Shown here: piece after piece, positions 1-64,000 of the stretch | Numbering within the stretch: position 1 is the first letter of the stretch | How the letters are laid out: the number at the start of each line of letters is the position of its first letter | Assembly: GCA_965261395.1 (NCBI GenBank) | Contig: OZ253462.1 | Span: 288,001-352,000 of the forward strand | Direction: 5' to 3' | DNA length: 64,000 bases | From: Candidatus Latescibacterota bacterium | Lineage (GTDB): Bacteria; Latescibacterota; UBA2968; UBA8231 | The notes under the pieces: generated by a model | Told to the model about the DNA's origin: nothing | The model's database searches: none | Seen by the model: only the letters and a program-made list of their open reading frames with translations | Made by a program: the position numbers and the translations under genes

Positions 1-1
1 C

Positions 2-523
2 GCACTCGCCGCGCTAGCGATCCTCCTAGTAGGTGCTGTCACTCAGAGGGCAGCCCTCGCTGACATTGCCAACAGCCTACTACACGCGGTGACCTTCAAC
101 GACGAGCCCCTGTCCGATAGCCAACAGCAGGCGTTCGACGACCTTGTTGAGATCACGGAAACCGTAGATGAGAATGGCGATCAGGCCGTCACCGTCAACT
201 TCGGTGGTGCGACCGAGGCCACCGTCGATCAAATTCTCCAAAAACTCGGAGACGAAGACGGTGTCCTGAAAATGGTAATCAGCGACGACTCAAGCACAGT
301 AAGTGTAGTCAACCTCGTTTCGAGCCGTGCCATGCTTGATTTGTTTTCCGCCGTGTCTCCGGACGACATCACCGAGGAAGACGGTGTCCTGAAAGTAGTT
401 CTCGATTCACTACCCGCACTACCTGCCGCGAAGATCGGCTCCCAGTCTCCGGGCGTCGCCGAGGATAAGAGCTGGGGCGACATCAAGAGAGCCGCCGGTT
501 CCACCACCGACCACTCTCACTGA
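2..523 (+). CDS. Secreted hypothetical protein (5'-truncated by window edge) with C-terminal SWGDIK motif
   Basis: Frame is open from base 2 with a hydrophobic signal-like stretch (ALAALAILLVGA). Internal repeat EDGVLK occurs twice. Ends ...KSWGDIKR... Confidence 0.6.
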   Translation, partial: ALAALAILLVGAVTQRAALADIANSLLHAVTFNDEPLSDSQQQAFDDLVEITETVDENGDQAVTVNFGGATEATVDQILQKLGDEDGVLKMVISDDSSTVSVVNLVSSRAMLDLFSAVSPDDITEEDGVLKVVLDSLPALPAAKIGSQSPGVAEDKSWGDIKRAAGSTTDHSH

Positions 524-563
524 TCAAGCGGATCGCTCGGCTTCAAGCCAAGCCTTCAAAGAG

Positions 564-613
564 AACGGGCCCTAGGTCATCATCGACCGGGGGCCGTTTG
601 TCTTTCCTTTCTT
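564..613 (+). terminator. Probable Rho-independent terminator
   Basis: Imperfect GC-rich hairpin AACGGGCCC...GGGGCCGTT followed by TGTCTTTCCTTTCTT, between convergent genes. Confidence 0.5.
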
Positions 614-675
614 GGAGTGTCGATTCAGCGGAACCAAGCACCCCAAGCGATCCCAACGGATAGAATATCCATCGC

Positions 676-1485
676 TTATTGCGTCGCGCTTGCTTGCAGG
701 GATTCAAGCGTTGCGAGTATTTCTTCGAGTGTACGGCGCTGTTGTTCGGTACGATCGATTGTCGCATGACCATCGAAGAGCTGATGTCCGTAGTAACCAA
801 ACTGCGAGTGATTGCCGCCGACGATTTCGATCCATTGCGTGTGTTCTGGAAGATTCCGCTTCGTCGATTCGATCATTTCCACCGTTGCAATACCGTCATT
901 GCTGGCGAAGACCTTCTTTACTGGAACCACAATGTTGGATAGATCGAAGTCCTTTGGATGCGAAGTACCGATCAAAATGAGTGCGCTTACCAATGATCGA
1001 TCAGCGTGGACAAGTTCGGTCGCTATTCTGCCGCCTTTGGAATGTCCAGCGACAACCCACTTATCCACGGCTTCAGTTTGAGTAACGATCTGTTGCGCGC
1101 GGCTAATCGCCTCGCGTCTGTGGGATTTGAACGGAGCAAAGCGATAGGGCAGCTTCACGATTACCGCAATGAAGCCGTTTTCCGCAACAGCACGGATGAG
1201 AGGTGCGTAGGCGCTAGGCTCAACGCCACCACCGTGAAAGAACAGTAAGCCCATCGGACCTTTCGGCTCCGTAGGTGTAAACACAATCGCCTCGTCAGTG
1301 TCGGCGACAGTAATTTGGACGTTGCTTTGGAGTGTTTTCTCGTCGATGCCTCTTGCTCGGAATGAATCGTATAGCCAAAGTGTGAATGCAATACCGGCGG
1401 CGATCCAGACAATCCGAAAGATCCTCCAGATTCGCCGTCCAAGTCGCTTCGGGGGCTTCGAGGGAGTTTCATCAGTACGATTCAT
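676..1485 (-). CDS. Alpha/beta hydrolase (membrane-anchored)
   Basis: GHSKGG nucleophile elbow, ASNDG acid region, GGNHSQFGYYG His motif, N-terminal TM helix. Start codon uncertain (1485 or 1500). Confidence 0.85.
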   Translation of the reverse strand: MNRTDETPSKPPKRLGRRIWRIFRIVWIAAGIAFTLWLYDSFRARGIDEKTLQSNVQITVADTDEAIVFTPTEPKGPMGLLFFHGGGVEPSAYAPLIRAVAENGFIAVIVKLPYRFAPFKSHRREAISRAQQIVTQTEAVDKWVVAGHSKGGRIATELVHADRSLVSALILIGTSHPKDFDLSNIVVPVKKVFASNDGIATVEMIESTKRNLPEHTQWIEIVGGNHSQFGYYGHQLFDGHATIDRTEQQRRTLEEILATLESLQASATQ

Positions 1486-1574
1486 AGCAGCACCATGCAA
1501 TGTTTTGTTGCTTAACTTGTAATTAATAGGACATCCAAATCAGACGCTCCGCACACAGATCCACAGGAAAGACA

Positions 1575-2264
1575 ATGAGCCATTCCGTCCGACGCCATCT
1601 GCGCGTTGAAATCGAGGCGTACGATAAGACCATTCGCGCTTTCATTCCCGCCTACGAAGAAATGCTAGCGCGAGCCGCAGACGCCGTTGCCGAAACCAAG
1701 CCGAAAAAAGTAATCGACCTCGGCGCTGGCACGGGCGCATTGGCGCAAGCCGTATTGCAGCGATGCGAGGGAGCCACGGTCGAGCTAATCGACGCCGACG
1801 CCGAGATGCTCGATCAGGCCCGCGAGCGGCTCGCACCCTTTGCTGCACGAGTGCAGTACACCGTGCGAGCGTTCCAAGGCCCGCTACCTGACTGCGACGC
1901 AGTGGTCGCCTCCCTCGCGTTGCACCACGTTCCCACAATGACCGAAAAACGGACGATCTTCAGCGCGATTCACGCCGCATTGCGCCCGGGCGGCGTGTTC
2001 GTCAACGCGGATGCGACCATGCCCGCCGACCCGTCCGTTCGCCAAGCCGAATACGAGACTTGGGCGGCCCACCTCGTCTCCTGCGGCATCGCCGAAGAAC
2101 GCGCCTATGGCCATTTTGAGGAATGGGCCGACGAAGACACTTACTTTCCCGTGGAAGACGAACTCGCCGCGCTGACAGACGCTGGTTTTGACGCGGCCTG
2201 CCTGTGGCGCGTCGTACCCGTCACAGTCATAAAAGCGGTTAAAGCCGCAGCACAGGGTGAGTGA
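1575..2264 (+). CDS. Class I SAM-dependent methyltransferase
   Basis: VIDLGAGTG motif I, VVASLALHH, LRPGG. Confidence 0.9.
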   Translation: MSHSVRRHLRVEIEAYDKTIRAFIPAYEEMLARAADAVAETKPKKVIDLGAGTGALAQAVLQRCEGATVELIDADAEMLDQARERLAPFAARVQYTVRAFQGPLPDCDAVVASLALHHVPTMTEKRTIFSAIHAALRPGGVFVNADATMPADPSVRQAEYETWAAHLVSCGIAEERAYGHFEEWADEDTYFPVEDELAALTDAGFDAACLWRVVPVTVIKAVKAAAQGE

Positions 2265-2295
2265 CGAGCCGCAGCAGGAGACACCCGTGCGGCCC

Positions 2296-2323
2296 TGTCA
2301 TGCTGAGCGGAGCAAAGCATCTC
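2296..2323. repeat. REP-like short repeat half-site (GTCATGCTGAGCGGAGCAAAGCATCTC type)
   Basis: Resembles the widespread GTCATCCTGAGCGAAGCGAAGGATCT-like extragenic repeat. Lies between convergent genes; single copy in window. Confidence 0.4.
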
Positions 2324-2384
2324 ATACCTAGCAGCGCATAGGCAGGACGATGCAGAACGCTGGCGAGCCGCAGAGGCCGAGCGG

Positions 2385-3323
2385 CTACAGCAGCTTGGGC
2401 AGCAGCAAGGCGAGGGCGATGCTGATGAGGAGACCGGCGAAGATCTTCGCCAAATCGGATAACACCAGCCGCGACACCTCCTGACGGCTGCGGTGCTTCT
2501 CGTTCCAGGCGATGGCGATCTCGCGTCCAGCTAGCAGACCAACGAAGACCCAAGTCGTGCTCATCGGGAGGTGGCTGACCTCCTTGAACAGGAACAGCAC
2601 GATGCCGTAGATCAGGTCCACGAACGTCGCCGAGCGGATGTCGGTAGTGTTCGTCTTCGTCAGCACCACTTTCTGGATGGCACCGCCGTGGGTGTAAAAG
2701 ATGAAGGCGAGCAAGGCCAGCATGACGACGATACTTGCCGCGAACCATCCCGCGGACAGTTCGCGCGGCAGGAAAACATAGATGTTCGCCAAGTCCTGTA
2801 TCAGCCACTGGCTCCAGAGGAAACCGGTCGAACACCACTGAGCCACAATCCACCAAGGGCTCGTCGGCCCCTCCGTCCGGTTGAAGCGGGACTCAAGACC
2901 TCGGGTGACCAGTCTGTAAATGAGAATAGCGGCCACGAAGGCGGTCGCGTACCCCGACAACGACTTGATCAGCATGCTCGGCAGCGCCTTCGGCGCGAAG
3001 ATCGTCAGGGTCAGGAAGGTGGTGCTGACCGGGATGCCCCAGCGGGTCAGCAAGAGCAGGACGAAAGGCGGAACGCAGTAAATCCAGCTAAAGTGCTCCG
3101 GCACCGGGATCGTCTGCAGCCTGCCGTAGGAGACATCGCCGTGGGCCATCCACCCATATACGAGGACCACCGTCATGATACTGCCGGCGAAGAGCCAGAG
3201 CACCCACCACGGACGGTGGTCGTTGGAACTGAGAAAGGTCCCCAAAGTCTGAATTGCGTCGTTGCCGACAATCGAATACGAGCCGAGCAAGAACCCGACG
3301 ACCATCAGTACTTCCTGACTCAT
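2385..3323 (-). CDS. Multi-pass membrane protein, phosphate/sulfate-permease-like
   Basis: About 9-10 TM helices; GNDAIQTLGTF and duplicated PVSTT/PMSTT motifs reminiscent of PiT-like transporters. Confidence 0.65.
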   Translation of the reverse strand: MSQEVLMVVGFLLGSYSIVGNDAIQTLGTFLSSNDHRPWWVLWLFAGSIMTVVLVYGWMAHGDVSYGRLQTIPVPEHFSWIYCVPPFVLLLLTRWGIPVSTTFLTLTIFAPKALPSMLIKSLSGYATAFVAAILIYRLVTRGLESRFNRTEGPTSPWWIVAQWCSTGFLWSQWLIQDLANIYVFLPRELSAGWFAASIVVMLALLAFIFYTHGGAIQKVVLTKTNTTDIRSATFVDLIYGIVLFLFKEVSHLPMSTTWVFVGLLAGREIAIAWNEKHRSRQEVSRLVLSDLAKIFAGLLISIALALLLPKLL

Positions 3324-3515
3324 TTTTAAATACTCCTCGGGGATTTCCGATAATATTCAGGAAATGAAAATCAACCACCTCGGCGAGCGAATGTATCTAC
3401 TCGGCCGCAGCCGAGCAATGGCCGAGCCTCTGCTGTGCTCGGCAAGGAAATTTGGCCTCGCCCCGTTGCGCCATTACTTTCTCAGGCCACCATTCACCGC
3501 AGCCCCGAGCTATTT

Positions 3516-5264
3516 ATGACCGCTAAAATTCTCGCCGTCCTCCTCCTATTCGCCCTACCTATTCAAGCCAAAACTCGGATCGAAGCGGCCTACGCAGCCG
3601 GCGAACTCGACTTGGAGACGGCCCTGATCTACCAAGTCCTCAGCGTGCGCGCTCCCGACCAACTGCCGGCCATTTATCGAGAGTCTGGCGGGCTGGCGGT
3701 TTGCGGGACCCCGCACCTAGTCCAAGCCATGAGCACGGCTCCCAGCCTGAGCGCCGACTTCCAGGCGCGTTTGGGCAAACTTGTGAAAGACCGGCCGGAC
3801 GCCCAGCACAATCTCCTCTCGCCATCGGGACACTTTCGCGTCCACTACGATACCGCAGGAGTCAACGCGGTTTCGTCTAGAGACGACGACGCCAACGACA
3901 TCCCGGACTACATCGACCGCACGCTCTCCATCCTCGACAGCACTTGGGTGCTCGAAATCGAGCAACTCGGCTACAATCCACCCCCTTCGGACAACGGCTT
4001 GGGCGGCGGAGGCGAATACGACGTTCATGTTGTCGAGCTAGGAGTTGGCAGGAGTTTTTATGGGTTCGCCTATCCTGGGACGTCCGGCGCGACCACCTAC
4101 AGCCATCTAGAAATTGACAACAACTTCACCGACCCAGGCTACAAGCAGACCCGCGGACTGGACGCCCTGCGAGTGACCATCGCCCACGAGTTCCACCACG
4201 CCCTTCAGTTTGGCTACTACGCGACATTCGACGGCAGTTGGTGGCAGGAGTCAACCTCGACGTGGATGGAGGAAGTAGCCTATCCGCACATCGACGATTA
4301 TCTCCAGTACTTGACCTACTTCCTCGGCGAACCCCAACGCGCCCTCAACTCCGGCCCTTATCAAAGCCTCCACACCTACGGCAGTGCGATCTTTTCCCTC
4401 TTCCTCGATCAGCGCTACAACCGCGAACTCAACCGCCTGATCTGGGAAGAAGTGGGCCGGCGCAAAAGCGTCGATCTCGATCATTTCGACCGCATCATCC
4501 GCCAAGTCGAGCCGGGAGGACTAGGCATCGTCATGGGCGAATTTGCCGTCTGGAATTATTTCACCGGCACTCGCTACCGCGACGAATACTATGCCGAGGG
4601 GGACAAATACCCGACCGTCCCCACCCGCGACATCGCCGTCGCCGCCGAGACCGTCGTCCGCGACACCAGCCTAGTAGTCGAAGCCACCGGCAGCGCCTAT
4701 CTGCGCCTTGAGCCGCAACTGCGCTCGGGCGGGGTCGATCTGTTTTTTGACGCAAACCAAGGGGCGTGGCGTCGCCACTTGCTCTTAGTCGGCCCAGATA
4801 GCGTCTCCGTGCAGCTAGTTTCTGAACCGACGATCCGCGTCAGTAGCTGGGACCAGTTCGACGAGATCGTCCTCGTCGCTACCTCGGCTAAGCACACGGG
4901 CCTAGCCTACCAGCACCTGTTTACCGCGCAATTCGATCCCGACCTAACCGACGCGCCGACCGCCCTCGCCACCCTGCTCAAACCCAACTACCCCAACCCA
5001 TTCCGCCCCGGCCAACACCCGCACACCCGGTTGGCGTTCGACCTAGCCTTCCCCAGCAGAAAAACCCGCCTCGCGCTCTTTACCGCCAACGGCACGCTCG
5101 TCTGGGAGCAAGACTTAGGCGAACGTGCGGCGCGAGCAGACCACGCCGTGCTGTGGGACGGCCGCAACGACGCCGGCAATCTCGTAGCCAGCGGCATCTA
5201 TCACCTGCTCCTCGAAGCCGACGGCACAGCGGCCAAGCGCACACTAGCCGTGGTGCGCGATTGA
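3516..5264 (+). CDS. Secreted zinc metallopeptidase (MXAN_6640-like) with C-terminal FlgD-Ig-like domain
   Basis: Signal peptide, AHEFHHALQ zinc motif, WWQESTS third-ligand region, C-terminal NYPNPF...WDGRN...SGIY. Confidence 0.8.
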   Translation: MTAKILAVLLLFALPIQAKTRIEAAYAAGELDLETALIYQVLSVRAPDQLPAIYRESGGLAVCGTPHLVQAMSTAPSLSADFQARLGKLVKDRPDAQHNLLSPSGHFRVHYDTAGVNAVSSRDDDANDIPDYIDRTLSILDSTWVLEIEQLGYNPPPSDNGLGGGGEYDVHVVELGVGRSFYGFAYPGTSGATTYSHLEIDNNFTDPGYKQTRGLDALRVTIAHEFHHALQFGYYATFDGSWWQESTSTWMEEVAYPHIDDYLQYLTYFLGEPQRALNSGPYQSLHTYGSAIFSLFLDQRYNRELNRLIWEEVGRRKSVDLDHFDRIIRQVEPGGLGIVMGEFAVWNYFTGTRYRDEYYAEGDKYPTVPTRDIAVAAETVVRDTSLVVEATGSAYLRLEPQLRSGGVDLFFDANQGAWRRHLLLVGPDSVSVQLVSEPTIRVSSWDQFDEIVLVATSAKHTGLAYQHLFTAQFDPDLTDAPTALATLLKPNYPNPFRPGQHPHTRLAFDLAFPSRKTRLALFTANGTLVWEQDLGERAARADHAVLWDGRNDAGNLVASGIYHLLLEADGTAAKRTLAVVRD

Positions 5265-7195
5265 CACCTCCACCTCCGCGCCGCGTCTCCCTCCGCGCCA
5301 TCGCCATCGGGGCCATCGGCTGCCTCGCCATCGCCGCGGGCGAACCGTTTGGCGTCTTGGTGATGCGCAGCTCGCCCATGGCCGCCGACTACTCGACCGG
5401 CGCGGCCCTGTTCTTGTTTTTTCTCGTCACCTTGCTCATCAACCCGCTCGCCAAATTGCTCACCGGCACCAGCCTGCACACCGGCGAGCTGGCCACCGTG
5501 TACATAATGATGGTCGTGGGGGCCGCCATTCCCTCTTGGGGCCTGACCATGAACCTGATCCCGCTCCTCGGCGGGTTCTTTTACTACGCCACCCCGGAAA
5601 ACGACTGGGCCAACATCATCCAGCCCTATATATCGCAGCTCCTCGTGCCGGAGGACAGCGCCGCCATCCAAAAGCTGTTTGAAGGCAACGCCCAAGGCGA
5701 ACGCATCCCTTGGGGGGCTTGGGCGACGCCGCTTATGGCGTGGGGCCTGTTTGTCGTCAACATGTACTTCACCACGCTGTGCGTGCTCGTCGTGCTGCGC
5801 AAGCAGTGGGTCGAGCGCGAGCGGCTCAACTTCCCGCTGGCCACCTTGCCCATCGAAATGAGTGCCCGCGCCAAAGACCAAGTCGTCGCACCTTTTTACC
5901 GCAATTACCTTACTTGGGTCGGCTTTGCCATTCCCGCGCTCATCGGCTCGGTCAACGCCCTGCACCGCTATTTCAACTTCGTCCCACAGATCGACCTCAA
6001 CCTCTGGGTGCCCCTTTTGCGCCGCTCCATCGGGGTCAACTTTCGCCCGCACTTCGAGGTCGTCGGCCTCTCCTACTTGCTCAATCTCGACATCTCCATG
6101 GGCGTGTGGTTTTTTGCCTTCCTCAACATGGTGGCCATAGGCTTGTGCCGTATGACAGGGTGGAATATCGGCCCGGAGCAGCCCTATTCCTCGCCGTCGC
6201 CGCCCAGCGTCGCCCACATCGCCCTCGGTGCGTTGTTTTTTCTCGTGCTGTCCAGCTTGTGGAGCGGGCGTCAGCACTTGCGCCAGGTCTGGCGCAAGGC
6301 TCTGCGCGGCGACGACTCCATCGACGACAGCGGGGAATTGCTCCCGTACCGCGTCGCGGTCTTTGGATTTATCGTCAGCTTTTTGCTCGGCCTGTTCGCG
6401 CTCTATGCTACCAACATGAACCTGCCGACCGCCTTTGTCTTTCAGCTTTCGGCCCTCGTCATATTCGTCGGCTTGGCCCGCATCATCTCGCAGGCCGGGC
6501 TGGCCTATTGCCGCGCTCCGGTGGCTCCGGCCGTGTTTACCGTCAACACGCTCGGGTCGTCGTCGGTGGGTGCCCCGGGCCTGACGGCGCTGGCGCTCAA
6601 CTTCCCTTGGTCGGCCGACATCCGCACCTTCGTCATGGCCTCGGCCGCCACGGGCCTCAAGCTGGCGGAAGTGACGCGCCTCGAATACCGTCGCTTGTTC
6701 TGGGCCATTGCCGTGGCCATTGTCGTCACTATGGCTGGCTCCATCACCGCAGTCATCCACCTCGCGTACACCTATGGGGGCATCAACCTGAGCAGTTGGC
6801 AGTTCGGCTATATGACGACCTATACCGGCAACTGGATTACCAACAACCTCAACAACCTCCAACCCACCCACGCTTGGCATTTGTCCTTTGCCGGCCTCGG
6901 CGCGCTCTTGATGGGCCTGTTGACGTTTATAAAAAACCGCTTCGTCGGCTTTCCCATTCACCCCATCGGCTTGGCCATCGGGCTGCCGCATCCCGTGCAA
7001 CTAATCTGGCCGTCGGTCTTTATGGCTTGGCTGCTTAAGGCGCTCATTCTCAAATACGGCGGTCCCCGGCTCTACACGCGCTTGCGCCCGTTCTTCTTGG
7101 GGCTGGTGCTAGGCGCGTTTGGCACCGCCGGGTTGTGGCTCATCATCGACTTCTGCACCGGCATGACGGGCAACCGGCTGATTAACATCGGCTGA
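5261..7195 (+). CDS. DUF6785/DUF6784-like integral membrane protein (putative peptide transporter)
   Basis: Many TM helices, RKQWVERERLNFPL and FPIHPIG motifs. TTG start overlaps the upstream stop. Confidence 0.7.
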   Translation: MTPPPPRRVSLRAIAIGAIGCLAIAAGEPFGVLVMRSSPMAADYSTGAALFLFFLVTLLINPLAKLLTGTSLHTGELATVYIMMVVGAAIPSWGLTMNLIPLLGGFFYYATPENDWANIIQPYISQLLVPEDSAAIQKLFEGNAQGERIPWGAWATPLMAWGLFVVNMYFTTLCVLVVLRKQWVERERLNFPLATLPIEMSARAKDQVVAPFYRNYLTWVGFAIPALIGSVNALHRYFNFVPQIDLNLWVPLLRRSIGVNFRPHFEVVGLSYLLNLDISMGVWFFAFLNMVAIGLCRMTGWNIGPEQPYSSPSPPSVAHIALGALFFLVLSSLWSGRQHLRQVWRKALRGDDSIDDSGELLPYRVAVFGFIVSFLLGLFALYATNMNLPTAFVFQLSALVIFVGLARIISQAGLAYCRAPVAPAVFTVNTLGSSSVGAPGLTALALNFPWSADIRTFVMASAATGLKLAEVTRLEYRRLFWAIAVAIVVTMAGSITAVIHLAYTYGGINLSSWQFGYMTTYTGNWITNNLNNLQPTHAWHLSFAGLGALLMGLLTFIKNRFVGFPIHPIGLAIGLPHPVQLIWPSVFMAWLLKALILKYGGPRLYTRLRPFFLGLVLGAFGTAGLWLIIDFCTGMTGNRLINIG

Positions 7196-7221
7196 TTACC
7201 AGCTCGTGAGTCGTTTGGCCG

Positions 7222-8256
7222 CTACGCCAGCCCGTGATCGATGCCGAGCTTGATCGAGCGCTCGGGATGCTGGTCGATCTCTTGATAGGCGTCAGCGGCT
7301 GCGGCAAAGGGCACGACCGGGTCGATGAGGTCGTCGGCTTGCAAACGGCCTTCGACCAACAGGGCCAGCGACTCCGCGCGGATGCGGGCGAAATTCCAAC
7401 TCGCCTGCGGCAACGGCTCGCTGCAAGCGCGGCTGGAGATGACCTGAATGCGGTTGCGGTGCCACTCGCCGGCCAAGCGCAAGCCCTGTTCCCCGTGGTA
7501 ATACGCAGTCGAGACCAAGGTGCCGGCGTAGCAGGTCGCGCGCATGGCGTCTTCAAACGCGCGGTAGGAGCCGCTCGTTTCAAAGGCGATATCCGCGCCG
7601 ATCTTGTCGGTGTGTTGCTTGATCTCCAAGCCAGCGTCCATGGCCACCGGGTCCAGCGCCAAGTCGGCGTGGTGGCGCAGAGCCGCAGCGCGGCGGCGTT
7701 CAATGGGATCGACGACCGCCACCCAACGCGCACCGCACAGACGCGCGGCCTGCGCGACCATCAGCCCGATAGCACCGAGTCCAAAGACGGCGACGCGGTC
7801 GCCCAAGCGCACCGCGCCATCGCGCACTGCGCCGACGGCAAAGTCGGCCGGGTCCCAATACATGATGGCTTGCGGCGAAATTCCGTCTGGGGCCTTTTGC
7901 ACGCGCGCCGCCGCTATAGTGTGCGTTTCGCGGATGGGCAAATGCGCGAAGACCCGGTCGCCTTCCCGCAGCGCTGTGACCTCAGCACCCACTTCGACGA
8001 CCGCGCCCAAGCACATGTTGCCGAGGTGTCGAGGGAAGCCAGTGGCCACCGATTCGCCGCGGCGGTGCAGGCGCAGTTCGCCGTCCCAGCGGTCGGATGC
8101 GTCGGGTGTGTCGGCGCGGAAGCCGCGCAGTTCGGTGCCGTGCTTGACCGAACTGAAGAGGCTTTGAACGCGGATTTCGTCCGGGGCTAAGGGCGGTTCT
8201 TGATACGAACTGAGGACAGCATGGCCGGGACGATCGGCAATCAATTCGAGCGGCAT
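7222..8256 (-). CDS. Zinc-binding alcohol dehydrogenase-like (MDR) oxidoreductase
   Basis: GLGAIG Rossmann motif, KHGTE, AGGAG RBS before ATG at 8256. Confidence 0.85.
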   Translation of the reverse strand: MPLELIADRPGHAVLSSYQEPPLAPDEIRVQSLFSSVKHGTELRGFRADTPDASDRWDGELRLHRRGESVATGFPRHLGNMCLGAVVEVGAEVTALREGDRVFAHLPIRETHTIAAARVQKAPDGISPQAIMYWDPADFAVGAVRDGAVRLGDRVAVFGLGAIGLMVAQAARLCGARWVAVVDPIERRRAAALRHHADLALDPVAMDAGLEIKQHTDKIGADIAFETSGSYRAFEDAMRATCYAGTLVSTAYYHGEQGLRLAGEWHRNRIQVISSRACSEPLPQASWNFARIRAESLALLVEGRLQADDLIDPVVPFAAAADAYQEIDQHPERSIKLGIDHGLA

Positions 8257-8288
8257 GAGGTAAACTCCTATGAGAGAGGTTGAGTCGG

Positions 8289-8378
8289 GTTGACATGGAC
8301 GGGCGTTTGCAACCATTGGACGTTGACATGAATGGGCATTTGCAATCATGTTGACATGAATGGACGGGTTGCAATCAG
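8289..8378. repeat. Three imperfect ~28-bp direct repeats (GTTGACATG...TTGCAAYCA)
   Basis: Copies at 8289-8316, 8322-8349 and 8350-8378, read directly from the sequence. Confidence 0.8.
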
Positions 8379-8380
8379 AT

Positions 8381-8408
8381 GTAGGGGCGACCGGCCGGTC
8401 GCCCCTAC
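8381..8408. repeat. GTAG-type REP palindrome GTAGGGGCGACCGGCCGGTCGCCCCTAC
   Basis: Perfect 28-bp palindrome, identical copy at 60874-60901. Confidence 0.8.
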
Positions 8409-8444
8409 AAATATGTATCTGTCAACACAACCTGATTATAATTA

Positions 8445-9554
8445 ATGAACGCATACCAACGCTTCGTCCGCCCCCTCCTGTTCCGCTGTGATCCAGAGCG
8501 CATCCACGAGCAGGCCCTCGCGCTTGGCGAGCGGGTCGGTTCTTCCGCAGCGGGCCGCCATCTGCTCTCCAGCCTCTTTGCCTTTGCGGACGCGCGGTTG
8601 ACGACCCAAGTGGGCGGCTTGCGCTTTGCCAATCCGCTGGGCATGGCGGCGGGGTTCGACAAGAACGGCCGGGTGATCCAAGCGCTTGCGGCCATGGGCT
8701 TTGGGTTTGTGGAGGTGGGGTCGGTATCGGCCCATCCTTCGGCTGGGAATCCGCGGCCCCGCTTGTTCCGCCTGCCATTAGACGAGGCCATTGTGGTCAA
8801 CTATGGAGTGCCCAATGACGGGGCCACAGTCGTGGCGGATCGCGTGGCCCAGCGGCCGACGGCCGTGCCCTTGGGGATCAACCTAGTCGAAACCAATACC
8901 GGGCAGGCCATTGCACCCGATGCGGTCGTGGCGGAGCTAGCCGCGGCCCTAGTGCCCTTTGTCGGGCGGGCCGACTACATCGCGTTCAATCTCAATTGTC
9001 CGAACACGACCGGCGGCGTCAGCCCATTCACCGGCGGGAATCATTTGCGCGACCTGCTGCGCGAATGCGCTGCCATCGACGACCTGCCGCCGATCTTTCT
9101 CAAGCTCACGGCGCACACCGATCCGGCGCGGCTGGACTGGATGCTGGAGTCGGTCGATCCGTTTGCTTTCGTCAAGGGCTTCATCTTCAACCTGCCGCCA
9201 GGAACGAACTATCCGCTCAAGTCGCCAGCCCACCACCTAGCCTCCCTGCCCGGAACCTTGTGCGGCCGGCCCGTTCAGAGCCTGATCGACGAAACCGTGC
9301 GCTTCTGGTACGGGCGGATCGACCACCAGCGGCACGCGATCATCGGCGTGGGGGGGATTTCATCGGCCCGCGACGCATACCGCAAAATTCGCCTTGGGGC
9401 TTCGCTCGTGCAGCTATACTCAGCGCTGGTTTTCAGGGGACCGGGAGTCGTGCGGCAAATCAACGCGGGGTTGGCACACCTGTTGGAGCGCGATGGGTTT
9501 GCCCGAGTGGCAGACGCGGTCGGCATCGACAATCAAGCAAAAGCCGCGGTGTAG
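8445..9554 (+). CDS. pyrD: Quinone-dependent dihydroorotate dehydrogenase
   Basis: DPERIH, NPLGMAAGFDKN, GNPRPRLFRL, IIGVGGI, GASLVQLYS. Confidence 0.9.
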   Translation: MNAYQRFVRPLLFRCDPERIHEQALALGERVGSSAAGRHLLSSLFAFADARLTTQVGGLRFANPLGMAAGFDKNGRVIQALAAMGFGFVEVGSVSAHPSAGNPRPRLFRLPLDEAIVVNYGVPNDGATVVADRVAQRPTAVPLGINLVETNTGQAIAPDAVVAELAAALVPFVGRADYIAFNLNCPNTTGGVSPFTGGNHLRDLLRECAAIDDLPPIFLKLTAHTDPARLDWMLESVDPFAFVKGFIFNLPPGTNYPLKSPAHHLASLPGTLCGRPVQSLIDETVRFWYGRIDHQRHAIIGVGGISSARDAYRKIRLGASLVQLYSALVFRGPGVVRQINAGLAHLLERDGFARVADAVGIDNQAKAAV

Positions 9555-9558
9555 CTAC

Positions 9559-10446
9559 CTACCGAATGCGGGGGTTGATCTGCAAATCCCACGCGCGCCA
9601 GTAGTACTTGAGCGGGTCGTCCGCGTCCCATTTGGCGTAAATGTCCTCCCAATCCGTAAAGTGCATGTGCAGCTCCAGCGAATCTTCGCGGACGGGGTGG
9701 CTCATGGGCTGATAGCGATAGTCGAGCGAGATGCGCAGGAGATCACCGCTTTCGTTGTCTTGGCCCTGATGCGCGGTGAGACTGTGGCATATCAGCACGT
9801 CGCCAGCGCAAAAGTCGCCGCCCGCCCACAGCGTGTCCTCGGGCAGCTCGACGGCGTTACCGCCCGCGCCAGTCGCCTTTTGAACGTCTAGCTTGCCCAG
9901 CTTGTGGCTGCCCGGCGCCACTGCCAAGCTGCCCAGCGTGGCCGGACAGTCACCGGCCGGGATCCAAGCGGTCCACGTCTCGTCAGTGCCGCCGATGTAG
10001 AAATTGTCTTGGTGCGGCGGGGTGGTGTGCGTTAGGGCGTTGGGGAAAATTACCCGGCAGATATTGCGGCTGTGGGGCAGAGCCTCCTCGCCGAAGAGCG
10101 TGGCAAACATCGCCAAGATCGCCGGGTGCAAAGCCAAGGCGTTGAAGGTGCGCAACCGCTGGACATCGGTGTAAAAGGCGATCCACTCGGGCGAGAGGCC
10201 TTCGATGAAAAGCTGTCCGTCGCGGGAGACCCCGTCCATCAAGGGCGCGTCGTCGTCGAGCCAGCCGTGCTTTTGGCATACTTCGAGGATTTGGCGGCGC
10301 AGGTCGAGCACCGACTCTGTATCCAGCAGCGAGCGGAAGAACAAATAGCCCTGCTCGGTCGCGCGCGCGCGCAAGGCGTCGGCCGCGTCGAGCAGGGGGG
10401 TGGAGTCGACGAAATTTTCGATGTTGAGCATGGTTTGCTGGGCCAT
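9559..10446 (-). CDS. Phytanoyl-CoA dioxygenase (PhyH) family protein
   Basis: HQD iron motif, PGSH, distal H, RISLDYRYQ. Confidence 0.9.
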   Translation of the reverse strand: MAQQTMLNIENFVDSTPLLDAADALRARATEQGYLFFRSLLDTESVLDLRRQILEVCQKHGWLDDDAPLMDGVSRDGQLFIEGLSPEWIAFYTDVQRLRTFNALALHPAILAMFATLFGEEALPHSRNICRVIFPNALTHTTPPHQDNFYIGGTDETWTAWIPAGDCPATLGSLAVAPGSHKLGKLDVQKATGAGGNAVELPEDTLWAGGDFCAGDVLICHSLTAHQGQDNESGDLLRISLDYRYQPMSHPVREDSLELHMHFTDWEDIYAKWDADDPLKYYWRAWDLQINPRIR

Positions 10447-10450
10447 TGGA

Positions 10451-10903
10451 TCACTCCTGTTCTTTGTCCCAAAAGGCGCGTAAGGTGTCGATGTACGCGG
10501 CGGAAAGGCCGTGTTCGACAGCTCCCTGGATCACGGCTTTGAGGTATTCTTCCGAGGGCGAATAGTGGTGTCCGGCGTCGAGGCGAGAGAGATACGTCCA
10601 AACTTCGCCGAGCTTAGGTATCGTTATCGTGTCCCGCCGGTACTTGATGCCCTCGCTTTCGTAGTGGTCGAGGCGTCTGAAGTCGTCCGCCGTCATTTCG
10701 TATATGACGCCTTCGACGTAAGCGTCCTCGTTGGGCCGGATGCTGGCTACGCCCATGCCACCGCGCGTGAAGGAAATCATCGGAAAACACAGCTCATAGC
10801 CTTCTACGCGCACCACAGAGTGGAGACGGGCACCCGGGCAGCGGGCCTGCATCTGGTGCTTGAGCAAGTTGGACCCATAGGTGAAGTAGAGCATTTCGGC
10901 CAT
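10451..10903 (-). CDS. Gamma-glutamylcyclotransferase (AIG2-like)
   Basis: YFTYGSNL, VEGVIYEM, LDHYE, PSEEYL. Confidence 0.9.
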   Translation of the reverse strand: MAEMLYFTYGSNLLKHQMQARCPGARLHSVVRVEGYELCFPMISFTRGGMGVASIRPNEDAYVEGVIYEMTADDFRRLDHYESEGIKYRRDTITIPKLGEVWTYLSRLDAGHHYSPSEEYLKAVIQGAVEHGLSAAYIDTLRAFWDKEQE

Positions 10904-10945
10904 TACCCGACCTCTTTCTGTTGGGGGAGAGCCATACCGCGCACG

Positions 10946-12118
10946 CTACCACCCCTTCCACGAGCCGTCGGCGTGCCGGTATTGGCGATAGGCCATCGGC
11001 TGGTAGGGCTGCGCGGCCAGATCGGCTTCCTTGACCTCAACGCCGAGGCCGGGCGCGTCGGAGAGGGCAATATGGCCACCCTCGACGTGCCAATCGTGCT
11101 CGACATAGCGGTCGTAGATCGAAAGCCAGAAGTGGTTGGTCTCCTGGATGAGGAAATTGCCCATCAGCGCATCGGCCTGCAGGGTAGCCGCCGTGCAGAG
11201 CGGGCCGCCGGCATTGTGCGGAGCCATCAGCATCTGTTCGGCTGCGGCAGCGCGGGCGATTTCAAGCAGATGCGCGATGCCGAAACAGTGGGTGAGATCC
11301 GGCTGCAAATAGGCGCAGGCGCGCTCGGCGATTAGGGGACGAAATTGTTCTAACGTAAAGAGCTTCTCGCCGGTGGCGATGGGAATGGGGCTTTTGCGCG
11401 TCACTTCTAAGAGGGCCTCCACCGAGCCGGTTTTGACTGGTTCTTCGAGCAGCAGCGGGCGGCTGGCCGCGGTGCGCCGCGCGAATTCAACGCTCATTTC
11501 GGGGGTGGGACTGCCGTGGGCGTCGAGGAGAATGTCGAACTCGGCACCCACTTCCCGCCGCATCGCTTCGACGCAAGCGACCGAGTGGTCGATAGCCGCG
11601 CCATCCATCGGCCACGTGCGACTCTCCAAGGGATTGCCTTTGACGCCGGCAAAGCCCTGGTCTTGGATCTGGCGCGCGCCCGCAGCGGCTTGTTCCGGCG
11701 CGGCAAAGCTGCCGCCGTTGCTATAGACGCGAATTTTGTCGCGCCGCCGGCCGCCCAGCAGCGTGTGGACCGGCACGCCCCAAGCTTTGCCGGCTAGGTC
11801 GTGCAGCGCGGCGTCAATGGCGGCGATGGCCGTGCCGAAGACCGGGCCGCCCTTCCACGGCAGGCGGTTTTGGATATCCTCGGTTAGCGCGCGGTAGTGG
11901 AGCGGGTCGCGGTCCAAGAGCAGTTCTTGCCACGCGGCGAGCGTGGCCTCGACCGAGGGCACCAGCCACTCGCCGCTGCCTTCGCCCCAGCCGCTGAGAC
12001 CTACATCCGTCTCGATCTTGAAGAAAAGCCACGTCTTGGAAGAACTGGCAATTAGCGCGGCGGTGTCTTGGCCCGTGGGGACGCTGAACTTATAGGTTTT
12101 GGTTGCGGTAATTTTCAC
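10946..12118 (-). CDS. Mandelate racemase/galactonate dehydratase-like enolase-superfamily enzyme
   Basis: GWGE, AIDAALHDLAGK, LDAHG, EEP, ATGEK, APHN, PGLGVE. Confidence 0.88.
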   Translation of the reverse strand: MKITATKTYKFSVPTGQDTAALIASSSKTWLFFKIETDVGLSGWGEGSGEWLVPSVEATLAAWQELLLDRDPLHYRALTEDIQNRLPWKGGPVFGTAIAAIDAALHDLAGKAWGVPVHTLLGGRRRDKIRVYSNGGSFAAPEQAAAGARQIQDQGFAGVKGNPLESRTWPMDGAAIDHSVACVEAMRREVGAEFDILLDAHGSPTPEMSVEFARRTAASRPLLLEEPVKTGSVEALLEVTRKSPIPIATGEKLFTLEQFRPLIAERACAYLQPDLTHCFGIAHLLEIARAAAAEQMLMAPHNAGGPLCTAATLQADALMGNFLIQETNHFWLSIYDRYVEHDWHVEGGHIALSDAPGLGVEVKEADLAAQPYQPMAYRQYRHADGSWKGW

Positions 12119-12206
12119 GGCCGCATCCTTTGGATTTTGATAAAGAGTGCGGATATAGTACCATTCAGGCTCGCCGCACGCAAACCTTCATCTCCTCGGA
12201 GGAATC

Positions 12207-13295
12207 ATGGCCCAACAACGCTTTCAGCGCACCGCGCCCAGCGACCTGCTCCGCGTCGGAGTGATCATCGGCCCCGGCGGCCACACCTTCAATATCTGGG
12301 GCGAAAAGATGAATCCCCCGCCCGGCGCCCTTCGCACGACGGGCATGATGATGACCTGCGCTTGGTGCCTCGATGCGGGGATGAGCCAGCGTTTTACGGA
12401 AAAGTACCCAGAGGTCCGCATGGTCGCCGACCCTCGGGACATGATCGGCCAAATCGACGGGGTCTATATCGACGACATCAACGCGATTTCGCTCTACCCC
12501 CTGTTGGCGCGGCCTTTTCTGGAAGCGGGCATTCCGACTTTTGTCAATCGGCCCTTTGCCACCTCTATGGCCAAGGGAAGGGAGATGGTGGAAACGGCCA
12601 CGCAACACGGCACGGCGCTGTTGACCGCCTCGACGTGGGAATTTTCCGAGAGCGCCGGCGACTTGCGCGCCAAGGCCGCGGACCTGCCCGACATCAAGGG
12701 CTATGTGGCGCACAACTCCATGAGCGACTACTACACTCACGGCCTGCACGGCGTCTGGTACATCCACTCGATTTTGCGCGACGAGATCGCCAAGGGACGG
12801 GGTCGGCTGCGCGCCGCTGCGTACCACACCCCCAATTGGCGGGTCCCCGGCGGGATGATCGCATACGAACACGAGAGTCCGACGCGCCCGTACTACGGGG
12901 CACTGCACATGAGCTCGGGTGCCGACGGCAACGCCTACATGCGGATCTTCGGCGACCACCGAGGCGATGCCGAGGGGCGGATTCCGGGGCGGCCCGGCTA
13001 CTTCATGTACAACGCTTGGAACGCGCTCCAACTCGGCATTCAGGAAATGTTTGAGACCGGCCAGTCGCCGGAGACGGGCGAGCAGCTTTTGGAGAAGCTG
13101 ATGATGTTTCTCCTGCCGTTCTATTCGGCATTGGAGCGCGGCGGCGCGCTAGTGCAGCGAGAGGAATTGGGCGACTGGGAGTTGCCGCCCCCGTCCGCCG
13201 TGCTCATGGAAGACGGCCTGCCGACCGACAGCGCCTTTGCATCTCCCTACACCCAAGCCCAGCTTGAAGAAGCAGCGCAGATGCTGGGTGGGTAA
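12207..13295 (+). CDS. Gfo/Idh/MocA-like oxidoreductase
   Basis: N-terminal RVGVIIG, PFLEAGIPTFVNRPFA, HGLH. Confidence 0.7.
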   Translation: MAQQRFQRTAPSDLLRVGVIIGPGGHTFNIWGEKMNPPPGALRTTGMMMTCAWCLDAGMSQRFTEKYPEVRMVADPRDMIGQIDGVYIDDINAISLYPLLARPFLEAGIPTFVNRPFATSMAKGREMVETATQHGTALLTASTWEFSESAGDLRAKAADLPDIKGYVAHNSMSDYYTHGLHGVWYIHSILRDEIAKGRGRLRAAAYHTPNWRVPGGMIAYEHESPTRPYYGALHMSSGADGNAYMRIFGDHRGDAEGRIPGRPGYFMYNAWNALQLGIQEMFETGQSPETGEQLLEKLMMFLLPFYSALERGGALVQREELGDWELPPPSAVLMEDGLPTDSAFASPYTQAQLEEAAQMLGG

Positions 13296-13315
13296 TTCCA
13301 GCGAAGAATGCATCC

Positions 13316-14863
13316 ATGAACAAGCGCAGACTACCCATCGGCATTCAGACCTTCCGCGAGGTCCGCGAAGATACCTGCTACTACGTCGATAAAACCGCCT
13401 ACATCCGCCGGCTGCTCGACGAGGGTAAGCACTACTTCCTGTCGCGCCCACGGCGCTTTGGCAAGAGCCTATTCTTGGACACGCTCAAGGAAGTGTTCGA
13501 AGGCAACGAACCGCTGTTCGCGGGGCTGGACATTCACGACCGCTGGGATTGGTCGGTGCGTCATCCGGTGCTGCGGCTCGACTTCAGCAGTGGCACCTAC
13601 CAGGGGCCGGACGACTTGCGGAAGGAAGTGGCGGCGCAATTAAACACCTTGGAGGCCGAAGCGGAGATCGTCCCGCGCGACGACGAAGCGCCCGTCCGCT
13701 TCCGCCACTTGATGAAGGTGCTGCACGAGCGCAGCGGTCAGCGCGTTGCGGTGCTGGTCGATGAGTACGACAAGCCGATTCTCGATGCACTGGAAGTACC
13801 GGAGGTCGCCCGCGCCAACCGCGACTTTCTGCGCGGCCTGTATTCGACCGTGAAGTTTGCCGACGCGCACATCCGCTTCACGTTCATCACCGGGGTGAGC
13901 AAGTTTTCCAAGGTCAGCCTGTTTTCCGGCCTCAACAACCTCACCGATATCACCCTCGAACCCGAATACTCGGCCCTCTGCGGCTATACCGACGCCGATC
14001 TAGACGCCGTGTTCGCCCCGGAGTTGCCCGGCTTAGACCGGGACCAGATCCGCGACTGGTACAACGGTTATAGCTGGCTCGGCGACGAGAAGGTGTACAA
14101 CCCTTTTGACATCCTCCTGCTGTTTCGCCGCCGCCGATTCGCCGCCTATTGGTTTGAAACCGGCACTCCGACGTTTCTGATCGAAACGCTGTTCAAGCGC
14201 CGCGTCAGTTCCCTAGCACTCGATGAGATGGTCGGCAGCGACGAACTACTATCGACTTTTGATGTCGATGACATCGCAACCGAGGCACTGCTGTTCCAGA
14301 CCGGCTACCTGACGATAACCGACGAGGAAGACGTTGGCGGCGAGCCCGTCTATCGCTTGGGCTATCCCAACCGGGAGGTACGGCAGAGCCTGAACCGCAG
14401 CCTGCTGCGCTACTTGGTGCGCGATTCAACGCGGCAGATGGCCAACAGCGTGCAACTCTACCGGCTGCTGGAGGCTAACGACTTCGCCGGGCTGGAGACC
14501 CTGTTCCACGCCTTTTTCGCCAGCATTCCCTACGAGTGGTATTCCAACAACGACATCGCTAATTACGAGGGCTACTACGCCAGCGTGTTCTACTCCTATT
14601 TCGCGGGGCTGGGGCTGGACATCACAGTGGAGGACAGCAGCAGCCACGGACGCTTAGACATGGCGGTTCTATTCAATGGCAACATCTATCTATTTGAGTT
14701 CAAGGTGGTCGAGATGGCGTCTGCGGGTGCGGCGATGGCGCAGTTGCAGGAGCGGCGCTACGCGGACAAGTACCGCGCCTTGGGCCAGCCGATTTACCTG
14801 ATTGGCGTGGAGTTCAGCAAGGATGAGCACAACCTAGCGGCGTTTGAGGTGGAACGCGCCTGA
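13316..14863 (+). CDS. AAA-ATPase-like plus PD-(D/E)XK nuclease protein
   Basis: LPIGIQTF, YYVDKT, SRPRRFGKSL Walker A, VLVDEYDKP, C-terminal GRLDM...IYLFEFK. Confidence 0.9.
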   Translation: MNKRRLPIGIQTFREVREDTCYYVDKTAYIRRLLDEGKHYFLSRPRRFGKSLFLDTLKEVFEGNEPLFAGLDIHDRWDWSVRHPVLRLDFSSGTYQGPDDLRKEVAAQLNTLEAEAEIVPRDDEAPVRFRHLMKVLHERSGQRVAVLVDEYDKPILDALEVPEVARANRDFLRGLYSTVKFADAHIRFTFITGVSKFSKVSLFSGLNNLTDITLEPEYSALCGYTDADLDAVFAPELPGLDRDQIRDWYNGYSWLGDEKVYNPFDILLLFRRRRFAAYWFETGTPTFLIETLFKRRVSSLALDEMVGSDELLSTFDVDDIATEALLFQTGYLTITDEEDVGGEPVYRLGYPNREVRQSLNRSLLRYLVRDSTRQMANSVQLYRLLEANDFAGLETLFHAFFASIPYEWYSNNDIANYEGYYASVFYSYFAGLGLDITVEDSSSHGRLDMAVLFNGNIYLFEFKVVEMASAGAAMAQLQERRYADKYRALGQPIYLIGVEFSKDEHNLAAFEVERA

Positions 14864-14870
14864 TATAGAT

Positions 14871-15818
14871 ATGCTGAACGAACTGCGCAAAATCCGCTAC
14901 GCCCGCTTCCGCCTAGAGATGACCGCAGCTAGCCAATTGCGGTTGCCTCCCTACAAGGGATCCACCTTTAGAGGGGCCTTTGGCCATACCTTCAAACAGC
15001 TAGTCTGTGTCAAGCGGGATCTGGACTGTTCCACCTGTCTGATCAGCGACCGGTGCGTGTATTACTATGTCTTCGAGACCCCGTCCAATAGTGAGGGAGA
15101 GAAGGACAGTCGCGGATATACCTTTGCGCCGCATCCTTTTGTGATTGAACCGCCCGAGGAAACGCGGGAAATCTACGAGCCGGGAGCCGAATTGCGGGTC
15201 GGACTGGTTTTGGTGGGGCGTGCCTTGGACTACCTGCCCTACTTCATCTACGCCTTTGAGGAAATGGGGCAGCGAGGGTTAGGGGCCGGGCGCGGCAAAG
15301 CTGCTTTGCAGCGAGTTATTGCCCTCGGTCCTGAGCCTAGCGACGATAGGTGCATCTATCAGACCGGTACTGGGCAACTGGAGCAGGACTATCCGGTCGG
15401 CGTTGGTGCGCCTGACACCGAGGCCGTTGGAACGCGGCTCCGGCTGCGGCTGCACACGCCGCTGCGGCTCAAGAACGAGGGGCGCTATACTCGCCAGCTT
15501 GACTTTTCTCTATTGGTGCGATCCTTGTTGCGGCGCGCTTCGGATCTGGCCCGCTTTCACTGCGGGGCTGAGCTGGACCTAGACTATCGGCAGTGGATTG
15601 AGCGGGCAGCCGGGGTATCGGCGGCGACGACACTGCGCTGGCACGACTGGGAGCGGTATTCGCAACGGCAGGATCGGAGAATGAAGTTAGGTGGCTTGGT
15701 CGGCGAAGTGGAATTCGCTGGTGAGTGGCAACCCTTCATGCCACTGTTGCGGCTGGGCGCGGATCTACACGTGGGCAAGGGGACGGGGTTTGGACTAGGA
15801 CGCTACGAGATTTTGTAA
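14871..15818 (+). CDS. cas6: CRISPR pre-crRNA endoribonuclease Cas6
   Basis: GSTFRGAFG, C-x(5)-CxxC-x(4)-C, WHDWERYSQRQ, C-terminal G-loop HVGKGTGFGLGRY. Confidence 0.92.
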   Translation: MLNELRKIRYARFRLEMTAASQLRLPPYKGSTFRGAFGHTFKQLVCVKRDLDCSTCLISDRCVYYYVFETPSNSEGEKDSRGYTFAPHPFVIEPPEETREIYEPGAELRVGLVLVGRALDYLPYFIYAFEEMGQRGLGAGRGKAALQRVIALGPEPSDDRCIYQTGTGQLEQDYPVGVGAPDTEAVGTRLRLRLHTPLRLKNEGRYTRQLDFSLLVRSLLRRASDLARFHCGAELDLDYRQWIERAAGVSAATTLRWHDWERYSQRQDRRMKLGGLVGEVEFAGEWQPFMPLLRLGADLHVGKGTGFGLGRYEIL

Positions 15819-15835
15819 AGGAGCAGGATGAAGAC

Positions 15836-17524
15836 ATGAAACACAAACTAATCGCTGTGATCGGCAACACACCGCAAGTTATGACAGAGACTTTCTGGGC
15901 ATTGCGTTTCCAACTCCATGTGCCCATTGATGAAGTATTTGTGATGACGACAACTATGGGTAAAGCAACCTGCCAGCAACGCCTTTTGGACGAAGGCCGA
16001 TTTGCAAAGATGTTGTCGGACTACGATATCGACCCCGATACGGCCAAGTTCGACGCCGATCATATCCGTGTATTTAAAGATGCCGAGGGCAATTTTTTAG
16101 ACGATATCCGCACCTCTGATGATAATCGCCTAGCCAGGAATCAACTTTTCCGCTGGATTGAGGATTGGACCCAGAAGGATCATGTCGCTTTACACTGCTC
16201 GCTTGCAGGCGGACGTAAGTCAATGGGATACTTGCTCGGTGCTGCTATTCAATTTTTTGGCCGCCCACAAGATCGCCTGTATCATGCGCTGGTTACACCG
16301 CCAGAGATTGAAATGAATCGCGATTTTTTCTTTCCACCTGTTCGTGAAACGCAAATCCCCACGTCAGACGGGCAACACATTTCTACTGCTGATGTGCGTA
16401 TTGAGTTGGCAGAGTTACCCTATGTATCGGTAAGAGATATATCCGTATTTGGCGATGAAAGCTACGACCGAATTCTACAGAGAACACAAGAAGAGGTGAG
16501 GCGTATTCCACGTCTAAGAGCAGAAAACAAGCGATTGAGAGAAACATCGAGTAATGCCGGTGGATTGATCGGAAACAGTGCTGCTATGCGGAAAACCAAA
16601 GAACAGATTCGGCAAGCTGCTGATGCAGATGATGCAACCGTATTGCTCTTGGGTGAAACGGGAACGGGAAAAGAACGCGCAGGTGAAGAACTGCATGAGC
16701 AGAGCACGAGAAAAGATCGACCATTCATACCGATTAACTGTAGTGCATTCCCGGATACACTTTTAGAGGCAGAGCTATTCGGTGCGACACGAGGTACTTA
16801 TACCGGACAAGCCGGGCCGCGTAAGGGTGCGTTTCGCATGGCCGAAGGCGGTATCCTTTTTCTCGATGAAATAGGAGAATTATCACGTGATGGGCAGGCG
16901 AGGCTGTTGCGCGTATTACAAGAAAAGAAAATGCGCGCGGTTGGCAGCGATGAACCGGAGAAAGACATTGATGTACGCATTGTTGCGGCGACCAATCGCG
17001 ACTTAGAATCCATGGTTCGAGAAGGGGCTTTCCGAGAGGACCTGTTGTATCGCCTCAATGCTTTGACCATTTACATGCCACCGTTGCGAGAACTACGCGA
17101 AGATATACCGGAGCTAATCGACCTGTTTTGTGAACAGTTTAATGAAAAATACAAACGCAATGTTGTGGGCTTTGATGCCTCAGCTATAGACGCTATGTGC
17201 CGCTATACCTGGCCGGGTAACGTGCGCGAGCTTGAAAATGAAGTTCAGCGTATCGTCATTGCCGCGCCTCCGGGTGCATTTCGAGTACACAAGGAAAACT
17301 TAGCCAAGCATATTATTGAATCGACAGATTTAGACACGGGTAGTGGTACGCTCAAAGAACAAGTGGCACAGTTTGAGAAGCAAAAAATTGAGGAAGCGTT
17401 GGCGCAAACTCAGGGCGAAAGAGGATCTGCCGCAGAGATACTGGGTATCGACCCTACAACGCTGGGTAGAAAAGCTGAAAAGTATGGCTTATCTCTAAAA
17501 AAGAGTCATAAGGATCGTGAGTGA
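15836..17524 (+). CDS. CARF (NE0113/Sso2081-like) domain fused to sigma54 enhancer-binding AAA+ domain and Fis-type HTH
   Basis: N-term GNTPQVMTET and CSLAGGRKSMG CARF motifs; coiled-coil LRAENKRLR; GETGTGKE; ELFG..GTYTGQ; LFLDEIGE; AATNRDL; FREDLLYRLN; WPGNVRELEN; AAEILGI HTH. Confidence 0.9.
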   Translation: MKHKLIAVIGNTPQVMTETFWALRFQLHVPIDEVFVMTTTMGKATCQQRLLDEGRFAKMLSDYDIDPDTAKFDADHIRVFKDAEGNFLDDIRTSDDNRLARNQLFRWIEDWTQKDHVALHCSLAGGRKSMGYLLGAAIQFFGRPQDRLYHALVTPPEIEMNRDFFFPPVRETQIPTSDGQHISTADVRIELAELPYVSVRDISVFGDESYDRILQRTQEEVRRIPRLRAENKRLRETSSNAGGLIGNSAAMRKTKEQIRQAADADDATVLLLGETGTGKERAGEELHEQSTRKDRPFIPINCSAFPDTLLEAELFGATRGTYTGQAGPRKGAFRMAEGGILFLDEIGELSRDGQARLLRVLQEKKMRAVGSDEPEKDIDVRIVAATNRDLESMVREGAFREDLLYRLNALTIYMPPLRELREDIPELIDLFCEQFNEKYKRNVVGFDASAIDAMCRYTWPGNVRELENEVQRIVIAAPPGAFRVHKENLAKHIIESTDLDTGSGTLKEQVAQFEKQKIEEALAQTQGERGSAAEILGIDPTTLGRKAEKYGLSLKKSHKDRE

Positions 17525-17528
17525 ATGG

Positions 17529-17562
17529 CTGCAACCTTGCAGGGATTTCTGCAGAATTGCAT
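17529..17562. promoter_or_regulatory. Tandem palindromic upstream activator sequences (TGCA-N4-TGCA x2)
   Basis: CTGCAACCTTGCAG (17529-17542) and CTGCAGAATTGCAT (17549-17562), 20 bp apart, about 130-150 bp upstream of the predicted sigma54 start. Confidence 0.65.
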
Positions 17563-17608
17563 GACTGAACATGTTGTCGTCCATTTCCTGTTTCAGGAAA
17601 ACATCGCA

Positions 17609-17621
17609 CAACCTATTGTTT
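17609..17621. promoter_or_regulatory. IHF-like binding site
   Basis: CAACCTATTGTTT versus consensus YAANNNNTTGATW (one mismatch), between the UAS pair and the promoter. Confidence 0.45.
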
Positions 17622-17660
17622 TTCTTGATCTTTGAGAAAATTCGAAGGTTTTTTTGTGTT

Positions 17661-17675
17661 TGGCACGGGGATTGC
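17661..17675 (+). promoter_or_regulatory. Sigma54 (-24/-12) promoter
   Basis: TGGCACGGGGATTGC = TGGCAC-N5-TTGC with correct GG-N10-GC spacing; directly downstream of a bEBP gene and upstream of a GGAGG RBS. Confidence 0.85.
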
Positions 17676-17740
17676 GACTGTATAAGCAAAAGGTGAACAG
17701 TTTCAGTAAATCCGCAGCAAACATTAAATGGAGGAACAAC

Positions 17741-18091
17741 ATGAACACTCTAATCAATCAGGGGGATGAGCAATATTATTCTCAGGCCGGTTTCTGGAAT
17801 AAGTTGCGCAACTTCGCACGTACCGCGGGTCGGGAAGTCGTCGAGCATGCCCTGTCGCTCTACTACACCGCACAGGATCCTAACACACCGGCCTGGGCCA
17901 AGACGGTTATCTACGGAGTGTTGGGGTACTTCATCCTGCCGGTCGATCTAATTCCCGACCTGATCCCAGTCGTCGGCTTCAGCGACGATTTGGCTGCGTT
18001 TGTCGCCGCACTCGCTACCGTGGGGATCCATGTGACGCCTGAGATTAAAAACCGCGCCAAGAAGAAAGCAGCCGAGTGGTTTGGTAAGTGA
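17741..18091 (+). CDS. DUF1232/YkvA family small membrane protein
   Basis: TPAWAK..IYGVLGYFILPVDLIPDLIPVVGFSDD signature; GGAGG RBS. Confidence 0.9.
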   Translation: MNTLINQGDEQYYSQAGFWNKLRNFARTAGREVVEHALSLYYTAQDPNTPAWAKTVIYGVLGYFILPVDLIPDLIPVVGFSDDLAAFVAALATVGIHVTPEIKNRAKKKAAEWFGK

Positions 18092-18206
18092 GCAATGCAA
18101 GCAGAAGAGTTTTTAAGCATATTTATGAGTTTGGGTTGGCTCTGTACGTGGGCTAAGAGACGGGTTTGGGCTGGGATGCTACGGGATTTTATACAGGAGA
18201 AGGTTG

Positions 18207-20540
18207 ATGGTATCAAGAGACGCCCTAGTTGTCGGGGCCTTGCTGCACGATATAGGCAAATTTGAATTCAGGACATCGGACCGACGTACGCGCCACACCA
18301 CCTACGGGGATTTTTTTGTAGGCAAGTATCTGAGTCGTTTCCGCTGCTTGGAACCGATTCGGGAGGAGGTTCGCCGGTTGGTCGCCCATCACCACGATAG
18401 TGAGTTGGGTGATCCCTTTCTGCGGGAGGCCGACCATCTAGCGGCGGCGGATCGGCAGGTGGACGGCAGTCCCGAGACCCTGCGGTCGCTGGTGAGTATC
18501 CTGACCGCCGTGAACATTGGGAAGGGATCCTCACCACAGGATGTGCATCGGTATGCGCCGGGGCCGGTGGATTTTGCCAACCCCTTTCCCGAACACGTAT
18601 CAGGGGTCACGCCCGTCGAGTGGAAGCCCGACCGGGACCAAGCGCGAGACGAGCACGCCCGCGCTTGGGAGCAATTTTGCGCCGAGATCGGCACAATGCC
18701 CGATGGCGAGTTGGCGAGTTGGATTGAGACGTTCTTGGCGGTGGCTCGCAAGCATCTGAGTCGCGTGGCCTCGGCTGCCTACAAATCGCATCCAGATATT
18801 TCGCTCTACGATCACGCCCGCTCGGTGGCCGCCATTGCGGTGTGCCTACACGAGGCACATCAGCAAGCGGAGCCTTTCCTATTGATTCAGGGGGATATAT
18901 CGGGCGTTCAGTCCTTTCTCTATAAACTGGCTAGCCCAGCCGAAGAGGGAGGGACGAAAAATACCGCCAAGCGTTTACGGGGACGGTCGCTATTTCTAGT
19001 GCTACTAGCCGAGACCGTAGCACGTTATTACTTGCGTAAATTGAATTTGCCTCCGACCAACCTGCTGTACTGTGGCGGGGGGCACTTTTCGATCCTTGCG
19101 CCCCATACTGACGAGCTGAAAACCAAGCTGGCCGAGGCCGAAGAGCAGGTCAACCGCTGGTTGATCGACCAGCACCGGGGCGATCTGGCACTAGTGAGCG
19201 CAGCCACCTCGGCCGATAAGGAGTTGCTGGCCAATTTCCCTCGTTTGATGCAGCAATCGGGCTACGAGCTGGGCCGGGCCAAGCGGCAGAAATTCCGCTC
19301 CGTACTGGATGAGCGACTGTTCGCGTTGCCGGACTATGACCAGACCATGGACGTCTGCCCGGTATGCCAAGCTGATTTCGTCAAAGGCTCCGGGAAGACC
19401 TGTATGACCTGTAAACAACATGTGGAGACCGGGAGCCAAATCGTCCGGGCAGAGTTCTTGGTGCGGTTTGAAGGGGAAAATTTGGACGGGGAATTCGCCC
19501 AATTAGGTTTTGCTTGGGAATTGGCTGCCGACTGGAAAGAGGTTGTCCAGCTAGTAGGGGAAACCCCAGCCGAGCGCGTACATGTGGAACGGCTCAACCG
19601 CAGTGATTTCCTGACTCAGGCCGGCGCGGCCTTGGGTACGCGACATAGCCTCAGCTTCGGGTTCCGGCCACTCGGCCAGTACGCCCCCATTGACGAGCAA
19701 GAGAAGGGGCCGCTGGACTTTGAACACTTGGCCCAAATCAATAGTGAAAAATACCCGCTATTGGGAGTGGTACGCCTCGATGTCGATGCGCTGGGCGCAG
19801 TATTCGCTTCGGGGTTGGGGGAACAGCGATCTCTATCGCGCACAGCCACTTTGAGCCGCGAATTGGAGACCTTCTTCTCTGGCTATGTCAACACCTTGGC
19901 CAAAGATCATTATATGTACATCACCTACGCCGGAGGCGACGACCTGTTCGCCGTAGGCTCTTGGATCAACGCCCTTGAATTCAGTCGCGCCTTGCGGCGG
20001 GACTTTGGTCAGTTCAGCGGTGGCAATCCCAATCTGACCTTTTCCGGCGGTCTGTTTTTTTGCAAGCCGGATTTCCCCATCGGACGGGCTGCCGAAGCCG
20101 CTGGCAAACTGGAGAAGCGGGCCAAGGATTTCCCAGACAAGAATGCCGCCTGCCTGTTTGACGAAGAGGTCTCTTGGGAACGGCTCGACAAGTTGCTCGC
20201 CTTTGGCGACGAACTACTGTACTTGGTGACCGAAGCGGACCCAAACAACCGCTTGCCCCGCTCGTTTGTGCATCGTCTGTTGAGCTTGGGAGCCGAGCGC
20301 CGGTTGGCCCAAGAAGAAGGAAAATTAAAAGCCGAAATAAAAACTCAAATACAGCTCAAATATCTCGTAGCCCGACGCGGGGCCACCAGCAAGGCGATCA
20401 GCGACAATCAGGAGATGGAGGCAGACCGACGCAGAATAGGTGCCTTGGGACGACTGGTCAACGAGCCGGAATTGATGCGCCAGATCGCCGTACCTGCATC
20501 ATACGTACTGTACAAGACGCGAAACCTCAACACAGAGTAG
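18207..20540 (+). CDS. cas10: Type III-A Cas10/Csm1
   Basis: LLHDIGK HD motif, DISLYDH, GDISGVQ, CPVC/CMTC zinc finger, YAGGDDL palm motif (GGDD at 19932-19943). Confidence 0.97.
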   Translation: MVSRDALVVGALLHDIGKFEFRTSDRRTRHTTYGDFFVGKYLSRFRCLEPIREEVRRLVAHHHDSELGDPFLREADHLAAADRQVDGSPETLRSLVSILTAVNIGKGSSPQDVHRYAPGPVDFANPFPEHVSGVTPVEWKPDRDQARDEHARAWEQFCAEIGTMPDGELASWIETFLAVARKHLSRVASAAYKSHPDISLYDHARSVAAIAVCLHEAHQQAEPFLLIQGDISGVQSFLYKLASPAEEGGTKNTAKRLRGRSLFLVLLAETVARYYLRKLNLPPTNLLYCGGGHFSILAPHTDELKTKLAEAEEQVNRWLIDQHRGDLALVSAATSADKELLANFPRLMQQSGYELGRAKRQKFRSVLDERLFALPDYDQTMDVCPVCQADFVKGSGKTCMTCKQHVETGSQIVRAEFLVRFEGENLDGEFAQLGFAWELAADWKEVVQLVGETPAERVHVERLNRSDFLTQAGAALGTRHSLSFGFRPLGQYAPIDEQEKGPLDFEHLAQINSEKYPLLGVVRLDVDALGAVFASGLGEQRSLSRTATLSRELETFFSGYVNTLAKDHYMYITYAGGDDLFAVGSWINALEFSRALRRDFGQFSGGNPNLTFSGGLFFCKPDFPIGRAAEAAGKLEKRAKDFPDKNAACLFDEEVSWERLDKLLAFGDELLYLVTEADPNNRLPRSFVHRLLSLGAERRLAQEEGKLKAEIKTQIQLKYLVARRGATSKAISDNQEMEADRRRIGALGRLVNEPELMRQIAVPASYVLYKTRNLNTE

Positions 20541-20549
20541 GAGACCATC

Positions 20550-21008
20550 ATGGCTAACGAACACAGAGGAAGTGGGGGTGGAGGAGCCGACCGTCGGAGG
20601 GACCAGACCACCAGGGCTAACAAACAGCCCATTAATTTGGGCACCATTACTCCCCAGGAACTGAACCGCCGGGGTGAAGAGTTGGGCAAGGAACTGGCAA
20701 GGAACATTAAGGCCAACCAGATCCGCAATATCTACGGTGCGGTCCAGCACATTCGCGTCCGCGCGAGTCGGCCCCAACCCGATACCGAAGATATCAATCG
20801 CCGCCTGATCTTCCTCAAGCCAAAACTGGCCTATGCCAGTGGTCGGCAAAATAATTTGAGGGGCTTACGGGATGTATTGGTGGAGGCGATTGATAGCGTA
20901 GTACGAAGCGAAGACCCCCAAAAAGCGCAAAAAGCGCGGGATAACTTTTTCATCCTGATGGAATCTATCGTGGCCTACCACAAATTCTACGGCGGCAAAG
21001 ATTCGTAA
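20550..21008 (+). CDS. csm2: Type III-A small subunit Csm2
   Basis: NQIRNIY, LKPKLAYASGR, ESIVAYHKF. Confidence 0.95.
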   Translation: MANEHRGSGGGGADRRRDQTTRANKQPINLGTITPQELNRRGEELGKELARNIKANQIRNIYGAVQHIRVRASRPQPDTEDINRRLIFLKPKLAYASGRQNNLRGLRDVLVEAIDSVVRSEDPQKAQKARDNFFILMESIVAYHKFYGGKDS

Positions 21009-21030
21009 ACCATAGGAGAACAGTACCATT

Positions 21031-21852
21031 ATGGCTCAATTTATTGGCAATATCATTATGCGCGGCAAAATCGAGTGCCTCACCGGTCTGCACATTGGGG
21101 CGGGCAAGGACACTGCCGAGATCGGCGGAGTCGATAGCCCGGTAGTGCGCGACCCCCATAGCCGCCGGCCCTATATCCCTGGCTCTTCCCTCAAAGGCAA
21201 GATGCGTTCCATGCTGGAGTTCGCTACGGGCAAAGTGAAGGATGGCAAGGTGCATACTTGTAACGAGGCCCGCTGCGAGGTGTGTCGGCCTTTTGGGTCG
21301 TCGGCCGCAGATGCGCGCAAATGCGGTCCCACGCGGCTGTTGGTAAGGGACGCCTATCCCGACGAGCAGACCCAAAGCATGTGGGAGAATCTGAGTACCG
21401 ACTTACTCTACGCGGAGATGAAATCGGAAAACTTTTTGGATCGCATCACTTCGGCGGCCAATCCCCGTTTCATCGAGCGGGTGGTCAAGGGATCGTGCTT
21501 CAATTTGGAAATGATCTATGGAGTCTATCAGGTGGACGGCGTCAACGACCTCGACTTTTTCGCCCATGTAGTGACCGCGCTGCGCCTGCTTGAAGACGGC
21601 ACCTTGGGCGGCAACGGCAGCCGAGGCTACGGCCAGATACGCCTGAAGCTGGCCGACCCTGTTTTCTTAAGTGGGCAAGACTACTGCGAAGGTAGCGATG
21701 CCTGGAAACAAGCCCGTCAGTGGCCAGCCGACGAAGCCATTGTGCGGGGCATGGGTGACTTCTCGTTGAACCGAGAGGATGCTACCTGCCAATCATGGGA
21801 TGAGATAATGAAGTCGCCAGAGGACGAGGTGGGCAAAGAGGGGCATGGATGA
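21031..21852 (+). CDS. csm3: Type III-A backbone RAMP Csm3
   Basis: TGLHIG, IGGVDSPVVRDP (catalytic Asp present), PYIPGSSLKGKMRS, LGGNGSRGYG. Confidence 0.95.
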   Translation: MAQFIGNIIMRGKIECLTGLHIGAGKDTAEIGGVDSPVVRDPHSRRPYIPGSSLKGKMRSMLEFATGKVKDGKVHTCNEARCEVCRPFGSSAADARKCGPTRLLVRDAYPDEQTQSMWENLSTDLLYAEMKSENFLDRITSAANPRFIERVVKGSCFNLEMIYGVYQVDGVNDLDFFAHVVTALRLLEDGTLGGNGSRGYGQIRLKLADPVFLSGQDYCEGSDAWKQARQWPADEAIVRGMGDFSLNREDATCQSWDEIMKSPEDEVGKEGHG

Positions 21853-22814
21853 AAGCGATCTATCTGCAATCCCGAGGGGCCTATCGCAACGAGCTGCATT
21901 CGGACACCCTATTCGGACTGATTTGCTGGGCGATCCGTCAGGTCTTTTCGGAGGCGAGGTTGGTGGAGTTGCTAAAAGCCTTTTATGCTGGCCAGCCCCC
22001 CTTCCTGCTTAGCTCAGCTTTCCCCTGCGCCAAAGACGGCACCGCCGTCTGGAAGCCCTTTTTGCCTCGTCCGTTGCTTCCACCTCCGGCGCCTGTGGAA
22101 GATCTGAGCCCCGAAGAAGCTCAGCGGCTCAAACGGTACAAGCGGCTCCGCTATATTCCCGCCGATCACTTCAATCAATTTTTGCAGGGCGACTATTCGG
22201 AGGGTTCGTATTATGAGTCCGATGTCTGGGAAAAAACTACGGTGCCGATTCCCCGGCGTACTGACCGCTTGCATGGCACCATTGATCGATTGAGCGGCAC
22301 TACCGATGGAGAGGGCACACTGTTCTCCGAGCCCGAATACCGGACGGACGGACTCTACTTCTTGCTCGACGGGGAAGAAGCCGAACTAGTGGAAAACGCG
22401 CTCCGTTTTCTGGAGGATTTCGGCTGGGGTGGAGGCAATAGCGTGGGCTATGGCCACTTTGCTGCGACCGTAGGTGAAAGCCCGCTCGCCGTCGCCGTCT
22501 CTGCGCCGGATCGCTTTATCACCCTGTCCCTGTACCATCCTCGATCCGACGAACTCGCGCATTTCAAAACTGGGGAAGCGTGGTACGAGTTGGTGGTTCG
22601 CAAGGGCAAGGTGGGCGGCCACTTCCTCCAAACGGGCGACTTTTGGAAGCGCTCGGTATTGATGTTTGCTCCCGGCTCGACCTTCCCAGCGATGGCGGAA
22701 AAGCAAGTGTACGGACGCAATCCCATTGTAAAGGGGCGGAAGGACGGGCTACCCTTCGACGTGCAGCAATTCGGCTATGCCCTTGCCGTGGGCATGAAAA
22801 CGGCCAGAGAGTAG
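21849..22814 (+). CDS. csm4: Type III-A RAMP Csm4
   Basis: HSDTLFG, LSSAFP, GWGGGNSVGYGHF, TLSLYHP, MFAPGSTF. Confidence 0.93.
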   Translation: MKAIYLQSRGAYRNELHSDTLFGLICWAIRQVFSEARLVELLKAFYAGQPPFLLSSAFPCAKDGTAVWKPFLPRPLLPPPAPVEDLSPEEAQRLKRYKRLRYIPADHFNQFLQGDYSEGSYYESDVWEKTTVPIPRRTDRLHGTIDRLSGTTDGEGTLFSEPEYRTDGLYFLLDGEEAELVENALRFLEDFGWGGGNSVGYGHFAATVGESPLAVAVSAPDRFITLSLYHPRSDELAHFKTGEAWYELVVRKGKVGGHFLQTGDFWKRSVLMFAPGSTFPAMAEKQVYGRNPIVKGRKDGLPFDVQQFGYALAVGMKTARE

Positions 22815-22819
22815 AAATT

Positions 22820-24562
22820 ATGGAACGAAGAGTGCAGTGTCTGTCGCCGGTACACATTGGCACGGGTAAGGAACTAGAACCTTTCGACTATATCGTGGAT
22901 GGCCAACGCTATATTCGCGTCCACTTGGATGCAGTCCTCGAACGGATGACGACCGAACAAGTGGACGATCTGGCTGCCTGGGTGAGCGAGCGGGCTGACC
23001 AGATGGTAGAACTGGGAAGGAAGCAAAGCGATGATATCCGGCGGGAGATGCAGCTATCGAACTTCCCCGGCGCTGATGTCGCGTTACGGGAGGCTCTTCG
23101 AACGGACTCAGCCCTAGCTCGCTACCACGGCAATAAGGGATTTGATCGCAATTTGCAGGTGCGAGAGCAGGTCAAAGATGCCGATGAGACGCCTCTCATT
23201 CCGGGCAGTTCGCTCAAGGGTGCTCTGCGTACGGCCCTCGCTTTTGCCGCTTTGGAGGAAATGGAACTGGCCGAGCGGGAGGCGTTGAGACAGTCGCTTG
23301 AACGACGACTGAACGAGAGAGGCCCTCGTCTGCAAGAACGTATCGGCCAAGAGATAGAACAGGCCGTCTTCCGCTGTGGGAAGGAGCAGAGGGGGCGCAC
23401 TAGCTATGGAGACATCCACTACGACTTGATGAGGGCAGTCTCCGTCTCGGACACGTACGATGCCCAAGCGGAATTGATCGTGCCGCAGATATACACCTTT
23501 GTCGAGTCGCGCACCCGGGAGGGAAATACCAGACTCGCCGCCCAAGCGCCGCTTATCGTCGAAGCGCACGCACCGGGCAATATCTTCAGTCTGCGTCTGC
23601 GGATTGACGGTGGTCTCCTGCGGGCGATTAGTCAGAATGGTCGCAGAGGCGAGTGGATCAACTTTGAGCAACGGGTGCAGCGGGCCTTTGGCTCTGAGGT
23701 GGCGCGGCTGTTGCCGGGAGCATCGGACGAGCAAGTGGAGCAGGCCGTGGTAGGCCGGCTCGAAGCCGCGGCGCGGAGCTTTGCCAAGGCAATCGTGTCG
23801 GCTGAACAGGGCTGGGAGGAAGCACACGGGCACAGTTCCCGCGATCTAAAGGACTTTTACAATCGGCTAGACGACCTGATAGGAAAGGGATTGGTGCCGC
23901 TGCGGTTGGGCTGGGGCAGTCACTTTATGGCCACTACTTTGTTGCTGGCGCTCAAAGAGGATGCGGGCTGGCGTCCTATACTGGAAAGGTGCTTCCGGGC
24001 GTTTGATATAGGCGTTCCTCCAGGACGACATAGAGATAGGGGCAGAGATTCGGAGCGCCAAATTGAGCTCGACGACTTCCCCCGCTCCCGTCGGCTGGTT
24101 GCGGCCGGAAGGAGGCCTGTAGCCCCCTTGGGCTGGATCGCATTAGTGCCTACAGTGGAAGAGTTGCCCGGACCGCTGGTGGAAAAGGAGCGGCTGCTCG
24201 CCCGAACTCAGGAGAGCGAACCTAGGCGAGGGGAAAGGCCACAGGCGGACAGATATAGAGATGGGCGCGGCGGGCGCAGCGAGCCGGGACCGGCTCCACG
24301 CCCCGAACGACCTCTCCCGCAGATCAAGCTTCCGAAGCCTGCCTCGAAACCGCCGCCCCGCCAAGGGTCTCGGCCGGGCGACCGAGTCAATGTGGAAATC
24401 GTGGCCAACGACAACGCTCAGGTTACGGTAAAAGTGCTGGACGGTCAGGGCGAGGAGGTGCGGTTCCGGCAGCCTTACTATCCGGGCCGACCTGGAGAAA
24501 AGAGAAAGATGAAGGTCAGAGCAGTGGACTCCCAAGGCAAGATCACGCAGGTGGCCCCTTGA
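22820..24562 (+). CDS. csm5: Type III-A RAMP Csm5 with C-terminal extension
   Basis: LSPVHIGTG, IPGSSLKGALRTA, LRLGWGS, PLGW; ATG at 22820 (the ORF track start is too far upstream). Confidence 0.92.
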   Translation: MERRVQCLSPVHIGTGKELEPFDYIVDGQRYIRVHLDAVLERMTTEQVDDLAAWVSERADQMVELGRKQSDDIRREMQLSNFPGADVALREALRTDSALARYHGNKGFDRNLQVREQVKDADETPLIPGSSLKGALRTALAFAALEEMELAEREALRQSLERRLNERGPRLQERIGQEIEQAVFRCGKEQRGRTSYGDIHYDLMRAVSVSDTYDAQAELIVPQIYTFVESRTREGNTRLAAQAPLIVEAHAPGNIFSLRLRIDGGLLRAISQNGRRGEWINFEQRVQRAFGSEVARLLPGASDEQVEQAVVGRLEAAARSFAKAIVSAEQGWEEAHGHSSRDLKDFYNRLDDLIGKGLVPLRLGWGSHFMATTLLLALKEDAGWRPILERCFRAFDIGVPPGRHRDRGRDSERQIELDDFPRSRRLVAAGRRPVAPLGWIALVPTVEELPGPLVEKERLLARTQESEPRRGERPQADRYRDGRGGRSEPGPAPRPERPLPQIKLPKPASKPPPRQGSRPGDRVNVEIVANDNAQVTVKVLDGQGEEVRFRQPYYPGRPGEKRKMKVRAVDSQGKITQVAP

Positions 24563-24579
24563 ACGGACAAAGGAAGACA

Positions 24580-24732
24580 ATGGATTATCAGCATATCATC
24601 ACCATTGAACCTGGCAAGCGCAGTGGTACGCCGTGTATTCGCGGCATGAGGATTACCGTCTATGATGTGCTTGACTATCTCGCCTCGGATATGTCCGTCG
24701 AAGAGATGAGGACGTCGGTACCACAACGCTAA
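24580..24732 (+). pseudogene. Truncated DUF433 (antitoxin-like) gene
   Basis: Translates MDYQHIITIEPGKRSGTPCIRGMRITVYDVLDYLASDMSVEEMRTSVPQR*. This is the DUF433 N-terminus without the usual C-terminal helices. AGGA RBS. Confidence 0.75.
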
Positions 24733-24813
24733 TCGAGTATCGGTATCCAACAGCAGACCTGATCGGTAGAGGGTTAAATCGAATATACACCGATCAATGA
24801 TAGGAGACTTATC

Positions 24814-25950
24814 ATGCGTTTCGTTCTGTCAACCGTTGGCACAAGCATCCTGACAAATCTCATTGATAACAGCAATCCTGACGAATCTATCTGGCGGAAT
24901 AGATTGCGGGATTCGGCGAATCTCAAACAGGGCGAACTAGAACCGGAAACTGAGACGGCGATCAATACACTTTCTGACCGGGCACTCGAAAAACTGATGC
25001 AAGATGATGCCGAAATCAACCGCCGAATTAGTGCCGAGTTGAACGGCATTTACGGTATCTACGGAAGTCAATTGCCTAAAAACAGCCCCGATGAGCACTA
25101 TCTCATCTGCACCGACACCGCACAGGGGCAGAAGACGGGCGAACTGATTGAGGATTTCCTTGGAGGGATGGGATTTAGGGTAGGAATCGTCACGCCTCCT
25201 CGGCTTTCGACACAAGATCCAGAATCCTTCACCACAGGCACGAAGGAACTCATTAAGTGGCTGGAGGACAACGTGCCGTGGCGACGTGATAGTGGCTATC
25301 GCGTGATTTTCAATCTGGTTGGCGGCTTCAAAAGTCTGCAAGGTTACATGAATACTTTCGGTGCATTTTACGCTGATGAGGTGATATACATCTTTGAGGC
25401 ACCAACCGCTGACTTAATCAAGATTCCGCGCCTGCCAATTCAGATTGACACCACCGTGGTTGAAAACCATCGGATGCAATTTGCATTGATGGATGCTGGA
25501 AAACTGTATCCGATTGAGGAACTCGAAGGTATCCCAGAAACGCTGCTTGAATTCGTAGAAGATAATGGCGTGAATTATGGGGGATTATCGGCGTGGGGAC
25601 AGTTGATCTGGAACCGAACGAAATCGGATCTATTGATAGATGCGTTATTGCCATTTCCACGATTGACATACGAGCAAGACTTCATCAACGACTGCGAGAC
25701 TTTGCACAACAAGCAACGCATTGATCTTCAAGAGACTTTAGCGAAGATCGCCGCCGTGCTCGAAGATAGCAGCGGCAACATAACACTGCTTAATAAGAGA
25801 ATTTCTGGACTGAACTTTGAAAAACTTCAAAATCTTGATATCTATACATTCCGTATTACTCTTGCCTACCGCGTCAGTTGCAAGGTTTCTAGAGATACAT
25901 TAATCCTTCGGCGCTATGGCGTTCATGACTACGTGTACCAAAATCCATAG
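24814..25950 (+). CDS. CARF (APE2256/Sso1393-like) - RelE-like effector, Cami1-like
   Basis: STVGTSILTN, SAELNG, TDT..G, NLVGGFKS, YIFE CARF motifs; C-terminal FEKLQ..IYTFRIT..YRV..LILRRYGVHD RelE-like domain. Confidence 0.85.
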   Translation: MRFVLSTVGTSILTNLIDNSNPDESIWRNRLRDSANLKQGELEPETETAINTLSDRALEKLMQDDAEINRRISAELNGIYGIYGSQLPKNSPDEHYLICTDTAQGQKTGELIEDFLGGMGFRVGIVTPPRLSTQDPESFTTGTKELIKWLEDNVPWRRDSGYRVIFNLVGGFKSLQGYMNTFGAFYADEVIYIFEAPTADLIKIPRLPIQIDTTVVENHRMQFALMDAGKLYPIEELEGIPETLLEFVEDNGVNYGGLSAWGQLIWNRTKSDLLIDALLPFPRLTYEQDFINDCETLHNKQRIDLQETLAKIAAVLEDSSGNITLLNKRISGLNFEKLQNLDIYTFRITLAYRVSCKVSRDTLILRRYGVHDYVYQNP

Positions 25951-26026
25951 GAAACATGGGTTGAACTCCAGGAGGACGCCCAGCTACGCGCCTATCGGGC
26001 ACTCGAATTTTCCAAGGGGTATCGCC

Positions 26027-27058
26027 ATGCCCACCCTGTACGTCACAGAACCCAGATCGGTCGTCCGGCGTTCGGTCGGCTCCGTCGTGGTAACGCTCAA
26101 CGAGGACCCCGACGGGCCGGGGCCACTGCCCGAACGCCAGCGGCGCTTGCTCGAAGTCGAGCCACATCGGCTGGAACTGATCGCCCTGGTAGGCCGCGTT
26201 CATATCACCGCAGACGCGCTCCAACTTTGCTTGGAGCAGGGCATTGCGGTCGCTTGGTTGCAGGCGAATGGGAATTTTATGGGCCGTCTCGTGCCGGAGT
26301 TGTCGCGCACGGCCGATCTGCGTTTGGCGCAGTTCCGCATGGCCGACGACGAGCCGCAGGCGCTGGCACTGGCTCAGACCTTTGTCGCAGCCAAGCTCCA
26401 CAATGCGGTTGGCCTGCTGACGGCTTTGCGCTCCAATCGCCGCAGCCAGCCTGCTTTGGGACGGGCCATCGGGGAACTCAGGGCCATGGCCGATACCGTG
26501 GCGCAGGCGACTAGCCGGGAGGTGCTACTGGGCTATGAGGGCGATGCGGCCCGGCGCTACTTTGCGGGGCTGCGGCTCGGTTTCACGGGTGCCATCGGCT
26601 TTGACGGCCGTGCTCGTCGGCCACCGCCGGACCCGGCCAATGCCTTGCTGTCGTTCGGCTATGTGTTGCTGGCTAATGTACTGGCGAGTCTGCTGGAGGC
26701 CTGCGGCTTCGATCCCTACTTGGGCTTTATGCACACAGTCCGTTCTGGGCGGCCCAGTTTGGCACTCGACCTTTTGGAGGAATTGCGGCATCCGGTCGTG
26801 GATCGCTTTGTGCTGCGGGTGTGCAATCGGGGACAATTGCGTCCCGAGCATTTTGAGACTGATGCCGAACGGGGCGGTGTGCGCCTCACCCGTGCAGGTA
26901 TGCGAATTTTCTTTCGCACTTGGGAAGCCTTTATGGACGCTCCACTGCCGGGGATTGGCACAGAGATGTCACCAGAAGAATTGCTTCGCCGTCAGGTTGA
27001 TCGTCTAGCGGCCCACGTGCGAGATCAAGCGCCATACCAACCCTTGCTTCTACGCTGA
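26027..27058 (+). CDS. cas1: CRISPR integrase Cas1
   Basis: LLGYEGDAARRYF, RRPPPDPANALLSFGY, DPYLGFMH, SLALDLLEELR. Confidence 0.96.
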   Translation: MPTLYVTEPRSVVRRSVGSVVVTLNEDPDGPGPLPERQRRLLEVEPHRLELIALVGRVHITADALQLCLEQGIAVAWLQANGNFMGRLVPELSRTADLRLAQFRMADDEPQALALAQTFVAAKLHNAVGLLTALRSNRRSQPALGRAIGELRAMADTVAQATSREVLLGYEGDAARRYFAGLRLGFTGAIGFDGRARRPPPDPANALLSFGYVLLANVLASLLEACGFDPYLGFMHTVRSGRPSLALDLLEELRHPVVDRFVLRVCNRGQLRPEHFETDAERGGVRLTRAGMRIFFRTWEAFMDAPLPGIGTEMSPEELLRRQVDRLAAHVRDQAPYQPLLLR

Positions 27059-27070
27059 GGAGGCTTGCCT

Positions 27071-27358
27071 ATGTCCCGCTTTGTTGTGTGCTACGATATA
27101 GCCGACAATAAACGCCGCTATAAGGTGGCCGCCTGCCTAGATGGGTATGGCGACCGCGTACAGGGCAGCGTATTCGAGTTGCGGGTCGAGCGCACCCTTC
27201 TCGACCGATGCTTAGACGAGGTATCCGGCCTGATCGATGCGGCTGAGGACAGCGTGGTCGTCTATCGCCTTTGCGCGGCCTGCGAGAAAGAGCGGGTTTA
27301 TTGGGGCGTAGGCGAACAGGTTGCCCATATTGGCGAGGAAGATGTATTTATCGCATGA
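27071..27358 (+). CDS. cas2: CRISPR-associated Cas2
   Basis: VVCYDIADNKRR, GDRVQGSVFE, DSVVVYRLC. Confidence 0.95.
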   Translation: MSRFVVCYDIADNKRRYKVAACLDGYGDRVQGSVFELRVERTLLDRCLDEVSGLIDAAEDSVVVYRLCAACEKERVYWGVGEQVAHIGEEDVFIA

Positions 27359-27551
27359 ACAGTCGTAACCTCGGATGGCCCGTCAATTTCCTTGGAGTTA
27401 CGAATTTGGCTAACCGATTGAAATTACTGCAATTCGGCATTACCTGCCGGATCGGAGACAGCCGTGATAGGTGTCGTTGGCCGCTCTGGCCATTGGGTTA
27501 CGAAAAGTGTTCCCGCAACCTATTGCAAGACAAGGAAAACTATGGCATACT
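27359..27551 (+). promoter_or_regulatory. CRISPR leader
   Basis: Non-coding region between cas2 and the first repeat, with IHF-like motifs at 27411-27423 and 27516-27528. Confidence 0.7.
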
Positions 27552-30500
27552 GTTTGGAATATTGACCCGATTACTAGGGGATTGAAACCATGAGAACCTG
27601 GACGATTGTCGGATTCATCTTCTTCCGTTTGGAATATTGACCCGATTACTAGGGGATTGAAACTTCACCTCTGACGGAGCATAATCATATGGCATATTGT
27701 GTTTGGAATATTGACCCGATTACTAGGGGATTGAAACTCAGCATCTCCAAGATGCCGGACCCTTCTCCATTCGTGTCGTTTGGAATATTGACCCGATTAC
27801 TAGGGGATTGAAACCGCGAAGGGTCTCAAACCGACGTAAGTCCCACAGGTACTGTTTGGAATATTGACCCGATTACTAGGGGATTGAAACTCGAGAGGAG
27901 AATCGATCTTGTTTTCACGCAGGATTAGACGTTTGGAATATTGACCCGATTACTAGGGGATTGAAACCTACTGCGGTCAAGGACATCATAGCGTGTCTCC
28001 ATATGTCTTAGTTTGGAATATTGACCCGATTACTAGGGGATTGAAACTCAACCCGGACAACAAGATAAGCATCTCGGATATAGCTGTTTGGAATATTGAC
28101 CCGATTACTAGGGGATTGAAACGCTAACAGCACAAGCCTTGGCAATGTCCGTTTCCGTTGTTTGGAATATTGACCCGATTACTAGGGGATTGAAACTAGC
28201 ATTGTCCGATATGACCAAGCTATCGACATAGGTGTGTTTGGAATATTGACCCGATTACTAGGGGATTGAAACAGACCATGCCAAAAAAATGGGAGAGGAA
28301 ATGAATGTCTTGTTTGGAATATTGACCCGATTACTAGGGGATTGAAACCTTCTGGGCGAACTCGACTAAGTTTGCGACTTTTTCTTGGCATGTTTGGAAT
28401 ATTGACCCGATTACTAGGGGATTGAAACCTGGCCGACGGCGAGCACTGGTCCACTCGCCATCCCGGCATGAGTTTGGAATATTGACCCGATTACTAGGGG
28501 ATTGAAACCCTTGTCTTGCTCATTTACTGGAAGCGGACCCTCCCAGCACCATGTTTGGAATATTGACCCGATTACTAGGGGATTGAAACCGCTCCAGCGT
28601 GCCGTTGACCACCCCTTCTCCTTTCTCTTTGGTTTGGAATATTGACCCGATTACTAGGGGATTGAAACCTGTACTCGGTGGATGTGTCGGACGCCTCAAC
28701 AACAGAGATGTTTGGAATATTGACCCGATTACTAGGGGATTGAAACCGCGACTGGCTGTAGGTTCGACCACCACCGGCAGGATGCGTTTGGAATATTGAC
28801 CCGATTACTAGGGGATTGAAACGAAGAGACCCAGTACTGGGTACAGGTGCGGTTTGTCAATGTTTGGAATATTGACCCGATTACTAGGGGATTGAAACTG
28901 GGATCGACAGTTGGCCGGCATACGCGAAGTGGCCCAAACGTTTGGAATATTGACCCGATTACTAGGGGATTGAAACCGAGAAGATCGCCGGTTGGCCCGA
29001 ACGGATCGAGCTGCGCGCCGTTTGGAATATTGACCCGATTACTAGGGGATTGAAACCGCCCTATGTTGGGTTAGGGGAGGACAGGGGACACATGAGAGTT
29101 TGGAATATTGACCCGATTACTAGGGGATTGAAACGGGACATGGTGATGAACGAGCGTGGCAGCCGGCGACGGCGGTTTGGAATATTGACCCGATTACTAG
29201 GGGATTGAAACCTGAGAACTGTTGTTATGCACCTGCGCCAGCAACGATGTTTGGAATATTGACCCGATTACTAGGGGATTGAAACATAGATCAGACATGC
29301 TGCGCGACCTCGTTGAAATAGGGCTGGTTTGGAATATTGACCCGATTACTAGGGGATTGAAACCGTCATCGGCGTAGCCTAGGTGCACCTTGTGAGCCCC
29401 TTGTGTTTGGAATATTGACCCGATTACTAGGGGATTGAAACATCTTTCTTACTCCTCGGGAAAAAAGGCTTGCACTGCAGTTTGGAATATTGACCCGATT
29501 ACTAGGGGATTGAAACGACGGAATCCCTGGGCCGCAAGCCAGTATTCCTTTTCCGCGGTTTGGAATATTGACCCGATTACTAGGGGATTGAAACGCGGGG
29601 TGTGCTGCGGTCTACTTGGTCAATTCGTATCCATGTTTGGAATATTGACCCGATTACTAGGGGATTGAAACCAACGGCAGCTTCAAGAAGTGTGATACCA
29701 TAGAAAATCAGGTTTGGAATATTGACCCGATTACTAGGGGATTGAAACCAACGGCAGCTTCAAGAAGTGTGATACCATAGAAAATCAGGTTTGGAATATT
29801 GACCCGATTACTAGGGGATTGAAACTGGATTAATGCTATGATGGGAGGCGTCAATACCTCCGATCGTTTGGAATATTGACCCGATTACTAGGGGATTGAA
29901 ACGTGAAGAATGTTTCTTGCTCTTATGAAACTTTGGCCTTGATGTTTGGAATATTGACCCGATTACTAGGGGATTGAAACAGCACCTTGACCACCCGATG
30001 GTCCTTGCGGTCCGGGTGGTGTTTGGAATATTGACCCGATTACTAGGGGATTGAAACGGTCGTGAGGTATTGTTCAAACGTGCAGTCCTGCCGGTGTTTG
30101 GAATATTGACCCGATTACTAGGGGATTGAAACGGGAGTACATCTGATCTTGCTTTAGGGTCGTCATTAGAGTTTGGAATATTGACCCGATTACTAGGGGA
30201 TTGAAACATCTGTGCGAGGGCGTGATGACCAAGTTCCGTCATCCGTTGTTTGGAATATTGACCCGATTACTAGGGGATTGAAACTTCAACAGTTGAATGA
30301 GGCTGTCGGCATGGACGCGGGCGTTTGGAATATTGACCCGATTACTAGGGGATTGAAACACATCTTCTTTCTCTTCGCTGTTATACTTGGTCTGTTCGGT
30401 TTGGAATATTGACCCGATTACTAGGGGATTGAAACTAAACGGAGTTATGACTACGGAACAGATAAGCCTTGGTATTGGTTTGGAATATTGACCCGATTAC

Positions 30501-32443
30501 TAGGGGATTGAAACGCCAATTTATTGATATTCTGTACTCGGCCAATCTGCCAAGGTTTGGAATATTGACCCGATTACTAGGGGATTGAAACATGATCGTC
30601 AGATTCTTGTAGATCGACCACTATATCTTCCGTTTGGAATATTGACCCGATTACTAGGGGATTGAAACTCTCTCTCCGCTCTCCTTTCTGCCTTTTTCTT
30701 TTCGCGGTTTGGAATATTGACCCGATTACTAGGGGATTGAAACTTCCATATAGCAACACGATCCTTCAATAATCCTTTATGTTTGGAATATTGACCCGAT
30801 TACTAGGGGATTGAAACTCAGGACCGCGACGACATAAAGGATCAAGACTCTCGCTACGTTTGGAATATTGACCCGATTACTAGGGGATTGAAACCATGTA
30901 GGTCTTGGAGTCGGGGTCTCGATACTCGTCTTCGTTTGGAATATTGACCCGATTACTAGGGGATTGAAACCAATCATGGCGTCCTCCTCACCAGTGATAC
31001 TCGCCCTTGCGTTTGGAATATTGACCCGATTACTAGGGGATTGAAACTCTTCGTGCAGCCGGGCGGCCCGGCGAGCAAGCAGCCCTGTTTGGAATATTGA
31101 CCCGATTACTAGGGGATTGAAACATTATCTCAAAAAGGAATTTTTACCTCGTTTCGAGTCCAGTAGTTTGGAATATTGACCCGATTACTAGGGGATTGAA
31201 ACCGATGGCGCCGTCGCGTATGGACGCTATGAGGTTCTCAGACGTTTGGAATATTGACCCGATTACTAGGGGATTGAAACTGCTATTCAGCAACGACAGG
31301 TAGCTCTCGACATTCTGCTCGGTTTGGAATATTGACCCGATTACTAGGGGATTGAAACCTTTACAAGCGAAATTAAGTCAATTAGTGTCGGTCGTGGCGA
31401 CACTAAGTTTGGAATATTGACCCGATTACTAGGGGATTGAAACAAAGGAAGTTGGCGTATTATCGGAGGATACCGGCTTGTCGTGTTTGGAATATTGACC
31501 CGATTACTAGGGGATTGAAACCCGCCGGCGCGTAAGATGTTCGGCCCCCCACAAGACCGGTTTGGAATATTGACCCGATTACTAGGGGATTGAAACCCTT
31601 TTTAGTGAACATTTGGGCAGCGTATCCCCACCCTACTGTTTGGAATATTGACCCGATTACTAGGGGATTGAAACCCCGACCGCTTACGGGCGTCGAGATG
31701 GCCGCTACGTCGTTTGGAATATTGACCCGATTACTAGGGGATTGAAACGTCAAGCAATGGCTTACAGAGTTCAAACTCAGGATAAGATGTTTGGAATATT
31801 GACCCGATTACTAGGGGATTGAAACTTCTCTTCGTGATCCCTGTCGACGAAGGCGTAGTCTGCGTTTGGAATATTGACCCGATTACTAGGGGATTGAAAC
31901 TTCCACGACTCCTCCGTCGCCATCGAGAAGTTGCAAACCGGCGTTTGGAATATTGACCCGATTACTAGGGGATTGAAACGTGCGACCATTGAAATACCCC
32001 TTGTCCCAAATGTAAGCAAGTTTGGAATATTGACCCGATTACTAGGGGATTGAAACTATCACCAAGCAACGTCGTGTAACGCCCATTAGCCTCCAAGTTT
32101 GGAATATTGACCCGATTACTAGGGGATTGAAACGTCTTGTCGCCCGTCTCTGGTGGATTTAACTGACATATAGTTTGGAATATTGACCCGATTACTAGGG
32201 GATTGAAACGGGTCGGCGATGGTGAACGGCGAGGTGAACGCTACGTTGACGTTTGGAATATTGACCCGATTACTAGGGGATTGAAACCGGCCAGCTCCAG
32301 TAGCCGAGCTTTAATTATCCGGCGATGTTTGGAACTATGACCCGATTGCTAGGGAATTGAAACATTGAGGCGGCGGCGCAAAATGAAGCGAAGTATGCTG
32401 GTTGTAGTTTGGAACTATGACCCGATTGCTAGGGAATTGAAAC
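27552..32443 (+). CRISPR. CRISPR array, 37-bp repeat GTTTGGAATATTGACCCGATTACTAGGGGATTGAAAC; 62 canonical plus 2 degenerate repeats, 63 spacers
   Basis: Repeats counted by hand; spacers about 37-48 nt; 3' ATTGAAAC handle. Degenerate trailer repeats at 32327 and 32407 set the orientation. Confidence 0.98.
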
Positions 32444-32584
32444 ATTGAGGCGGATTGCGGATATCCATAACGACGTATGGATTTTGCTAGAAGCGCTAAT
32501 TATGAGGCGATCATAGACACACTAGCTTGATGCGGTCATAAGTTCACTTAGTTTAGCAGCAAACCAAAACAAAGGAAAACACCC

Positions 32585-33676
32585 GTGAAAGCTTGGCGTT
32601 TCTATGCCTTCGGCGACATGCGGCTCGACGACATTGAGCTAGCGGCCTGCCCACCCGACCACGTGCTAGTCGAGCCGCTGGTAGTCCAGCCCAGCGCGAC
32701 CGAAGCCCAGCTCGCCTTTGGAATTCCGACCTTGGCGTACGACCACATCAAGAGCCGGCTGGAGACAGACGCGCCGCTCCAGCTCTTCGGCCACGAGTTT
32801 TGCGCCCGGATTGTAGAGGTCGGGTCGGCGGTCGCAGGATACGCACCCGGCGACCGCGTGGCGGCCCGCGCCAAGCTGCCCTGCGGCGACTGCTCCATGT
32901 GCCACTCCCAGCGCAGCGACGACTGCCGGCGCGGCCCGATCATCGGCTTCCAACTGCCCGGCTGCTTTGCCGAGCGCGCCCTGCTCCCGGCCATTGCGCT
33001 GGTCAAGGTCGATGACCGCATCTCCGACAGCGAGGCCGCCACCCTGCAATCGCTGAGCGACAGCATCGCCGGAGTCGAGACCGCACAGATCCGACCGGGC
33101 GATTCCGTCGCCGTCTTTGGCCAAGGCAGCATGGGCATCGAAAGTATGCAGGCCGCGCGCGCCTGCGGAGCGGGCCAGCTCATCACCGTGGATGTGCGGC
33201 CCGAGGCTTGCGAGATCTCGCTCGCGCTGGGGGCCGATCACGCAATCAACGCCCGCGAGGACGATCCGGTCGAGGCAATCCGCGACCTGACCGGCGGCGA
33301 GGGTGCAGACGTGGTATTCGAGTGCGCCGGCGGCAGCGTCAAGCAGGGACTAGCCGGCGACCGAGCGCTCAAACAGGCCATGCACGCGGTGCGCTCCGGC
33401 GGCAAGCTGGTGGGCGTTTCTTGGTTTGGAACACCCCTAGAACTGGATGTGGACCTGCTGCGGGAACGCAGCCTGCGCTACCTCTTCCCGGACATCAGCT
33501 CGCAGGCCCATCTAGAGTACACGGTGCGGTTGGTGGCCTCGGGACGCATCAGCATGAAACCCACCATCCGGCACGTCTTAGAGGGAATCGATAAGGTGCC
33601 GGAGGCATTTGAAATCACGGCGCACAAAGCCCAATACCAAGCCATCAATCCCGCGCAGGTCGTGATCGCCACTTAG
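32585..33676 (+). CDS. Zinc-dependent alcohol dehydrogenase family protein
   Basis: GHEF, CGDCSMC..C structural Zn, GQGSMG, VVFECAG. Confidence 0.9.
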   Translation: MKAWRFYAFGDMRLDDIELAACPPDHVLVEPLVVQPSATEAQLAFGIPTLAYDHIKSRLETDAPLQLFGHEFCARIVEVGSAVAGYAPGDRVAARAKLPCGDCSMCHSQRSDDCRRGPIIGFQLPGCFAERALLPAIALVKVDDRISDSEAATLQSLSDSIAGVETAQIRPGDSVAVFGQGSMGIESMQAARACGAGQLITVDVRPEACEISLALGADHAINAREDDPVEAIRDLTGGEGADVVFECAGGSVKQGLAGDRALKQAMHAVRSGGKLVGVSWFGTPLELDVDLLRERSLRYLFPDISSQAHLEYTVRLVASGRISMKPTIRHVLEGIDKVPEAFEITAHKAQYQAINPAQVVIAT

Positions 33677-34527
33677 GGAATATCTGGATAGTTCAACGGC
33701 ATCCCCGTCTTGCCCAGCTCGTAGTGCGCTATGTGCCAACGCCCCAAGTTGGCGCTGAGAAAGAGCGACCGATCCGGGCCGCAGAAGGCGATATTGGTCG
33801 GAGCCGCCATGGCAGTGCCCTCGTAATCGTCGGCCAAAATGTCGAGTTGACCGTCGGCATACCGATAGATGCGGTCCGGGCGATAGCAAGAGCAGTACAG
33901 AGTGCCCCCGTCGTCAAAGGCAAGGCCGTCGGGAACGGTCTGCGGCAGGTCGAACACGGTCTCGGCGGCACCGGCGCGGCCGTCGGCCTCGATTTTGATG
34001 CGGGCTACGCGGGGGTTGATGCTCATGGCCACATAGAGGTATTCGCCCGTCGCATCCAGCGCTGTGCCATTGGGGAAATCTGGCAGGGCGCGGCTCCACA
34101 CCTCGCCTTGGCCTCCTGGGGCGATCCTGCAAATCCAACCGTCGTTTTTGTGCCAGCCTCCGGAATTGGACACATAGAGGTTGCCAGCCGCGTCAAAGAC
34201 CGGGTAGTTGGCCGCGCTCAGTGGCACCTCGCCCACGCGGTCGCAATACGTGCTAACCGCACCGTCCGGCTCGACCCGCTTGACGCCGTTGCTACAGACA
34301 TACAGGCGGTGCTGGGCATCCTGACAGATGCCGCCGACAAAGCCGCCGACTTGGGCGAACTCTTCGAATTCGCGCCGGGCCAAATCGATGCGGTATATCT
34401 GGCCTGCTTCGCCGCCGGCATAGGCATAGCCATCGCAGCCCCAAGCAATGCACTCGGGATGGTCGAGGCCGCTGCCAAAGTCGCCGATAATCGCTGAAAT
34501 TTGGGTGTGGGTATCGAGAAGAGCCAT
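33673..34527 (-). CDS. SMP-30/gluconolactonase family protein
   Basis: LDHPEC, FPNG, VPDGLAFD, APTNIAF. Confidence 0.88.
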   Translation of the reverse strand: MALLDTHTQISAIIGDFGSGLDHPECIAWGCDGYAYAGGEAGQIYRIDLARREFEEFAQVGGFVGGICQDAQHRLYVCSNGVKRVEPDGAVSTYCDRVGEVPLSAANYPVFDAAGNLYVSNSGGWHKNDGWICRIAPGGQGEVWSRALPDFPNGTALDATGEYLYVAMSINPRVARIKIEADGRAGAAETVFDLPQTVPDGLAFDDGGTLYCSCYRPDRIYRYADGQLDILADDYEGTAMAAPTNIAFCGPDRSLFLSANLGRWHIAHYELGKTGMPLNYPDIP

Positions 34528-34664
34528 AACGTTCCTTTCGCAATAGAGGTTGCAAGGTCGGCACCGACGGTAATTCAAAGTCGCCGCGCCGACAAGCCCA
34601 TTATTGACAGCCGCCCACGGGTGCGCTATGGTCTGCTCGCCCAACATTCACCCCGGAAGGCCCC

Positions 34665-35798
34665 GTGAAAGCCACTAAAATCGAACGCTTGGAGCCGATC
34701 CTCTGGCACCGCTGGCTCCTCCTGAAAATCCACTGCGAAGACGGCACTATCGGCATCGGCGAGGGCGGCGTCCACGGCTGGCAGCGGCCCACCAAAACCA
34801 TGCTCGAAACCATGGCCCCGGCCCTCGTTGGCCAGGACCCTGCCCGCATCGAGCACCACTACCAGTGGCTCTACCGCTCATCGCACTTTATGGGATCGGT
34901 CGTCCAAGGAGCGCTCTCGGCCATTGACATCGCCCTGTGGGATATCAAGGGCAAGCGACTCGACGTGCCGATCTATGACTTGATGGGCGGCAAGACCCGC
35001 GACAAGGTCCGCTGCTACATGCACGTCGGCGGCGATTCGCTCGACGCGCTCGTCGCCGATGGCTTGGCCAAGGTGCAGCAGGGCTTTACCGCCCTCCGCT
35101 TCTCGCCCTTTGCGCCCAACTACTACCTGCACAAGTCCTACGCCGAGTGGGCCGACGAAGCCGTGCGCCGCGTCGGCGCGCTGCGCGAAGCCGTTGGCAA
35201 TGGCATCGACCTCTGCGTCGAGATCCACCGCCAGATGAATCCCGCCGAATCGATTTGGCTCGGCCGCCGCCTCGAACAATTTCACCCGTACTTCTACGAA
35301 GACCCCATGCTGCCCGACAGCCCGGCGATCATGGGCGAGGTCCAAGCCCAGTGCAATATCCCCATCGCCACCGGCGAACGCTTTTCCAGCATCTTCGAGT
35401 ACCAACAACTCCTCGATGCTAAGGCCACCTCCTACATCCGGCCGGACGTTTGCCTGTGCAGCGGCTTGACCGGATCCAAGAAGGTCGCGGCCATGGCCGA
35501 AGCCCGCCACGTCAAAGTCATTCCGCACAATCCCCTCAGCCCGGTCAGCACGGCCGCCTGCATCCAGCTCGACGCCTGCATCCCCAATTTCGCCTTGCAG
35601 GAATACACCGGCGAAGCCGAGCCGCCCAAGAGCGAACTGTTGGTCGAGCCGCTGCAATTAGAAAAAGGCTACTTGATCGTGCCCGAGGGACCCGGCCTCG
35701 GGATCGCGCTCAACGAGGAGGCCTTGCGCCTCCATCCAGTCCAAGACAAGGTCCTCGACGCGCCCATCGGCTACGACGGGTCGGTGCAAGACCGCTAA
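34665..35798 (+). CDS. Galactonate dehydratase-like enolase-superfamily enzyme
   Basis: ALSAIDIALWDIKGK, GGKTRDKVR, EIH, YEDP, ATGER, PHNP. Confidence 0.88.
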   Translation: MKATKIERLEPILWHRWLLLKIHCEDGTIGIGEGGVHGWQRPTKTMLETMAPALVGQDPARIEHHYQWLYRSSHFMGSVVQGALSAIDIALWDIKGKRLDVPIYDLMGGKTRDKVRCYMHVGGDSLDALVADGLAKVQQGFTALRFSPFAPNYYLHKSYAEWADEAVRRVGALREAVGNGIDLCVEIHRQMNPAESIWLGRRLEQFHPYFYEDPMLPDSPAIMGEVQAQCNIPIATGERFSSIFEYQQLLDAKATSYIRPDVCLCSGLTGSKKVAAMAEARHVKVIPHNPLSPVSTAACIQLDACIPNFALQEYTGEAEPPKSELLVEPLQLEKGYLIVPEGPGLGIALNEEALRLHPVQDKVLDAPIGYDGSVQDR

Positions 35799-35807
35799 GG
35801 ATACATC

Positions 35808-36659
35808 ATGGATTTTGCAAAATTAGCAGACGAACAACGCGAATTTTTCGACGCCAACGGCTATCTCATCATCCCCAATGCGCTCGATCAGCAGACCATC
35901 GATCAGGTTGCCGCAGCCGCCGACCGCCTGATGGACGACTTTGCCTACGAGGGCTATTACCAGCACCGCCGTGACGGTATCGTCCAAGACCCAACCCTCG
36001 CCAAGCTGGCCATCGCCTCGGCGATCGTCCCGCTCGTCATCCAGGTCCTCGGCACCCATATCCACATCACCAACACGGCCCTGATCTACAAACACCCCCA
36101 GCCCGCCGACGACCCCGTCGACTGCACCTGGCACCGCGACGTGGGTGTCCACCTCGACTTGGGGCACGCCCGTATTCCGCGCGTTGGCCTCAAGGTTGGC
36201 TACTGCCTCACCGACATGGACGGCCCCCATACCGGCGCCACGCTCTTCGCGCCCGGTAGCAATCGCCTCGCCGAACCCCTCGTCATCCCCAAAGACCGGA
36301 TCCATCCCGCAGAGTACCTCGAACCCCGCCTCAAAGCCGGCGACGCCTTTCTCTTTGAAAGCCGCATCTACCACGGCGCGGCGATCAACAGCCAAGACCA
36401 TGTCTCCAAGGTCGCGATGTTTGGCTATCACTACGGCTGGATCCGCCCCGATTACTATATGCGCTACTACGACGGCGAGGCCCAACCGAGCGCGGCCGTG
36501 GTCGCCGACCTCGACGACGTCGGCCGCCAGCTCCTAGGGGCCACCGCCGACGCGCAAGGACGCGAAGACCCCAACGGCATCCACTGGCCCATCGCCGAAT
36601 GGACCGCCGAACACGGGTTGTCTTTGGCAAGAGCACCGCAGCGAATCGACGCGGTGTAA
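35808..36659 (+). CDS. PhyH family dioxygenase
   Basis: FFDANGYL, WHRD, PGSN, IYHG. Confidence 0.88.
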   Translation: MDFAKLADEQREFFDANGYLIIPNALDQQTIDQVAAAADRLMDDFAYEGYYQHRRDGIVQDPTLAKLAIASAIVPLVIQVLGTHIHITNTALIYKHPQPADDPVDCTWHRDVGVHLDLGHARIPRVGLKVGYCLTDMDGPHTGATLFAPGSNRLAEPLVIPKDRIHPAEYLEPRLKAGDAFLFESRIYHGAAINSQDHVSKVAMFGYHYGWIRPDYYMRYYDGEAQPSAAVVADLDDVGRQLLGATADAQGREDPNGIHWPIAEWTAEHGLSLARAPQRIDAV

Positions 36660-36772
36660 GGTTAGGATTGGCACGCGAACGAAACGCACATCGCGGAGGA
36701 AGAAATCTCCGCGTCGAGAGTGTGTCGCGTATTTAAGAAATCGCACCCCAACAGAAAGGCTCTAGTACCACC

Positions 36773-38200
36773 ATGAAAATCCGCCCCTTCAGCACGAGAC
36801 ACCTCTCGCACTGCATCCTAGCCACCCTCATCACCACCATAGCCTCCATGACCCACGCCCAAGCCGATTCCGACCGCATCCAGCCCTATGACGCCAATCC
36901 GCGCTACTGGCAATACAAAGGCCAGCCCGTGCTCCTGCTAGGTGGAACGATCAAAGACTGCCTCTTCCAAATACCCGATCTCAAAGCCCATCTCGACCTG
37001 CTGCAATCGGTCGGCGGCAACTACGTGCGCAATACCATGAGCGACCGGCGCGTCTACGGCTATGAGGTCCCAGCCTTCCACCAAAATGCCGACGGCCAGT
37101 ACGACCTCAACCGCTGGAACCCGACGTATTGGCAGCGCTTTGCCGATTTTCTGCGCTGGACCGCAGAGCGCGACATCATCGTCCAGATAGAAATGTGGGA
37201 TCGCTTTGACCACAGCCAACAATATTGGCAAGAAGGCCCTCTCAATCCGGCCAACAATATCAACTATACCGTCGAGGAATCGGGCCTAGAAACGGACTAT
37301 CCCGTCCACCCTGGCGGCAACCGGCAGCCTTTTTTCTATACCGTCCCCACTTTGCGCAACAACCAAGTCGTGCTGCCTTACCAACAGGCCTTCGTCGATC
37401 AAGTCCTCAAGCATTCCCTCGCCTACGACCACGTGCTCTACTGCATGGACAACGAAACCAGCGGCGACCCTGCGTGGGGTGCCTATTGGAACGACTATAT
37501 CAAGGAGCGGGCGCAGCAGGCGGGCAAGACCGTTGAAACCACGGAAATGTGGGACGAGTGGGACGTGCGCGGGCAGACCCATCGCGCCACCTTCGACCAC
37601 CCAGAGCAGTATTCTTTCATCGACATCTCGCAGAATAGCTGGCAGCGCGAGCAGACCAATTGGGATCGCGCGCAGTGGGTGTGGCAGTACATCGCCGCCC
37701 AGCCTCGGCCGATCAATTCGACCAAGATCTACGGTGCCGAGACCCACCGGGATCAAAGCCGAGGCATCGACGCCCGCCACGCCACCGAGTGCTTTTGGCG
37801 CAACCTCATCGGTGGCTTCGCCTCCAGCCGCTTTCATCGGCCGGATTCCGGCATCGGGCTAAGCCCCCAAGCTCAAGCCCACATTCGCAGCGGTCGTCTG
37901 CTGTCCGAGGTCTTCGACTTTTTCAACGCCGCGCCGGATTCCGACAGCGCCCTGCTGCGCGACCGCGCCGCCAACGAGGCCTATCTCAGCCGCGTCCCCG
38001 GCCGCCAGTACGCGCTCTACTTTACCGACGGCGGCGCTGTGGGTCTTGATCTGACTGGGGCAGAAAGTACCTTCGAGGTCCAATGGCTCGACATTGCCGC
38101 CAGCACCTGGACTGCCACCGCCGACTTAGACGGTGGCAGTGTAGTGCAACTAGCCCCTCCCCGAGGCGGCCCCTCGGTCGCCCTGCTGACGCGGCGATAG
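36773..38200 (+). CDS. Secreted glycoside-hydrolase-like TIM-barrel protein with C-terminal collagen-binding-like domain
   Basis: Signal peptide, NPRYWQYKGQPVLLLG, MDNET, C-terminal YALYF..GG..VQWLD. Confidence 0.65.
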   Translation: MKIRPFSTRHLSHCILATLITTIASMTHAQADSDRIQPYDANPRYWQYKGQPVLLLGGTIKDCLFQIPDLKAHLDLLQSVGGNYVRNTMSDRRVYGYEVPAFHQNADGQYDLNRWNPTYWQRFADFLRWTAERDIIVQIEMWDRFDHSQQYWQEGPLNPANNINYTVEESGLETDYPVHPGGNRQPFFYTVPTLRNNQVVLPYQQAFVDQVLKHSLAYDHVLYCMDNETSGDPAWGAYWNDYIKERAQQAGKTVETTEMWDEWDVRGQTHRATFDHPEQYSFIDISQNSWQREQTNWDRAQWVWQYIAAQPRPINSTKIYGAETHRDQSRGIDARHATECFWRNLIGGFASSRFHRPDSGIGLSPQAQAHIRSGRLLSEVFDFFNAAPDSDSALLRDRAANEAYLSRVPGRQYALYFTDGGAVGLDLTGAESTFEVQWLDIAASTWTATADLDGGSVVQLAPPRGGPSVALLTRR

Positions 38201-38204
38201 CATT

Positions 38205-39143
38205 ATGACCACTAGCGACCGCGTCTTCTTCGGCCAGACCGATCTTCAGGTCTCGCGCTTGTGCCAAGGCACCGCCTTTCGCCACCTGCCCCGCGCCGAC
38301 AACCCCCAATCCCTAGCCGTGCTCCACCACTGCTTGGACCAAGGCGTCAACTTCTTCGACACAGCGCAGGCCTACGGTTGGGGCGGAGCCGAGGAGGTAT
38401 TGGGGCGGGCGATCGCTGGTCGGCGCGACGAGGTCGTTATTTGCACCAAAATTCCTGCTTCGCTGGCCCCCACAAGCGACGGTGATCCCGGCAAGCACGT
38501 CCGCTATACCCGCGCTCATCTCACCGACCGTCTCGAAGAAAGTCTCCGTCGCCTCCGCACCGACCACGTCGATCTCTACCTTTTACACCACCGCGACGCG
38601 GACACGCCGCCGGAGGCCATCGCCGAGGTCATGGAGGATCTGGTGCAGGCCGGCAAGACTCGCTACTGGGGCGTCTCCAACCACCGCGCCGCCGAAGTCG
38701 CAGCCTTTCTCGACCTAGCTCCCATCGCTGGCGTCGAGGACTACTACAATATCGCCGGCAGCCACTGCGACGAAATGGGACGCTCGCGAGTAGAAATCTA
38801 CGAGGAAGAAATGTTGCCCCTGCTGCGGCGCACCGGCCTAGGCTGCCTAGCCTTCAGCCCGATGGACACCGGCCTCCTAGCCCGCCCCAACGACCCAGCC
38901 CTCGCCGCTTTAGTCGCCGCCATCGACCAAGTCGCCGCCGACTTAGGCACCTCCCGCGCTGCCGTCTGCGTCGCTTGGGTCCTACATCAGGGCCTTACCT
39001 GTGTACTCGCTGGTGCCGAAAGCGCCGCGCACGTCGACGCCAATCTCCAAGGCACCTGTCTCCAATTTCCCGCGGACGCCCTCGCCGCCCTCGACCAAGC
39101 GCGCCGCACCTACCGCGCCAGCCAACAGGAGCAACGCCCGTGA
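38205..39143 (+). CDS. Aldo/keto reductase
   Basis: GVNFFDTAQAYG, ICTK, SLRRLRTDHVDLYLLH, WGVSN. Confidence 0.9.
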   Translation: MTTSDRVFFGQTDLQVSRLCQGTAFRHLPRADNPQSLAVLHHCLDQGVNFFDTAQAYGWGGAEEVLGRAIAGRRDEVVICTKIPASLAPTSDGDPGKHVRYTRAHLTDRLEESLRRLRTDHVDLYLLHHRDADTPPEAIAEVMEDLVQAGKTRYWGVSNHRAAEVAAFLDLAPIAGVEDYYNIAGSHCDEMGRSRVEIYEEEMLPLLRRTGLGCLAFSPMDTGLLARPNDPALAALVAAIDQVAADLGTSRAAVCVAWVLHQGLTCVLAGAESAAHVDANLQGTCLQFPADALAALDQARRTYRASQQEQRP

Positions 39144-40021
39144 ACATCGTCGACGCCCATATCCACGTCTGGTCCTCTGACTTCGACCAGTATCCGCTGG
39201 CCCCCGGCTTTACGCCCGCCGACCTGTGGCTGCCCTCTTTTACACCCGTCGATCACTTTGCGTATAGCCGCAAGGCCGGCAAGGTCCGCCTCAACCTAGT
39301 GCAGATGACCTGGTACGGCCTCGACCACCGCTACATCCTCGATCTGATCGCCTCGGATCCTGAGACTTATACGGGCACCGGCATCGTCCCCGGCGTCTCC
39401 GACGTGTCGCTGGCCGATCCGGGCAAGACCATGCTCGCCTTGGCCGAGGGGGGCATTCGCGCCTTCCGCGTGCGCGGCGGCAGCACGGGGCGTCCGACCG
39501 CCTTTGGCCGCCTGGATCGCTGGCTCGACTATCCGGGCTACGAATCGATGTTCCGCACCGGGGCCGAGCACAATCTGGCCCTTAGCTTCCTCATGGGACT
39601 CACAGACCTGCCCGGCCTGATCCGCCTCTGCCGCCGCTTTCCCGCAACCCCCGTGATCCTCGACCATCTCTGCGGGGTGCGCATCCGCGACGGCGTCTGG
39701 CCCGAAGGCGATATCCGCACGCTCTGCAACATGGCCCGCTACCCGCGCGTCATGGTCAAGCTCGGTCCGTTCCAAGCCCTCGGCGATGGCGAGGCTCCTT
39801 ACCTCGACCTCCTGCCCCTCATCGAGCGCGTCGTCGATGCCTTTGGGCCCGAGCGCGTCATGTGGGAAAGCGACAGCGGCGGTCCTGTCCGCATGAAAAA
39901 TCCCGCCAATGACTTTGCCGCGGCGATCGCCCTGATCCGCGACCACGCCGACTTCCTCAGCCCGAGCGACAAGGAGCAGATCCTAGTCAAAACAGCCGAG
40001 AATTTCTTCTTCAATCGCTAG
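39140..40021 (+). CDS. Amidohydrolase family protein
   Basis: IVDAHIHVW, VILDH, FGPERVMWESD; GTG start at 39140. Confidence 0.88.
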   Translation: MNIVDAHIHVWSSDFDQYPLAPGFTPADLWLPSFTPVDHFAYSRKAGKVRLNLVQMTWYGLDHRYILDLIASDPETYTGTGIVPGVSDVSLADPGKTMLALAEGGIRAFRVRGGSTGRPTAFGRLDRWLDYPGYESMFRTGAEHNLALSFLMGLTDLPGLIRLCRRFPATPVILDHLCGVRIRDGVWPEGDIRTLCNMARYPRVMVKLGPFQALGDGEAPYLDLLPLIERVVDAFGPERVMWESDSGGPVRMKNPANDFAAAIALIRDHADFLSPSDKEQILVKTAENFFFNR

Positions 40022-40052
40022 GAATAAACAATCACCAAAACATAGGACCGCC

Positions 40053-40871
40053 ATGGAACTCACCGACGCCCATCTCGACGAATTAGAACAACGAGGTTTT
40101 ATCATCCTGCCCGGCTTCCGCCACGGCGAGGAGCTAAAAGCAATGCAGCAAGCCCAGCGCCGCATCCTGCCATCGTGGGATGAAGTAAAGGACGACCCGC
40201 CCGCCGGCCGCGCCACCCTCACCGAATTCCCGCCCCCCGAAATGGCGCTGCTGCGCGGCATCGTCCACCACCAAGCCTGGGCCTTCGCCAAGAAGTGGTT
40301 TGGCAGCGAGCATATCCACTTCCGCTCCGGTTGCATGATCGCCCGCTATCCAGGTTTCAAAGGCGGCGGTACCGGCTCGGACGCCTCCGCGCTGCATTTC
40401 GACAATGGCAACAACTCGCTGCTGCCGCCCTCCGACTCAGCCCGCGCCTTCGGCCAGCTCGTTTTCTGGCACCACCTCGAAGCAGTCGGTGAGGACCAGG
40501 CACCGCTGCGATTGATCCCCAAAGAACATGGCCGCGATATGAGCAAAGCCGAGCCGCTCGTCTGCGAAGCCGGCACCCTCTGCGTCTTCACCAATTACAC
40601 CATGCACTCCGCCAGCGACTATCTGTGCACCGACGGCCAGCGCTACACCTGGGGTTTCGGCCTCGGCCGCGCCGACCACTGCTGGGAGGGTTTCCGCCAT
40701 TACACCGACAAGGGCAAAAACCCGATCTTCAGCGAATTCATCGGCACCCTCACCGCCGCCGAAAGGGAAGTCTTCCGCTTCCCGCCCGCCGGCCACGCTT
40801 ATTACACACCGCAAACCCTCGCCGCCCTCGAAGAGCAGTACCCCGGCTGGAACGCCCGCAATGAGTACTGA
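40053..40871 (+). CDS. PhyH family dioxygenase
   Basis: RGFIILP, LHFD, TMHSA. Confidence 0.8.
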   Translation: MELTDAHLDELEQRGFIILPGFRHGEELKAMQQAQRRILPSWDEVKDDPPAGRATLTEFPPPEMALLRGIVHHQAWAFAKKWFGSEHIHFRSGCMIARYPGFKGGGTGSDASALHFDNGNNSLLPPSDSARAFGQLVFWHHLEAVGEDQAPLRLIPKEHGRDMSKAEPLVCEAGTLCVFTNYTMHSASDYLCTDGQRYTWGFGLGRADHCWEGFRHYTDKGKNPIFSEFIGTLTAAEREVFRFPPAGHAYYTPQTLAALEEQYPGWNARNEY

Positions 40872-40973
40872 CTCGGTGGAGGGTCTGCCTGCGGGCCTAC
40901 CTTGATCCACCTCTCCCCATTCCGTACACTCCCCCAACTAGCCCACCCCACCGTCCCCAAAGGAGTCCCAACC

Positions 40974-41780
40974 GTGAAAATCGGCCTCTACGCCTCCATG
41001 TTCGGCAAAGACGATCCCCCGACTCTGCAAAGCATCGAAAGCTATATCGACCACGCCTATGACCTCCGTCTCGATTTGATCGACTTCCGCAGCAACCGCG
41101 GCTTCAGCTCTTCAGAGCCGGACTACCTCATCAAAACCAAACTCGCCTGCATCGAAAAGGGCCTTGCCATCGGCTACTTGGCTTCCGGTGGGCACTTTGT
41201 CGGCAGCGACGAGGAGTTGCGCGGCAAGGTCGCCACCGCCAAGGCCGACATGGACATCGCGCTGATACTAGGCGCGCCCATGATCCGCCTGTTCTGCGGC
41301 CAGCCCCTCATCGACCCGGAGGAACGCGCACGCGAAATCCGCTGCTTTCAGGAGGTCGCCGACTACGGCCTCGAAATAGGCATCGCCATGGGCTTGCAAA
41401 ACCACCCCTCCACCGGCGACGACGTCATACGCATCATCGAGGAAACCGACCGGCCCAACTTTAGCTTCCTGCTCGACACCGGCCAGTGGTGCGGCTCGCC
41501 GGGCCGCAACCGAGGCATTCCCGACCCGGACCACGACATCTACGCCTACATGCAGCAGACCGCCCATCTAGCCACCCACGTCCGCGCCAAATTCTATAAG
41601 ATCGACAGCGGCAAAGAGGAGTGGATCGACTACGAGCGCATCGTCCCCATCCTCGCCGAGGCTGGGTACAACGGGCCGCTCTCCGTCGTCTTTGAAGGCC
41701 AAGACATCAACGATTGCGACGACAAGGAAGTCATGCGCTTGGCGGCCGCACAACTGCGGGATTTGGTCTCCCGGCTCTAA
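40974..41780 (+). CDS. Sugar phosphate isomerase/epimerase (xylose-isomerase-like TIM barrel)
   Basis: GAPMIRLF, LQNH, LDTG, GYNGPLSVVFEG. Confidence 0.82.
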   Translation: MKIGLYASMFGKDDPPTLQSIESYIDHAYDLRLDLIDFRSNRGFSSSEPDYLIKTKLACIEKGLAIGYLASGGHFVGSDEELRGKVATAKADMDIALILGAPMIRLFCGQPLIDPEERAREIRCFQEVADYGLEIGIAMGLQNHPSTGDDVIRIIEETDRPNFSFLLDTGQWCGSPGRNRGIPDPDHDIYAYMQQTAHLATHVRAKFYKIDSGKEEWIDYERIVPILAEAGYNGPLSVVFEGQDINDCDDKEVMRLAAAQLRDLVSRL

Positions 41781-41811
41781 CGCCAACCCCTTGCCGAATA
41801 GAGACTAGGCC

Positions 41812-43026
41812 ATGCGTGTCAACCGGGATCAATTTCTAGAAGAAGGCTATGTAATCCTGCGCCACGTCATCCCGCCAGAGATGCTGGATGCAGTGCGTAC
41901 GGCCTGCGAAAAAATGGTCGATCGTCAGCGGGCAATCTGGGCGAGCGAGCAAGCACCAGACGCCCCGGCCGGCGGCGTCTGGGAAACGGCTGCCCAACCT
42001 CGGCTGCACCTACAAACCACGGGGGACCAAGTCGATGCGGAGACCGCCCTAGCGGTGGAAATCTGGCTGCACGAAAACTTGCAGGGAGTTAGCAGCGAGT
42101 TGCTGGGATTAGAGGACGCCGCGGTCACCGAGATGATGATGATGTGCAGCCCGGTGCGCGACCACGGCCCGGCTAAGTGGCACCGCGACTTCTATCCGCC
42201 CTATTGCGCCCCGCTCCAGAGCTACGCCGACGACATCCTCGAAAACGGCCCGCGCTATGTGCAGTGGAATATCCCGCTTTACGACGATAACGTACTGTGG
42301 GTCGTGCCCAAAAGCCACATTCGTCGCAACACCGAAGAAGAAAATCGCCAAATCGCCAAAGACGCTCGCGCCCCACTTCCTAGCGGAGTCCAAACCCACC
42401 TCAACGCCGGCGACGGCGTGGCCTACATCCTGCCGATCCTACACTGGGGCAGCAACTACAGCACCAAGCTGCGCCGCACCATCCACGGCGGCTTTTCCGA
42501 CTTCAGCCACTACCCGGACCTTAGCTACCTCAAACACCTCTCGGCGACAGCTCAAAACACCTTCACCCGCTGGGACCAACGCAGCCAAAAGAAATTGGAC
42601 CAAACCGAGGCCGCGCTCCGTGCGGCTTTGCAAAAGGACGGCGCGGCCTACCGCGCCGCGCTCGACGCCCTGCATCCAGGCCGCGGCCCCAAGGGCCGGT
42701 TGCACTCGACGCTGTTTTTGAGCAAGGCCGCACGCCGCATCCACCACCTCAAACGCCCCGACTTCGCCGCGCTCCCTCCCCACGACCAACGCTACGCCAC
42801 CAGTATGCACCCGATGACCTTGCAATGGGGCCAACCTATCGCCGACCGCTTTTCAACAGCGGAAGCCGCCGCGCTGTGGACACGCTTCGAGTCCGTGGAC
42901 GACGCTCTCCAAGCCCCAGAGCCGCAAAGGGCTCCTGGTTTCCAAGGTGAGGATACCCATTACTACTTCAACGAAGTACCCGCCGACCTCAGCGTCGAAC
43001 GCTTTGTCGCCGGTTGGGGTGCTTAA
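41812..43026 (+). CDS. PhyH family dioxygenase with C-terminal extension
   Basis: FLEEGYVIL, WHRD, VVPKSH, ILHWG. Confidence 0.8.
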   Translation: MRVNRDQFLEEGYVILRHVIPPEMLDAVRTACEKMVDRQRAIWASEQAPDAPAGGVWETAAQPRLHLQTTGDQVDAETALAVEIWLHENLQGVSSELLGLEDAAVTEMMMMCSPVRDHGPAKWHRDFYPPYCAPLQSYADDILENGPRYVQWNIPLYDDNVLWVVPKSHIRRNTEEENRQIAKDARAPLPSGVQTHLNAGDGVAYILPILHWGSNYSTKLRRTIHGGFSDFSHYPDLSYLKHLSATAQNTFTRWDQRSQKKLDQTEAALRAALQKDGAAYRAALDALHPGRGPKGRLHSTLFLSKAARRIHHLKRPDFAALPPHDQRYATSMHPMTLQWGQPIADRFSTAEAAALWTRFESVDDALQAPEPQRAPGFQGEDTHYYFNEVPADLSVERFVAGWGA

Positions 43027-43049
43027 GTTCAGTTTGGGTGTCTCGCCGA

Positions 43050-43451
43050 CTAGCGACCGCCCCGCCCCCCACCGCCCCCACTGCGCCCGCCACCTCGGTT
43101 GCGCAATGCCTCAAAAAGGCTCATCTGTTCCTGGGTCATGATATTCCGCACGGAAGTATCGAGCATCGCTTGGATCTTGCCCATCTCCTCGCCCATCGCC
43201 GTGCGATCGCCGCCCGCGCCCATTCCTTTCATAAGTTCACTGCGCTGATCCCAGGCGTCTTGGTAGGCCAGTTGCAAGGCCCGCAAATTATCGCCCCGGA
43301 CCTTGACCGCAAAACAGATCAACGCCCAGTCCCTTTCGATCGTCAGCGAGGAACCGCCGCCACCGCCACCGCGCCTGCCGGGTTGGGCCTGGGTATAGGC
43401 GGCAAAGGATAATGCGACCAACACTAAAACTACCGCGATCTTTTTCATCAT
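43050..43451 (-). CDS. Small secreted hypothetical protein with Gly-rich termini
   Basis: MMKK signal peptide, helical core, GGAGG RBS. Confidence 0.7.
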   Translation of the reverse strand: MMKKIAVVLVLVALSFAAYTQAQPGRRGGGGGGSSLTIERDWALICFAVKVRGDNLRALQLAYQDAWDQRSELMKGMGAGGDRTAMGEEMGKIQAMLDTSVRNIMTQEQMSLFEALRNRGGGRSGGGGGRGGR

Positions 43452-43959
43452 ATCCTCCTTGGAATAGATTGACAAAAAAACTATAACCAATCGACTACAA
43501 AAAAGATACCTATCACTACTTCACCGATGTGCCCGCCGGACTCAGCGTCGAACGCTGCGTGGATTTTCTCATGGTTTAATCCTCCTATTGTTAGATTGGC
43601 GATTTAAGCGCGAAAAAGGACGACCAAATCGTCCAGCCAATGATCAGTTGTGACTTATAACACCTGAGCACGGCAAGGGTGTCACCGCTATCGTCTATCT
43701 CAATCAACTCTACGATCTCGATCTATTGCGGCAGCACTATCGGCGGGCTCGCAAGGAGCCGTCCCGCTCCTTGCCTTATGACCGGGAGCGGCCTACTTTT
43801 CTTGGGTGTCCGGCCAGACTCCTCCGCTGCGAAGCCGAGCGGGAATTGAACTTTTTTGATGCGTTCGGTCCGATTGCAAATCCGTCAAATAATATCGCCT
43901 TCTTATCTTCCTAGGCAGGGTGCGTGGCCGCAAGCTCATCTTTCACGCGGAGAAATTTT

Positions 43960-44655
43960 ATGAAGATAGCACGTCTGTTAGGGGTAGGTTGGACCTCGCT
44001 CGTCCTGCTCGCCTGCAACGGCCAGGAAGTCAAGACCAGCACCCCGGCCAAAGTGGAGACCGAAGAAGAAAAGGTCCTCTACGCCTTGGGCCTAGTCATA
44101 GCGCAAAACACCCTGGAGCCGTTCAGGGGTCAATTCAGCGACGCGGAAATGGCGGTGGTCATGCAGGGCTTTGCCGACGCCATCAAGGGCGGCGAGACCA
44201 TCGTCCCCCTGCAGGAATTCGGCCCCAAGATCAACCCCATGTTGCAGGAGCGCATGAAAGGAGTTCAAGCCCAAGCCGCGGCAGAGGGCAAGGCCTTCAG
44301 GGAAAAGGCCGCCCAAGAAGAAGGTGCCGTGCAGACGGCTTCCGGCCTCATCTTCAAAGAGCTGAGGGCCGGCACCGGAGTCTCGCCCAGAGCCACCGAC
44401 CGGGTCAAAGTGCACTACCACGGCTCGCTGATTGACGGCACTGTCTTCGACAGTTCGGTGGAGCGCGGCGAGCCTATCACCTTTGCCCTCGACCAAGTGG
44501 TCAAAGGCTGGACTGAGGGACTGCAAATGATGAAAGTGGGTGGCAAGGCCAAGCTGACCATCTCGCCCGAACTGGCCTACGGCCCGGGGGGCCGCGAAGG
44601 AATTCCGCCCAACGCCACCCTGATTTTTGAAGTCGAACTGCTGGGCATTGAGTGA
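43960..44655 (+). CDS. FKBP-type peptidyl-prolyl isomerase (FkpA-like lipoprotein)
   Basis: LLAC lipobox, YALG, VHYHGSLIDGTVFDSS, GWTEGLQMM, IPPNATLIFEVELL. Confidence 0.93.
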   Translation: MKIARLLGVGWTSLVLLACNGQEVKTSTPAKVETEEEKVLYALGLVIAQNTLEPFRGQFSDAEMAVVMQGFADAIKGGETIVPLQEFGPKINPMLQERMKGVQAQAAAEGKAFREKAAQEEGAVQTASGLIFKELRAGTGVSPRATDRVKVHYHGSLIDGTVFDSSVERGEPITFALDQVVKGWTEGLQMMKVGGKAKLTISPELAYGPGGREGIPPNATLIFEVELLGIE

Positions 44656-44704
44656 GGTAGGTCCGAAGGTGCCTGTGCGTGACGGAGCGGGTGCCCTGCC
44701 TTGC

Positions 44705-45721
44705 TCATGTCTCCCACTCCGCATAAATATCCGCAATCACCTCGTCGATCGGCGCCCGGTGCGTCTCCGCGTCGAGCACCGATGCCTGCGCCGAGGCTTC
44801 GGCGAGCAGGGTCGGCAATTTAACCTGTTCCGCGTCAAAGACGTACTCGTGCCAGCCGGCCTCCGTTTTCAGGAGTTCAGCACGGCTCAGGTCAGGTGCC
44901 TCCTCCCCACTCGTCTGCAAGCGCAACCGCCGTCTGTCCCCGAAGTGATTGCGCAGCTCGTCAAACGGTCCGTCAAAGGCGATTCGTCCTCGGTCTATCA
45001 TCACGATCCGACCAGCTAGCTGTTCCAACTCGTCCATGTCGTGGCTGGTGATCATCACCGTTACTCCCTTCTCGCTATTCAGATCCTTGATAAAGTCGAG
45101 GATATTGCGCCTGGCCAGCACATCGACGCCGATCGTCGGCTCGTCCAAGAACAGAATCTCCGGCTCGTGCATGAGCATCAGCCCAAGGTCTGCCCGCATC
45201 TTCTGGCCCAAGCTCAACTGCCGCGCCAGACTATCCATGAACTCATCGAGGCCCAGCAGTTCGCGCACAAAGTCGAGCATCCGCTCGTAGCGCTTCCGCG
45301 GAATATCCCACACGACCCGCTTCCATTCGAAACTCGCCGACACTGGCTGGTCCCACCACAGTTCGGTGCGCTGGCCAAAGACCACGCCAATGCGGCTGAC
45401 ATAGGCCACCCGGTCCCGCATCGGGTCCATTCCCAAGGCCCGCACGCTCCCCGACGTCGGTGCTAGCACGCTCGACAGCAGCTTGACCGTCGTCGACTTG
45501 CCCGCGCCATTGGGGCCAGCGTAGGCGACGATCTCGCCCCGGCGCACAATAAGATCCACATCCTGCAGAGCGCGAATCTCGCGCACCCGGGGCCGAAAGA
45601 GATTCTTGCAGACATCGCGCACATGCGCCGAGCGCTGGCGCTGGTAGAAGGTCTTGTTGACCCCCTGCAACTCAACTGCGATGTCCCCAGCGCAAGTAGC
45701 GCTGCGATCCAGTGCGTCCAT
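44705..45721 (-). CDS. ABC transporter ATP-binding protein
   Basis: GPNGAGKST, LSLGQKMR, LFLDEPT, ITSH. Confidence 0.93.
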   Translation of the reverse strand: MDALDRSATCAGDIAVELQGVNKTFYQRQRSAHVRDVCKNLFRPRVREIRALQDVDLIVRRGEIVAYAGPNGAGKSTTVKLLSSVLAPTSGSVRALGMDPMRDRVAYVSRIGVVFGQRTELWWDQPVSASFEWKRVVWDIPRKRYERMLDFVRELLGLDEFMDSLARQLSLGQKMRADLGLMLMHEPEILFLDEPTIGVDVLARRNILDFIKDLNSEKGVTVMITSHDMDELEQLAGRIVMIDRGRIAFDGPFDELRNHFGDRRRLRLQTSGEEAPDLSRAELLKTEAGWHEYVFDAEQVKLPTLLAEASAQASVLDAETHRAPIDEVIADIYAEWET

Positions 45722-46523
45722 AGTGATTCATTCCTTTCTTGATAGCTATCAGCGCCACAAGGCTCAGGACGCAGGCGAATAGCGGCGTAGTCCACAGCGA
45801 TCCGGCATCTTGGTCAACCCCAAGCAATACCCGGCAGGGATACCAAGCGACAAAACCCACCGGCAACACGCTCAACAAGCCGTTGACCAAGAGCGGATGC
45901 AGCCCATCGAGGGGAAACGACTTCAACTGCCAAGCGAAGCCGATCGCGCGGGAGCTTATTTCCTCGGCACCCACCGGCGACCAGAACGCCATCGCGCTCC
46001 ACAAATAGGAAAAGGCCAAGACCACCACACAGGAAGCCAGCAGGTGGACTCCATAGCACAGCCACCAGCCGGGTTCCAAGGCCATATCCAGCCGCCCCAA
46101 AGACCAAGCGCTGATCCCCAACCCGACGATGAATCCCCAGCAGCCGGAGAAAGGCATAAAGCCCTCGGTGAGCAGGGCCATCCACAACGGCTGCGGCTGC
46201 ACCAGTGTGTGGTCGAGCTGGCCGCGGCCAATGCGGCGGCTGACGGCCAGCACGTTGTAGCTGAAGAACATTTCGAGCAGTCCTTGCACTAGGGCGGCGT
46301 AGCCGAGCATGAAGAGAATCTGGTCCCGGCTCCACGCTCCGATACCAGCGAAGCGCTCGGCTAGGAGGAATACCGCCATCACCCCCGAGAGGCTGAGGAC
46401 TAAATCAGAGACGACGTTGATGAGGAAAAACTTGAAATCCCGGGTCATCCACATGAAGTCGAGATACGCCTGCACTCGCCAGCGCCTGACCACCTGGACT
46501 ATGGGGTTGCGGTTAGCCGCCAT
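45672..46523 (-). CDS. ABC-2 family permease (DUF990-like)
   Basis: GQLDHTLVQPQP, about 6 TM helices. Confidence 0.85.
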   Translation of the reverse strand: MAANRNPIVQVVRRWRVQAYLDFMWMTRDFKFFLINVVSDLVLSLSGVMAVFLLAERFAGIGAWSRDQILFMLGYAALVQGLLEMFFSYNVLAVSRRIGRGQLDHTLVQPQPLWMALLTEGFMPFSGCWGFIVGLGISAWSLGRLDMALEPGWWLCYGVHLLASCVVVLAFSYLWSAMAFWSPVGAEEISSRAIGFAWQLKSFPLDGLHPLLVNGLLSVLPVGFVAWYPCRVLLGVDQDAGSLWTTPLFACVLSLVALIAIKKGMNHYGRTGSQRYLRWGHRS

Positions 46524-47307
46524 GGGACACCAGCCTTTCGCGATTGTGGCGCCAGAGCGCGTGCGCACCCGCCCACAGCACTACAGCCCAAGCTACCTGC
46601 AAAGGGATGAGGTCGTGTGGATTGCCCGTGCCGGTGTAGATTCGCAGTGGTGCCGATGCCAGCGCGGCGAAGGGCAGCAACTCGAAATAGTCCCCAAGGC
46701 CCCAGGGCAAGAGCGCCAGCGGTATCAGCCGGCCCGACAACAGCACCGTCAATGTGGTGCGGATCCGTTGCAGCGCGTACACGCTGTGCTCCAAGAAGAC
46801 CATGCACGCGGCAAAGAACAGATCCAAGGCCGTGCCCACCGCCACGCCCAGCGCCAAACTGAGTAAAAACCACAGCCCGGCCGTCCATGTCGCCGGGGCG
46901 GAGTCAACTCCCAGCAGTGGCGCGATGAGCAACAGCGGCAGCGAAAATAACAGCAGGCCGGGGATCCATCCGCCGACCATTTCGGCCAGCATCTGCCCGT
47001 AGATCCCCATCGGTCGCAAGAAGCGGTTGGCTATATTTCCGCTCCACAGATCGTTGTCGATCTGGGTGCGGCCCGATAGCTGGTCGGCAAAAATTGCGGC
47101 GACCATGGTATAGGTCAGCACCGCCTCCAGGCTCATCCCCGCAACGACGCCCTGGCCCGCCATCACCGTGCGCCAAAGCGAGAGCAAGATCGCCACGTGG
47201 AATAGCCGCAGCGCAAAGTCGCCAATCAGGCCCCAAGGCGTGTCATTGAGCGACTGTGTCGCGACGATGGCGATGGTTTTCCCGTATTTGTGCAGCAGTG
47301 ATATCAT
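46513..47307 (-). CDS. ABC-2 family permease (DUF990-like)
   Basis: SGNIANRFLRP, LSGRLIPL, LPF, C-terminal HGG. Confidence 0.85.
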   Translation of the reverse strand: MISLLHKYGKTIAIVATQSLNDTPWGLIGDFALRLFHVAILLSLWRTVMAGQGVVAGMSLEAVLTYTMVAAIFADQLSGRTQIDNDLWSGNIANRFLRPMGIYGQMLAEMVGGWIPGLLLFSLPLLLIAPLLGVDSAPATWTAGLWFLLSLALGVAVGTALDLFFAACMVFLEHSVYALQRIRTTLTVLLSGRLIPLALLPWGLGDYFELLPFAALASAPLRIYTGTGNPHDLIPLQVAWAVVLWAGAHALWRHNRERLVSHGG

Positions 47308-47319
47308 CGGTTATCCCCC

Positions 47320-47392
47320 AAAAAAAAGACCGCAGACAATAAGCCCGCGGTCTCTAAAAGTCATAAAAAAGCCGGGAACGAGGCTCCCGGCT
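47320..47392 (-). terminator. Two tandem Rho-independent terminators
   Basis: Minus strand reads AGCCGGGA...TCCCGGC-T6 and then AGACCGC...GCGGTC-T8. Confidence 0.75.
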
Positions 47393-47395
47393 AAA

Positions 47396-48832
47396 TCATC
47401 TCAAACCCGTCGGCAAGGGATGGTACTTCACCTCGACTTCTACATCTGTGACTCTCAGCGAACTCACCAAATCGTCCGGCCGTCCCACCAGCGCAATTTC
47501 CAAGCGGTTCGCCCCCTGCTGCGGCCGCACCCGCTGCAAGTCGAAAACCAGCCACATGCTCTGGTACGGAGCGACCTTATAGCCGTACTCGCGCCGGCAT
47601 ATCTCTTCTTGCAGCGACTGGCCGTTGAGCGCGATCTCCAAGCGGTCGTCCGAGACCAGATCGACGATCTTGATCCGCAAGAGCACCTGACTAACGCGGC
47701 CTTCTTGCACATCGTCGGCCAAGTAAAAGGGAATGGTATGCTGCGCTCGGTCGTCAACTGCGATCTCTACCGGCAGCGCCACCGGGTACTGATTTTCCTC
47801 ATCCACGGACCGCCGCGCCAGCACGTAGTGCTTGTCCTTCTCCTTCATCAGGTCTCGGTCGCCCAACTCGCTCAGCGCGCTGCGTTCCCGGTCTTCTAAG
47901 GGCCAGCGCATAAACCACGCGTACAGCCCGTCGCAGCCCCGGTCCAACAGGCTCGTCGCCGCCGCCCGAAGGTGGGCAGGAGCGGGCCAAACCCGCTCGG
48001 CCCCAACCGATTCATCGGATACGTAGGGCTGCAAGGACCCATACACCGCCGCGTCGGCCGCGTGCGCTGCCTCGACCAGCCAATCTATCGGCATGTCCCC
48101 GTCGAGGATCATATAGCCGTAGCGCATCGGCACCAAGAAATCCACCAACCCGCGCTCTAGCCAAGCCCGCACATCCAAGCCCTGCGCCCGGTTCATCTCC
48201 TCGGTGGGCAAAACCCGCGCTCCGACCACGCCCGACCGCTGCCCGCGCACCCGCTCGGCGATCTGCTCCACGTAGTCTGTCAAAATGGGCGTCACCGCCT
48301 CCACATCCTCCGCCCGCAGGATGCGCGGTGCCCCGCCCGGCAGGGCAAAGTCCAGCTCGATGCCATCGGTTTCGTATTCGGTCGCCAGCTCCTCGACGAC
48401 TTGCAATATGTGCGCTCGCACCTCCGCGTGCGCCAGCCCGCCACCGCCGTCGGCCAGCTTGTGGGCCGGATCCATATTCCCGTAAGCGACCATCCGCAAG
48501 CTAGCCCAGAAGTCCATGTTGTGGTCGTGTGCCCGGTCGATGAGCACCGTCAGCGGGTCGAGGCCGCGTTCGATCAGACTCTGCATGTTGTGCCAAGTGC
48601 GCCAATAGGCCGCCTGCTCAAAGGGCTGAATATCCGCTCCGAACATCATCCCCACTCGCGATGGATAAAAAAGCCCGTCGCCGCGCTCGACCCCGTAGGC
48701 AAAAGTATCCACCCCTGTGCCTGAGACTTCGTCTATGGGCACCCAAGCGTCTTCGAGCGCCATCGGCGGCTCAAAGGCAAAAAGGTAGTAGTGCCGAGCA
48801 TCGTTAAAGTAGATGGTGCGCTGCTGTCGCAT
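47396..48832 (-). CDS. Glycoside hydrolase-like (GHL10/DUF187-like TIM barrel) protein
   Basis: IYFNDA, FWASLRM, DGIELDF, DGLY. Confidence 0.65.
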   Translation of the reverse strand: MRQQRTIYFNDARHYYLFAFEPPMALEDAWVPIDEVSGTGVDTFAYGVERGDGLFYPSRVGMMFGADIQPFEQAAYWRTWHNMQSLIERGLDPLTVLIDRAHDHNMDFWASLRMVAYGNMDPAHKLADGGGGLAHAEVRAHILQVVEELATEYETDGIELDFALPGGAPRILRAEDVEAVTPILTDYVEQIAERVRGQRSGVVGARVLPTEEMNRAQGLDVRAWLERGLVDFLVPMRYGYMILDGDMPIDWLVEAAHAADAAVYGSLQPYVSDESVGAERVWPAPAHLRAAATSLLDRGCDGLYAWFMRWPLEDRERSALSELGDRDLMKEKDKHYVLARRSVDEENQYPVALPVEIAVDDRAQHTIPFYLADDVQEGRVSQVLLRIKIVDLVSDDRLEIALNGQSLQEEICRREYGYKVAPYQSMWLVFDLQRVRPQQGANRLEIALVGRPDDLVSSLRVTDVEVEVKYHPLPTGLR

Positions 48833-49039
48833 GGCGTATCCTCCTCGTTCTTAAGGGAAATTATATACCTGAGTGCCCAAAAACCCTGTTCGCGGCTAAT
48901 AAGCATTAATTATCAACTATTGACAATTGTGAGGAGTAAAAAGAAAACCTTGACGATGTGAAGGGGCTGTACGTTAATGAGAATGCCCCTCGCACTTCCC
49001 CTGCGGAGGCGGATCGCCTCCGGCTTCTAACGTTCATTA

Positions 49040-49188
49040 TCATAAAGATAATTGGAGACCCGCACGCAGAGGCCTTCTACCTCGCGATCGGGGCAAGACG
49101 TGTGGGCGAAACTCCCTCTACCAGCACCCGAGGAAGGATGCTGCCGGTCTTCGTCGTCGACTTGAGGTCCAAAGCGCAAGAATCCTAG
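49040..49188 (+). pseudogene. GNAT acetyltransferase C-terminal fragment
   Basis: IIGDPHAEAFYLAIGARRVGETPS...GRMLPVF resembles a GNAT C-terminus; N-terminus is missing. Confidence 0.6.
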
Positions 49189-49210
49189 GAAGGCGGGGAA
49201 GCGCACGACC

Positions 49211-49301
49211 GGCTAACACGTTCACTTGCGCTGCGTCGTTTGCGCTCCTTGGCCTGACGGCAACCCGCTTCGCGGGTTCGCAAGTAGCGGGAACGTTATA
49301 G
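49211..49301 (+). mobile_element. Integron attC-like recombination site
   Basis: GGCTAAC ... GTTATAG ends; inner inverted repeat ACTTGCG/CGCAAGT; internal hairpin AACCCGC-TTC-GCGGGTT; sits between two short co-oriented ORFs. Confidence 0.6.
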
Positions 49302-49326
49302 GAAATGCAAGCAAACACTGGAGGAC

Positions 49327-49914
49327 GTGATGTTGACAACCACGATGCTTCCACCGCAGGCAAGAAGGGCCTTCCACCTGCTCAAACAATTTGAGCGACC
49401 TTGGTTTGTTGCAGGTGGTTGGGCACTAGACCTGTTCTTGGGGCGAATTACACGCGATCACAGCGATTTCGAAATTGCCCTCTTCCGGGAGGATCAATTG
49501 GAACTGCAGCGCATCCTAAAGGGGTGGAGGCTTGAGCTAGCCACACAGGAGGGCCGAAGAATATGGATGCCCAACGAGTGGCTAGAGTTACCATTTCATG
49601 AGCTTCATACGTATGACAGCGAGAACAATCATGTAGAATTCTTACTCAATGAGAAGAACAACTCAGACTGGATTTTCCGCAGGAACAAGGCTATCAAACG
49701 GAAAATCTCCGCTTTGTCTATGTACACCGATGAAGGTATTCCCTTCCTCGGACCAGAGATCGTCTTGCTTTACAAGGCTAAGGAAGGTCGTGACCATGAC
49801 GAACTGGATATGAGGCAGGCAAGGGATCACTTAGTCGGTTCTCGACGCCAATGGCTGTGTCACGCTTTAAGAGTTCATTTGCCAGACCATCCATGGATCT
49901 CTCAACTTCGATGA
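49327..49914 (+). CDS. Nucleotidyltransferase (aminoglycoside-2''-adenylyltransferase-like fold)
   Basis: WFVAGGWALDLFLG..TRDHSDFEI, PEIVLLYKAK, HPW. Confidence 0.82.
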   Translation: MMLTTTMLPPQARRAFHLLKQFERPWFVAGGWALDLFLGRITRDHSDFEIALFREDQLELQRILKGWRLELATQEGRRIWMPNEWLELPFHELHTYDSENNHVEFLLNEKNNSDWIFRRNKAIKRKISALSMYTDEGIPFLGPEIVLLYKAKEGRDHDELDMRQARDHLVGSRRQWLCHALRVHLPDHPWISQLR

Positions 49915-49948
49915 TGATTGTAGGAGTATCAGTAAAGGAATATGGACC

Positions 49949-50188
49949 ATGATTACAGTACGTTCCATTGATCAGAGTGAATTCCCCCGAGTATTAAGTT
50001 TTTATCAAGAGACAGAGTACAGCGGAGGTCTAACAGAGTCTGATCAGGTGGTGATAGCAGAACGTCACGGTAAACTTCTCGCTGCCGTGCGACTATGTGA
50101 GGAAGCTGGAGAGTTAGTCCTGAGAGGTATGCGGGTCTCGACATCTATGCAGCGGCAAGGTATTTGGAGGCCAACAATTGACAAGTAG
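49949..50188 (+). pseudogene. Truncated GNAT acetyltransferase
   Basis: LVLRGMRV..MQRQGI acetyl-CoA motif A, after which similarity is lost. Confidence 0.65.
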
Positions 50189-51089
50189 GTCGCGTGCGCT
50201 TGTCGAGGTCCATGTTGCGGCCCTCCTGTATGGATTCATCGGCCCCTTCGGAAAGGCAGTCGATCTCAACCCACACCAAATCGTCTTTTGGAGGACGTCT
50301 CTGGCAGCAGTCGTTCTACTGGTTATTGCGAGGCGGCTCAAGAGCCACACTCTAGTCAAGAACTGGGCCGACCTGGCTACTTTTACGGCGATCGCTGGAT
50401 TGCTTGCTGTTCATTGGGTGCTCTTCTTCAAGTCGATAAAGGTCTCAACAGTCGCAATTGGCCTAGTGACGACCTACACCTATCCAGTACTCATGGTATT
50501 TCTCGAGAGCTAGTTTTTCAACCTCAGGCTCCGAGCTCTCGATTTCGTAAGTGCCGTTGCGGTCTTGGTGGGTATTTACTATCTGACACCCGAGTTTAAT
50601 TTGTCGGATGCGACTTTCCAAGGGGTTATCTACGGGGTTGCCGCTGGATCAATGATCCCATTCATCGTTCTAATACGGAAGAAGCGAATCATCGACAAGT
50701 ATAATAGCTGGGACATCTCAGCTTATGAAATGGGCATTGCTGGCCTGATTCTTCTCCCGTTCATGCTTTACGATGGAAGTCTCTTCCATATGCCAAGTTT
50801 TAGGGATCTCTTGCTCCTAGTGGTGCTTGGAGTGGTACTAACTGGTTTCGCAAGGGTACTTTTTGTCAACAGCCAGCGACACCTCTCCGGCAAAGTTGTT
50901 GGGATAACCTTGGTACTCGAGGTAGTTTATGGTGTGATTCTCGCACTGATTTTCTTGGCTGCTGTTCCATCGAAGAGGGAAATCATCGGCGGCCTGATCA
51001 TAGTGTCCGTCGCTTTGTTTGAGAGTCTAAGGTCTCGAAGGAATGAAACTGCAGGCCAGGATATCGGTGAGTCAGGGAGCGAGGTTTGA
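50178..51089 (+). pseudogene. EamA/DMT transporter interrupted by an in-frame TAG (50511-50513)
   Basis: ORFs 50178-50513 and 50565-51089 share a frame; IVFWR, HWVLFFKSIK, TYP and LEVVYG motifs. Confidence 0.8.
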
Positions 51090-51213
51090 GCCCATCCACA
51101 CCGAGAGGCTGGCATATCCTATAACACCGTGTCCCCGACTGCGGCGCATTCGCGCCTCCGCCCCAACCTAGCTTCACCACAAATTTCGATAGCCCACGAC
51201 GATCGGAGAATCA

Positions 51214-52611
51214 ATGGAACGTACATCAATAGCGTCTTTCTGGCCTAAAACTTGGCAGTTGTCACTTCACGTAGTGTTAGCTCTGCTCTGCCTACGGGCC
51301 GTCCCCGCCTTCTCGGCCATCGATACCCTCGTCGTCCTGCACACGAACGACTTTCACGGATATATCTCGCCCGACGATGATCGAGCCGCCGGACTGGCCC
51401 GCATCGCCACGTACTTCAACAGCGAGCGCACCCGCCGCTCGAAGGTGCTGGCTCTGGATGCCGGAGACTGCGTATCCGGCACGCCCGTCTCAACCCTCTT
51501 TCAGGGGCGGCCGATTTTTACCGTGATGACAGCCGTCGGCTACGACGCCGTCGCGCTCGGCAACCACGAGTTTGACTATGGTTGGCGCGAGATCCTCGCC
51601 TACCGCGATATCGCCGACTTTCCTCTACTGAGCGCGAACGCGCGCGGTCCTGAAGGCGAACTGATCGCCGACGCGCCCTTCGCGACGCTGAACTTGGAAG
51701 ACCTGCGCGTCGGCATCGTCGGCGTCACAACGCAGAAAACCAGAGAAATCACCACCGCGAATGGCAACGAAGGGGTGACGTTCGACGGGGAAATCGAATC
51801 CGTCCGTTCGGCCGTTGACTCGATCAAAGCCCACGTCGATATCGTCATCCTCCTGTCCCACGCCGGCCACAGTGCTGATAGCACCTTGGCTGAAGCGGTA
51901 GACGACATTGACCTCATTGTCAGCGGTCACAGCCACACAGTCCTCGATCAGCCTCAGATCGTGAAAGGCACTCCGATCGTTCGCGCCGGTGCTTACACAT
52001 CGCACGTCGGCCACGTCCAACTGCTCTACGACCATGATGCGGGACAGGTGACGGAAGTCGAGGGGTTTGTCGTGCCCGCTGCTCAACTTCCGCCGCCGGA
52101 CCCCAAGGTAACTGCCATCGTATCAAAATGGGAGGACCGCGTCTCCCAACTTGTCGACGTCACGATCGGACACACGGAGCGAAACTGGAGTGAGGAGGAG
52201 ATGTACGTGCTCGTAGAGCACATCTTGGCGACCCAGTCCGGCTCGGACATTGGCTTCTACAACAAAGGAGGCGTGAGGAATCGCTTGTATCAGGGCAAAA
52301 TTACAGCCCGCCACATCTGGAACATCCATCCCTTCGGCAATCAACTCGCCATCGTGCAGATTCTTGGGAAGGACATCGGCGGCAAACTGTCGGAACGACT
52401 AACCGCTACGGGCACGGAGATTGATCCCGATAATCTCTATACGGTGGCGACGAATTCCTTTGTCGTCGAGCCACCTCGGCGCGAGTTATTAATCGGGACT
52501 GCCAAGTCGGTGCAGATTGAAGAGGTCCTGATCCGCAACGTAGTTATTAACTACATCAAAGAGGGCGGCCCCATCGACGCGCTGTTGACGCCGACCACAG
52601 TGGAAGAGTGA
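51214..52611 (+). CDS. 5'-nucleotidase/UDP-sugar hydrolase family metallophosphoesterase
   Basis: LHTNDFHG, DAGD, LGNHEFD, SHAG, SGHSH, HPFGN. Confidence 0.92.
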   Translation: MERTSIASFWPKTWQLSLHVVLALLCLRAVPAFSAIDTLVVLHTNDFHGYISPDDDRAAGLARIATYFNSERTRRSKVLALDAGDCVSGTPVSTLFQGRPIFTVMTAVGYDAVALGNHEFDYGWREILAYRDIADFPLLSANARGPEGELIADAPFATLNLEDLRVGIVGVTTQKTREITTANGNEGVTFDGEIESVRSAVDSIKAHVDIVILLSHAGHSADSTLAEAVDDIDLIVSGHSHTVLDQPQIVKGTPIVRAGAYTSHVGHVQLLYDHDAGQVTEVEGFVVPAAQLPPPDPKVTAIVSKWEDRVSQLVDVTIGHTERNWSEEEMYVLVEHILATQSGSDIGFYNKGGVRNRLYQGKITARHIWNIHPFGNQLAIVQILGKDIGGKLSERLTATGTEIDPDNLYTVATNSFVVEPPRRELLIGTAKSVQIEEVLIRNVVINYIKEGGPIDALLTPTTVEE

Positions 52612-52642
52612 TATGGGCCGTCGAGACAGAAGCGCCTAGAAC

Positions 52643-53530
52643 TCAAGCCCCACTTAACCCTTCGTGGGCGTAGTGCCAGTCCTCCAAGTGATTGAGCAAC
52701 ACCCCTGAAGTCCAAGTCGGGGGGCGCTGCAAGGTGGCGTGTATCTCAGCCTGCTTGGCGGCGATGTGCTCGCGTTCAAGCAGGAGTTGGTTGAAGGCCG
52801 CCACCGTTTCTTTTTCGATTTCGATAGTACCTTCCCGCCGCACCCAGTCCTCAAATGCGAGATAGGTCGGCATCTCCTCGCGGAGAAACGCAAGGGCTGC
52901 GTCCTGATCCACCTGTAAGATCTGCAAGCAGCGCTGGTCGAGGCTGCCCTCGGCGCAGTCGGGGTAGTCGAGATGCAGCCAGCCCCTGGCGCGCAGGCAG
53001 GTCTTGAGCCAAGTGCGAGGTAGCTGGCAGATGCCCAACGGGCCTTGGTCAATGCTACTGAGGGTAGGGGCCACAGGCCCAGGCAGGCCCGGGGCACCGG
53101 GAGCGAAGACGCGGCGGTGAAAAAGGTGCCAGTCCTGTAGGCAGTTGAGCAGCACGGCCGATCCTTCGGTCGCCTCCTCCTGCGACCAGCCTATATCCCC
53201 ATAGGTTTCGTCGATTTTGGCCGGGACATAATGGGTGCGCGACACCAGCGACTTGTTCCAGCGCGCGATGCGGGTGTCCTCGTGGGTACCTTCGGCGGTC
53301 ACCCACTCCTCGAACTGTAGGTAGGTAGGCCGCTGATCCCACAAAAAATTCAAGGCGCGGTCTTGGTCGAGGTGCAGCACCTCCAGCACGTATTTGTCGA
53401 GACCGCCGCTGCAAAAGGGATAGTCCGCGTCGAGTTGCCCGGCTTGGTGGAGGAGGTTTTTCCACCACAGACGCGGTAGCTGGGCCACGCCCAGCGGGCC
53501 TTGACAGAGAGTGCTGACCAATGGAATCAC
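52643..53530 (-). CDS. Hypothetical protein with two tandem DUF5069-like domains
   Basis: GPLG..QLPR.W.K...DYP and VLLN.L.DWH..H each occur twice. Confidence 0.65.
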   Translation of the reverse strand: MIPLVSTLCQGPLGVAQLPRLWWKNLLHQAGQLDADYPFCSGGLDKYVLEVLHLDQDRALNFLWDQRPTYLQFEEWVTAEGTHEDTRIARWNKSLVSRTHYVPAKIDETYGDIGWSQEEATEGSAVLLNCLQDWHLFHRRVFAPGAPGLPGPVAPTLSSIDQGPLGICQLPRTWLKTCLRARGWLHLDYPDCAEGSLDQRCLQILQVDQDAALAFLREEMPTYLAFEDWVRREGTIEIEKETVAAFNQLLLEREHIAAKQAEIHATLQRPPTWTSGVLLNHLEDWHYAHEGLSGA

Positions 53531-53542
53531 AATTTGCTCCTT

Positions 53543-54397
53543 TCAGGTGGCCGCCAACTCAAACAGCGGTGCGTTCCCCTCGGCGCGCACCCGCAAGTCC
53601 TCCACTTCGGCGGCCGTGATAGGCGCGAGGCGGTCGGCCATGTCCAAGGCCATTTCAAAGAGGGGGGCTTCACCGGGCGGCAGGGCGGCAGTGATGGGCT
53701 GCGATAGGGCGAAGCGCAGGGCTAGCTCGGCTAGTTCCGGCTCGTCAATGGGATCGTACCAGCATTTGGCGTAGCGTTTGGGTGCCCCTTGGGGTAGGCG
53801 CGAGCGGGCCATGGCTTTGAGGGCTAGACAGGCGGTGCCGCACTCTTGGGCCTTGGCTACGACTTGAGGGCCGAAGTCGGCCTGGAAGTAATTGACCCAG
53901 TTGACGGGAAAGAGCACCGAGTCAAAGGGAAAATGGTCCAGCAATTTCAAGGCGATTTCAGCCGAGTGGGCCGAAAAACCTATGTAGCGCACCAATCCTT
54001 GATCGCGGGCCTCCACAAACGCCGCCAAGGCTCCGTCGGGAGCAGTGGCCGCGGCGAAATCCTCATCCGTGGTCATGGCGTGCAATTGGTACAGGTCGAA
54101 GTGGTCGGTGCGCATGATTTTGAGCGATTGGCGCAACTCGGCGGCGGCCCCGGCCCGCGTGCGCTGGGTCGTCTTGCAGGCCAAGAATACATCGTTGCGA
54201 TACGGTTCCAAAGCTGGCCCTAGACGCTCTTCGGCGTTGCCATAGGACGGAGCCACGTCAAAGTAATTGACGCCGCGCTCGACAACTCGTCCCACCAAGC
54301 GGGCGGCCTCAGCCGCTTCCACTTGGCTGACGACGATGCCGCCAAAGCCGATTACGGAGAGGTGTTCACCCGTGGTGCCGTAGGGACGTCGCTGCAT
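53543..54397 (-). CDS. Aldo/keto reductase
   Basis: GVNYFDVAPSYG, LACKT, DLYQLH, IGFSAH. Confidence 0.9.
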   Translation of the reverse strand: MQRRPYGTTGEHLSVIGFGGIVVSQVEAAEAARLVGRVVERGVNYFDVAPSYGNAEERLGPALEPYRNDVFLACKTTQRTRAGAAAELRQSLKIMRTDHFDLYQLHAMTTDEDFAAATAPDGALAAFVEARDQGLVRYIGFSAHSAEIALKLLDHFPFDSVLFPVNWVNYFQADFGPQVVAKAQECGTACLALKAMARSRLPQGAPKRYAKCWYDPIDEPELAELALRFALSQPITAALPPGEAPLFEMALDMADRLAPITAAEVEDLRVRAEGNAPLFELAAT

Positions 54398-54445
54398 AGA
54401 TATTCTCCTATTTTCCGGTGGAACAGATGCGTTATCGTCGGGAAT

Positions 54446-55594
54446 CTACTCAAACGCCGTTTCGCCGCACTTGTGCCCCTCAATGTAATCCCAATCCATC
54501 TCCACGCCCAAACCCGGCCCCTGCGGCACAGGCACATGGCCTTGGGCATCGACGTTTTCCAGCTCGTCGGTGAATTCGGGGGGATAGACGGGCGGCTTGG
54601 TGTTTTTGACTAGGGGATGGAGCAGGCCCAATTCGTAGTAGTTGGTGTTGCGGATGGCGGCAATGCAATGGCGGTGCGCCAAGCCGCCGCCGTGGAACTC
54701 GCAGTCGAGACCAAAGCCCTCGGCGGCGTGGGCGACCTTCATCGCGCCAGTGATGCCGCCGTCCTCAAACGTGCCGACGCGGACGAAGTCCGTGCCGCCG
54801 TGGGCAATGAAGTCCACGTGCTGCTCGAGACCAAAGATGTGCTCGGTCTGCAAAAGCGGCGTCTTGAGCAATTCGCGGAGCTTCTTGTGGGCGAAGATGG
54901 AGACGCCGCCATCCTGATAGGGATCCTCGAGCCAGAAGTAGCCCGCCTCGTCGCAGGCGCGGCCTACGCGCAGAGCGTCCGCCCACGTCTCGTATTCGCA
55001 GGCCGGGTCAATCATCAGGTCCATGCGCTCGCCCACGCGGTCGCCGACGGCAAGGACATTGGCTACTTCGCGGGCGATGGGGGCGTTGCCCCAGCCGTGA
55101 ATCTTGAACGCGGGATAGCCGATCGCCGCGCACTGCTCGGCGAAGTCGGCAAAGGCTTCCGGCGTGCTCAGGCCGCCGTTCTCGTCGCCGTGATAAGTCG
55201 AAGCATAGGCGGGGATAGTCTTTCTCCAGCCGCCCAAAAGCTGCCAGATAGGCGCGCCGTACACCTTACCGGCGAAATCCCAGAGTGCCACGTCAACAGC
55301 GCAGATGTCGGTGCGAGCCGAGTGGCGCAGACCGCGCTTGATATCGTTGTACATTCGCTCGCGGGCAAACGGGTCGCGGCCGAGCAGGTAGCGGGCGACG
55401 TTTTCGGGCACTGGGCGGCCGAGGCATTCGCCGGTGATGCCCATGCTGGTGTGGATGCGTACCACGCAGGGCGTCATCGGCAGCGTCGCGCCCTGCTGGT
55501 AAACTTGATTAAAACCGTTGTAGTCGGTGCCCATGTTTTCGATCTGATGGGCAAAGTAAATATTTTCGATCTTGGTGATTTTGGGGTCGGACAT
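54446..55594 (-). CDS. Mandelate racemase family protein
   Basis: VDVALWD, AYAST, FKIH, WLEDP, PGLGVE. Confidence 0.88.
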   Translation of the reverse strand: MSDPKITKIENIYFAHQIENMGTDYNGFNQVYQQGATLPMTPCVVRIHTSMGITGECLGRPVPENVARYLLGRDPFARERMYNDIKRGLRHSARTDICAVDVALWDFAGKVYGAPIWQLLGGWRKTIPAYASTYHGDENGGLSTPEAFADFAEQCAAIGYPAFKIHGWGNAPIAREVANVLAVGDRVGERMDLMIDPACEYETWADALRVGRACDEAGYFWLEDPYQDGGVSIFAHKKLRELLKTPLLQTEHIFGLEQHVDFIAHGGTDFVRVGTFEDGGITGAMKVAHAAEGFGLDCEFHGGGLAHRHCIAAIRNTNYYELGLLHPLVKNTKPPVYPPEFTDELENVDAQGHVPVPQGPGLGVEMDWDYIEGHKCGETAFE

Positions 55595-55623
55595 GAGGTT
55601 CCGTTCCTTTCGGGAAAAGGGGA

Positions 55624-56340
55624 TCAGCAAAAGGGTTTTGGCATTTGATCCCACGTTTTGTTGTCCAGCGTCCGGCCCGTCTTTTTCTTGAATACGCCAC
55701 CCCATTGTTTGAAGAAGAACGGCACATCGCTCCGCAAACAGTGATCGCGGATGGCTCGCACCCAGTCGACTTCCATCGGCCGGGCACCCGGCCCAGATTC
55801 ACCGCCGACGATAACCCAGCCAATTCCCGTCAAGTCCATATCAGACAAAGGGCCGAGCAGAGGTTCGAGAGACAGAAACTTCGTCTTTGCCCCAGTCTCT
55901 TTGAGCCGTGTCATCCGACCCAACCATCTTGAAGATTCAATGCTTGTGCCGAGCCAGATGTTCGGCGTCCAGTTCAGCCTTCCATCGAGCTGCGCAACGC
56001 GATCTGGACGTTTGGTAAGCACTTGGAACGTGTGCTGAGACGCCTCGTTCATGGTTGCAAATACCGATTCTATAAAGGCCGAGGGAACGGACTTATGGAA
56101 CAGATCGGACATGGAATTGACGAATACTATGCTAGGCTTCTTCCAGCGAATCGGCTCGCGCAAGGCTTCTGGGTGGACCGTAACCGCAAATCCGTATTTG
56201 TATTTTTTGGCTCCCATCGCTTGCAGCCTTTGCGACATCCTTTCGGCATAGCAATGCTTGCAGCCATGGCTGATCTTCGTGCAACCGGTCACCGGATTCC
56301 ACGTAGTCTCGGTCCATTCGATTTTGGAGCGCGTGGACAT
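55624..56340 (-). CDS. DUF5131 / phage Gp37-Gp68 family three-Cys-motif protein
   Basis: [57 protein letters not shown]. Confidence 0.93.
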
Positions 56341-56342
56341 AT

Positions 56343-56450
56343 TTACAAGTCCTTTAGGATATGCTCCGCTATACCCATTGCGGGGCCGATTCCCTTCGGG
56401 TTCCCAACACAGAATAGAAATTCAAACAACGCTGAATTCCTTGAGTTCCG
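56343..56450 (-). pseudogene. C-terminal remnant of three-Cys-motif partner protein (TcmP-like)
   Basis: Hand translation [35 protein letters not shown] ends 2 nt before the DUF5131 start. Confidence 0.6.
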
Positions 56451-56451
56451 C

Positions 56452-58827
56452 TCAAGAGCGGCCTAAGATTATATTTTCCCTTACTCTTTGGAGATATTTT
56501 TCATTTTCAACATCGTTTTGGTTCGGATAGCCTTCTTTAATCAATTCTTCTATCGCCCGATCAACTAAATCTGCGGGTAGATTCGTTGCATTATATGTAT
56601 CGGCCAAGGCAGCCTTGACGTTCCTATACACACTACCGGTATTAGTAAACCCCATTTCTTCGGTTCTTTCCTTTAGAGCCTTTATTCTCAATTCTCTAAT
56701 TGACCTCCCTGGACGCTTGCGCTTCTCCTCTCCGATATAGTTGCATATGAATCTTAAATCTTCGTTTGCTCTATCTTGTGTATTCATTGATCCGCGTTTA
56801 GTCGTACCTCTTCTCTTTGGCGGCGATGGATTTTTATACGTCTTACGCAACTCTTCTATCTCAGGCTCCAAAAATTCAGCGTTGACATAAGTGCGAAAAG
56901 CTTCTGTTGCCGTGAAGCACCGATATCCAGCCGCGCTGGCCCTTGAGAGCACTTCAGCCGGTTCGTTCAGCAGAACCGCCACCGGAACGCTCAGTTCGGA
57001 TTGAAGACCGTCGGGCCAAGCAAGGTCGAGTACGGCGAGTTGGGTGCCGGTGGCTTCATCAGACAAGTCGAAACTGATCTGGCCCCGTGGCAGCCCTTGT
57101 CTTTCTACCCAGTCGTTAATAGCCTCAATCTCTCCTTCTTCTGCTTCAGTGGAGATGCCGTCGGGCGGGACTTCAGCGGCGGCGACTGTGTCAGCCTCAG
57201 CTAGGTCCGCCGAAGTTGCCACCGCTGAAGTATCTAGCCACTCAGTATCGCCGTGTAGAAGTTGCGCAAACTGATGGTTTGCCTCTCTGGCCAAAAGCTC
57301 CCTTCGCGCCTCAAGGAAGTAGAAATAATTCTCGATTTTCCATAAATTCCGGTCGCTTGGAATCCACTGCGATGCTAATGCACCCGGATGTTGCTCCTCG
57401 ATCTCGGCGAAATACTCTTCGGGCAGGCGGTCGCGAATAGAAAGATTTGTGCCCTTCGTCAGGAAACAGTAATTGGCCAGTGAGTGGACATGAGATAGTC
57501 GGAGTCCACACTTGTACAGTCGGGCTTTGGGAAAGATGTGATGTACTTCAAGCTGACTCATCTTGCCGAGAAGATTCGCACGCAACGGAAGTCCATTTCC
57601 CCAGTCCCGAGACTCGCCTATGCGCGTCAGCATGTAGAGCACAGGGTAAAACCGCGTTCCAAGTCCCCAAGGTGTGAAGTGTTCGGGCTCGATGCGAAGC
57701 TCGCCATGCCATGACTTCATTTCCTCCAACAGTGCGTCAAGGTTACCCCCAGACTCTTCAAGTACTGCTAAATCTCGGTCAAGTTTGGACTCCGTTGCTC
57801 CAGAGTAACGACCCCACATCCCCGCCTGGGCAAACCAGAACAACAGTTTGTCACGCTCTTTTTCACTGAGCATTCCTTGTTTCCGGTCCAAGTAACGCAC
57901 TATGACCGGTACGGCTAGAGGTGCGAAAAAGACCCGTTTGTGATCGAGTCCAAGCCGCCCGGCGATCATGTTCAAGCAGTCATCGATATATTTGGTGGCG
58001 CGCCGCAGACAGTCCTGGATGTCCAGCGAGTCTTGATTGTGCAGATAACTGAACTGTGCTTCACCAGTGAGCAGTGTGTTGACTGAACGCAGCAGCCAGT
58101 TGAGCGTGAACTCGTACCCGGCTTCCTCCCACTTGTTCAGCTTGGCCTTCATAATGCCTCGGGCGTCGGGCCATTCGGCACAAACTTTGGCAAGGGCCAG
58201 ATCGCCCTTGGACAGTTTGGTCCCACCGCTATTGACGCGATTGAAAATGTCCACGACGACATCAAGGGTCTTGTCCGTGCCAGTGACTTCGTCAAGATGC
58301 AGGTCGATCTCGGCAATACCGAGGATCCTGTTCAGGCGACCGATGTAGGCACTCATTTTTTCTGCATGTTCGGGACTTGTGTTGAGCTTCGCGATGAATC
58401 CACCAAGACCGTCGATACCCTTCTGCATCAGATCGGTCACGTCCACCCATAGCGGATCGTCCTTCATCGACGTCTTGTAGAACCCGAAGATTTCTTCCTC
58501 TAAGTGAAACCGAAGTCCAGTGAAAGTCGACTCGTTGCCGTCGAAGAACTTCGGTGGACGGCCACGCATCACGCCGTACAGCGAGGTTACTCGCTGCTGG
58601 CCATCAAGCAACATATTAACGGTTCCAACCGCTATCGGGCCTTCGCCCCGATGCGCCGCTCCCTTCGCTTCGGTCACCCAGACCAGCAAGCCGCCTACCG
58701 GATGCCGTCGGTAGAGCGAGTCAAAGAATTCGCGCACTTGTTTGCGGCTCCAGACATAGCCGCGCTGAAATTCGGGCAAGGCGATATGACCAGAGTCGAT
58801 GTGGTCGAGAATGGTCGAGATTTTCAT
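56452..58827 (-). CDS. DUF262/GmrSD-like restriction protein with HNH-like region and extended C-terminus
   Basis: LPEFQRGYVW, LLDGQQR, IFNRVNSGG, LEVHHIFPK, ANYCFL, LDLAWP. Confidence 0.85.
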   Translation of the reverse strand: MKISTILDHIDSGHIALPEFQRGYVWSRKQVREFFDSLYRRHPVGGLLVWVTEAKGAAHRGEGPIAVGTVNMLLDGQQRVTSLYGVMRGRPPKFFDGNESTFTGLRFHLEEEIFGFYKTSMKDDPLWVDVTDLMQKGIDGLGGFIAKLNTSPEHAEKMSAYIGRLNRILGIAEIDLHLDEVTGTDKTLDVVVDIFNRVNSGGTKLSKGDLALAKVCAEWPDARGIMKAKLNKWEEAGYEFTLNWLLRSVNTLLTGEAQFSYLHNQDSLDIQDCLRRATKYIDDCLNMIAGRLGLDHKRVFFAPLAVPVIVRYLDRKQGMLSEKERDKLLFWFAQAGMWGRYSGATESKLDRDLAVLEESGGNLDALLEEMKSWHGELRIEPEHFTPWGLGTRFYPVLYMLTRIGESRDWGNGLPLRANLLGKMSQLEVHHIFPKARLYKCGLRLSHVHSLANYCFLTKGTNLSIRDRLPEEYFAEIEEQHPGALASQWIPSDRNLWKIENYFYFLEARRELLAREANHQFAQLLHGDTEWLDTSAVATSADLAEADTVAAAEVPPDGISTEAEEGEIEAINDWVERQGLPRGQISFDLSDEATGTQLAVLDLAWPDGLQSELSVPVAVLLNEPAEVLSRASAAGYRCFTATEAFRTYVNAEFLEPEIEELRKTYKNPSPPKRRGTTKRGSMNTQDRANEDLRFICNYIGEEKRKRPGRSIRELRIKALKERTEEMGFTNTGSVYRNVKAALADTYNATNLPADLVDRAIEELIKEGYPNQNDVENEKYLQRVRENIILGRS

Positions 58828-58978
58828 ATTAGCTCCTCAAATTATTTCGCTCCCACTATCTTCTGAAAAATTCGTCCAAACAGTAAATGCCGTACAGCGT
58901 ACATATCCTTACAGACTCTTCAATTCATAGAGGTGGGTGCAGGCGGCGCGGCGGTTTTCGGTTCCCTACCGTCTTCTC

Positions 58979-59818
58979 TCAAGCAAAAACTGTCAGTCGT
59001 GCAGGATTGGCGGGATTGACGGCCCACAGTTCCGCTGGATCGTAACCGCGCACGGCCTGCGGGGGCTGCGCTGGTAGTGCCCACTCCGGGTTGAAGCGCT
59101 CGATTAGCGCGGCGAGGTTTTTGTAGGCAATGCGGTCCTTGAGGTCGTCGTCAACTGGAGCTTCCTCAATGACCTTCTGCAATATCCGATAGTCGTAATA
59201 GGGCAGATCGGCACCAAAAATCAGCCGCTCGCGGCCCACCTTGTCGGCAAACCACGCAAAATCCCACTCAGAGCCTGATCCATCCGGGTACTGGACAACC
59301 TCGAAAAACACATTGTCGTGCCGGGCCAGATGCTCGGCGGCCCAAGTACTGGCATGGGCGATGAACGTGCAGTGCGGGAACATTGCGGCGATGCGGTCCA
59401 TGAGCGGGTTGTGCATATGCAGGTTGACCAAGCCCTCCCGGGCGGCGGCAGCCTCGACGAAGGGGATGCACCACTCGGCGATGGGCGGATGGCCGACGAT
59501 GCCGACCAAGCCCAATTCGCTCATCGCCCTTTCGGCCTCTTCAATGCCCAGTTTGCCAAAGCGCGCCTCAATCAAGGCCAAACCAATGGGAAAGACGCCG
59601 GGAAAATCGCGGCAGGCGCGGGCGATGACCTCGTTCTGACGACGGATATCTACTATACCGCGGGTAATCGGGCTGCCGACAGCGGTGGGCATGGATATCG
59701 CGGCGTGGATGTGGGTCTCGGCGAAGCGCGTGAGGCACATGGCGGTGTTTTGGCCAACCGGTGGCACGCGGTCGATGGTGCGGCCGATGTGGTTGTGGCA
59801 GTCGATATAGGGACGCAT
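58979..59818 (-). CDS. Amidohydrolase family protein
   Basis: IDCHNH, LHMH, IAH, LIFGADLP. Confidence 0.85.
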   Translation of the reverse strand: MRPYIDCHNHIGRTIDRVPPVGQNTAMCLTRFAETHIHAAISMPTAVGSPITRGIVDIRRQNEVIARACRDFPGVFPIGLALIEARFGKLGIEEAERAMSELGLVGIVGHPPIAEWCIPFVEAAAAREGLVNLHMHNPLMDRIAAMFPHCTFIAHASTWAAEHLARHDNVFFEVVQYPDGSGSEWDFAWFADKVGRERLIFGADLPYYDYRILQKVIEEAPVDDDLKDRIAYKNLAALIERFNPEWALPAQPPQAVRGYDPAELWAVNPANPARLTVFA

Positions 59819-60865
59819 TCAAAGCTCCGTTAGGTCAATGGCGCGGCGCGCTTGGGTAGCACGGCGCGCCGCCTCAATGATGCTGAGGTTGTGATAGGCT
59901 CCCGCGCCGGTAATCGGCGGAGGATCCCCCGCGGCTAGGGCGGCGAACGTGGCGGTGAGATAGTCGGCGTGGCCGGTGACATTGCGCTCCGTGACGTCGA
60001 GCGGAATCTCGGACCAAGTGCTCGTCGCGCGCGCGAAGCGATGCAGCGCTCGACCGCGACCGACGACGCGCAGGCAGTCGCCGCGAGTGTGTACTTCGCA
60101 GAGACCGCCTAGCTCGCCGGCCCCCGCGCCGACCATACCCCAGGAGGTGGAGACCGTAGAGATGGCTCCGTTTTCGTGTTCGAGGAGCAAGAGCGCCACA
60201 TCGTCGACGTCGATGTCGAAAAAGTGCGTCTGCACTCGCGCCTCGACATAGCGCACCGGCGAGCACATCAAGGTTTCGAGCGAATAGATTTCGTGGTACC
60301 CCGTATCGCCGATGCAGCCGCCGCCCGCCGATTTGGAAGCCCGCCAGATTCTGGCCGAGCTAGCGCGGTGATGAGCTTCGGTCATGGGAAAGAGCGATTT
60401 GGCACGGCCGACTTGCGGGATGGGCAGCTCGCCCTCGTGCAAAAGCGCGATGGCGTGGAGGGTGCCGGGGGTAAAGACGGCGTTGTGGACGACTGTATAA
60501 ATGACGTCGTGGCGCGCGACAGCGTCTAGCACGGCCGAGGCGTCCTCCAGCGAAGTAGCCATCGGCTTTTCACTAATGACGGCACAGCCAGCTTCAGCCG
60601 CGGCAATGACTTGCTCGGCGTGCAGGTGGTGCGGCGTGGCAATGAGGACGGCATCGAGGGCGGCTTGCTCCAGCATGTCGCGGTAGTCGGCGTAGCGCTG
60701 GGCGGGCGGGACGCCGGTCGTCGCGCCGACGTTGGCCAAGTTGTCGTCGGCCGGGTCAGCTAGCGCGGCAATGCGCACCGTATCGAGCGCAAGCAACGTC
60801 GGCAGGTGCTGCTGCTGGACGATGCCGCCGCAGCCGATTAGTCCGAGGCGAATGGGGGTTTGCAT
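59819..60865 (-). CDS. Gfo/Idh/MocA oxidoreductase
   Basis: GLIGCGGI, IATPHHLH, SEKP, GGGCIGDTGYH. Confidence 0.9.
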   Translation of the reverse strand: MQTPIRLGLIGCGGIVQQQHLPTLLALDTVRIAALADPADDNLANVGATTGVPPAQRYADYRDMLEQAALDAVLIATPHHLHAEQVIAAAEAGCAVISEKPMATSLEDASAVLDAVARHDVIYTVVHNAVFTPGTLHAIALLHEGELPIPQVGRAKSLFPMTEAHHRASSARIWRASKSAGGGCIGDTGYHEIYSLETLMCSPVRYVEARVQTHFFDIDVDDVALLLLEHENGAISTVSTSWGMVGAGAGELGGLCEVHTRGDCLRVVGRGRALHRFARATSTWSEIPLDVTERNVTGHADYLTATFAALAAGDPPPITGAGAYHNLSIIEAARRATQARRAIDLTEL

Positions 60866-60873
60866 AGGCTTAG

Positions 60874-60901
60874 GTAGGGGCGACCGGCCGGTCGCCCCTA
60901 C
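60874..60901. repeat. Second copy of the GTAG-type REP palindrome
   Basis: Identical to 8381-8408. Confidence 0.8.
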
Positions 60902-60905
60902 CTTC

Positions 60906-62258
60906 TTAATACGGCGTATGCTTGGTAGTAACGGGACACCAGCGGGCGGCGAACAAATAGTCGAACAAGATCTCCGTCGCCTCCGGCGTACCAATGCGCT
61001 CCAAGGTCTTGGCTGCCTTGGCGCTGACATAGCGATTTGGATCGTCTAGAGCGGCCACCACGGCTGGCTGCACAGCCTCGGCAGCCGACCCCAGCCGCGC
61101 CAAGCCCAAGGCGGCATTGCGCCGCACCCATTCGTCGTCGTCGCCCAAAACTGCGGCCAGTTCCTCTAGCACCGCTGAGGGCAATGCACCCATGGCACCC
61201 AAGGCTTCGGCGGCGTGGCCCCGCACCTGGTCCGACGCATCGCCCAGCGCCCGCTGTAATGCCGGCACTGCCGGGGCACTCGCCCGACCCATATCGCCCA
61301 AACTATCGACCGCGGCTAGCCGCACGTCCGGATCGTCGTCAGCGCAGGCTTGCGCTAGCGCCTCGACTGCGGCCGGACCGGCCGCGGCCAAACCGTAGCC
61401 GGCGTTGCGCCGCACGTGTTCTGATCCTTGGCGCAAGCAATCGATGAGCGGCCCCACGGCTGGCTCGCCAGCGCGACCAAGGACATAGGCCGCCGCTTGA
61501 CTGGCCGCCTCGGAATCGCCCGCTAGCGCCTGCAGCAGCGCCGACCGCTCGCCGGTATCAGCGGCAAGGCCTTCGGACTGGCCGCCGTACCATTCCCATA
61601 TACTGTGCCACATGGGTGCCTCGGCATGTCCGTTCCCAGCCCAAGGTTTTCCAGTTGCGTCCCAATTAGGCCCGTCCGGCTCTTCGAGGCGGACGAAGAG
61701 GAACTTGACCATATAGCGATCCTGCTCGGTGCTATTAGGCGTGGCCCGGTGCCACAGATCGTAGTGGACAATGGCGACCGTCCCAGCCTCCCCAGTAAGC
61801 GCGACTTCTCGCTCCTCGTCCCCTTGATCGAGGCGGTTGTGGTAGTGGCTGCCGGGGACAACGCCGGTGGGGCCGCGCTCGACTGGCGTGTCCTGCGGAT
61901 AGTAAAAGGCCATCGCCCAGCGCAGCCGGTGGTGTCGCCGGCTCCAGCTATCCTTGTGCAGCCCCTGCCCTTCCGAACCCGGCTTGTTGAAATGGCAGAA
62001 ACGATGCGGATGCAAATAGTACCCCGGCCCCAAGATACTGGTCAGGGCTCCCGTCACTTGGGGTTGGTCGAACACCTGCTGCAAGTCGGGGATGCGGGGC
62101 AATAGGTTATTGCCTGGATTGCCCTCGGCAGTCAAGACCTCCTCTATTTGCCCATAAATGGACTGGTGAAAATCCACAGGCAAATCCGTTTTGACCACGG
62201 TATAGCCGTCGGCGATGAAAGACTGCATGCGGCTATCGTCCAACAGGATCGAGTCCAT
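60906..62258 (-). CDS. PhyH-like dioxygenase fused to HEAT repeats
   Basis: LHKD, VVPGSH and LWHR in the N-terminal part; repeated VR..AA..LG HEAT units in the C-terminal part. Confidence 0.85.
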   Translation of the reverse strand: MDSILLDDSRMQSFIADGYTVVKTDLPVDFHQSIYGQIEEVLTAEGNPGNNLLPRIPDLQQVFDQPQVTGALTSILGPGYYLHPHRFCHFNKPGSEGQGLHKDSWSRRHHRLRWAMAFYYPQDTPVERGPTGVVPGSHYHNRLDQGDEEREVALTGEAGTVAIVHYDLWHRATPNSTEQDRYMVKFLFVRLEEPDGPNWDATGKPWAGNGHAEAPMWHSIWEWYGGQSEGLAADTGERSALLQALAGDSEAASQAAAYVLGRAGEPAVGPLIDCLRQGSEHVRRNAGYGLAAAGPAAVEALAQACADDDPDVRLAAVDSLGDMGRASAPAVPALQRALGDASDQVRGHAAEALGAMGALPSAVLEELAAVLGDDDEWVRRNAALGLARLGSAAEAVQPAVVAALDDPNRYVSAKAAKTLERIGTPEATEILFDYLFAARWCPVTTKHTPY

Positions 62259-62272
62259 AGCAAGCTCCTCGT

Positions 62273-63115
62273 TTAGTGGATGAGAGCCTCGCCCGGCATC
62301 CGGTTCCAAGACACGGGTGCGACGGTGCCCTCATAGGTGGGCAAAAGATCGGCAACCCGTGCTCTGGCCTCGTCGTCCCAGCCGACCCATTCGCGGGGGC
62401 GGGCGATGGCGGCGCGGAGGCCGTCGGAGAGCAGATCGAAGTACGGGAAATACCACAGAGTAATGACGGTGCGGCGCTGGGAAGACTTATTGGCATGAGC
62501 CGAGTGCAGCAGCCGCGAGTCGCCGATAACCACATCGCCCGCCGCCACAGGTACATCCACCTCTTCGGGAATCGACCGATAGGCCTGATGATCGGGGTCG
62601 GCCACGCGGCGGAGTTCGTCGGTGTGGGCGTCGGGCACCTCGTCGTGCATACGGTGGCGCTGCAGATGCGAGCCGCGCAACAGGCGCAGGCAGCCGTTGT
62701 GAGGTGTGGTATCAATAAGGTAGTACATCAAGAAAAGCTGCTGGGGCAGGGGCGTATAACTCGAAGGATCGTCCCAGCCCCACCAGTCCTGATGCCAAAA
62801 GAGCGCCGGGCTGTTAGGCGGTTTGCTGATGACGTAGCCAGACATCCACCGAGGGCGCAGAAAGCCCAAGGTTTTGAGCGCGGCGCGGGCGGGCGGATAG
62901 GCGACGAGTTCGGCGAAGATGGGATGGGCACCGACATCAATCATGCTGCCGGTGGAACGTTGTTGGTCGCGCTTTTCTTGGCTTTGGGCGTCGAGGAGTT
63001 GGTCGGTGACTTGGCGCAGACGCTGGAGAATATCGGCGTCGAGAACGTCTCCGATCAAGCAGTAACCGTCGCGGATGAGCTGGTCGAAGTTTGCTTTGGG
63101 GTCTTGTTGGGACAT
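62273..63115 (-). CDS. PhyH family dioxygenase
   Basis: FWHQD, NGCLRLLRGSH, RLLHSA, RRTVIT. Confidence 0.9.
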   Translation of the reverse strand: MSQQDPKANFDQLIRDGYCLIGDVLDADILQRLRQVTDQLLDAQSQEKRDQQRSTGSMIDVGAHPIFAELVAYPPARAALKTLGFLRPRWMSGYVISKPPNSPALFWHQDWWGWDDPSSYTPLPQQLFLMYYLIDTTPHNGCLRLLRGSHLQRHRMHDEVPDAHTDELRRVADPDHQAYRSIPEEVDVPVAAGDVVIGDSRLLHSAHANKSSQRRTVITLWYFPYFDLLSDGLRAAIARPREWVGWDDEARARVADLLPTYEGTVAPVSWNRMPGEALIH

Positions 63116-63209
63116 CAGCGGCGTTCCTATCGGTCTATCGGTTCTCGCTATTAGGCAACGTAAGATATCGGTCAGGCATTGTCCACAAAGAAGCCGATAT
63201 ACAACCCCC

Positions 63210-64000
63210 TCAGCCAATGGCGAAAACTACATTGCCCATCTTACCGGTGAAATAATCGATCACCACCCAGAGCCCGTTGCACAGCGCCTCGCCCATGATC
63301 AGCCCTAGAAAAAAAGTCTCGCTGGCGCGATAGACGGAGGCCCCACCGAAGCGCAAAATGGCTTTTTTGACCGACCAAGCGATAAAAACGCTAAACCAGA
63401 TGTGGTTCATCAGCATGTTGGCCCCAATGGGAAATCCGACCGGGTGAAAAGGCCACCACAACAGCCGCTGGCGCACCCAAGTCAACAGCAGCATCACCAC
63501 CCCGCCCCCGGCAAAAAAGCCCAAGCCCTGCCAATACACCCCCGACGGCTCTAAATTGTGCACGGCCCGATCGAAAATGGTCGACGGCCCACTCTTAAAG
63601 CGCCAGCCATCCAAGTTGATGCCGCCGTGGATATGCACCAAGTGGAAGACCATCCAACACGAACCCACCGCGCCGATCAATAGGGCTAGGATAATACCCC
63701 AAAAGACATAGCGCCGACTTTTGCGGTCCATCTCCTCGATTAGCTTGAGCCCGTTGGCTAACACCGCCATGACGAAGATGCGGATATCGGCGCACCAGAT
63801 ATAGGCCAGCGACAAATTGAATACCCCGCTGGCTCCCACTAGCTGCGAACCCAGCCCTTGCACGACCAAGTCCGGAGCAATCATAGGGGACCGCACTGCG
63901 GCCAGACCAGCCTCGGCCACCACCCGGGTGATACCGACAAAGATCAGCAGGGCGAGCCCCACAAAGAGCAGCGCTACCCACAACTTGGTGCCCATGATCC
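63210..64000 (-). CDS. DUF6785/DUF6784-like membrane protein (5'-truncated by window edge)
   Basis: ADIR, GGINL and WWPFHPVG shared with the 5261-7195 paralog. Confidence 0.75.
   Translation of the reverse strand, partial: IMGTKLWVALLFVGLALLIFVGITRVVAEAGLAAVRSPMIAPDLVVQGLGSQLVGASGVFNLSLAYIWCADIRIFVMAVLANGLKLIEEMDRKSRRYVFWGIILALLIGAVGSCWMVFHLVHIHGGINLDGWRFKSGPSTIFDRAVHNLEPSGVYWQGLGFFAGGGVVMLLLTWVRQRLLWWPFHPVGFPIGANMLMNHIWFSVFIAWSVKKAILRFGGASVYRASETFFLGLIMGEALCNGLWVVIDYFTGKMGNVVFAIG

Follow-up and report, generated by a model that had tools for sequence, protein, structure and literature searches.

The 64-kb window, the whole stretch of DNA analysed, contained a type III-A CRISPR-Cas island, part of which is a transcriptional output arm. 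This arm was composed of a CARF-containing sigma-54 enhancer-binding protein (bEBP) and a sigma-54 promoter immediately downstream of its gene. The bEBP and the promoter are, judging from their sequences, a real conserved pair, since the bEBP gene was followed by the promoter cassette in every one of the 12 loci, the cassette occurred once in the genome, and rpoN was present. The regulator probably senses the alarm nucleotide of the CRISPR system itself and turns on this one dedicated promoter.

The genes were all located on the plus strand, in the order cas6, bEBP, promoter, DUF1232, cas10-csm2-5, a DUF433 remnant, CARF-RelE, cas1-cas2, and the array (Table 1). Gene calls from ORFs, Pfam, NCBIfam, and PADLOC agreed with the order and co-orientation given in an earlier sequence-only reading. 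The cas6 gene was upstream of the promoter. The effector block cas10-csm5 (18207..24562) was tightly packed, with intergenic gaps of 9, 22, -4, and -4 nt, and every gap from cas10 to cas2 was 81 nt or less. The catalytic motifs of the locus proteins were computed to be intact. The AAA-ATPase_like/PDDEXK_9 gene was probably an insertion outside the circuit; DNA contigs from runs X10 and X5 joined 13300 to 14870 without it, and it was also present in three related loci (L002, L008, and L012) with an identity of 78–82%. A contig from run X5 diverged after 24707, within the DUF433 remnant, and had different letters onward.

Table 1. Features of the CRISPR-Cas island and its output arm (positions in the window).
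Feature	Position	Strand	Evidence or remark
AAA-ATPase_like + PDDEXK_9 gene	13316..14863	+	Pfam; just upstream of cas6
cas6, crRNA-processing endoribonuclease	14871..15818	+	Pfam CRISPR_Cas6 2.5e-21; PADLOC Cas6 1.5e-110
CARF-sigma54 enhancer-binding protein, 562 aa	15836..17524	+	Pfam, NCBIfam, PADLOC
Putative enhancer (UAS), two palindromes, TGCAACCTTGCA + TGCAGAATTGCA	17530..17561	+	TGCA-N4-TGCA type
A/T-rich tract, 9-bp hairpin then T7 run	17615..17660	+	Ends ~5 nt before -24 element
Sigma-54 promoter core TGGCACGGGGATTGC	17661..17675	+	-24 GG / -12 GC; perfect match
DUF1232/YkvA-family small membrane protein, 116 aa	17741..18091	+	Pfam DUF1232 3.5e-13
DUF1232-cas10 spacer and cas10 leader	18092..18206	+	Conserved with cas10 leader of relative G134
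cas10	18204/18207-20540	+	HD at residue 14, GGDD at residue 576
csm2	20550-21008	+	Pfam, NCBIfam, PADLOC
csm3	21031-21852	+	Pfam, NCBIfam, PADLOC
csm4	21849-22814	+	Pfam, NCBIfam, PADLOC
csm5	22811-24562	+	Pfam, NCBIfam, PADLOC
DUF433 remnant, 3'-truncated, 50 aa from ATG	24580..24732	+	Pfam match confined to profile positions 1-42 of 56
CARF-RelE effector of Cami1 kind, 378 aa	24814..25950	+	PADLOC CARF7--CARF_RelE 5.8e-128, whole length
cas1	25916-27058	+	Pfam, NCBIfam
cas2	27065-27358	+	Pfam, NCBIfam
CRISPR array, 62 perfect identical 37-nt repeats	27552..32287	+	

The promoter core was the only mismatch-free sigma-54 match within the window. Matches with one mismatch were as frequent as expected (5 observed, 5.0 expected), so that the weight rests on the perfect match and its context. 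The two palindromes of the putative enhancer lay at -131 and -111 relative to the -24 element, with a spacing of 20 bp. The 12 full-length loci, comprising the window and 11 Latescibacterota relatives, shared a cassette of paired TGCA-N4-TGCA sites, an A/T tract, and TGGCAC-N5-TTGC after the bEBP gene, and the perfect TGGCAC-N5-TTGC was found 137–280 nt past the bEBP stop codon in each of them. A second cassette copy in five loci brought the number to 17; these were alike in sequence through a TTGCATA-type -12 region, and most of the 17 promoters were preceded by like-positioned palindrome pairs, against a background of 0.07 relaxed sites per 260 nt. The 6.55-Mb genome contained 23 perfect cores and 37 palindromes, which co-occurred at the window site only. 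The sigma-54 promoter proposed in the earlier reading is therefore supported by both its perfect core and its conservation in all 12 loci. The cassettes preceded cas6 (immediately, in eight loci) and/or DUF1232, and at least four types of type III module were located downstream (III-A, III-B, III-D-like, and CSD-RAMP-type), with bEBPs that were only ~46–83% identical.

The bEBP was composed of CARF (Cas_NE0113), Sigma54_activat, AAA_lid, and Fis-type HTH_8 domains by Pfam. The Walker A (GETGTGK) and Walker B (LFLDE) motifs were both intact. The GAFTGA loop read GTYTGQ, the six genome loci closest to the window had GAYTGQ, and the remaining five had a GAFTGA-like sequence; the conserved promoters argue that the GTYTGQ loop may well be a working one. 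The CARF domain matched NCBIfam TIGR02584 (7.7e-50) and PADLOC CARF5--CARF (3.6e-68), whereas RtcR_PspF2 matched the AAA-HTH part only. All 18 aligned homologues carried the CARF motifs GNTPQ and SLAGGRKSMG unchanged. A PDB sequence search with this CARF domain gave no match. The AF2 model of the domain (pLDDT 86.6) had the Cad1 CARF as its nearest PDB fold (E 2.9e-4, TM 0.64 by target), followed by the ring nucleases Sis0455 and Sso2081 and by cA4-bound Cam1.

The CARF-RelE effector was matched by Pfam Cas_APE2256 (1.6e-30), and its CARF part matched PDB entries 3qyf, which we take to be Sso1393, 7pq2, and 8phb. The last 98 residues matched no RelE family of Pfam. The full-length PADLOC match upheld the earlier assignment of a Cami1-like toxin gene. 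The same reading had placed both CARF domains in cA4-associated families; both were of cOA-binding types by PADLOC, PDB, and fold matches, but the bEBP CARF had been wrongly placed in the Sso2081/Sso1393 (APE2256) family. This placement was ruled out, as the domain belongs to Cas_NE0113/TIGR02584/'CARF5' and the APE2256 chains match CARF-RelE instead. The candidate cOA source was a single Cas10 with a GGDD motif, encoded by the sole cas10 gene in the genome. No match to Csx1_HEPN was found in the whole genome, in agreement with the earlier reading, and its control matched in 2 of 14 genomes; Cas_Csm6_HEPN had no match in the genome, but its control likewise matched nowhere, so that this negative carries no weight.

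The circuit that we moderately favour as a whole combines these components. The bEBP would most likely sit on the two TGCA-N4-TGCA sites ~110–130 bp upstream of the promoter at 17661. Recognition of target RNA by Csm would lead Cas10 to make a cyclic oligoadenylate, which would bind to the bEBP CARF domain and free the ATPase to open the sigma-54 promoter complex. The ligand would probably be cA4, the signal to which the co-encoded CARF-RelE is expected to respond; proteins of that family are described as cA4-activated (PMC11229360). The first and most consistently kept product would be DUF1232. With no terminator after DUF1232, the transcript would most likely continue into cas10-csm5, CARF-RelE, and cas1-cas2, and this read-through would add to basal expression, which probably originates in the conserved cas10 leader. 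Putative assignments in this circuit are the identity of the ligand, the direction of the response (activation and not repression), the extent of the transcript, and the role of DUF1232.

The continuation of the transcript was consistent with the DUF1232-cas10 junction. A terminator scan found no site between the two genes, as had been noted earlier, and 9 sites in 14 kb overall (14.0 ± 3.2 in shuffles); the folding of the 156-nt junction was no better than that of shuffles (z = 0.37). One contig of an RNA library (record 12 of run X20) spanned 17550–18240 at ~95% identity and began upstream of the promoter; it came from a ~95% relative and may represent DNA carry-over.

The source of the basal complex was proposed earlier to be basal read-through, and this proposal was weakened by two features. 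The hairpin and T-run just ahead of the -24 element (scored at -7.4 kcal/mol for the window and -10.4 to -11.2 kcal/mol in 8 of 12 first cassettes, and missing from all five second cassettes) probably terminate the bEBP transcript and insulate the promoter, which would limit basal read-through. In addition, the ~110-nt cas10 leader was kept in the relative G134, where a near-identical csm operon is separated from the sigma-54 promoter by ~12 kb of other genes. The csm operon is evidently expressible without this promoter nearby, and a start signal of its own, which cas10 probably has, is the likelier source of the basal complex. The positive feedback suggested earlier was therefore retained in part. 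It was favoured by the lack of a terminator before cas10 and by two relatives, L004 and L010, in which the whole type III operon directly followed the promoter and no gap exceeded 76 nt. It was disfavoured by the hairpin, the cas10 leader, and the long DUF1232-effector spacers in five loci. Furthermore, cA4-activated CARF-RelE stops translation (PMC11229360), which would counteract a feedback dependent on newly made protein.

The gene tied most consistently to the promoter was DUF1232 (9 of 12 loci) and not cas10. It was the first gene behind the promoter, with the ribosome binding site GGAGG, and its AF2 model (pLDDT 66.4) had five helices, with residues 51–65 and 79–97 judged by eye to be hydrophobic. 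Paralogues with 50–70% identity and no cassette had metabolic genes as neighbours or lay in Rad52/RadC/methylase regions. DUF1232 was read as a transcriptionally deployed payload, its role being putative. It may be that this deployment (elsewhere, of an extra Cas6) is all that a cOA-sensing bEBP achieves, with csm expressed from its own leader promoter and the read-through a packing accident of little effect. This explanation appears unlikely, although several features agree with it. DUF1232 was single-copy in this genome, 68–92% identical to the copies in the eight other loci despite differing effector modules, and had a separate cassette in five loci. In five of the nine DUF1232 loci, 91–816 nt, including a conserved block, or an IS element lay between DUF1232 and the effector genes (the next gene in L009 was an IS transposase), and the cas10 leader was kept in G134 far from the promoter. 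However, the next gene followed DUF1232 after 73–112 nt with no hairpin between them in the window, L001, and L008. L004 lacked DUF1232, and its promoter led straight into cas6, cas10 after 13 nt, csm2-5, and a CARF gene, while cas6, DUF1232, CARF-RelE, and cas10 of L010 overlapped or were closely spaced behind one promoter. No function of DUF1232 was found in the literature.

The bEBP CARF could also sense a signal that is not made by Cas10, such as 2',3'-cyclic phosphate RNA ends or the nucleotide of another system, and wake a quiet type III locus under stress or infection. RtcR, the only studied CARF-bEBP, is described as not driven by cOA, with 2',3'-cyclic phosphate RNA ends as its proposed signal (PMC7790460, PMC9650030). 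The promoter insulated by the terminator-like hairpin also agreed with such a switch, as did the promoter of L002, which faced FGE-sulfatase, kinase, and FHA genes and not cas genes. The only cas10 found in G075, the genome of L004, was behind the promoter, so that the whole system would hang on an activator needing the system's own product; this start-up problem favoured an external signal, but G075 is 91% complete and may harbour a second cas10 that escaped detection. The explanation is nevertheless quite improbable, because the bEBP CARF was of the CRISPR type, the NCBIfam RtcR model matched the AAA part only (294 bits, with the cut-off at 650), the nearest folds were cOA-bound Cad1 and ring nucleases, and the bEBP gene belonged to or adjoined a type III locus in 12 of 12 cases.

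In known bEBPs, the ATPase is typically kept off by the N-terminal sensor until the signal comes. This argues against a damping device, in which the CARF domain would serve chiefly as a sink or ring nuclease for cOA, or ligand binding would turn the bEBP off, so that the response is limited and not amplified. Such a sink would have no use for an ATPase, an HTH, or a dedicated promoter cassette, all of which are conserved, and the idea is very improbable even though NCBIfam names the TIGR02584 family 'ring nuclease', Sis0455 and Sso2081 were among the fold matches, and the CARF domains of Csm6 and Cami1 are described as degrading their own ligand (10.64898/2026.10.26.761840).

The favoured circuit, in which cOA would open the promoter, was compared with known systems. 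The CARF-RelE matched Cami1 from end to end and was unremarkable as a protein; its position downstream of a sigma-54 promoter was the new aspect. The bEBP CARF shared the PADLOC 'CARF5' label with Cad1 (CARF-deaminase) and Cam1 (CARF-TM), and its model superposed best on the Cad1 CARF, of which structures with cA4 and with cA6 are available. However, the output domain here was a transcription activator and not an enzyme or membrane domain, and the membrane protein, DUF1232, was a separate gene that would be reached via transcription. PspF is also a sigma-54 activator, and the psp operon starts with a small membrane-associated protein, which resembles the arrangement here. PspF lacks a sensor domain and is restrained by PspA, whereas the bEBP has a sensor, no PspA-like domain was found at this locus, and DUF1232 is an unrelated protein.

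RtcR, which controls the rtcBA RNA-repair operon, shares with the bEBP its three-part CARF-AAA+-HTH architecture and its type of promoter, and a 2014 survey that also mentions PspF predicted RtcR-like CARF proteins to be activators of sigma-54 (PMC4012209). The CARF domain of RtcR is divergent and not CRISPR-linked, and its target is rtcBA, whereas a CRISPR-type CARF would target DUF1232 and cas genes here. Csa3 proteins, CARF-wHTH factors of archaeal CRISPR loci, are described as binding cA4 and regulating cas and CRISPR genes (PMC8844856, PMC8699464, PMC7480081). They share with the bEBP a CARF sensor fused to a DNA binding domain, through which type III signalling would feed cas expression. 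However, Csa3 has neither an AAA+ ATPase nor sigma-54 dependence, while the output here would be an enhancer-dependent promoter with near-zero basal activity in a bacterial host, and the CARF domain was of another family (NE0113/'CARF5'). In CalpL-CalpT-CalpS, a type III cA4 signal likewise leads to transcription through an alternative sigma factor (PMC11229360). A SAVED-Lon protease frees an ECF sigma factor in that system, whereas the sensor itself would activate the sigma-54 RNA polymerase here, and the target promoter can be read from the DNA.

The sigma-54 core TGGCACGGGGATTGC (TGGCAC-N5-TTGC, positions 17661–17675) was the sole perfect core in the 64-kb window and was located 137 nt 3' of the stop codon of the CARF-sigma54 activator gene (bEBP) and 66 nt 5' of the ATG of a DUF1232 gene, the ribosome site of which was GGAGG. 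Two palindromes, TGCAACCTTGCA (17530) and TGCAGAATTGCA (17550), were positioned 20 bp apart upstream of the core and were followed by an A/T-rich tract; paired TGCA-N4-TGCA palindromes, A/T tract, and core are together referred to as the cassette. The 6.55-Mb genome contained 23 perfect cores and 37 TGCA-N4-TGCA palindromes, and only at this site was a core preceded by a palindrome at ≤220 nt upstream. This uniqueness was retained when the cores were relaxed to 8/10 matches with two palindromes required. Since core and palindromes were paired only here and the genome encodes sigma-54 (rpoN), the bEBP regulon appears from the sequence to consist of one promoter. The sigma-54 promoter at 17661 is very probably controlled by bEBP.

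Contigs from three DNA runs (X6, X10, and X5) swapped 124 nt of the window (17593–17718) for 108 other letters. The swapped stretch comprised the A/T tract, a hairpin, the sigma-54 core, and the start of the 5' UTR. Natural strains bear differing versions of this core promoter region.

The N-terminal domain of bEBP was matched by Cas_NE0113 (PF09623, 7.4e-36), by TIGR02584 above its cut-off, and by the PADLOC models CARF5--CARF (3.6e-68), CARF5--CARF_TM, and CARF5--CARF_ADA. Its sequence had no match in the PDB. The AF2 model of the domain (pLDDT 86.6) was best superposed on the CARF domain of Cad1 in the apo, cA4-bound, and cA6-bound forms, with E values of 2.9e-4 to 7.8e-4, TM scores of 0.62–0.64 by target, and approximately 21% identity. 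The next fold matches were the ring nucleases Sis0455 and Sso2081, and cA4-bound Cam1 was weaker. By profile and predicted fold, the domain is assigned to the NE0113 or 'CARF5' type, which would bind cyclic oligoadenylate (cOA). The sequence-only reading had labelled it 'Sso2081-like/Sso1393-like', which was wrong for bEBP; the label fits the CARF-RelE protein of the same island, which matched 3qyf, 7pq2, and 8phb. The sigma-54 interaction domain of bEBP (PF00158, 2e-61) contained Walker A (GETGTGK) and Walker B (LFLDE) motifs. The GAFTGA loop was GTYTGQ in the window, GAYTGQ in the six closest loci, and GAFTGA-like in the other five, with the threonine at position 4 kept throughout. The AAA+ domain, the cognate -24/-12 promoter, the enhancer sites, and rpoN place bEBP as a predicted member of the NtrC family. 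The PADLOC model RtcR_PspF2 matched the C-terminal two-thirds of bEBP, the AAA-HTH part only, and the whole CARF-AAA-HTH architecture was covered by no single PADLOC model.

The search for relatives used one genome per species and gave 16 loci (L001–L016), all from Latescibacterota. L014–L016 were left out because their matches were of 15–48 aa only, and L012 and L013 were two pieces of a single broken locus. Full-length homologues were present in 11 loci, six at 79–83% and five at 46–48% identity, and the CARF-bEBP fusion occurred in 13 of the 168 genomes of the phylum, including those of the window and of the broken locus. In a collection of 5.8 billion proteins, PF09623 and PF00158 were combined in 103 of the best 120 clusters listed, and no source gave names for them. 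A metagenome scan for further CARF-domain loci found no relative; tblastn rejected every one of its 114 pattern matches. The comparison therefore rests on 12 related loci of one phylum, which are kin and not independent samples, so that the cassette counts show conservation and not independent recurrence.

A perfect core was located 137–280 nt 3' of the bEBP stop codon in all 12 full-length loci (the window and 11 others), and a second core was present in L005, L006, L007, L009, and L011. The 17 cassettes were similar across approximately 200 bp, with palindromes near -132 and -111, the A/T tract, and TTGGCACGC-N3-TTGCATA; some had extra palindromes near -182 and -201. The background for relaxed palindromes was 0.07 per 260 nt.

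The genes behind the cassettes were assigned by Pfam and tblastn, and the module subtype labels are a reading of the Pfam hits. In the window, L001, and L008, the order was cas6, bEBP, cassette, DUF1232, and effector genes 73–112 nt further on, with an EcsC-family gene first after DUF1232 and ahead of the effector genes in L008. In L005, L006, L007, L009, and L011, bEBP was followed by a cassette, cas6, the second cassette, DUF1232, and, after 91–816 nt, the effectors; the spacer before the effectors in L009 held an IS transposase. L010 had bEBP, cassette, cas6, DUF1232, CARF-RelE (70% identical to that of the window), and cas10, with overlaps or gaps of ≤76 nt. In L004, which had no DUF1232, the cassette was followed by cas6 and, after 13 nt, by cas10, csm2–5, and a CARF gene. 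There is no space for a further promoter in L004 and L010. The contig of L003 ended 275 nt past cas6. In L002 (genome G134), the sigma-54 promoter faced a 10-kb cluster (L002 12035–21596) ahead of the csm operon, containing FGE-sulfatase, ankyrin repeats, a double FGE-sulfatase, a Ser/Thr kinase, DUF4407, FHA, and a 406-aa protein without assignment; this cluster may serve as an additional payload, or a conflict system may have inserted here.

At least four kinds of effector module were found behind the cassettes: III-A in the window and L004, III-B (Cmr2_N, Cmr3, and Cmr5) in L005 and L006, a small Cas10 with several RAMPs in L009–L011, and a further module in L001, L007, and L008. The last comprised an 845–875-aa protein with an N-terminal cold-shock domain followed by RAMP similarity, a protein of about 360–400 aa without assignment, a short Cas10 of 531–547 aa, and a 596–801-aa RAMP protein. 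Because the cassettes precede at least four kinds of module, the sensor-promoter unit is read as one that moves between type III systems.

Positions of the island genes in the window and of two recurrent features in related loci
Feature	Sequence	Positions	Strand
AAA-ATPase_like/PDDEXK_9 gene	window	13316–14863	+
cas6	window	14871–15818	+
CARF-sigma54 activator (bEBP), 562 aa	window	15836–17524	+
DUF1232	window	17741–18091	+
cas10, csm2, csm3, csm4, csm5	window	18207–24562	+
DUF433, truncated	window	24580–24732	+
CARF-RelE	window	24814–25950	+
cas1 + cas2	window	25916–27358	+
CRISPR array, 62 identical 37-nt repeats	window	27552–32287	+
Conserved block after DUF1232	L005	13655–13740	
Conserved block after DUF1232	L006	13545–13630	
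Conserved block after DUF1232	L007	13765–13850	
Conserved block after DUF1232	L009	13767–13830	
Conserved block after DUF1232	L011	13625–13700	
Cold-shock/RAMP-type module	L001	12322–19455	
Cold-shock/RAMP-type module	L007	13944–21627	
Cold-shock/RAMP-type module	L008	13064–20842	

The CRISPR island of the window (13.3–32.3 kb, + strand) had metabolic genes of the MR_MLE, PhyH, and ADH families on either side. The gene content and order proposed from the sequence were confirmed by ORF, Pfam, NCBIfam, and PADLOC analysis, and the observation was strengthened by the comparison of loci. Csm2, Csm3, Csm4, Csm5, Cas6, and the array were all found, as in type III-A. The Cas10/Csm1 protein (TIGR02578, 1.2e-164) had HD at residue 14 and the GGDD cyclase palm at residue 576, and its palm domain was the only one of Cas10 found in the genome. 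The only CARF proteins found in the genome were bEBP and CARF-RelE (one NE0113-type and one APE2256 match), and a genome-wide profile search gave no Csx1_HEPN match (the control matched in 2 of 14 genomes). A profile search with Cas_Csm6_HEPN gave none either, and its control matched in no genome, so that this negative carries no weight. CARF-RelE was matched by PADLOC CARF7--CARF_RelE (5.8e-128) over residues 2–372 of 378, and Pfam alone detected no RelE family in its last 98 aa. From these matches the protein is predicted to be of the Cami1 type, with an APE2256-type CARF and a C-terminal RelE-like domain. The G+C content was 0.48 over the bEBP/DUF1232 stretch and CARF-RelE, 0.55–0.59 over csm, and approximately 0.60 in the left flank, and the island looks assembled module by module.

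Several further features of the island were observed. The AAA-ATPase_like/PDDEXK_9 gene was missing in variants, in which X10 and X5 contigs joined 13300 to 14870 with 24 other letters, and it had very high depth in the X10 and X5 metagenomes, as if it were a multi-copy element. The DUF433 frame ended at position 42 of the 56-position profile and its partner gene was absent; this remnant resembles the residue of a toxin-antitoxin-like pair that the operon has lost. An X5 contig departed from the window at 24707 and continued with other letters. Similar pairs of MR_MLE enolase-type and PhyH dioxygenase genes flanked the island (9559–12118 and 34665–36659) and may indicate that the island inserted into a metabolic cluster that was duplicated or repeated.

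DUF1232 followed a cassette in 9 of the 12 loci and was 68–92% identical among them, whereas the bEBPs dropped to approximately 46%. The window copy, the sole DUF1232 gene of its genome, matched PF06803 (3.5e-13), and its atlas neighbours were all DUF1232/YkvA. Five helices were formed in the AF2 model (pLDDT 66.4, modest), and residues 51–65 and 79–97 read as hydrophobic helices flanking a P-x-D-x-I-P-D motif. The protein is thus predicted to be a small two-helix membrane protein, and we infer that it acts as a membrane payload. A full-text literature search found neither a functional study of DUF1232 nor a link to CARF. DUF1232 was rejected as a CRISPR-specific gene, since the Pfam family occurred in 80 of the 168 phylum genomes and close paralogues lay in unrelated contexts. 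Paralogues at 50–70% identity had no cassette and either adjoined PhyH-type genes or lay in Rad52/RadC/methylase-HNH regions. Three loci, L074 (5041–8186), L075 (4643–8182), and L077 (3705–13310), carried paralogues 47–56% identical to that of the window together with Rad52/22, RadC, and a DNA methylase-HNH gene; these regions resemble the DNA of prophages or mobile elements, and L077 had two copies 2.7 kb apart.

A conserved block of approximately 70 nt (consensus GAGATGAACCGCGTACCCTATTGCGCTATTTTCAC...ATTGTATCCTGTG) followed DUF1232 in the five long-spacer loci. It was not supported as a terminator, since the consensus fold (-5.8 kcal/mol) paired the T-run itself; a compensatory change was seen in 1 of 12 pairs. 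It was unconvincing as a sigma-70 promoter (TTGCGC-17-TATCCT), the spacer having a 4-nt deletion in L011.

The earlier statement that no clear terminator separates DUF1232 and cas10 held: a scan of 18092–18206 found none, and the fold of the junction was not better than that of shuffles (z = 0.37). The gaps from cas10 through cas2 were 9, 22, -4, -4, 17, 81, -35, and 6 nt. A metatranscriptome contig of RNA run X20 (record 12, 710 nt, 37 differences) spanned 17550–18240 and bridged the promoter region, DUF1232, and the cas10 start, although a contig is not equivalent to a single transcript and DNA may be present in an RNA library. The X20 contigs (not reads) gave no cover over 16006–17508 or several csm bins, and such holes prove nothing. 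The chance that read-through gives csm a meaningful boost is about even.

A hairpin of 9–10 bp followed by T7–T8 ended approximately 5 nt 5' of the -24 element. The window hairpin had an energy of -7.4 kcal/mol, compared with -10.4 to -11.2 kcal/mol for eight of the 12 first cassettes. In L001, L002, and L008 the hairpin was weak, and none of the five second cassettes contained it. One change in a window hairpin arm reads as compensated by the opposite arm. The hairpin and T-run look like the terminator of the bEBP gene, which makes doubtful the proposal that basal read-through supplies the surveillance complex. In G134, cas10, csm3, csm4, and csm5 were 82–91% and csm2 68% identical to those of the window, and the operon lay approximately 12 kb downstream of the sigma-54 promoter, behind FGE-sulfatase/ankyrin/kinase/DUF4407/FHA genes. 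The cas10 leader (~110 nt) was nevertheless still recognisable as that of the window, which points to a start signal of cas10 itself as a candidate basal supply. A consensus scan listed no sigma-70 promoter for this leader in the window.

The most likely mechanism would be a cOA-gated sigma-54 switch with DUF1232 as its conserved payload, and in the window locus the switch would probably also boost csm, CARF-RelE, and cas1-cas2. The ligand of bEBP is fairly probably a cOA made by Cas10. CARF-RelE halts translation upon a rise in cA4, according to part of the 2024 type III census (PMC11229360), so feedback at the protein level would need a lower bEBP threshold or an early time window. Tentatively, and with slightly less than an even chance, type III immunity may have a portable enhancer-dependent transcriptional arm, in which a cOA-gated sigma-54 activator and its ~200-bp cassette move jointly between modules of III-A, III-B, III-D-like, and other types. 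The DUF1232 membrane protein, as the conserved payload of this arm, would be made only after target recognition, and where gene packing permits, the same switch would amplify or gate the whole CRISPR system.

If this is true, transcription, and not allostery, would deploy DUF1232 as an immune effector. To our knowledge, most outputs of type III systems are enzymes or channels switched on directly by the second messenger, and those that act through transcription have so far comprised archaeal Csa3 and the CalpL/T/S sigma-factor relay. The CARF-sigma-54 fusion would extend this list by a promoter switch that is tightly off and driven by ATP. Its target is, unusually, legible straight from DNA, with one cassette per genome and defined enhancer sites. 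Questions made testable are cOA-driven gene expression in bacteria, self-boosting or self-gating of type III systems, and the function of the widespread, little-studied DUF1232/YkvA family. The cassette could double as a compact cOA-responsive reporter.

A full-text literature search for CARF with sigma-54 or enhancer-binding protein, and for CRISPR-Cas with RpoN, gave papers on RtcR and the CARF survey of 2014, and an earlier listing of the architecture, for example in the 2020 CARF classification or in supplements, is possible. In its passages on RtcR-like proteins, the 2014 survey predicts sigma-54 activation and ties these proteins to Rtc systems or to restriction-modification, and not to CRISPR (PMC4012209). 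Predicted transcription factors were set aside in the part of the 2024 census that concerns them (PMC11229360). The machinery of bEBP is similar to that of RtcR, but bEBP is not a member of that family: the RtcR model NF038308 scored 294 bits, below its cut-off of 650, and covered only residues 213–517, and the neighbours of bEBP in the window were cas6, DUF1232, and cas10, and not rtcB/rtcA as adjacent to RtcR. The logic of bEBP is similar to that of Csa3, of which it is likewise not a family member. In Csa3 the CARF domain is fused directly to a winged HTH without an ATPase, whereas bEBP carries an AAA+ domain together with a Fis-type HTH_8.

Follow-up and report, generated by a model that had tools for sequence, protein, structure and literature searches.

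Among the known outputs of the type III CRISPR second messenger, enzymes and pores with allosteric activation prevail, and only a few, to our knowledge, act on transcription, namely Csa3 and the protease-sigma relay CalpL-CalpT-CalpS. A gene of a Candidatus Latescibacterota bacterium (GTDB lineage Latescibacterota; UBA2968; UBA8231), lying within a type III-A locus and coding for a CARF domain fused to a sigma-54 activator, raises the question of whether this messenger can also be read out directly as sigma-54-dependent transcription. The gene (P0001, positions 15836–17524) was studied in a window of 64,000 nt, the whole stretch of DNA that was analysed (assembly GCA_965261395.1, contig OZ253462.1, positions 288,001–352,000 of the forward strand). 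All features given below lie on the forward strand of the window, except for palindromic sites, for which no strand is given. On balance, we are inclined to regard the product of this gene as a sigma-54-dependent enhancer-binding protein (bEBP) with a cyclic-oligoadenylate-type CARF regulatory domain, working through the chain of events proposed below.

The frame of the gene stays open between a GTG at 15725 and position 17524, and translation from the ATG at 15836 gives a protein of 562 aa. In favour of this start are an AGGAG located 12 nt before it, the stop codon of cas6 at 15818 and the N-terminus MxHKLIAV, which is kept in 26 relatives; the open reading frame put forward in an earlier reading of the letters alone (the sequence-only reading) is a real one. 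The Pfam matches along the protein are Cas_NE0113 (residues 12–201, E = 6.7e-36), Sigma54_activat (244–412, 1.8e-61), AAA_lid_14 (418–497) and HTH_8 (510–550). Together with the NCBIfam matches and the alignment, they give the order Cas_NE0113/TIGR02584 CARF domain, Sigma54_activat AAA+ domain, AAA lid and Fis-type helix-turn-helix (HTH). The three Pfam families named in the sequence-only reading (Cas_NE0113, Sigma54_activat and HTH_8) are all matched, and the RtcR profile only in part. The two motifs it had picked out, GNTPQVMTET and SLAGGRKSMG, are present and nearly invariant across the family, and the low GC content that it had judged by eye is borne out (0.481 for the gene vs 0.592 for cas6, 0.573 for cas10 and 0.593 for the genome). 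Its coiled-coil joint between the two halves holds as far as the helix is concerned, since one is predicted at residues 210–238 (positions 16463–16549) in the full-length AF2 model; this model is a monomer, so that the pairing of the helices is only putative. Residues 233–242 of the same model have a pLDDT below 50, and with its pTM of 0.48 the relative placement of the domains is only tentative.

The surroundings of the gene are those of a type III-A locus. cas6 (14844–15818; Pfam CRISPR_Cas6 2.5e-21, PADLOC Cas6 1.5e-110) ends 17 nt before the CARF-bEBP gene, and the two are probably co-transcribed. On the other side lies the gene of a small membrane protein of the DUF1232 (YkvA) family (P0122, 17741–18091, 116 aa; Pfam DUF1232 2.3e-13), which has a GGAGG 7 nt 5' of its ATG and whose atlas neighbours are all DUF1232/YkvA proteins. 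It is followed by cas10/csm1 (18204–20540), with an HD domain, a TIGR02578 score of 549.9 bits and an intact GGDD (residues 577–580), and by csm2, csm3, csm4 and csm5 (20550–24562; Pfam, NCBIfam). The position between cas6 and cas10 described earlier is thus correct in that both genes flank ours, with the refinement that the DUF1232 gene also stands before cas10. Further downstream are the gene of a CARF-RelE effector (24814–25950; Pfam Cas_APE2256, PADLOC CARF7--CARF_RelE 5.8e-128, GC 0.470), belonging to a family named Cami1 and described as cA4-activated in PMC11229360, then cas1 and cas2 (25916–27358; Pfam), and a CRISPR array (27552–32287) with 62 exact copies of a 37-nt repeat. Neither rtcA nor rtcB was found among the 19 neighbouring ORFs scanned, which are cas and metabolic genes. 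The genome itself encodes rpoN (Sigma54_DBD 3.5e-60, in a 496-aa open frame).

The CARF domain (residues 1–205, positions 15836–16450) was assigned using Pfam, NCBIfam, PADLOC, AF2, Foldseek and a profile alignment. It scores 124.5 bits against PF09623 (cut-off 23) and 176.6 bits against TIGR02584 (cut-off 80.65), and the PADLOC model CARF5--CARF matches residues 1–227 (4.1e-71); the names of the PADLOC CARF models presumably follow the classification of Makarova et al. 2020 (NAR). The NCBIfam RtcR model NF038308, on the other hand, reaches 294.1 bits against a cut-off of 650 and is covered at model positions 157–486 alone, and PADLOC RtcR_PspF2 covers just its positions 150–480, i.e. the AAA-HTH part. 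Judging from these profiles, the domain is of the CARF5 type and not of the RtcR type, and the protein is, as had been supposed, not an RtcR.

The AF2 model of the domain (pLDDT 89.6, pTM 0.87) was compared with the PDB using Foldseek. The top matches are all CARF proteins, with the CARF domain of Cad1 first, followed by Sis0455 and Sso2081. For the Cad1 CARF with cA6 or cA4, the E-values are 1.9e-06 and 2.8e-06 with target-normalised TM scores of 0.68–0.73, those normalised by the query being moderate (0.42–0.56). The model thus points to a CARF fold for the N-terminus, as claimed in the sequence-only reading, nearest to the cA4-binding ring nucleases Cad1, Sis0455 and Sso2081. A phmmer search of the PDB with the single domain sequence gave nothing significant (E 0.35–0.96) and only a profile found a match: one built from 38 CARF5 sequences retrieved Cad1 (1.4e-05) and Sis0455 (5.3e-05). 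In the profile alignment, T12, E18, T39, D90, R127 and K128 correspond to S11, E17, T37, D75, R105 and K106 of Sis0455, and K106 of Cad1 also pairs with K128. E18, T39, D90 and R127 are invariant and K128 nearly so among the 38 CARF5 sequences, and all six residues are invariant in the 43-sequence alignment A2. They are therefore putative ligand residues, their counterparts in Sis0455 and Cad1 being described as acting in cA4 binding and cleavage (PMC9638899, PMC12669630). The likeness to the Crn1 enzymes (Sso2081, Sis0455) extends from the fold to the Ser/Thr after strand 1, the Lys after strand 4, the Arg-Lys pair and the Asp positioning the Arg, all present by alignment. These enzymes differ in being standalone, with about 180 aa and no output domain, and cleavage by the window's protein is only putative. 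Cad1 (or CAAD, a CARF5-adenosine deaminase), which has the nearest solved CARF domain, differs in that its output is a deaminase and not a transcription activator. It is reported to bind cA4 or cA6, cA4 being cleaved by TaqCad1, and to form a hexamer of effector domains with three CARF dimers (PMC12669630), a geometry which would also suit an AAA+ hexamer.

When the CARF domain was modelled as a homodimer, the score was 0.76, compared to 0.00 for the best of three controls; this mark is reached by 20 of 30 solved homodimers and by 1 of 23 single chains. The runs share at least 72% of contacts, with a partner pLDDT of at least 86. The predicted dimer is symmetric, with an interface that includes residues 123–129 and places K128 opposite K128'. 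That the model passes may reflect its likeness to CARF dimers that have already been solved.

RtcR and RtcR-like genes share with the gene of the window the three-part design of CARF, NtrC-type AAA+ and Fis-type HTH (PMC4012209, PMC7790460), and the presumed logic is alike, with a ligand on the CARF domain, ring assembly and sigma-54 transcription of an adjoining operon. RtcR, the one studied CARF-bEBP, has a CARF domain of another clade, binds tRNA halves with a cyclic phosphate end (PMC7790460) and targets the rtcBA operon, whereas the protein of the window carries a CARF5/Cas_NE0113 domain and resides in a type III CRISPR locus. If the latter nevertheless sensed its ligand in the manner of RtcR, its CARF domain would bind linear RNA or oligoadenylate ends with a 2',3'-cyclic phosphate in place of the intact ring, and the sigma-54 output would follow from damaged RNA or from spent signal. 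Candidate ligands would be the ring-nuclease products A2>p and A4>p, as well as products of cleavage by Cami1 or Csm3. The same mode is predicted for CARF-AAA-HTH genes beside CoCoNuT and restriction-modification operons, which also head defence operons (PMC11090510), the CARF5 relative TaqCad1 is reported to be activated by A2>P as well, at high concentration (PMC12669630), and a RelE-type RNase is encoded in our locus. We consider this reading unlikely, given that the CARF domain is not RtcR-type, that it retains the full set of cA4-contacting residues of Sis0455 and Cad1, and that its dimer is modelled as symmetric, as a symmetric ring ligand requires.

Returning to a cyclic-oligoadenylate-gated activator, the DNA directly behind the gene shows where such a protein could act. 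A sigma-54 promoter core, TGGCACGGGGATTGC, which matches TGGCAC-N5-TTGC exactly, is found at 17661–17675 (GG at 17662–17663, GC at 17674–17675), 137 nt 3' of the CARF-bEBP gene and ahead of both the DUF1232 gene, which is the first one past it, and cas10. Two candidate enhancer sites, CTGCAACCTTGCAG (17529–17542) and CTGCAGAATTGCAT (17549–17562), both TGCA-N4-TGCA palindromes, lie 131 and 111 nt 5' of the core, respectively. The stretch 17525–17740, which had been singled out for a reporter assay, thus does hold an exact sigma-54 core and a conserved enhancer. Between enhancer and promoter, the columns of alignment A3 also show a conserved A/T-rich block (17600–17629), which may be a DNA-bending or IHF-like site. 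Comparison with the IHF consensus by eye gave no convincing match in this block, and it was kept as a conserved block.

The 6.55-Mb genome contains 23 exact cores, compared with 9 matches to the reversed control, and about 0.0004 would be expected on one strand of the 216-nt spacer. When one mismatch was allowed in the 16-nt pattern, the window gave 2 matches against 2.13 expected; as this is chance level, the case relies on the exact core, its position and its conservation. Twelve related loci (L007 and L054 included) were available, 11 of them with downstream DNA. An exact core on the gene strand, 137–280 nt past the stop codon, is present in the window, in 10 of 11 loci (L007 ends within the gene) and in L054, and where cas6 intervenes a second core precedes the DUF1232 gene (L006, L009, L010, L011 and L054). 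A total of 16 cores occur in the 214,591 nt of 11 fusion loci, all of them on the strand of the gene and none on the opposite one. The ten loci with standalone CARF5 relatives used as controls (L013–L021 and L053; 121,548 nt) contain 0 cores, and the module is absent from them. Of 15 promoters, 14 carry a TGCA-N4-TGCA site with at most one mismatch between −102 and −112. Its exact form occurs only 37 times in the 6.55-Mb genome, and the pair at 17529–17562 is the only one in the whole genome in which two exact sites 19–21 nt apart are followed by a sigma-54 core. In alignment A3, the core and enhancer columns are invariant and the flanking columns variable. All 11 related Latescibacterota loci that have downstream DNA carry the enhancer-promoter module behind the gene, and this conserved core and enhancer travelling behind a CARF-bEBP gene is new here.

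A simple scan of the + strand from 14700 to 18400 returned no terminator-like site, and sigma-70-like sites at chance level; the spacer 18080–18215 folds no better than its shuffles (z 0.63). Expression data consisted of small shares of four metatranscriptome runs, as contigs. A 710-nt contig of X18, which stems from a relative and may be DNA in an RNA library, spans 17550–18240 at about 95% identity. It begins 5' of the promoter and connects the DUF1232 gene with the first part of cas10.

The residence of the gene in type III loci is not particular to the window. cas6 adjoins it in all 12 related loci, Cas10 is encoded downstream in 10 of the 11 with downstream DNA (the contig of L003 ends after cas6), and GGDD is intact in the Cas10 of the window and in 8/8 of those checked in related loci. 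The DUF1232 gene is found in 8 of 11. rpoN is present in 11/11 genomes (our own and 10/10 relatives); it may be common across the phylum, in which case its co-occurrence discriminates little. The association of homologues with GGDD-intact cas10 and with rpoN, foreseen in the sequence-only reading, is therefore observed. Left out of the fusion counts were L022–L025, which match residues 1–23 or 1–56 only, and L013–L021, standalone CARF relatives from other phyla. No match was obtained in the phage records searched, and the 10 plasmid matches are to genes that carry the annotation of CRISPR-associated ring nucleases (csm6 in 9 cases); H1, which was inspected, is a standalone csm6 gene.

The fusion loci belong to type III-A, III-B and two III-D-like forms, and the gene, its promoter and the DUF1232 gene form a low-GC, movable cassette. 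In same-genus relatives cas6 directly abuts cas10, with empty sites in L059 and L060; the cassette is thus dispensable, since these genomes keep an orthologous III-A locus without it. In the window, 18138–18216 repeats the 3' end of cas6 and its junction (15761–15840) in degenerate form (about 78%) and is a scar of the insertion of the cassette between cas6 and cas10. In several loci (L003, L005, L009–L012 and L054), the sigma-54 promoter lies ahead of cas6 and the entire interference module. A cyclic-oligoadenylate-dependent promoter in this position implies that basal expression must come from elsewhere, and read-through is assumed.

This last arrangement would also fit a promoter that is on before infection, the locus being driven constitutively or by another cue, and the cyclic oligoadenylate turning the protein off, or the CARF domain being chiefly a ring nuclease or a sponge for the messenger with little effect on the ATPase. 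Such a role would be in keeping with the ring-nuclease residues retained in the CARF domain, with the annotation of standalone CARF5 relatives as ring nucleases, and with L053, which has a standalone CARF5 gene in the same slot between cas6 and cas10. It appears improbable, as the N-terminal sensors of bEBPs, RtcR included, usually repress until their ligand binds, and as clades with only 43–57% identity have kept the fusion together with its linker helix and AAA+ motifs, which argues for coupling. Control by a Cas or other protein, and not by a nucleotide, would resemble what is reported for RtcR, whose CARF domain is bound by RtcA and RtcB (PMC9650030). The middle of the gene (CARF end, AAA+ and HTH), which is swapped between otherwise alike loci, could then track a partner. 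We hold this to be very unlikely, because the modules next to which the cassette is found (III-A, III-B and two III-D-like ones) have unrelated subunits, a situation that a diffusible common signal fits better, and because the residues of the ligand pocket are invariant.

In the output half of the protein, the AAA+ domain and lid (residues 244–497, positions 16565–17326; Pfam, alignment to FleQ and ZraR) include a match to profile positions 1–167 of the 168 of Sigma54_activat, with GETGTGKE as Walker A and DE 344–345 as Walker B. In a 27-sequence alignment, G273, G276, G278, K279, D344, E345, R359, N387 and R464 are invariant, and the Fis-type HTH (residues 510–550, positions 17363–17485) is matched by Pfam HTH_8 (1.9e-11), so that the complete bEBP AAA+ domain, arginine finger and sensor II included, and the HTH described earlier are indeed there. 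PspF chains appear among the PDB matches of the protein. The L1 loop, on which the sequence-only reading was silent, is a variant one: GTYTGQ (residues 320–325) stands opposite the sigma-54-contacting GAFTGA of FleQ and ZraR. The loop differs by clade among the 27 sequences, being G[AT]Y[TS]G[QL] in the window's clade and GAF[TS][DGN]A or NAFT[GN]A in the others, and its Thr is retained in most rows (Ser in 3 of 27). A change of Phe to Tyr in the GAFTGA loop is reported to be tolerated. A canonical GAFTGA is found in P0182, a distant homologue (33% identity) with the same architecture; when metagenomes were scanned for its relatives, the 7 loci that matched (query residues 271–566) were all generic hits to a bEBP AAA+ domain. 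That the GTYTGQ loop of this clade makes no sigma-54 contact and the protein is a TyrR-like sigma-70 regulator or a repressor is extremely unlikely, in view of the exact, invariant sigma-54 core that follows the gene in each of 12 loci, counting that of the window, the mostly kept Thr, the GAFTGA or GAFTDA of sister clades and the presence of rpoN in the genome.

The chain of events that we propose is the following. Once the III-A complex encounters target RNA, Cas10 would use its GGDD cyclase to produce a cyclic oligoadenylate, which is probably cA4 since the locus also encodes the cA4-type effector Cami1. cA4 would bind the pocket on the two-fold axis of the CARF dimer (T12, E18, T39, D90, R127 and K128) and, via the 29-residue linker helix, this would free the AAA+ domains for ring assembly, as in RtcR, whose CARF domain is described as repressing, its ligand as triggering oligomerisation and its CARF truncation as giving a constitutive operon (PMC7790460). 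The Fis-type HTH would anchor the ring on the two TGCA-N4-TGCA palindromes, and opening of the sigma-54 holoenzyme complex at the TGGCAC-N5-TTGC core would be driven by the ring at the expense of ATP. Transcription would then enter the DUF1232 membrane-protein gene and probably continue into cas10-csm5; in relatives it would enter cas6 and the interference genes. The alarm molecule would thus probably turn on the neighbouring genes. The signal is probably self-limiting, as the CARF domain appears by alignment to retain the residues which Crn1 and Cad1 use for cA4 cleavage. Considering that the promoter would drive cas6, the DUF1232 gene and probably the interference genes, the protein may be a regulator of the locus, for which 'effector' may be too narrow a term.

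Among known systems, Csa3 is alike in joining a CARF sensor to DNA binding and in controlling cas gene transcription, and Csa3a is reported to recognise cA4 (PMC8699464, PMC10013973). It differs in having no ATPase, no use of sigma-54 and a winged-helix HTH, and in being mostly archaeal and linked to type I-A, whereas the protein of the window has an AAA+ domain between its CARF domain and Fis-type HTH; Csa3 (2wte) is only a weak Foldseek match to the CARF model (rank 43, E 5.9e-04). The CalpL-CalpT-CalpS system also leads from the type III second messenger to a change in transcription via an alternative sigma factor (PMC11229360), but it does so through a SAVED-Lon protease, an anti-sigma factor and the sigma factor CalpS, where a single protein would here couple the two directly. 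In the phage-shock response, the bEBP PspF acts on a sigma-54 promoter to express a small stress protein associated with the membrane (PMC4012209). PspF differs in lacking a sensor domain and being controlled by PspA, to which DUF1232 is unrelated by Pfam. The PADLOC models matched included CARF5--CARF, --CARF_TM and --CARF_ADA, with no CARF5 AAA-HTH model among them, and no description of the CARF5-bEBP architecture in type III loci was found in the literature that was searched, in agreement with the earlier view that this is not known as a characterised effector class.

We tentatively extend this to a broader picture, which we regard as quite possible: a single cA4-sensing, self-quenching AAA+ activator would wire type III signalling directly to sigma-54 transcription and, with its enhancer, promoter and DUF1232 gene, form a plug-in cassette for III-A, III-B and III-D-like loci, through which infection would boost the interference genes (positive feedback) and deploy DUF1232 as a transcription-controlled effector. 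The sequence itself reveals the target promoter, which makes the idea testable at once with a reporter. If true, it would provide a compact, cyclic-oligoadenylate-responsive, orthogonal sigma-54 switch for synthetic biology and type III-based diagnostics, and it would be a case of an AAA+ ring under the control of a CARF domain and give DUF1232/YkvA proteins a first functional context. A bEBP gated by cyclic oligoadenylate would connect invader RNA directly with gene expression, by a route that is driven by ATP and tightly off/on, and the movement of the cassette between subtypes, together with the empty sites in sister genomes, illustrates how type III loci acquire regulatory add-ons.

The CARF-bEBP gene lies in an open frame running from 15725 to 17524, in which ATG 15836 (AGGAG 12 nt upstream, preceded by the cas6 stop at 15818) gives a protein of 562 aa, and its N-terminus, MxHKLIAV, is common to 26 relatives in the alignment. 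Pfam profiles match Cas_NE0113 (residues 12-201, 6.7e-36), Sigma54_activat (residues 244-412, 1.8e-61), AAA_lid_14 (residues 418-497) and HTH_8 (residues 510-550), and NCBIfam TIGR02584 scores 176.6 bits (cut-off 80.65). The gene order is an AAA-ATPase_like/PDDEXK_9 gene, cas6, CARF-bEBP, the DUF1232 gene (17741-18091), cas10/csm1 (HD domain, GGDD at residues 577-580), csm2-5, a CARF-RelE gene, cas1, cas2 and a CRISPR array with 62 exact copies of a 37-nt repeat. With a GC content of 0.481, the CARF-bEBP gene lies below cas6 (0.592), cas10 (0.573) and the genome (0.593). The sequence-only reading had described a 562-aa CARF/AAA+/HTH frame between cas6 and cas10, lower in GC than cas6 or the csm genes; since the frame, domains, neighbours and GC are all as described, that observation is confirmed in every particular. 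The AAA-ATPase_like/PDDEXK_9 gene (13316-14863) overlaps the cas6 start by 20 nt, has no family match in PADLOC or NCBIfam, and is kept upstream of cas6 in L002, L007, L008, L059 and L060, whether or not these loci carry the cassette (CARF-bEBP gene, enhancer-promoter and DUF1232 gene). The listed csm5 frame (GTG 22580) overlaps csm4 by 235 nt (22580-22814) and the Csm5 profile match begins at residue 85; the gene probably begins further downstream. In the array, two adjacent repeat-spacer units (29632-29785) are 99% identical over 77 nt, so that one spacer is present twice.

Residues 1-227 fall in the PADLOC model CARF5--CARF (4.1e-71). The PADLOC model RtcR_PspF2 is matched over positions 150-480 of 481 only, which is its AAA-HTH part, and the NCBIfam RtcR model, aligned over its positions 157-486, gives 294 bits where 650 are required. 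As both RtcR models match via their AAA-HTH parts only, an RtcR-type sensor was rejected, in line with the distinction from RtcR drawn earlier. The AlphaFold2 model of the CARF domain (residues 1-220; 43 sequences in the input alignment) has a pLDDT of 89.6 and a pTM of 0.87. Its best Foldseek match in the PDB is the CARF domain of Cad1 with cA6 (E 1.9e-06) or cA4 (2.8e-06) bound (TM by target 0.68 and 0.73, respectively), other best matches being the ring nucleases Sis0455 with substrate and Sso2081 with cA4, while Csa3 shows a weak likeness, ranking only 43rd. Together with the TIGR02584 score, these matches uphold the proposed Sso2081-like CARF fold. A phmmer search of the PDB with the single CARF sequence gave no significant match; a profile of 38 CARF5 sequences matched Cad1 (1.4e-05), the nearest CARF by both approaches, and Sis0455 (5.3e-05). 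In the profile alignment, T12, E18, T39, D90, R127 and K128 lie opposite S11, E17, T37, D75, R105 and K106 of Sis0455, which PMC9638899 associates with cA4 contacts and cleavage. K128 is also opposite K106 of Cad1, and the K106A variant of TaqCad1 loses both cA4 binding and cleavage (PMC12669630). None of the six putative ligand residues varies in alignment A2 (43 sequences); in the profile alignment of 38 sequences the same holds for four of them, and very nearly for K128. A symmetric CARF homodimer model scored 0.76, whereas none of 3 controls exceeded 0.00; of 30 solved homodimers 20 attain that mark, as does 1 of 23 single chains. At least 72% of contacts are common between runs, and the pLDDT is at least 86. 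The modelled interface takes in residues 123-129, with K128 opposite K128'. Because CARF dimers have already been solved, this pass indicates likeness to them rather than independent proof.

The AAA+ domain had previously been read as a complete bEBP domain; its Walker A and B motifs, together with R359, N387 and R464, do not vary among 27 family members. The PDB matches of the output domain are FleQ, ZraR, NtrC, NifA and PspF, and in the alignment to FleQ and ZraR the GAFTGA position is occupied by GTYTGQ. This loop reads G[AT]Y[TS]G[QL] in the clade of the window's protein, GAF[TS][DGN]A or NAFT[GN]A in two sister clades, and GAFTGA in P0182, a distant homologue of the same architecture (33% identity). 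Tyr may be tolerated in place of Phe in this loop. In the full-length AlphaFold2 model (pLDDT 81.1, pTM 0.48, the relative domain placement being unreliable), the CARF domain is joined to the AAA+ domain by a single helix, residues 210-238.

The main addition to the sequence-only reading is a sigma-54 promoter behind the gene. An exact core, TGGCACGGGGATTGC, lies at 17661-17675 in the 216-nt spacer 3' of the CARF-bEBP gene, where ~0.0004 are expected on one strand. A 16-nt sigma-54 pattern with 1 mismatch allowed gave 2 matches within the window against 2.13 expected, which is no excess over chance; the exact 15-nt core, by contrast, is rare: the two strands of the 6.55-Mb genome contain 23 copies, compared with 9 of the reversed control. 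Upstream of the core are two palindromes, CTGCAACCTTGCAG at -131 and CTGCAGAATTGCAT at -111. Exact TGCA-N4-TGCA sites number only 37 genome-wide. No pair besides the window's is both spaced 19-21 nt and placed ahead of a sigma-54 core, which suggests a local regulon. Behind the promoter, DUF1232 comes first, with GGAGG ahead of its ATG (17741). The cas10 gene begins 112 nt after it, and a site scan found no terminator-like site between the two. The organism itself carries rpoN, as do all 10 relatives whose genomes were examined; the gene may be common across the phylum, and for that reason its presence discriminates little. A 710-nt contig from metatranscriptome run X18, ~95% alike and from a relative, covers 17550-18240 (enhancer site, promoter, DUF1232 and cas10 start); it may be RNA or carried-over DNA.

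The same Pfam pair occurs in about 100 protein-database clusters (rows P0001-P0102, P0075 excepted, of 120 listed). Close relatives in species-representative genomes were found at 11 loci (L002-L012), all in Candidatus Latescibacterota MAGs, and a scan of the phylum added one further fusion locus, L054. In the window, in L054 and in 10 of the 11 loci, the gene is followed on its own strand by an exact core 137-280 nt past the stop codon; the locus without a countable core is L007, which ends inside the gene. Where cas6 intervenes, a second exact core lies ahead of DUF1232 (L006, L009, L010, L011 and L054). Over 214,591 nt of 11 fusion loci, 16 exact cores are on the gene strand and 0 on the other; the ten standalone-CARF5 control loci (L013-L021 and L053, 121,548 nt) contain 0. 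Of the 15 promoters, 14 have a TGCA-N4-TGCA site (at most 1 mismatch) between -102 and -112; L005 instead has a degenerate one at -132. In the alignment of the 15 promoters, TTTGGCAC...TTGC and the enhancer columns are invariant and an A/T-rich block is conserved, while other columns vary.

The fusion gene is adjoined by cas6 in 12 of 12 related loci. The module downstream consists of csm genes in L005, cmr1-3 in L006 and L054, TIGR03986-type RAMP, Cas10-like and Csx10-like genes in L004, L008 and L010, and Cas10/Csx10/Csx7 sets in L009, L011 and L012; in L003 the contig stops once past cas6. All 8 related Cas10 proteins checked retain GGDD. Co-occurrence of the homologues with type III loci, GGDD-intact cas10 and rpoN, which the sequence-only reading suggested surveying, is borne out. 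In L002 (11945-20400, with G001:C1:5524109-5524498), the ORFs behind the bEBP, enhancer and core are FGE/PvdO-like, ankyrin-repeat, double FGE-like and Ser/Thr-kinase-like and take the place of DUF1232, and a Cas10 is encoded on that strand ~14 kb further downstream; the promoter seems to have acquired a non-CRISPR cargo. In L053 (G014:C128), which belongs to a different family of the phylum, the same slot between cas6 and cas10-csm2-4 is filled by a CARF5 gene standing alone (4587-5717, minus strand, ~377 aa), and there is no sigma-54 core; this is possibly a precursor state of the fusion.

Likeness between the window and its relatives is patchy. With L004 it is confined to 15808-18091 (gene, promoter and DUF1232, 88%), with L002 it stops just ahead of the core, and with L008 the flanks, the first 477 nt of the gene and 17550-18084 are alike and 16313-17549 is not. 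The segment 18138-18216 (79 nt ahead of cas10) is a ~78% identical copy of the cas6 3' end and junction (15761-15840). In L059 and L060, from two genomes of the same genus that lack the gene, the cas6-cas10 gap is 15-16 nt and holds no sigma-54 core. A CARF5 match (1e-20 or better) was found in 19 of 168 genomes of the phylum, 13 of them of the close fusion type, the corresponding figure for the organism's own genus being 3 of 30 other genomes. The patchy likeness, the cas6-end copy, the empty sites and the rarity in the phylum argue that the cassette was inserted as an accessory element, and its low GC is in keeping with this. The L008 flanks are near-identical to those of the window (cas6 95% and DUF1232 93% aa identity; ~90% nt identity across nt 1-477 of the bEBP gene), 16313-17549 is not alignable at the nt level with L008:10478-11862 (end of CARF, AAA+ and HTH), and the bEBP proteins are 47% identical overall; this difference looks like an internal allele swap. 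The CARF-RelE (Cami1-type) gene at 24814-25950 is a second low-GC island of the locus (0.470), and may for that reason be a separately acquired accessory gene too. A 70% identical copy lies directly 3' of DUF1232 in L012.

The window's CARF-RelE matches PADLOC CARF7--CARF_RelE at 5.8e-128, a family that corresponds to the cA4-activated Cami1 (PMC11229360), and such a gene in the locus fits cA4 as the local signal. Most likely, target recognition would lead Cas10 to make cA4, which the CARF dimer would bind; the linker would then free the AAA+ domains, which would assemble into a ring at the palindrome pair and open the sigma-54 complex. DUF1232 would be transcribed, and probably the csm genes by read-through, the targets in relatives being cas6 and the interference genes, until cleavage of cA4 by the CARF domain would end the signal. 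According to PMC7790460, the CARF domain of RtcR is repressive, binding of ligand causes oligomerisation, and the operon becomes constitutive once CARF is truncated; by analogy, this precedent supports the sign of control (ligand leading to activation). The Cad1 hexamer carries three peripheral CARF dimers (PMC12669630), showing that such a geometry is feasible. One difficulty concerns loci in which the interference module lies wholly behind the sigma-54 promoter, since there some basal expression is needed before any cOA is produced; we assume read-through from the upstream gene.

RtcR and RtcR-like proteins share the CARF-AAA-HTH design, but as described in PMC4012209 they lie outside CRISPR loci, whereas the window's protein is inside a type III locus and has a sensor of another type (CARF5/TIGR02584). 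In that paper NE0113 is listed among the CARF families that lack an effector domain. RtcR-like genes are predicted to drive CoCoNuT defence operons through sigma-54 on RNA ends (PMC11090510). PMC11229360 sets transcription factors aside, and PMC12669027 names "transcriptional regulators" among cOA effectors, with sigma, AAA, NtrC and RtcR absent from its text. Literature searches returned RtcR-related work only for CARF with sigma-54 or enhancer-binding proteins (Makarova et al. 2020 may list the architecture), and a single unrelated preprint for DUF1232 with CRISPR. The finding is real, and the protein is neither an RtcR nor a Csa3. A cOA-type CARF on a sigma-54 activator, residing in type III loci together with an enhancer-promoter and a DUF1232 gene of its own, is best filed as a further form of CARF-controlled transcription.

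Follow-up and report, generated by a model that had tools for sequence, protein, structure and literature searches.

Gene Content of the Locus

The window analyzed here is a 64-kb stretch (positions 288,001-352,000) of contig OZ253462.1 of a Candidatus Latescibacterota bacterium (assembly GCA_965261395.1, genome of 6.55 Mb); all coordinates below are those of the window. It contains a type III-A CRISPR-Cas locus, whose genes are encoded on the plus strand. The cas6 gene (14872-15818; Pfam CRISPR_Cas6, 2.5e-21) is separated by an 18-bp gap from the downstream gene of a 562-aa activator (15836-17524), and the two genes probably share one transcript. The activator is a fusion of a CARF domain (Cas_NE0113, PF09623, 7.4e-36), a sigma-54 AAA+ domain (Sigma54_activat, PF00158, 2e-61) and a C-terminal Fis-type helix-turn-helix (HTH) domain (HTH_8, PF02954, 2e-11). 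Beyond the intergenic region discussed below lies a gene encoding a 116-aa DUF1232 protein (17741-18091; Pfam DUF1232, 2.3e-13), preceded by GGAGG at 17730-17734 and followed by the effector genes cas10/csm1, csm2, csm3, csm4, and csm5 (18204-24562; TIGR02578, 549.9 bits, and the Csm2-Csm5 models). As read from its sequence, Cas10 keeps both the HD and the GGDD motifs. Profile matches identified a second CARF protein (Cas_APE2256), cas1 and cas2 further downstream (24814-27358), and a CRISPR array with 64 reported copies of a 37-nt repeat follows (27552 to approximately 32400, plus strand). No rtcB or rtcA gene was found beside the activator gene among the ORFs scanned (10946-27358), its neighbors being cas6, the DUF1232 gene and the csm genes.

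Predicted Promoter Elements in the Intergenic Region

A sequence-only reading of this DNA had proposed a complete sigma-54 promoter directly after the activator gene, pointing into the csm operon. All the motifs that it named are present where it had placed them, and the direction (plus strand) was correct; however, the first gene 3’ of the promoter is the DUF1232 gene (17741-18091), and cas10-csm come only after it. Sigma-54 promoters have GG at -24 and GC at -12, with transcription starting about 12 nt after the -12 GC. The -24/-12 element TGGCACGGGGATTGC (17661-17675, plus strand) matches TGGCAC-N5-TTGC, and, as the C of its -12 GC is at 17675, the start is predicted near 17687, which puts the centers of the two putative upstream activator sites (UAS) at -151.5 and -131.5. 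These sites, the distal TGCAACCTTGCA (17530-17541) and the proximal TGCAGAATTGCA (17550-17561), both on the plus strand, have the form TGCA-N4-TGCA and are 20 bp apart, start to start; they differ from the family consensus GTGCA-N4-TGCAC at the outer positions (CTGCA...TGCAG and CTGCA...TGCAT). Sites of sigma-54 activators usually lie about 80-200 bp upstream, and an intervening IHF site is common, though not obligatory. An IHF-like site is present here as well: CAACCTATTGTTT (17609-17621, center at approximately -72) reads AAACAATAGGTTG on the minus strand and matches the IHF consensus WATCAANNNNTTR at eight of the nine specified positions, with an A-run on its 5’ side. Other sigma-54 promoters of the phylum contain AATCAANNNNTT with matching orientation and spacing.

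The genome provides the protein partners of such a promoter. The rpoN gene, whose presence the sequence-only reading presupposed, was identified (TIGR02395, 435.5 bits against a cut-off of 277), together with 21 full sigma-54 AAA+ domains and three genes of the HU/IHF family, which match the IHF models best but score below their curated cut-offs. Among 151 genomes of the phylum, rpoN is present in 146, including all 11 that carry the fusion gene. No sigma-70-like site was found in the intergenic region by a simple scan.

Taken singly, the motifs are weak evidence. The -24/-12 match alone says little, because TGGCAC-N5-TTGC has 23 exact matches genome-wide against about 15 expected from base composition and, in the window, one exact match and five matches with up to one mismatch against 5.6 expected. 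TGCA-N4-TGCA occurs three times in the window (0.93 expected), a number reached in 10 of 100 shuffles. It is the combination of the motifs, together with their conservation, that is strong. There are 37 TGCA-N4-TGCA sites in the genome, and only the two at the locus lie within 400 bp of each other; these two alone are followed within 320 bp by a -24/-12-like element. The genome scan suggested in the sequence-only reading thus found no other pair of this kind upstream of a -24/-12 element, and no further regulon members were detected in the genome, whether the cores had to be exact or pairs with up to one mismatch were accepted (two pairs against 2.5 expected, of which only the one at the locus has a promoter).

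An additional palindrome, TTTCCTG-TTT-CAGGAAA (17584-17600, not assigned to a strand), had been noted between the UAS and the IHF-like site. It is indeed present, with a predicted fold of -6.6 kcal/mol in the window copy, but only its left arm is conserved, the right arm being replaced by an A-run in relatives. As a conserved operator it was rejected, and it is probably not a functional palindrome.

Conservation Across Related Loci and the Phylum

The motifs were expected to recur in homologous loci, and they do. Eleven full-length related loci from Candidatus Latescibacterota metagenome-assembled genomes (L002-L012; n = 12 with the window) were compared, and all 11 carry the module after the gene of a CARF-AAA+-HTH activator; as these loci are kin and partly come from the same genomes as the 151-genome survey, their counts are not independent of each other. 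All 11 have the -24/-12 element, where the alignment is at its most conserved (0.98). Averaged over columns, conservation stands at about 0.5 on the 5’ side of the proximal UAS, at 0.72-0.98 between that site and -12, with its maximum on TTTGGCACG, and at 0.4-0.58 after -12; a profile that drops so sharply after -12 looks like the footprint expected of a promoter. The proximal UAS aligns in all 12 loci, two of which (L005 and L006) have the variant GGCA-N4-TGCC, and sites at the position of the distal UAS were seen in L002 and L007.

In five of the 11 loci a second copy of the module was found between cas6 and the DUF1232 gene, with a pair of sites 20-21 bp apart, an IHF-like core, and TGGCACGCGGATTGC. 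In the alignments of first and of second copies alike, the core AAC-N3-TTG-N-TTT varies little or not at all. These repeated modules suggest that the activator has a small regulon, reiterated inside its own locus. In L006-L012, too, the DUF1232 gene comes after the module or after its second copy, and the 5’ UTR of this gene is conserved, while in L003 the same module precedes genes of an FGE-sulfatase and an ankyrin protein, not cas genes.

The fusion gene occurs in 11 of the 151 phylum genomes, and each of these has an IHF-core-plus-promoter pattern within about 3 kb downstream. The pattern matched 27 times across the 151 genomes, the reversed control pattern not once. Of the 16 matches beside a fusion gene, 14 have enhancer-like sites, as against none of the 11 elsewhere (0/11), so that the tie between these sites and the fusion is exclusive.

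The intergenic block could also be read as mainly a terminator or 3’ end belonging to the activator transcript, a small RNA, or the boundary of a recombining or mobile element spread between loci, its -24/-12 element being incidental. Just 5’ of the -24 element there is indeed a weak AU-rich hairpin followed by a U-run (17627-17656, plus strand; RNA fold of -7.4 kcal/mol, z -1.4 in the window), which is stronger in some relatives (-10.6 in L007, -11.2 in L012); the activator genes are mosaics, showing recombination in and around the region, and a contig from an RNA library (X19) crosses the block. Such a reading does not account for the -24 and -12 positions being the most conserved columns, nor for conservation ending right after -12. 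Moreover, L002 has lost the hairpin, and the second-copy modules have the UAS, the IHF core and the -24/-12 element but no hairpin; no Rfam family matched within 17300-18300, and the block is unique in the genome. We regard this explanation as extremely improbable and take the block for a promoter. The hairpin, which was not called by a terminator scan of the region, may act as a leaky terminator for the activator transcript.

The X19 contig just mentioned (710 nt), the only RNA-library contig over the promoter region, comes from a relative with about 95% identity and corresponds to 17550-18240; it starts upstream of the proximal UAS and spans the promoter. If it is RNA, it represents read-through from upstream; alternatively, it may be carried-over DNA. 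The RNA libraries were analyzed as assembled contigs, which cannot show transcription starts. Parts of the DUF1232 gene are covered by contigs of X19, of a second RNA library (X20), and of X18, which is an RNA library by guess. The lack of X19 coverage over the activator gene is uninformative, since the activator of the relative may be too divergent to match.

ATPase and DNA-Binding Domains of the Activator

The AAA+ domain of the activator has the Walker A (GETGTGKE) and Walker B (LFLDEI) motifs, and its closest solved relatives are FleQ, ZraR, NtrC, and NifA. The loop that contacts sigma-54 (L1) reads GTYTGQ instead of GAFTGA. The activators of the homologous loci form two clades, only 48-49% identical to each other, and the module is kept despite this divergence: in the clade of the window the loop is GAYTGQ in most members and GAYSGQ in L007, and in the second clade it is GAFTGA, GAFTDA, GAFTNA, NAFTGA, or NAFTNA. 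The aromatic-Thr pair of the loop is kept in 11 of the 12 activators, and Tyr may be able to stand in for Phe in this motif.

The mosaic structure of the activator genes is seen in pairs such as L003 and L009, whose HTH domains are 78% identical with AAA+ domains at only 38%, and L004 and L010 (79% and 39%, respectively). In these comparisons the type of the C-terminal HTH appears to follow the promoter layout and not the AAA+ clade, a pattern that physical linkage could also explain. Co-variation between the recognition helix and the UAS variants was also considered and dropped, as L005 and L007 have the same helix, with GGCA-N4-TGCC sites in the former and TGCA sites in the latter.

With 21 full sigma-54 AAA+ domains in the genome and an L1 loop that departs from GAFTGA in the fusion protein, it is conceivable that the promoter is real but served by another sigma-54 activator, the fusion acting elsewhere or only as a repressor. 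We consider this quite improbable. In all 11 genomes with the fusion the module comes after the fusion gene, and, among the IHF-plus-sigma-54 promoters of the phylum sample, TGCA-N4-TGCA sites are confined to those beside the fusion (14/16 against 0/11); HTH type and promoter layout change together across the AAA+ clades, and second-clade relatives whose loops are GAFTGA or nearly so have the same module. The adjacent activator is therefore the preferred candidate for the regulator of this promoter.

The CARF Domain and Its Probable Signal

The CARF domain exceeds the cut-off of its family model (TIGR02584, 176.5 bits against 80.65). Its predicted fold (pLDDT 89, pTM 0.85) has as top Foldseek matches the CARF domain of Cad1 with bound cA4 or cA6 and the Crn1 proteins Sis0455 and Sso2081 (E from 2e-6 to 1e-5); the match to Csa3 is weak (2wte, rank 42), and a sequence search against solved structures gave nothing below E = 0.27. 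Residues S122, G125, G126, R127, and K128 are invariant in alignments of 65 and of 38 sequences, R127 and K128 being the basic residues after strand 4. Judged by the profile and the fold model, the sensor is a canonical CARF domain (NE0113/TIGR02584, with a Crn1/Cad1-like fold), unlike that of RtcR. As the CARF domain is canonical and the neighboring Cas10 keeps the GGDD cyclase motif, cyclic oligoadenylate from this Cas10 is the most probable signal, and the activator likely responds to the messenger made by its own system.

The main competing view accepts the promoter and replaces the signal: the CARF domain would sense RNA with a 2’,3’-cyclic phosphate, or its main role would be ring-nuclease activity or the docking of Cas proteins, and there would be no feedback loop through cyclic oligoadenylate. 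The precedent is RtcR, which has the same three-domain layout and was reported to bind cyclic-phosphate tRNA halves, with no response to oligoadenylates in the accounts given by the relevant passages (PMC7790460, PMC9650030), its CARF domain being bound by RtcA and RtcB (PMC9650030). Furthermore, TIGR02584 is a ring nuclease family according to NCBIfam, and the Crn1 ring nucleases are among the best fold matches. The similarity to RtcR is nevertheless restricted to the ATPase and DNA-binding part: the RtcR equivalog model (NF038308) reaches 293 bits, below its cut-off of 650, and its alignment is limited to residues 258-562 of the submitted ORF (AAA+ and HTH), while the CARF domain passes the cut-off of the NE0113 family. 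The basic residues after strand 4, invariant in the activator, are mostly missing in RtcR according to passages of PMC4012209. In addition, the structures that match the fold best are of CARF domains in complex with cA4 or cA6, and the activator gene always lies in a type III locus whose Cas10 has a palm domain. We consider a signal of another kind unlikely, although it is the alternative with the most in its favor, and keep cyclic oligoadenylate as the working assumption.

Proposed Circuit

The sequence-only reading had taken the intergenic motifs for a sigma-54 promoter with UAS and an IHF-like site, targeted by the adjacent CARF-containing activator, and this proposal is supported by the presence of rpoN, the conservation in 11 of 11 loci, the genome scan, and the distribution of the enhancer-like sites (14/16 against 0/11). 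We conclude, with a probability of roughly 80%, that 17525-17740 is a sigma-54-dependent, enhancer-activated promoter that belongs to the upstream activator and is part of the feedback circuit proposed here. In this circuit, dimers of the Fis-type HTH would bind the two TGCA-N4-TGCA sites (-151.5 and -131.5), and an IHF-like protein would bend the DNA at the site near -72, so that the AAA+ ring could contact sigma-54 RNA polymerase held in the closed state on TGGCAC-N5-TTGC. ATP hydrolysis would then open the promoter, with a presumed start near 17687, and the transcript would include DUF1232, then cas10 and csm2-5, and possibly the second CARF gene with cas1 and cas2 as well. Gating of the AAA+ domain would fall to the N-terminal CARF domain, as in RtcR, with cyclic oligoadenylate as the presumed ligand and activation as the presumed effect. 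If cyclic oligoadenylate is the signal, the circuit would amplify type III immunity by positive feedback, with read-through out of the cas6-activator operon supplying basal expression.

A broader interpretation, which we put forward tentatively and with somewhat less than even confidence, is that the activator and its promoter module form a portable cassette converting an alarm into transcription. A CARF-sigma-54 activator that binds cyclic oligoadenylate would carry its own promoter module, through which the messenger drives the genes of the effector complex (positive feedback) and a small DUF1232 membrane protein acting as an induced immune effector. Recombination in Latescibacterota would have shuffled this cassette among III-A, III-B, and cold-shock-domain/RAMP-fusion systems, with both the sensor half and the HTH-plus-promoter half moving independently of the ATPase core. 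The only paper found to mention both DUF1232 and CRISPR is, judged by title and abstract, unrelated.

Comparison With Known Systems

The outputs of type III signaling are mostly enzymes switched by cyclic oligoadenylate, such as nucleases, proteases, pores, and deaminases, and to our knowledge transcriptional outputs are few, namely Csa3 and CalpL/CalpS. If correct, the circuit described here would be a third route from the cyclic oligoadenylate messenger to transcription and a clear instance of self-amplified CRISPR expression upon detection of an invader. With four defined elements in 216 bp, the promoter module offers a concrete handle on this hypothesis. A description of a CARF-sigma-54 activator fusion in type III loci was not found in the literature searched, though the 2020 classification of CARF proteins may catalogue such a fusion. 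The CARF domain of RtcR has long been puzzling, and the finding ties RtcR to a CRISPR-embedded relative of like layout.

RtcR of E. coli and Salmonella is the closest parallel. It shares the CARF-sigma-54 AAA+-HTH order, a promoter with UAS, IHF site, and -24/-12 element, and a CARF domain that holds the AAA+ domain off until the signal arrives (PMC9650030, PMC7790460, PMC4012209); such a promoter precedes rtcBA in E. coli, and RtcR without its CARF domain is reported to be constitutively active (PMC9650030, PMC7790460). The differences are threefold. First, the CARF domain of RtcR is divergent, in the passages cited above mostly without the basic residue after strand 4 and without an oligoadenylate response, whereas that of the activator is canonical and NE0113/Crn1-like. 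Second, RtcR targets RNA repair genes, and the module here precedes DUF1232 and type III cas genes. Third, rtcR is transcribed divergently from its target, while the activator gene here shares the strand of its target and immediately precedes it. The locus may thus represent a new variant of the RtcR-type circuit.

Predicted sigma-54 activators with an RtcR-like CARF sensor also head defense operons next to CoCoNuT and restriction-modification systems, for which a feedback loop has been proposed (PMC11090510, PMC4012209). There, the proposed signal is cyclic-phosphate RNA, there is no association with Cas10, and the passages concerned contain no promoter or enhancer architecture for these activators. 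Csa3, which consists of a CARF domain and a winged HTH, is cA4-responsive and likewise couples cyclic oligoadenylate to transcription of CRISPR genes (PMC8844856), but it lacks AAA+, makes no use of sigma-54, and is found mainly in archaeal type I-A systems; in the activator described here, an AAA+ domain lies between CARF and HTH_8. The Nla28-dependent promoter of a CRISPR-associated operon in Myxococcus xanthus similarly combines a sigma-54 promoter with tandem activator sites upstream of cas genes (PMC9765219), although Nla28 is starvation-responsive, has no CARF domain, and is encoded outside the CRISPR locus. Finally, CalpL-CalpT-CalpS turns the type III cyclic oligoadenylate signal into a transcriptional response (PMC11229360), but, as described there, by a SAVED-Lon protease that frees an ECF-type sigma factor instead of a sigma-54 activator.

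Gene Context of the Promoter Module

The activator gene (15836-17524) encodes a 562-aa fusion of a CARF domain (Cas_NE0113/TIGR02584), a sigma-54 AAA+ domain, an AAA lid and a Fis-type HTH_8 domain, and begins 18 bp after cas6 (14872-15818). The intergenic region with the promoter (17525-17740) is followed by the gene of a 116-aa DUF1232 protein (17741-18091) with a GGAGG ribosome-binding site, cas10/csm1 (18204-20540, HD and GGDD motifs present), csm2, csm3, csm4, and csm5 (ending at 24562), the gene of a second CARF protein, Cas_APE2256 (24814-25950), cas1 and cas2 (ending at 27358), and a CRISPR array starting at 27552, with 64 reported copies of a 37-nt repeat. Two neighboring repeat-spacer units of the array (29632-29785) are 99% identical, which indicates a duplicated spacer. 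Given the gene order from 17741 onward, the promoter points into DUF1232 first and into the csm genes after it, a circumstance that the sequence-only reading had missed.

Promoter Architecture and Uniqueness

All elements proposed in that reading are present in the sequence: two TGCA-N4-TGCA putative enhancer sites, distal (17530-17541, centered at -151.5) and proximal (17550-17561, centered at -131.5), 20 bp apart from start to start; an IHF-like 13-mer, CAACCTATTGTTT on the plus strand (17609-17621); and a sigma-54 -24/-12 element, TGGCACGGGGATTGC (17661-17675). Counting from the C of the -12 GC at 17675, transcription is predicted to start at about 17687. The palindrome TTTCCTG-TTT-CAGGAAA (17584-17600) is also present but is not conserved as such, only its left arm, TTTCCTGTTTC (17584-17594), being highly conserved (0.9 in the 12-region alignment of the window and its relatives); this arm may belong to the IHF footprint as its A/T-flanked portion, or some other factor may bind there. 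In simple scans of positions 14500-18400, the intergenic region gave no sigma-70-like site, and no plus-strand terminator-like site appeared between the promoter and cas10.

The individual motifs are not rare, and it is their combination that is distinctive. The window has one exact match to the -24/-12 consensus (five with one mismatch permitted, 5.6 expected), and the whole genome (6.55 Mb, 59% G+C) has 23, where about 15 are expected from base composition. Three TGCA-N4-TGCA sites lie in the window, where 0.93 would be expected, and this number was also reached by 10 of 100 shuffles. A genome-wide scan for further paired sites before -24/-12 elements, suggested in the sequence-only reading as a way to define a regulon, returned the studied pair alone: among the 37 TGCA-N4-TGCA sites of the genome, only the window's two lie less than 400 bp from one another, and only these two precede a -24/-12-like element within 320 bp. 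When up to one mismatch was allowed (1808 sites), two pairs with a spacing of 18-22 bp were found (2.5 expected), only the studied one having a downstream promoter. The 216-bp intergenic block (17525-17740) has one copy in the genome.

Conservation in Related Loci

A search with the CARF part showed that about 100 protein clusters share the CARF/AAA+/HTH architecture. Scanning one genome per species yielded 79 loci, from which the examined set, L002-L012, was taken as those with a match spanning the whole fusion; outside it are L013, whose contig ends after residue 206, and L014-L080, with matches to the CARF part only. All 11 examined loci come from MAGs labeled Candidatus Latescibacterota or Latescibacteria, and their activators form two clades, with 79-83% and 48-49% identity to the window protein. 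TGGCAC-N5-TTGC was found in all 11, 138-280 bp beyond the activator stop codon. When the 12 regions were aligned with the -24/-12 element as the anchor, mean column conservation stood at about 0.5 ahead of the proximal site, rose to 0.72-0.98 between this site and the -12 element, with the maximum on TTTGGCACG, and fell to 0.58, then about 0.4, immediately past the -12 element. Judged from the alignment, this profile is the one expected of a promoter whose functional DNA would end at the start site.

The family consensus of the enhancer site is a 14-bp palindrome, GTGCA-N4-TGCAC; the window's two sites retain the TGCA cores and differ in the outer bases. Three layouts were distinguished, with the pair spacing being 19-21 bp throughout: a pair at about -152 and -132 (window, L002, and L007); a pair at about -221/-202 with a single site at about -131 (L004, L008, L010, L011, and L012); and a pair at about -280/-259 with a single site at -122, accompanied by a promoter-proximal 10-bp deletion (L003 and L009). 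In L005 and L006 the proximal position reads GGCA-N4-TGCC. Co-variation of the recognition helix with this site, as a symmetrical change of specificity, was considered and rejected, since one and the same helix occurs in L005 and in L007, a locus with TGCA sites.

Genes Downstream of the Module

An ORF scan of L002-L012 (79/117 selected ORFs, most minus-strand and far-upstream ones being omitted) placed cas genes behind the module in 10 of the 11 relatives. The genes following the module are cas6, cas10/csm1, csm2, and RAMP genes of type III-A in L005; cas6, DUF1232, RAMP, and Cmr2-type Cas10 genes in L006 and L007; cas6, DUF1232, an IS transposase, Cas10 palm, and RAMP in L010; cas6, DUF1232, a Cas_APE2256 CARF gene, Cas10 palm, and RAMP in L011; cas6, DUF1232, Cas10 palm, and RAMPs in L012; cas6, DUF1232, and a cold-shock-domain/RAMP fusion of 845 aa in L008; DUF1232, EcsC, and an 875-aa cold-shock-domain/RAMP fusion in L009; a DUF1232-like start, seen in the DNA alignment only, and an 872-aa cold-shock-domain protein in L002; and cas6, followed by the end of the locus, in L004. 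In L003 the module precedes genes for an FGE-sulfatase, an ankyrin protein, and another FGE-sulfatase (8059-11917), yet cas6 and an AAA-ATPase/PDDEXK gene remain upstream of the activator. A gene with AAA-ATPase_like and PDDEXK_9 domains stands immediately before cas6 and the activator where cas6 is upstream (window, 13316-14863; L003, 3171-5018; L009, 2592-4466). The cold-shock-domain proteins of L002 (8346-10964), L008 (9968-12505), and L009 (9088-11715), 845-875 aa long with this domain at the N-terminus and with RAMP matches in L008 and L009, occupy the place of the window's Cas10-Csm genes and may be an unusual fused type III effector.

DUF1232 was recognized by Pfam in 8 of the 12 loci, window included, and in all eight it is the first gene after the module or after its second copy (17741-18091 in the window; L006, 9276-9626; L007, 9071-9421; L008, 9287-9739; L009, 8013-8363; L010, 9440-9790; L011, 8844-9284; L012, 9033-9482); according to the alignment, it is probably the first gene in L002 as well. 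This small YkvA-like protein is probably a membrane protein and may serve these type III systems as an effector induced at the transcriptional level. Only one paper was found that mentions DUF1232 as well as CRISPR, and, judging from title and abstract, it is unrelated.

A second copy of the module lies between cas6 and DUF1232 in five of the 11 loci (L006, 9065-9212; L007, 8859-9006; L008, 9178-9325; L010, 9228-9375; L012, 8918-9065), with a site pair at 20-21 bp, the same IHF-like core, and TGGCACGCGGATTGC. The order there is activator, module 1, cas6, module 2, DUF1232, effector genes, while the window has cas6 upstream of the activator and one module only. In the alignment, the upstream half of the window module is like module 1 and its 5' UTR like module 2, and it looks like a recombinant of the two.

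The Activator Protein

Walker A and Walker B are intact, and the nearest solved relatives of the AAA+ part are FleQ, ZraR, NtrC, and NifA. In the loop that contacts sigma-54, the window protein has GTYTGQ, most members of its clade have GAYTGQ, and the second clade has GAFTGA or variants differing by one residue; tyrosine would be tolerated in this loop in place of phenylalanine. The RtcR model matched the AAA+/HTH part alone, far under its cut-off, and a sequence search of the CARF part against solved structures gave no close relative. The best Foldseek matches of a structural model of residues 1-225 (pLDDT 89, pTM 0.85) were the Cad1 CARF in structures with cA4 or cA6 and two Crn1 ring nucleases, Sis0455 and Sso2081, in structures with cA4 (E-values 2e-6 to 1e-5; TM-scores by query 0.42-0.56, by target 0.49-0.74). 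Two alignments, of 65 and of 38 sequences, show no variation in the motif S-x-A-G-G-R-K that follows strand 4; a basic position there marks nucleotide-binding CARFs and is mostly absent from RtcR, according to PMC4012209.

Across the initial 150 CARF residues, all 11 relatives have 74-87% identity to the window protein; in the second clade, identity drops to 28-30% in the remaining CARF and linker and to 38-42% in the AAA+ domain. The C-terminal HTH part is 78% identical between L003 and L009 (AAA+ domain, 38%) and 79% between L004 and L010 (AAA+ domain, 39%). By these comparisons the activator genes are mosaics, with the C-terminal HTH type crossing clades. Both HTH-sharing pairs also share promoter layouts, so the DNA-binding gene end and the adjoining promoter moved together; such movement is predicted by functional coupling, but by plain physical linkage as well.

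IHF-Like Sites and Phylum-Wide Survey

In both alignments, the core AAC-N3-TTG-N-TTT shows little or no variation. On the minus strand, 17609-17621 reads AAACAATAGGTTG, with an A-run on its 5' side, and agrees at 8 of 9 specified positions with the E. coli IHF consensus, WATCAANNNNTTR. The combination of the IHF-like core with the promoter element 25-42 bp behind it was matched 27 times, in 21 of 151 phylum genomes, whereas the reversed control pattern gave none. Matches unrelated to the fusion mostly show the canonical AATCAANNNNTT on the minus strand, with TGGCAC following at 25-42 bp (loci L084, L089, L094-L096, L100, L103, and L104 of other genomes). IHF-type sites so placed and oriented are thus a general feature of the phylum's sigma-54 promoters, and IHF-assisted promoters of this class seem common in Latescibacterota.

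The fusion, called where a long open frame matched with an E-value between 5e-164 and 6e-80, was found in 11 of the 151 genomes, including that of the window, and six more had weaker CARF-only or other matches. In each of the 11 carriers the pattern occurs no farther than about 3 kb downstream of the fusion, with 16 matches altogether. Enhancer-like sites occur within 300 bp upstream in 14 of these 16, the two others being GGCA variants, versus none of the 11 matches elsewhere. The carriers are kin and overlap to a large extent with the organisms of L002-L012; a formal test would make too much of the association, and the new information is in the negative set. The distribution speaks for the proposal that the module is the cognate target of the adjacent activator, with predicted binding to the paired sites.

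Sigma-54 Machinery and Transcript Contigs

The genome encodes RpoN (435.5 bits, cut-off 277), on which the sequence-only reading depended, together with 21 full sigma-54 AAA+ domains and three HU/IHF-family proteins, for which IHF models outscore HU models yet stay below curated cut-offs. rpoN was detected in 146 of the 151 genomes, including all 11 fusion carriers.

The RNA comparison used assembled contigs, which show neither a start nor its absence. A 710-nt contig from metatranscriptome X19, from a relative about 95% identical, covers 17550-18240 and begins ahead of the proximal enhancer site; contigs from runs X20 (17733-18004) and X18 (17938-18200, labeled RNA only by guess) fall inside DUF1232. 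Should the X19 contig be RNA, it would mean read-through over the promoter, consistent with a basal Cas10-Csm supply by the upstream operon and with the weak hairpin with a U-run at 17627-17656 (RNA fold -7.4 kcal/mol, z -1.4). This hairpin is stronger in L007 and L012 and lost in L002. A contig from run X2 bridges 17593 to 17718 at depth 4, versus 13-17 in its surroundings, omitting 124 bases with the IHF-like site, the -24/-12 element, and the predicted start; its source may be a relative or a variant without the promoter core.

Comparison with Known Systems

Full-text searching found no description, in the papers covered, of the fusion in type III loci or of its promoter; the 2020 CARF classification may catalogue the fusion. 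That classification reportedly places RtcR and Crn1 in one CARF clade. One recent type III survey deferred transcriptional regulators to a later study (PMC11229360), and another restricted ring-nuclease candidates to at most 250 residues (PMC12409355). All computational tests run agree with a sigma-54 promoter that would be the target of the adjacent CARF activator; we infer which ligand is sensed and in which direction it acts, as well as where transcription starts and what DUF1232 does. As the regulatory module is well defined, a proposed circuit from cyclic oligoadenylate to sigma-54 is open to direct testing.

The window module has the textbook architecture of an enhancer-dependent sigma-54 promoter, the same as at rtcBA (upstream sites, IHF site, and -24/-12 element), whose activator RtcR is constitutively active without its CARF domain (PMC9650030 and PMC7790460). 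RtcR-like CARF activators are predicted to head restriction and CoCoNuT operons (PMC4012209, PMC11090510), and in Myxococcus a sigma-54 promoter precedes a CRISPR-associated operon, its activator being CARF-less (PMC9765219). Unlike in these cases, the sensor here is a canonical CARF of the ring-nuclease-like NE0113 family in type III loci, and the target is a type III effector operon with DUF1232. The system is a variation on the design known from RtcR, not a system of a new kind.
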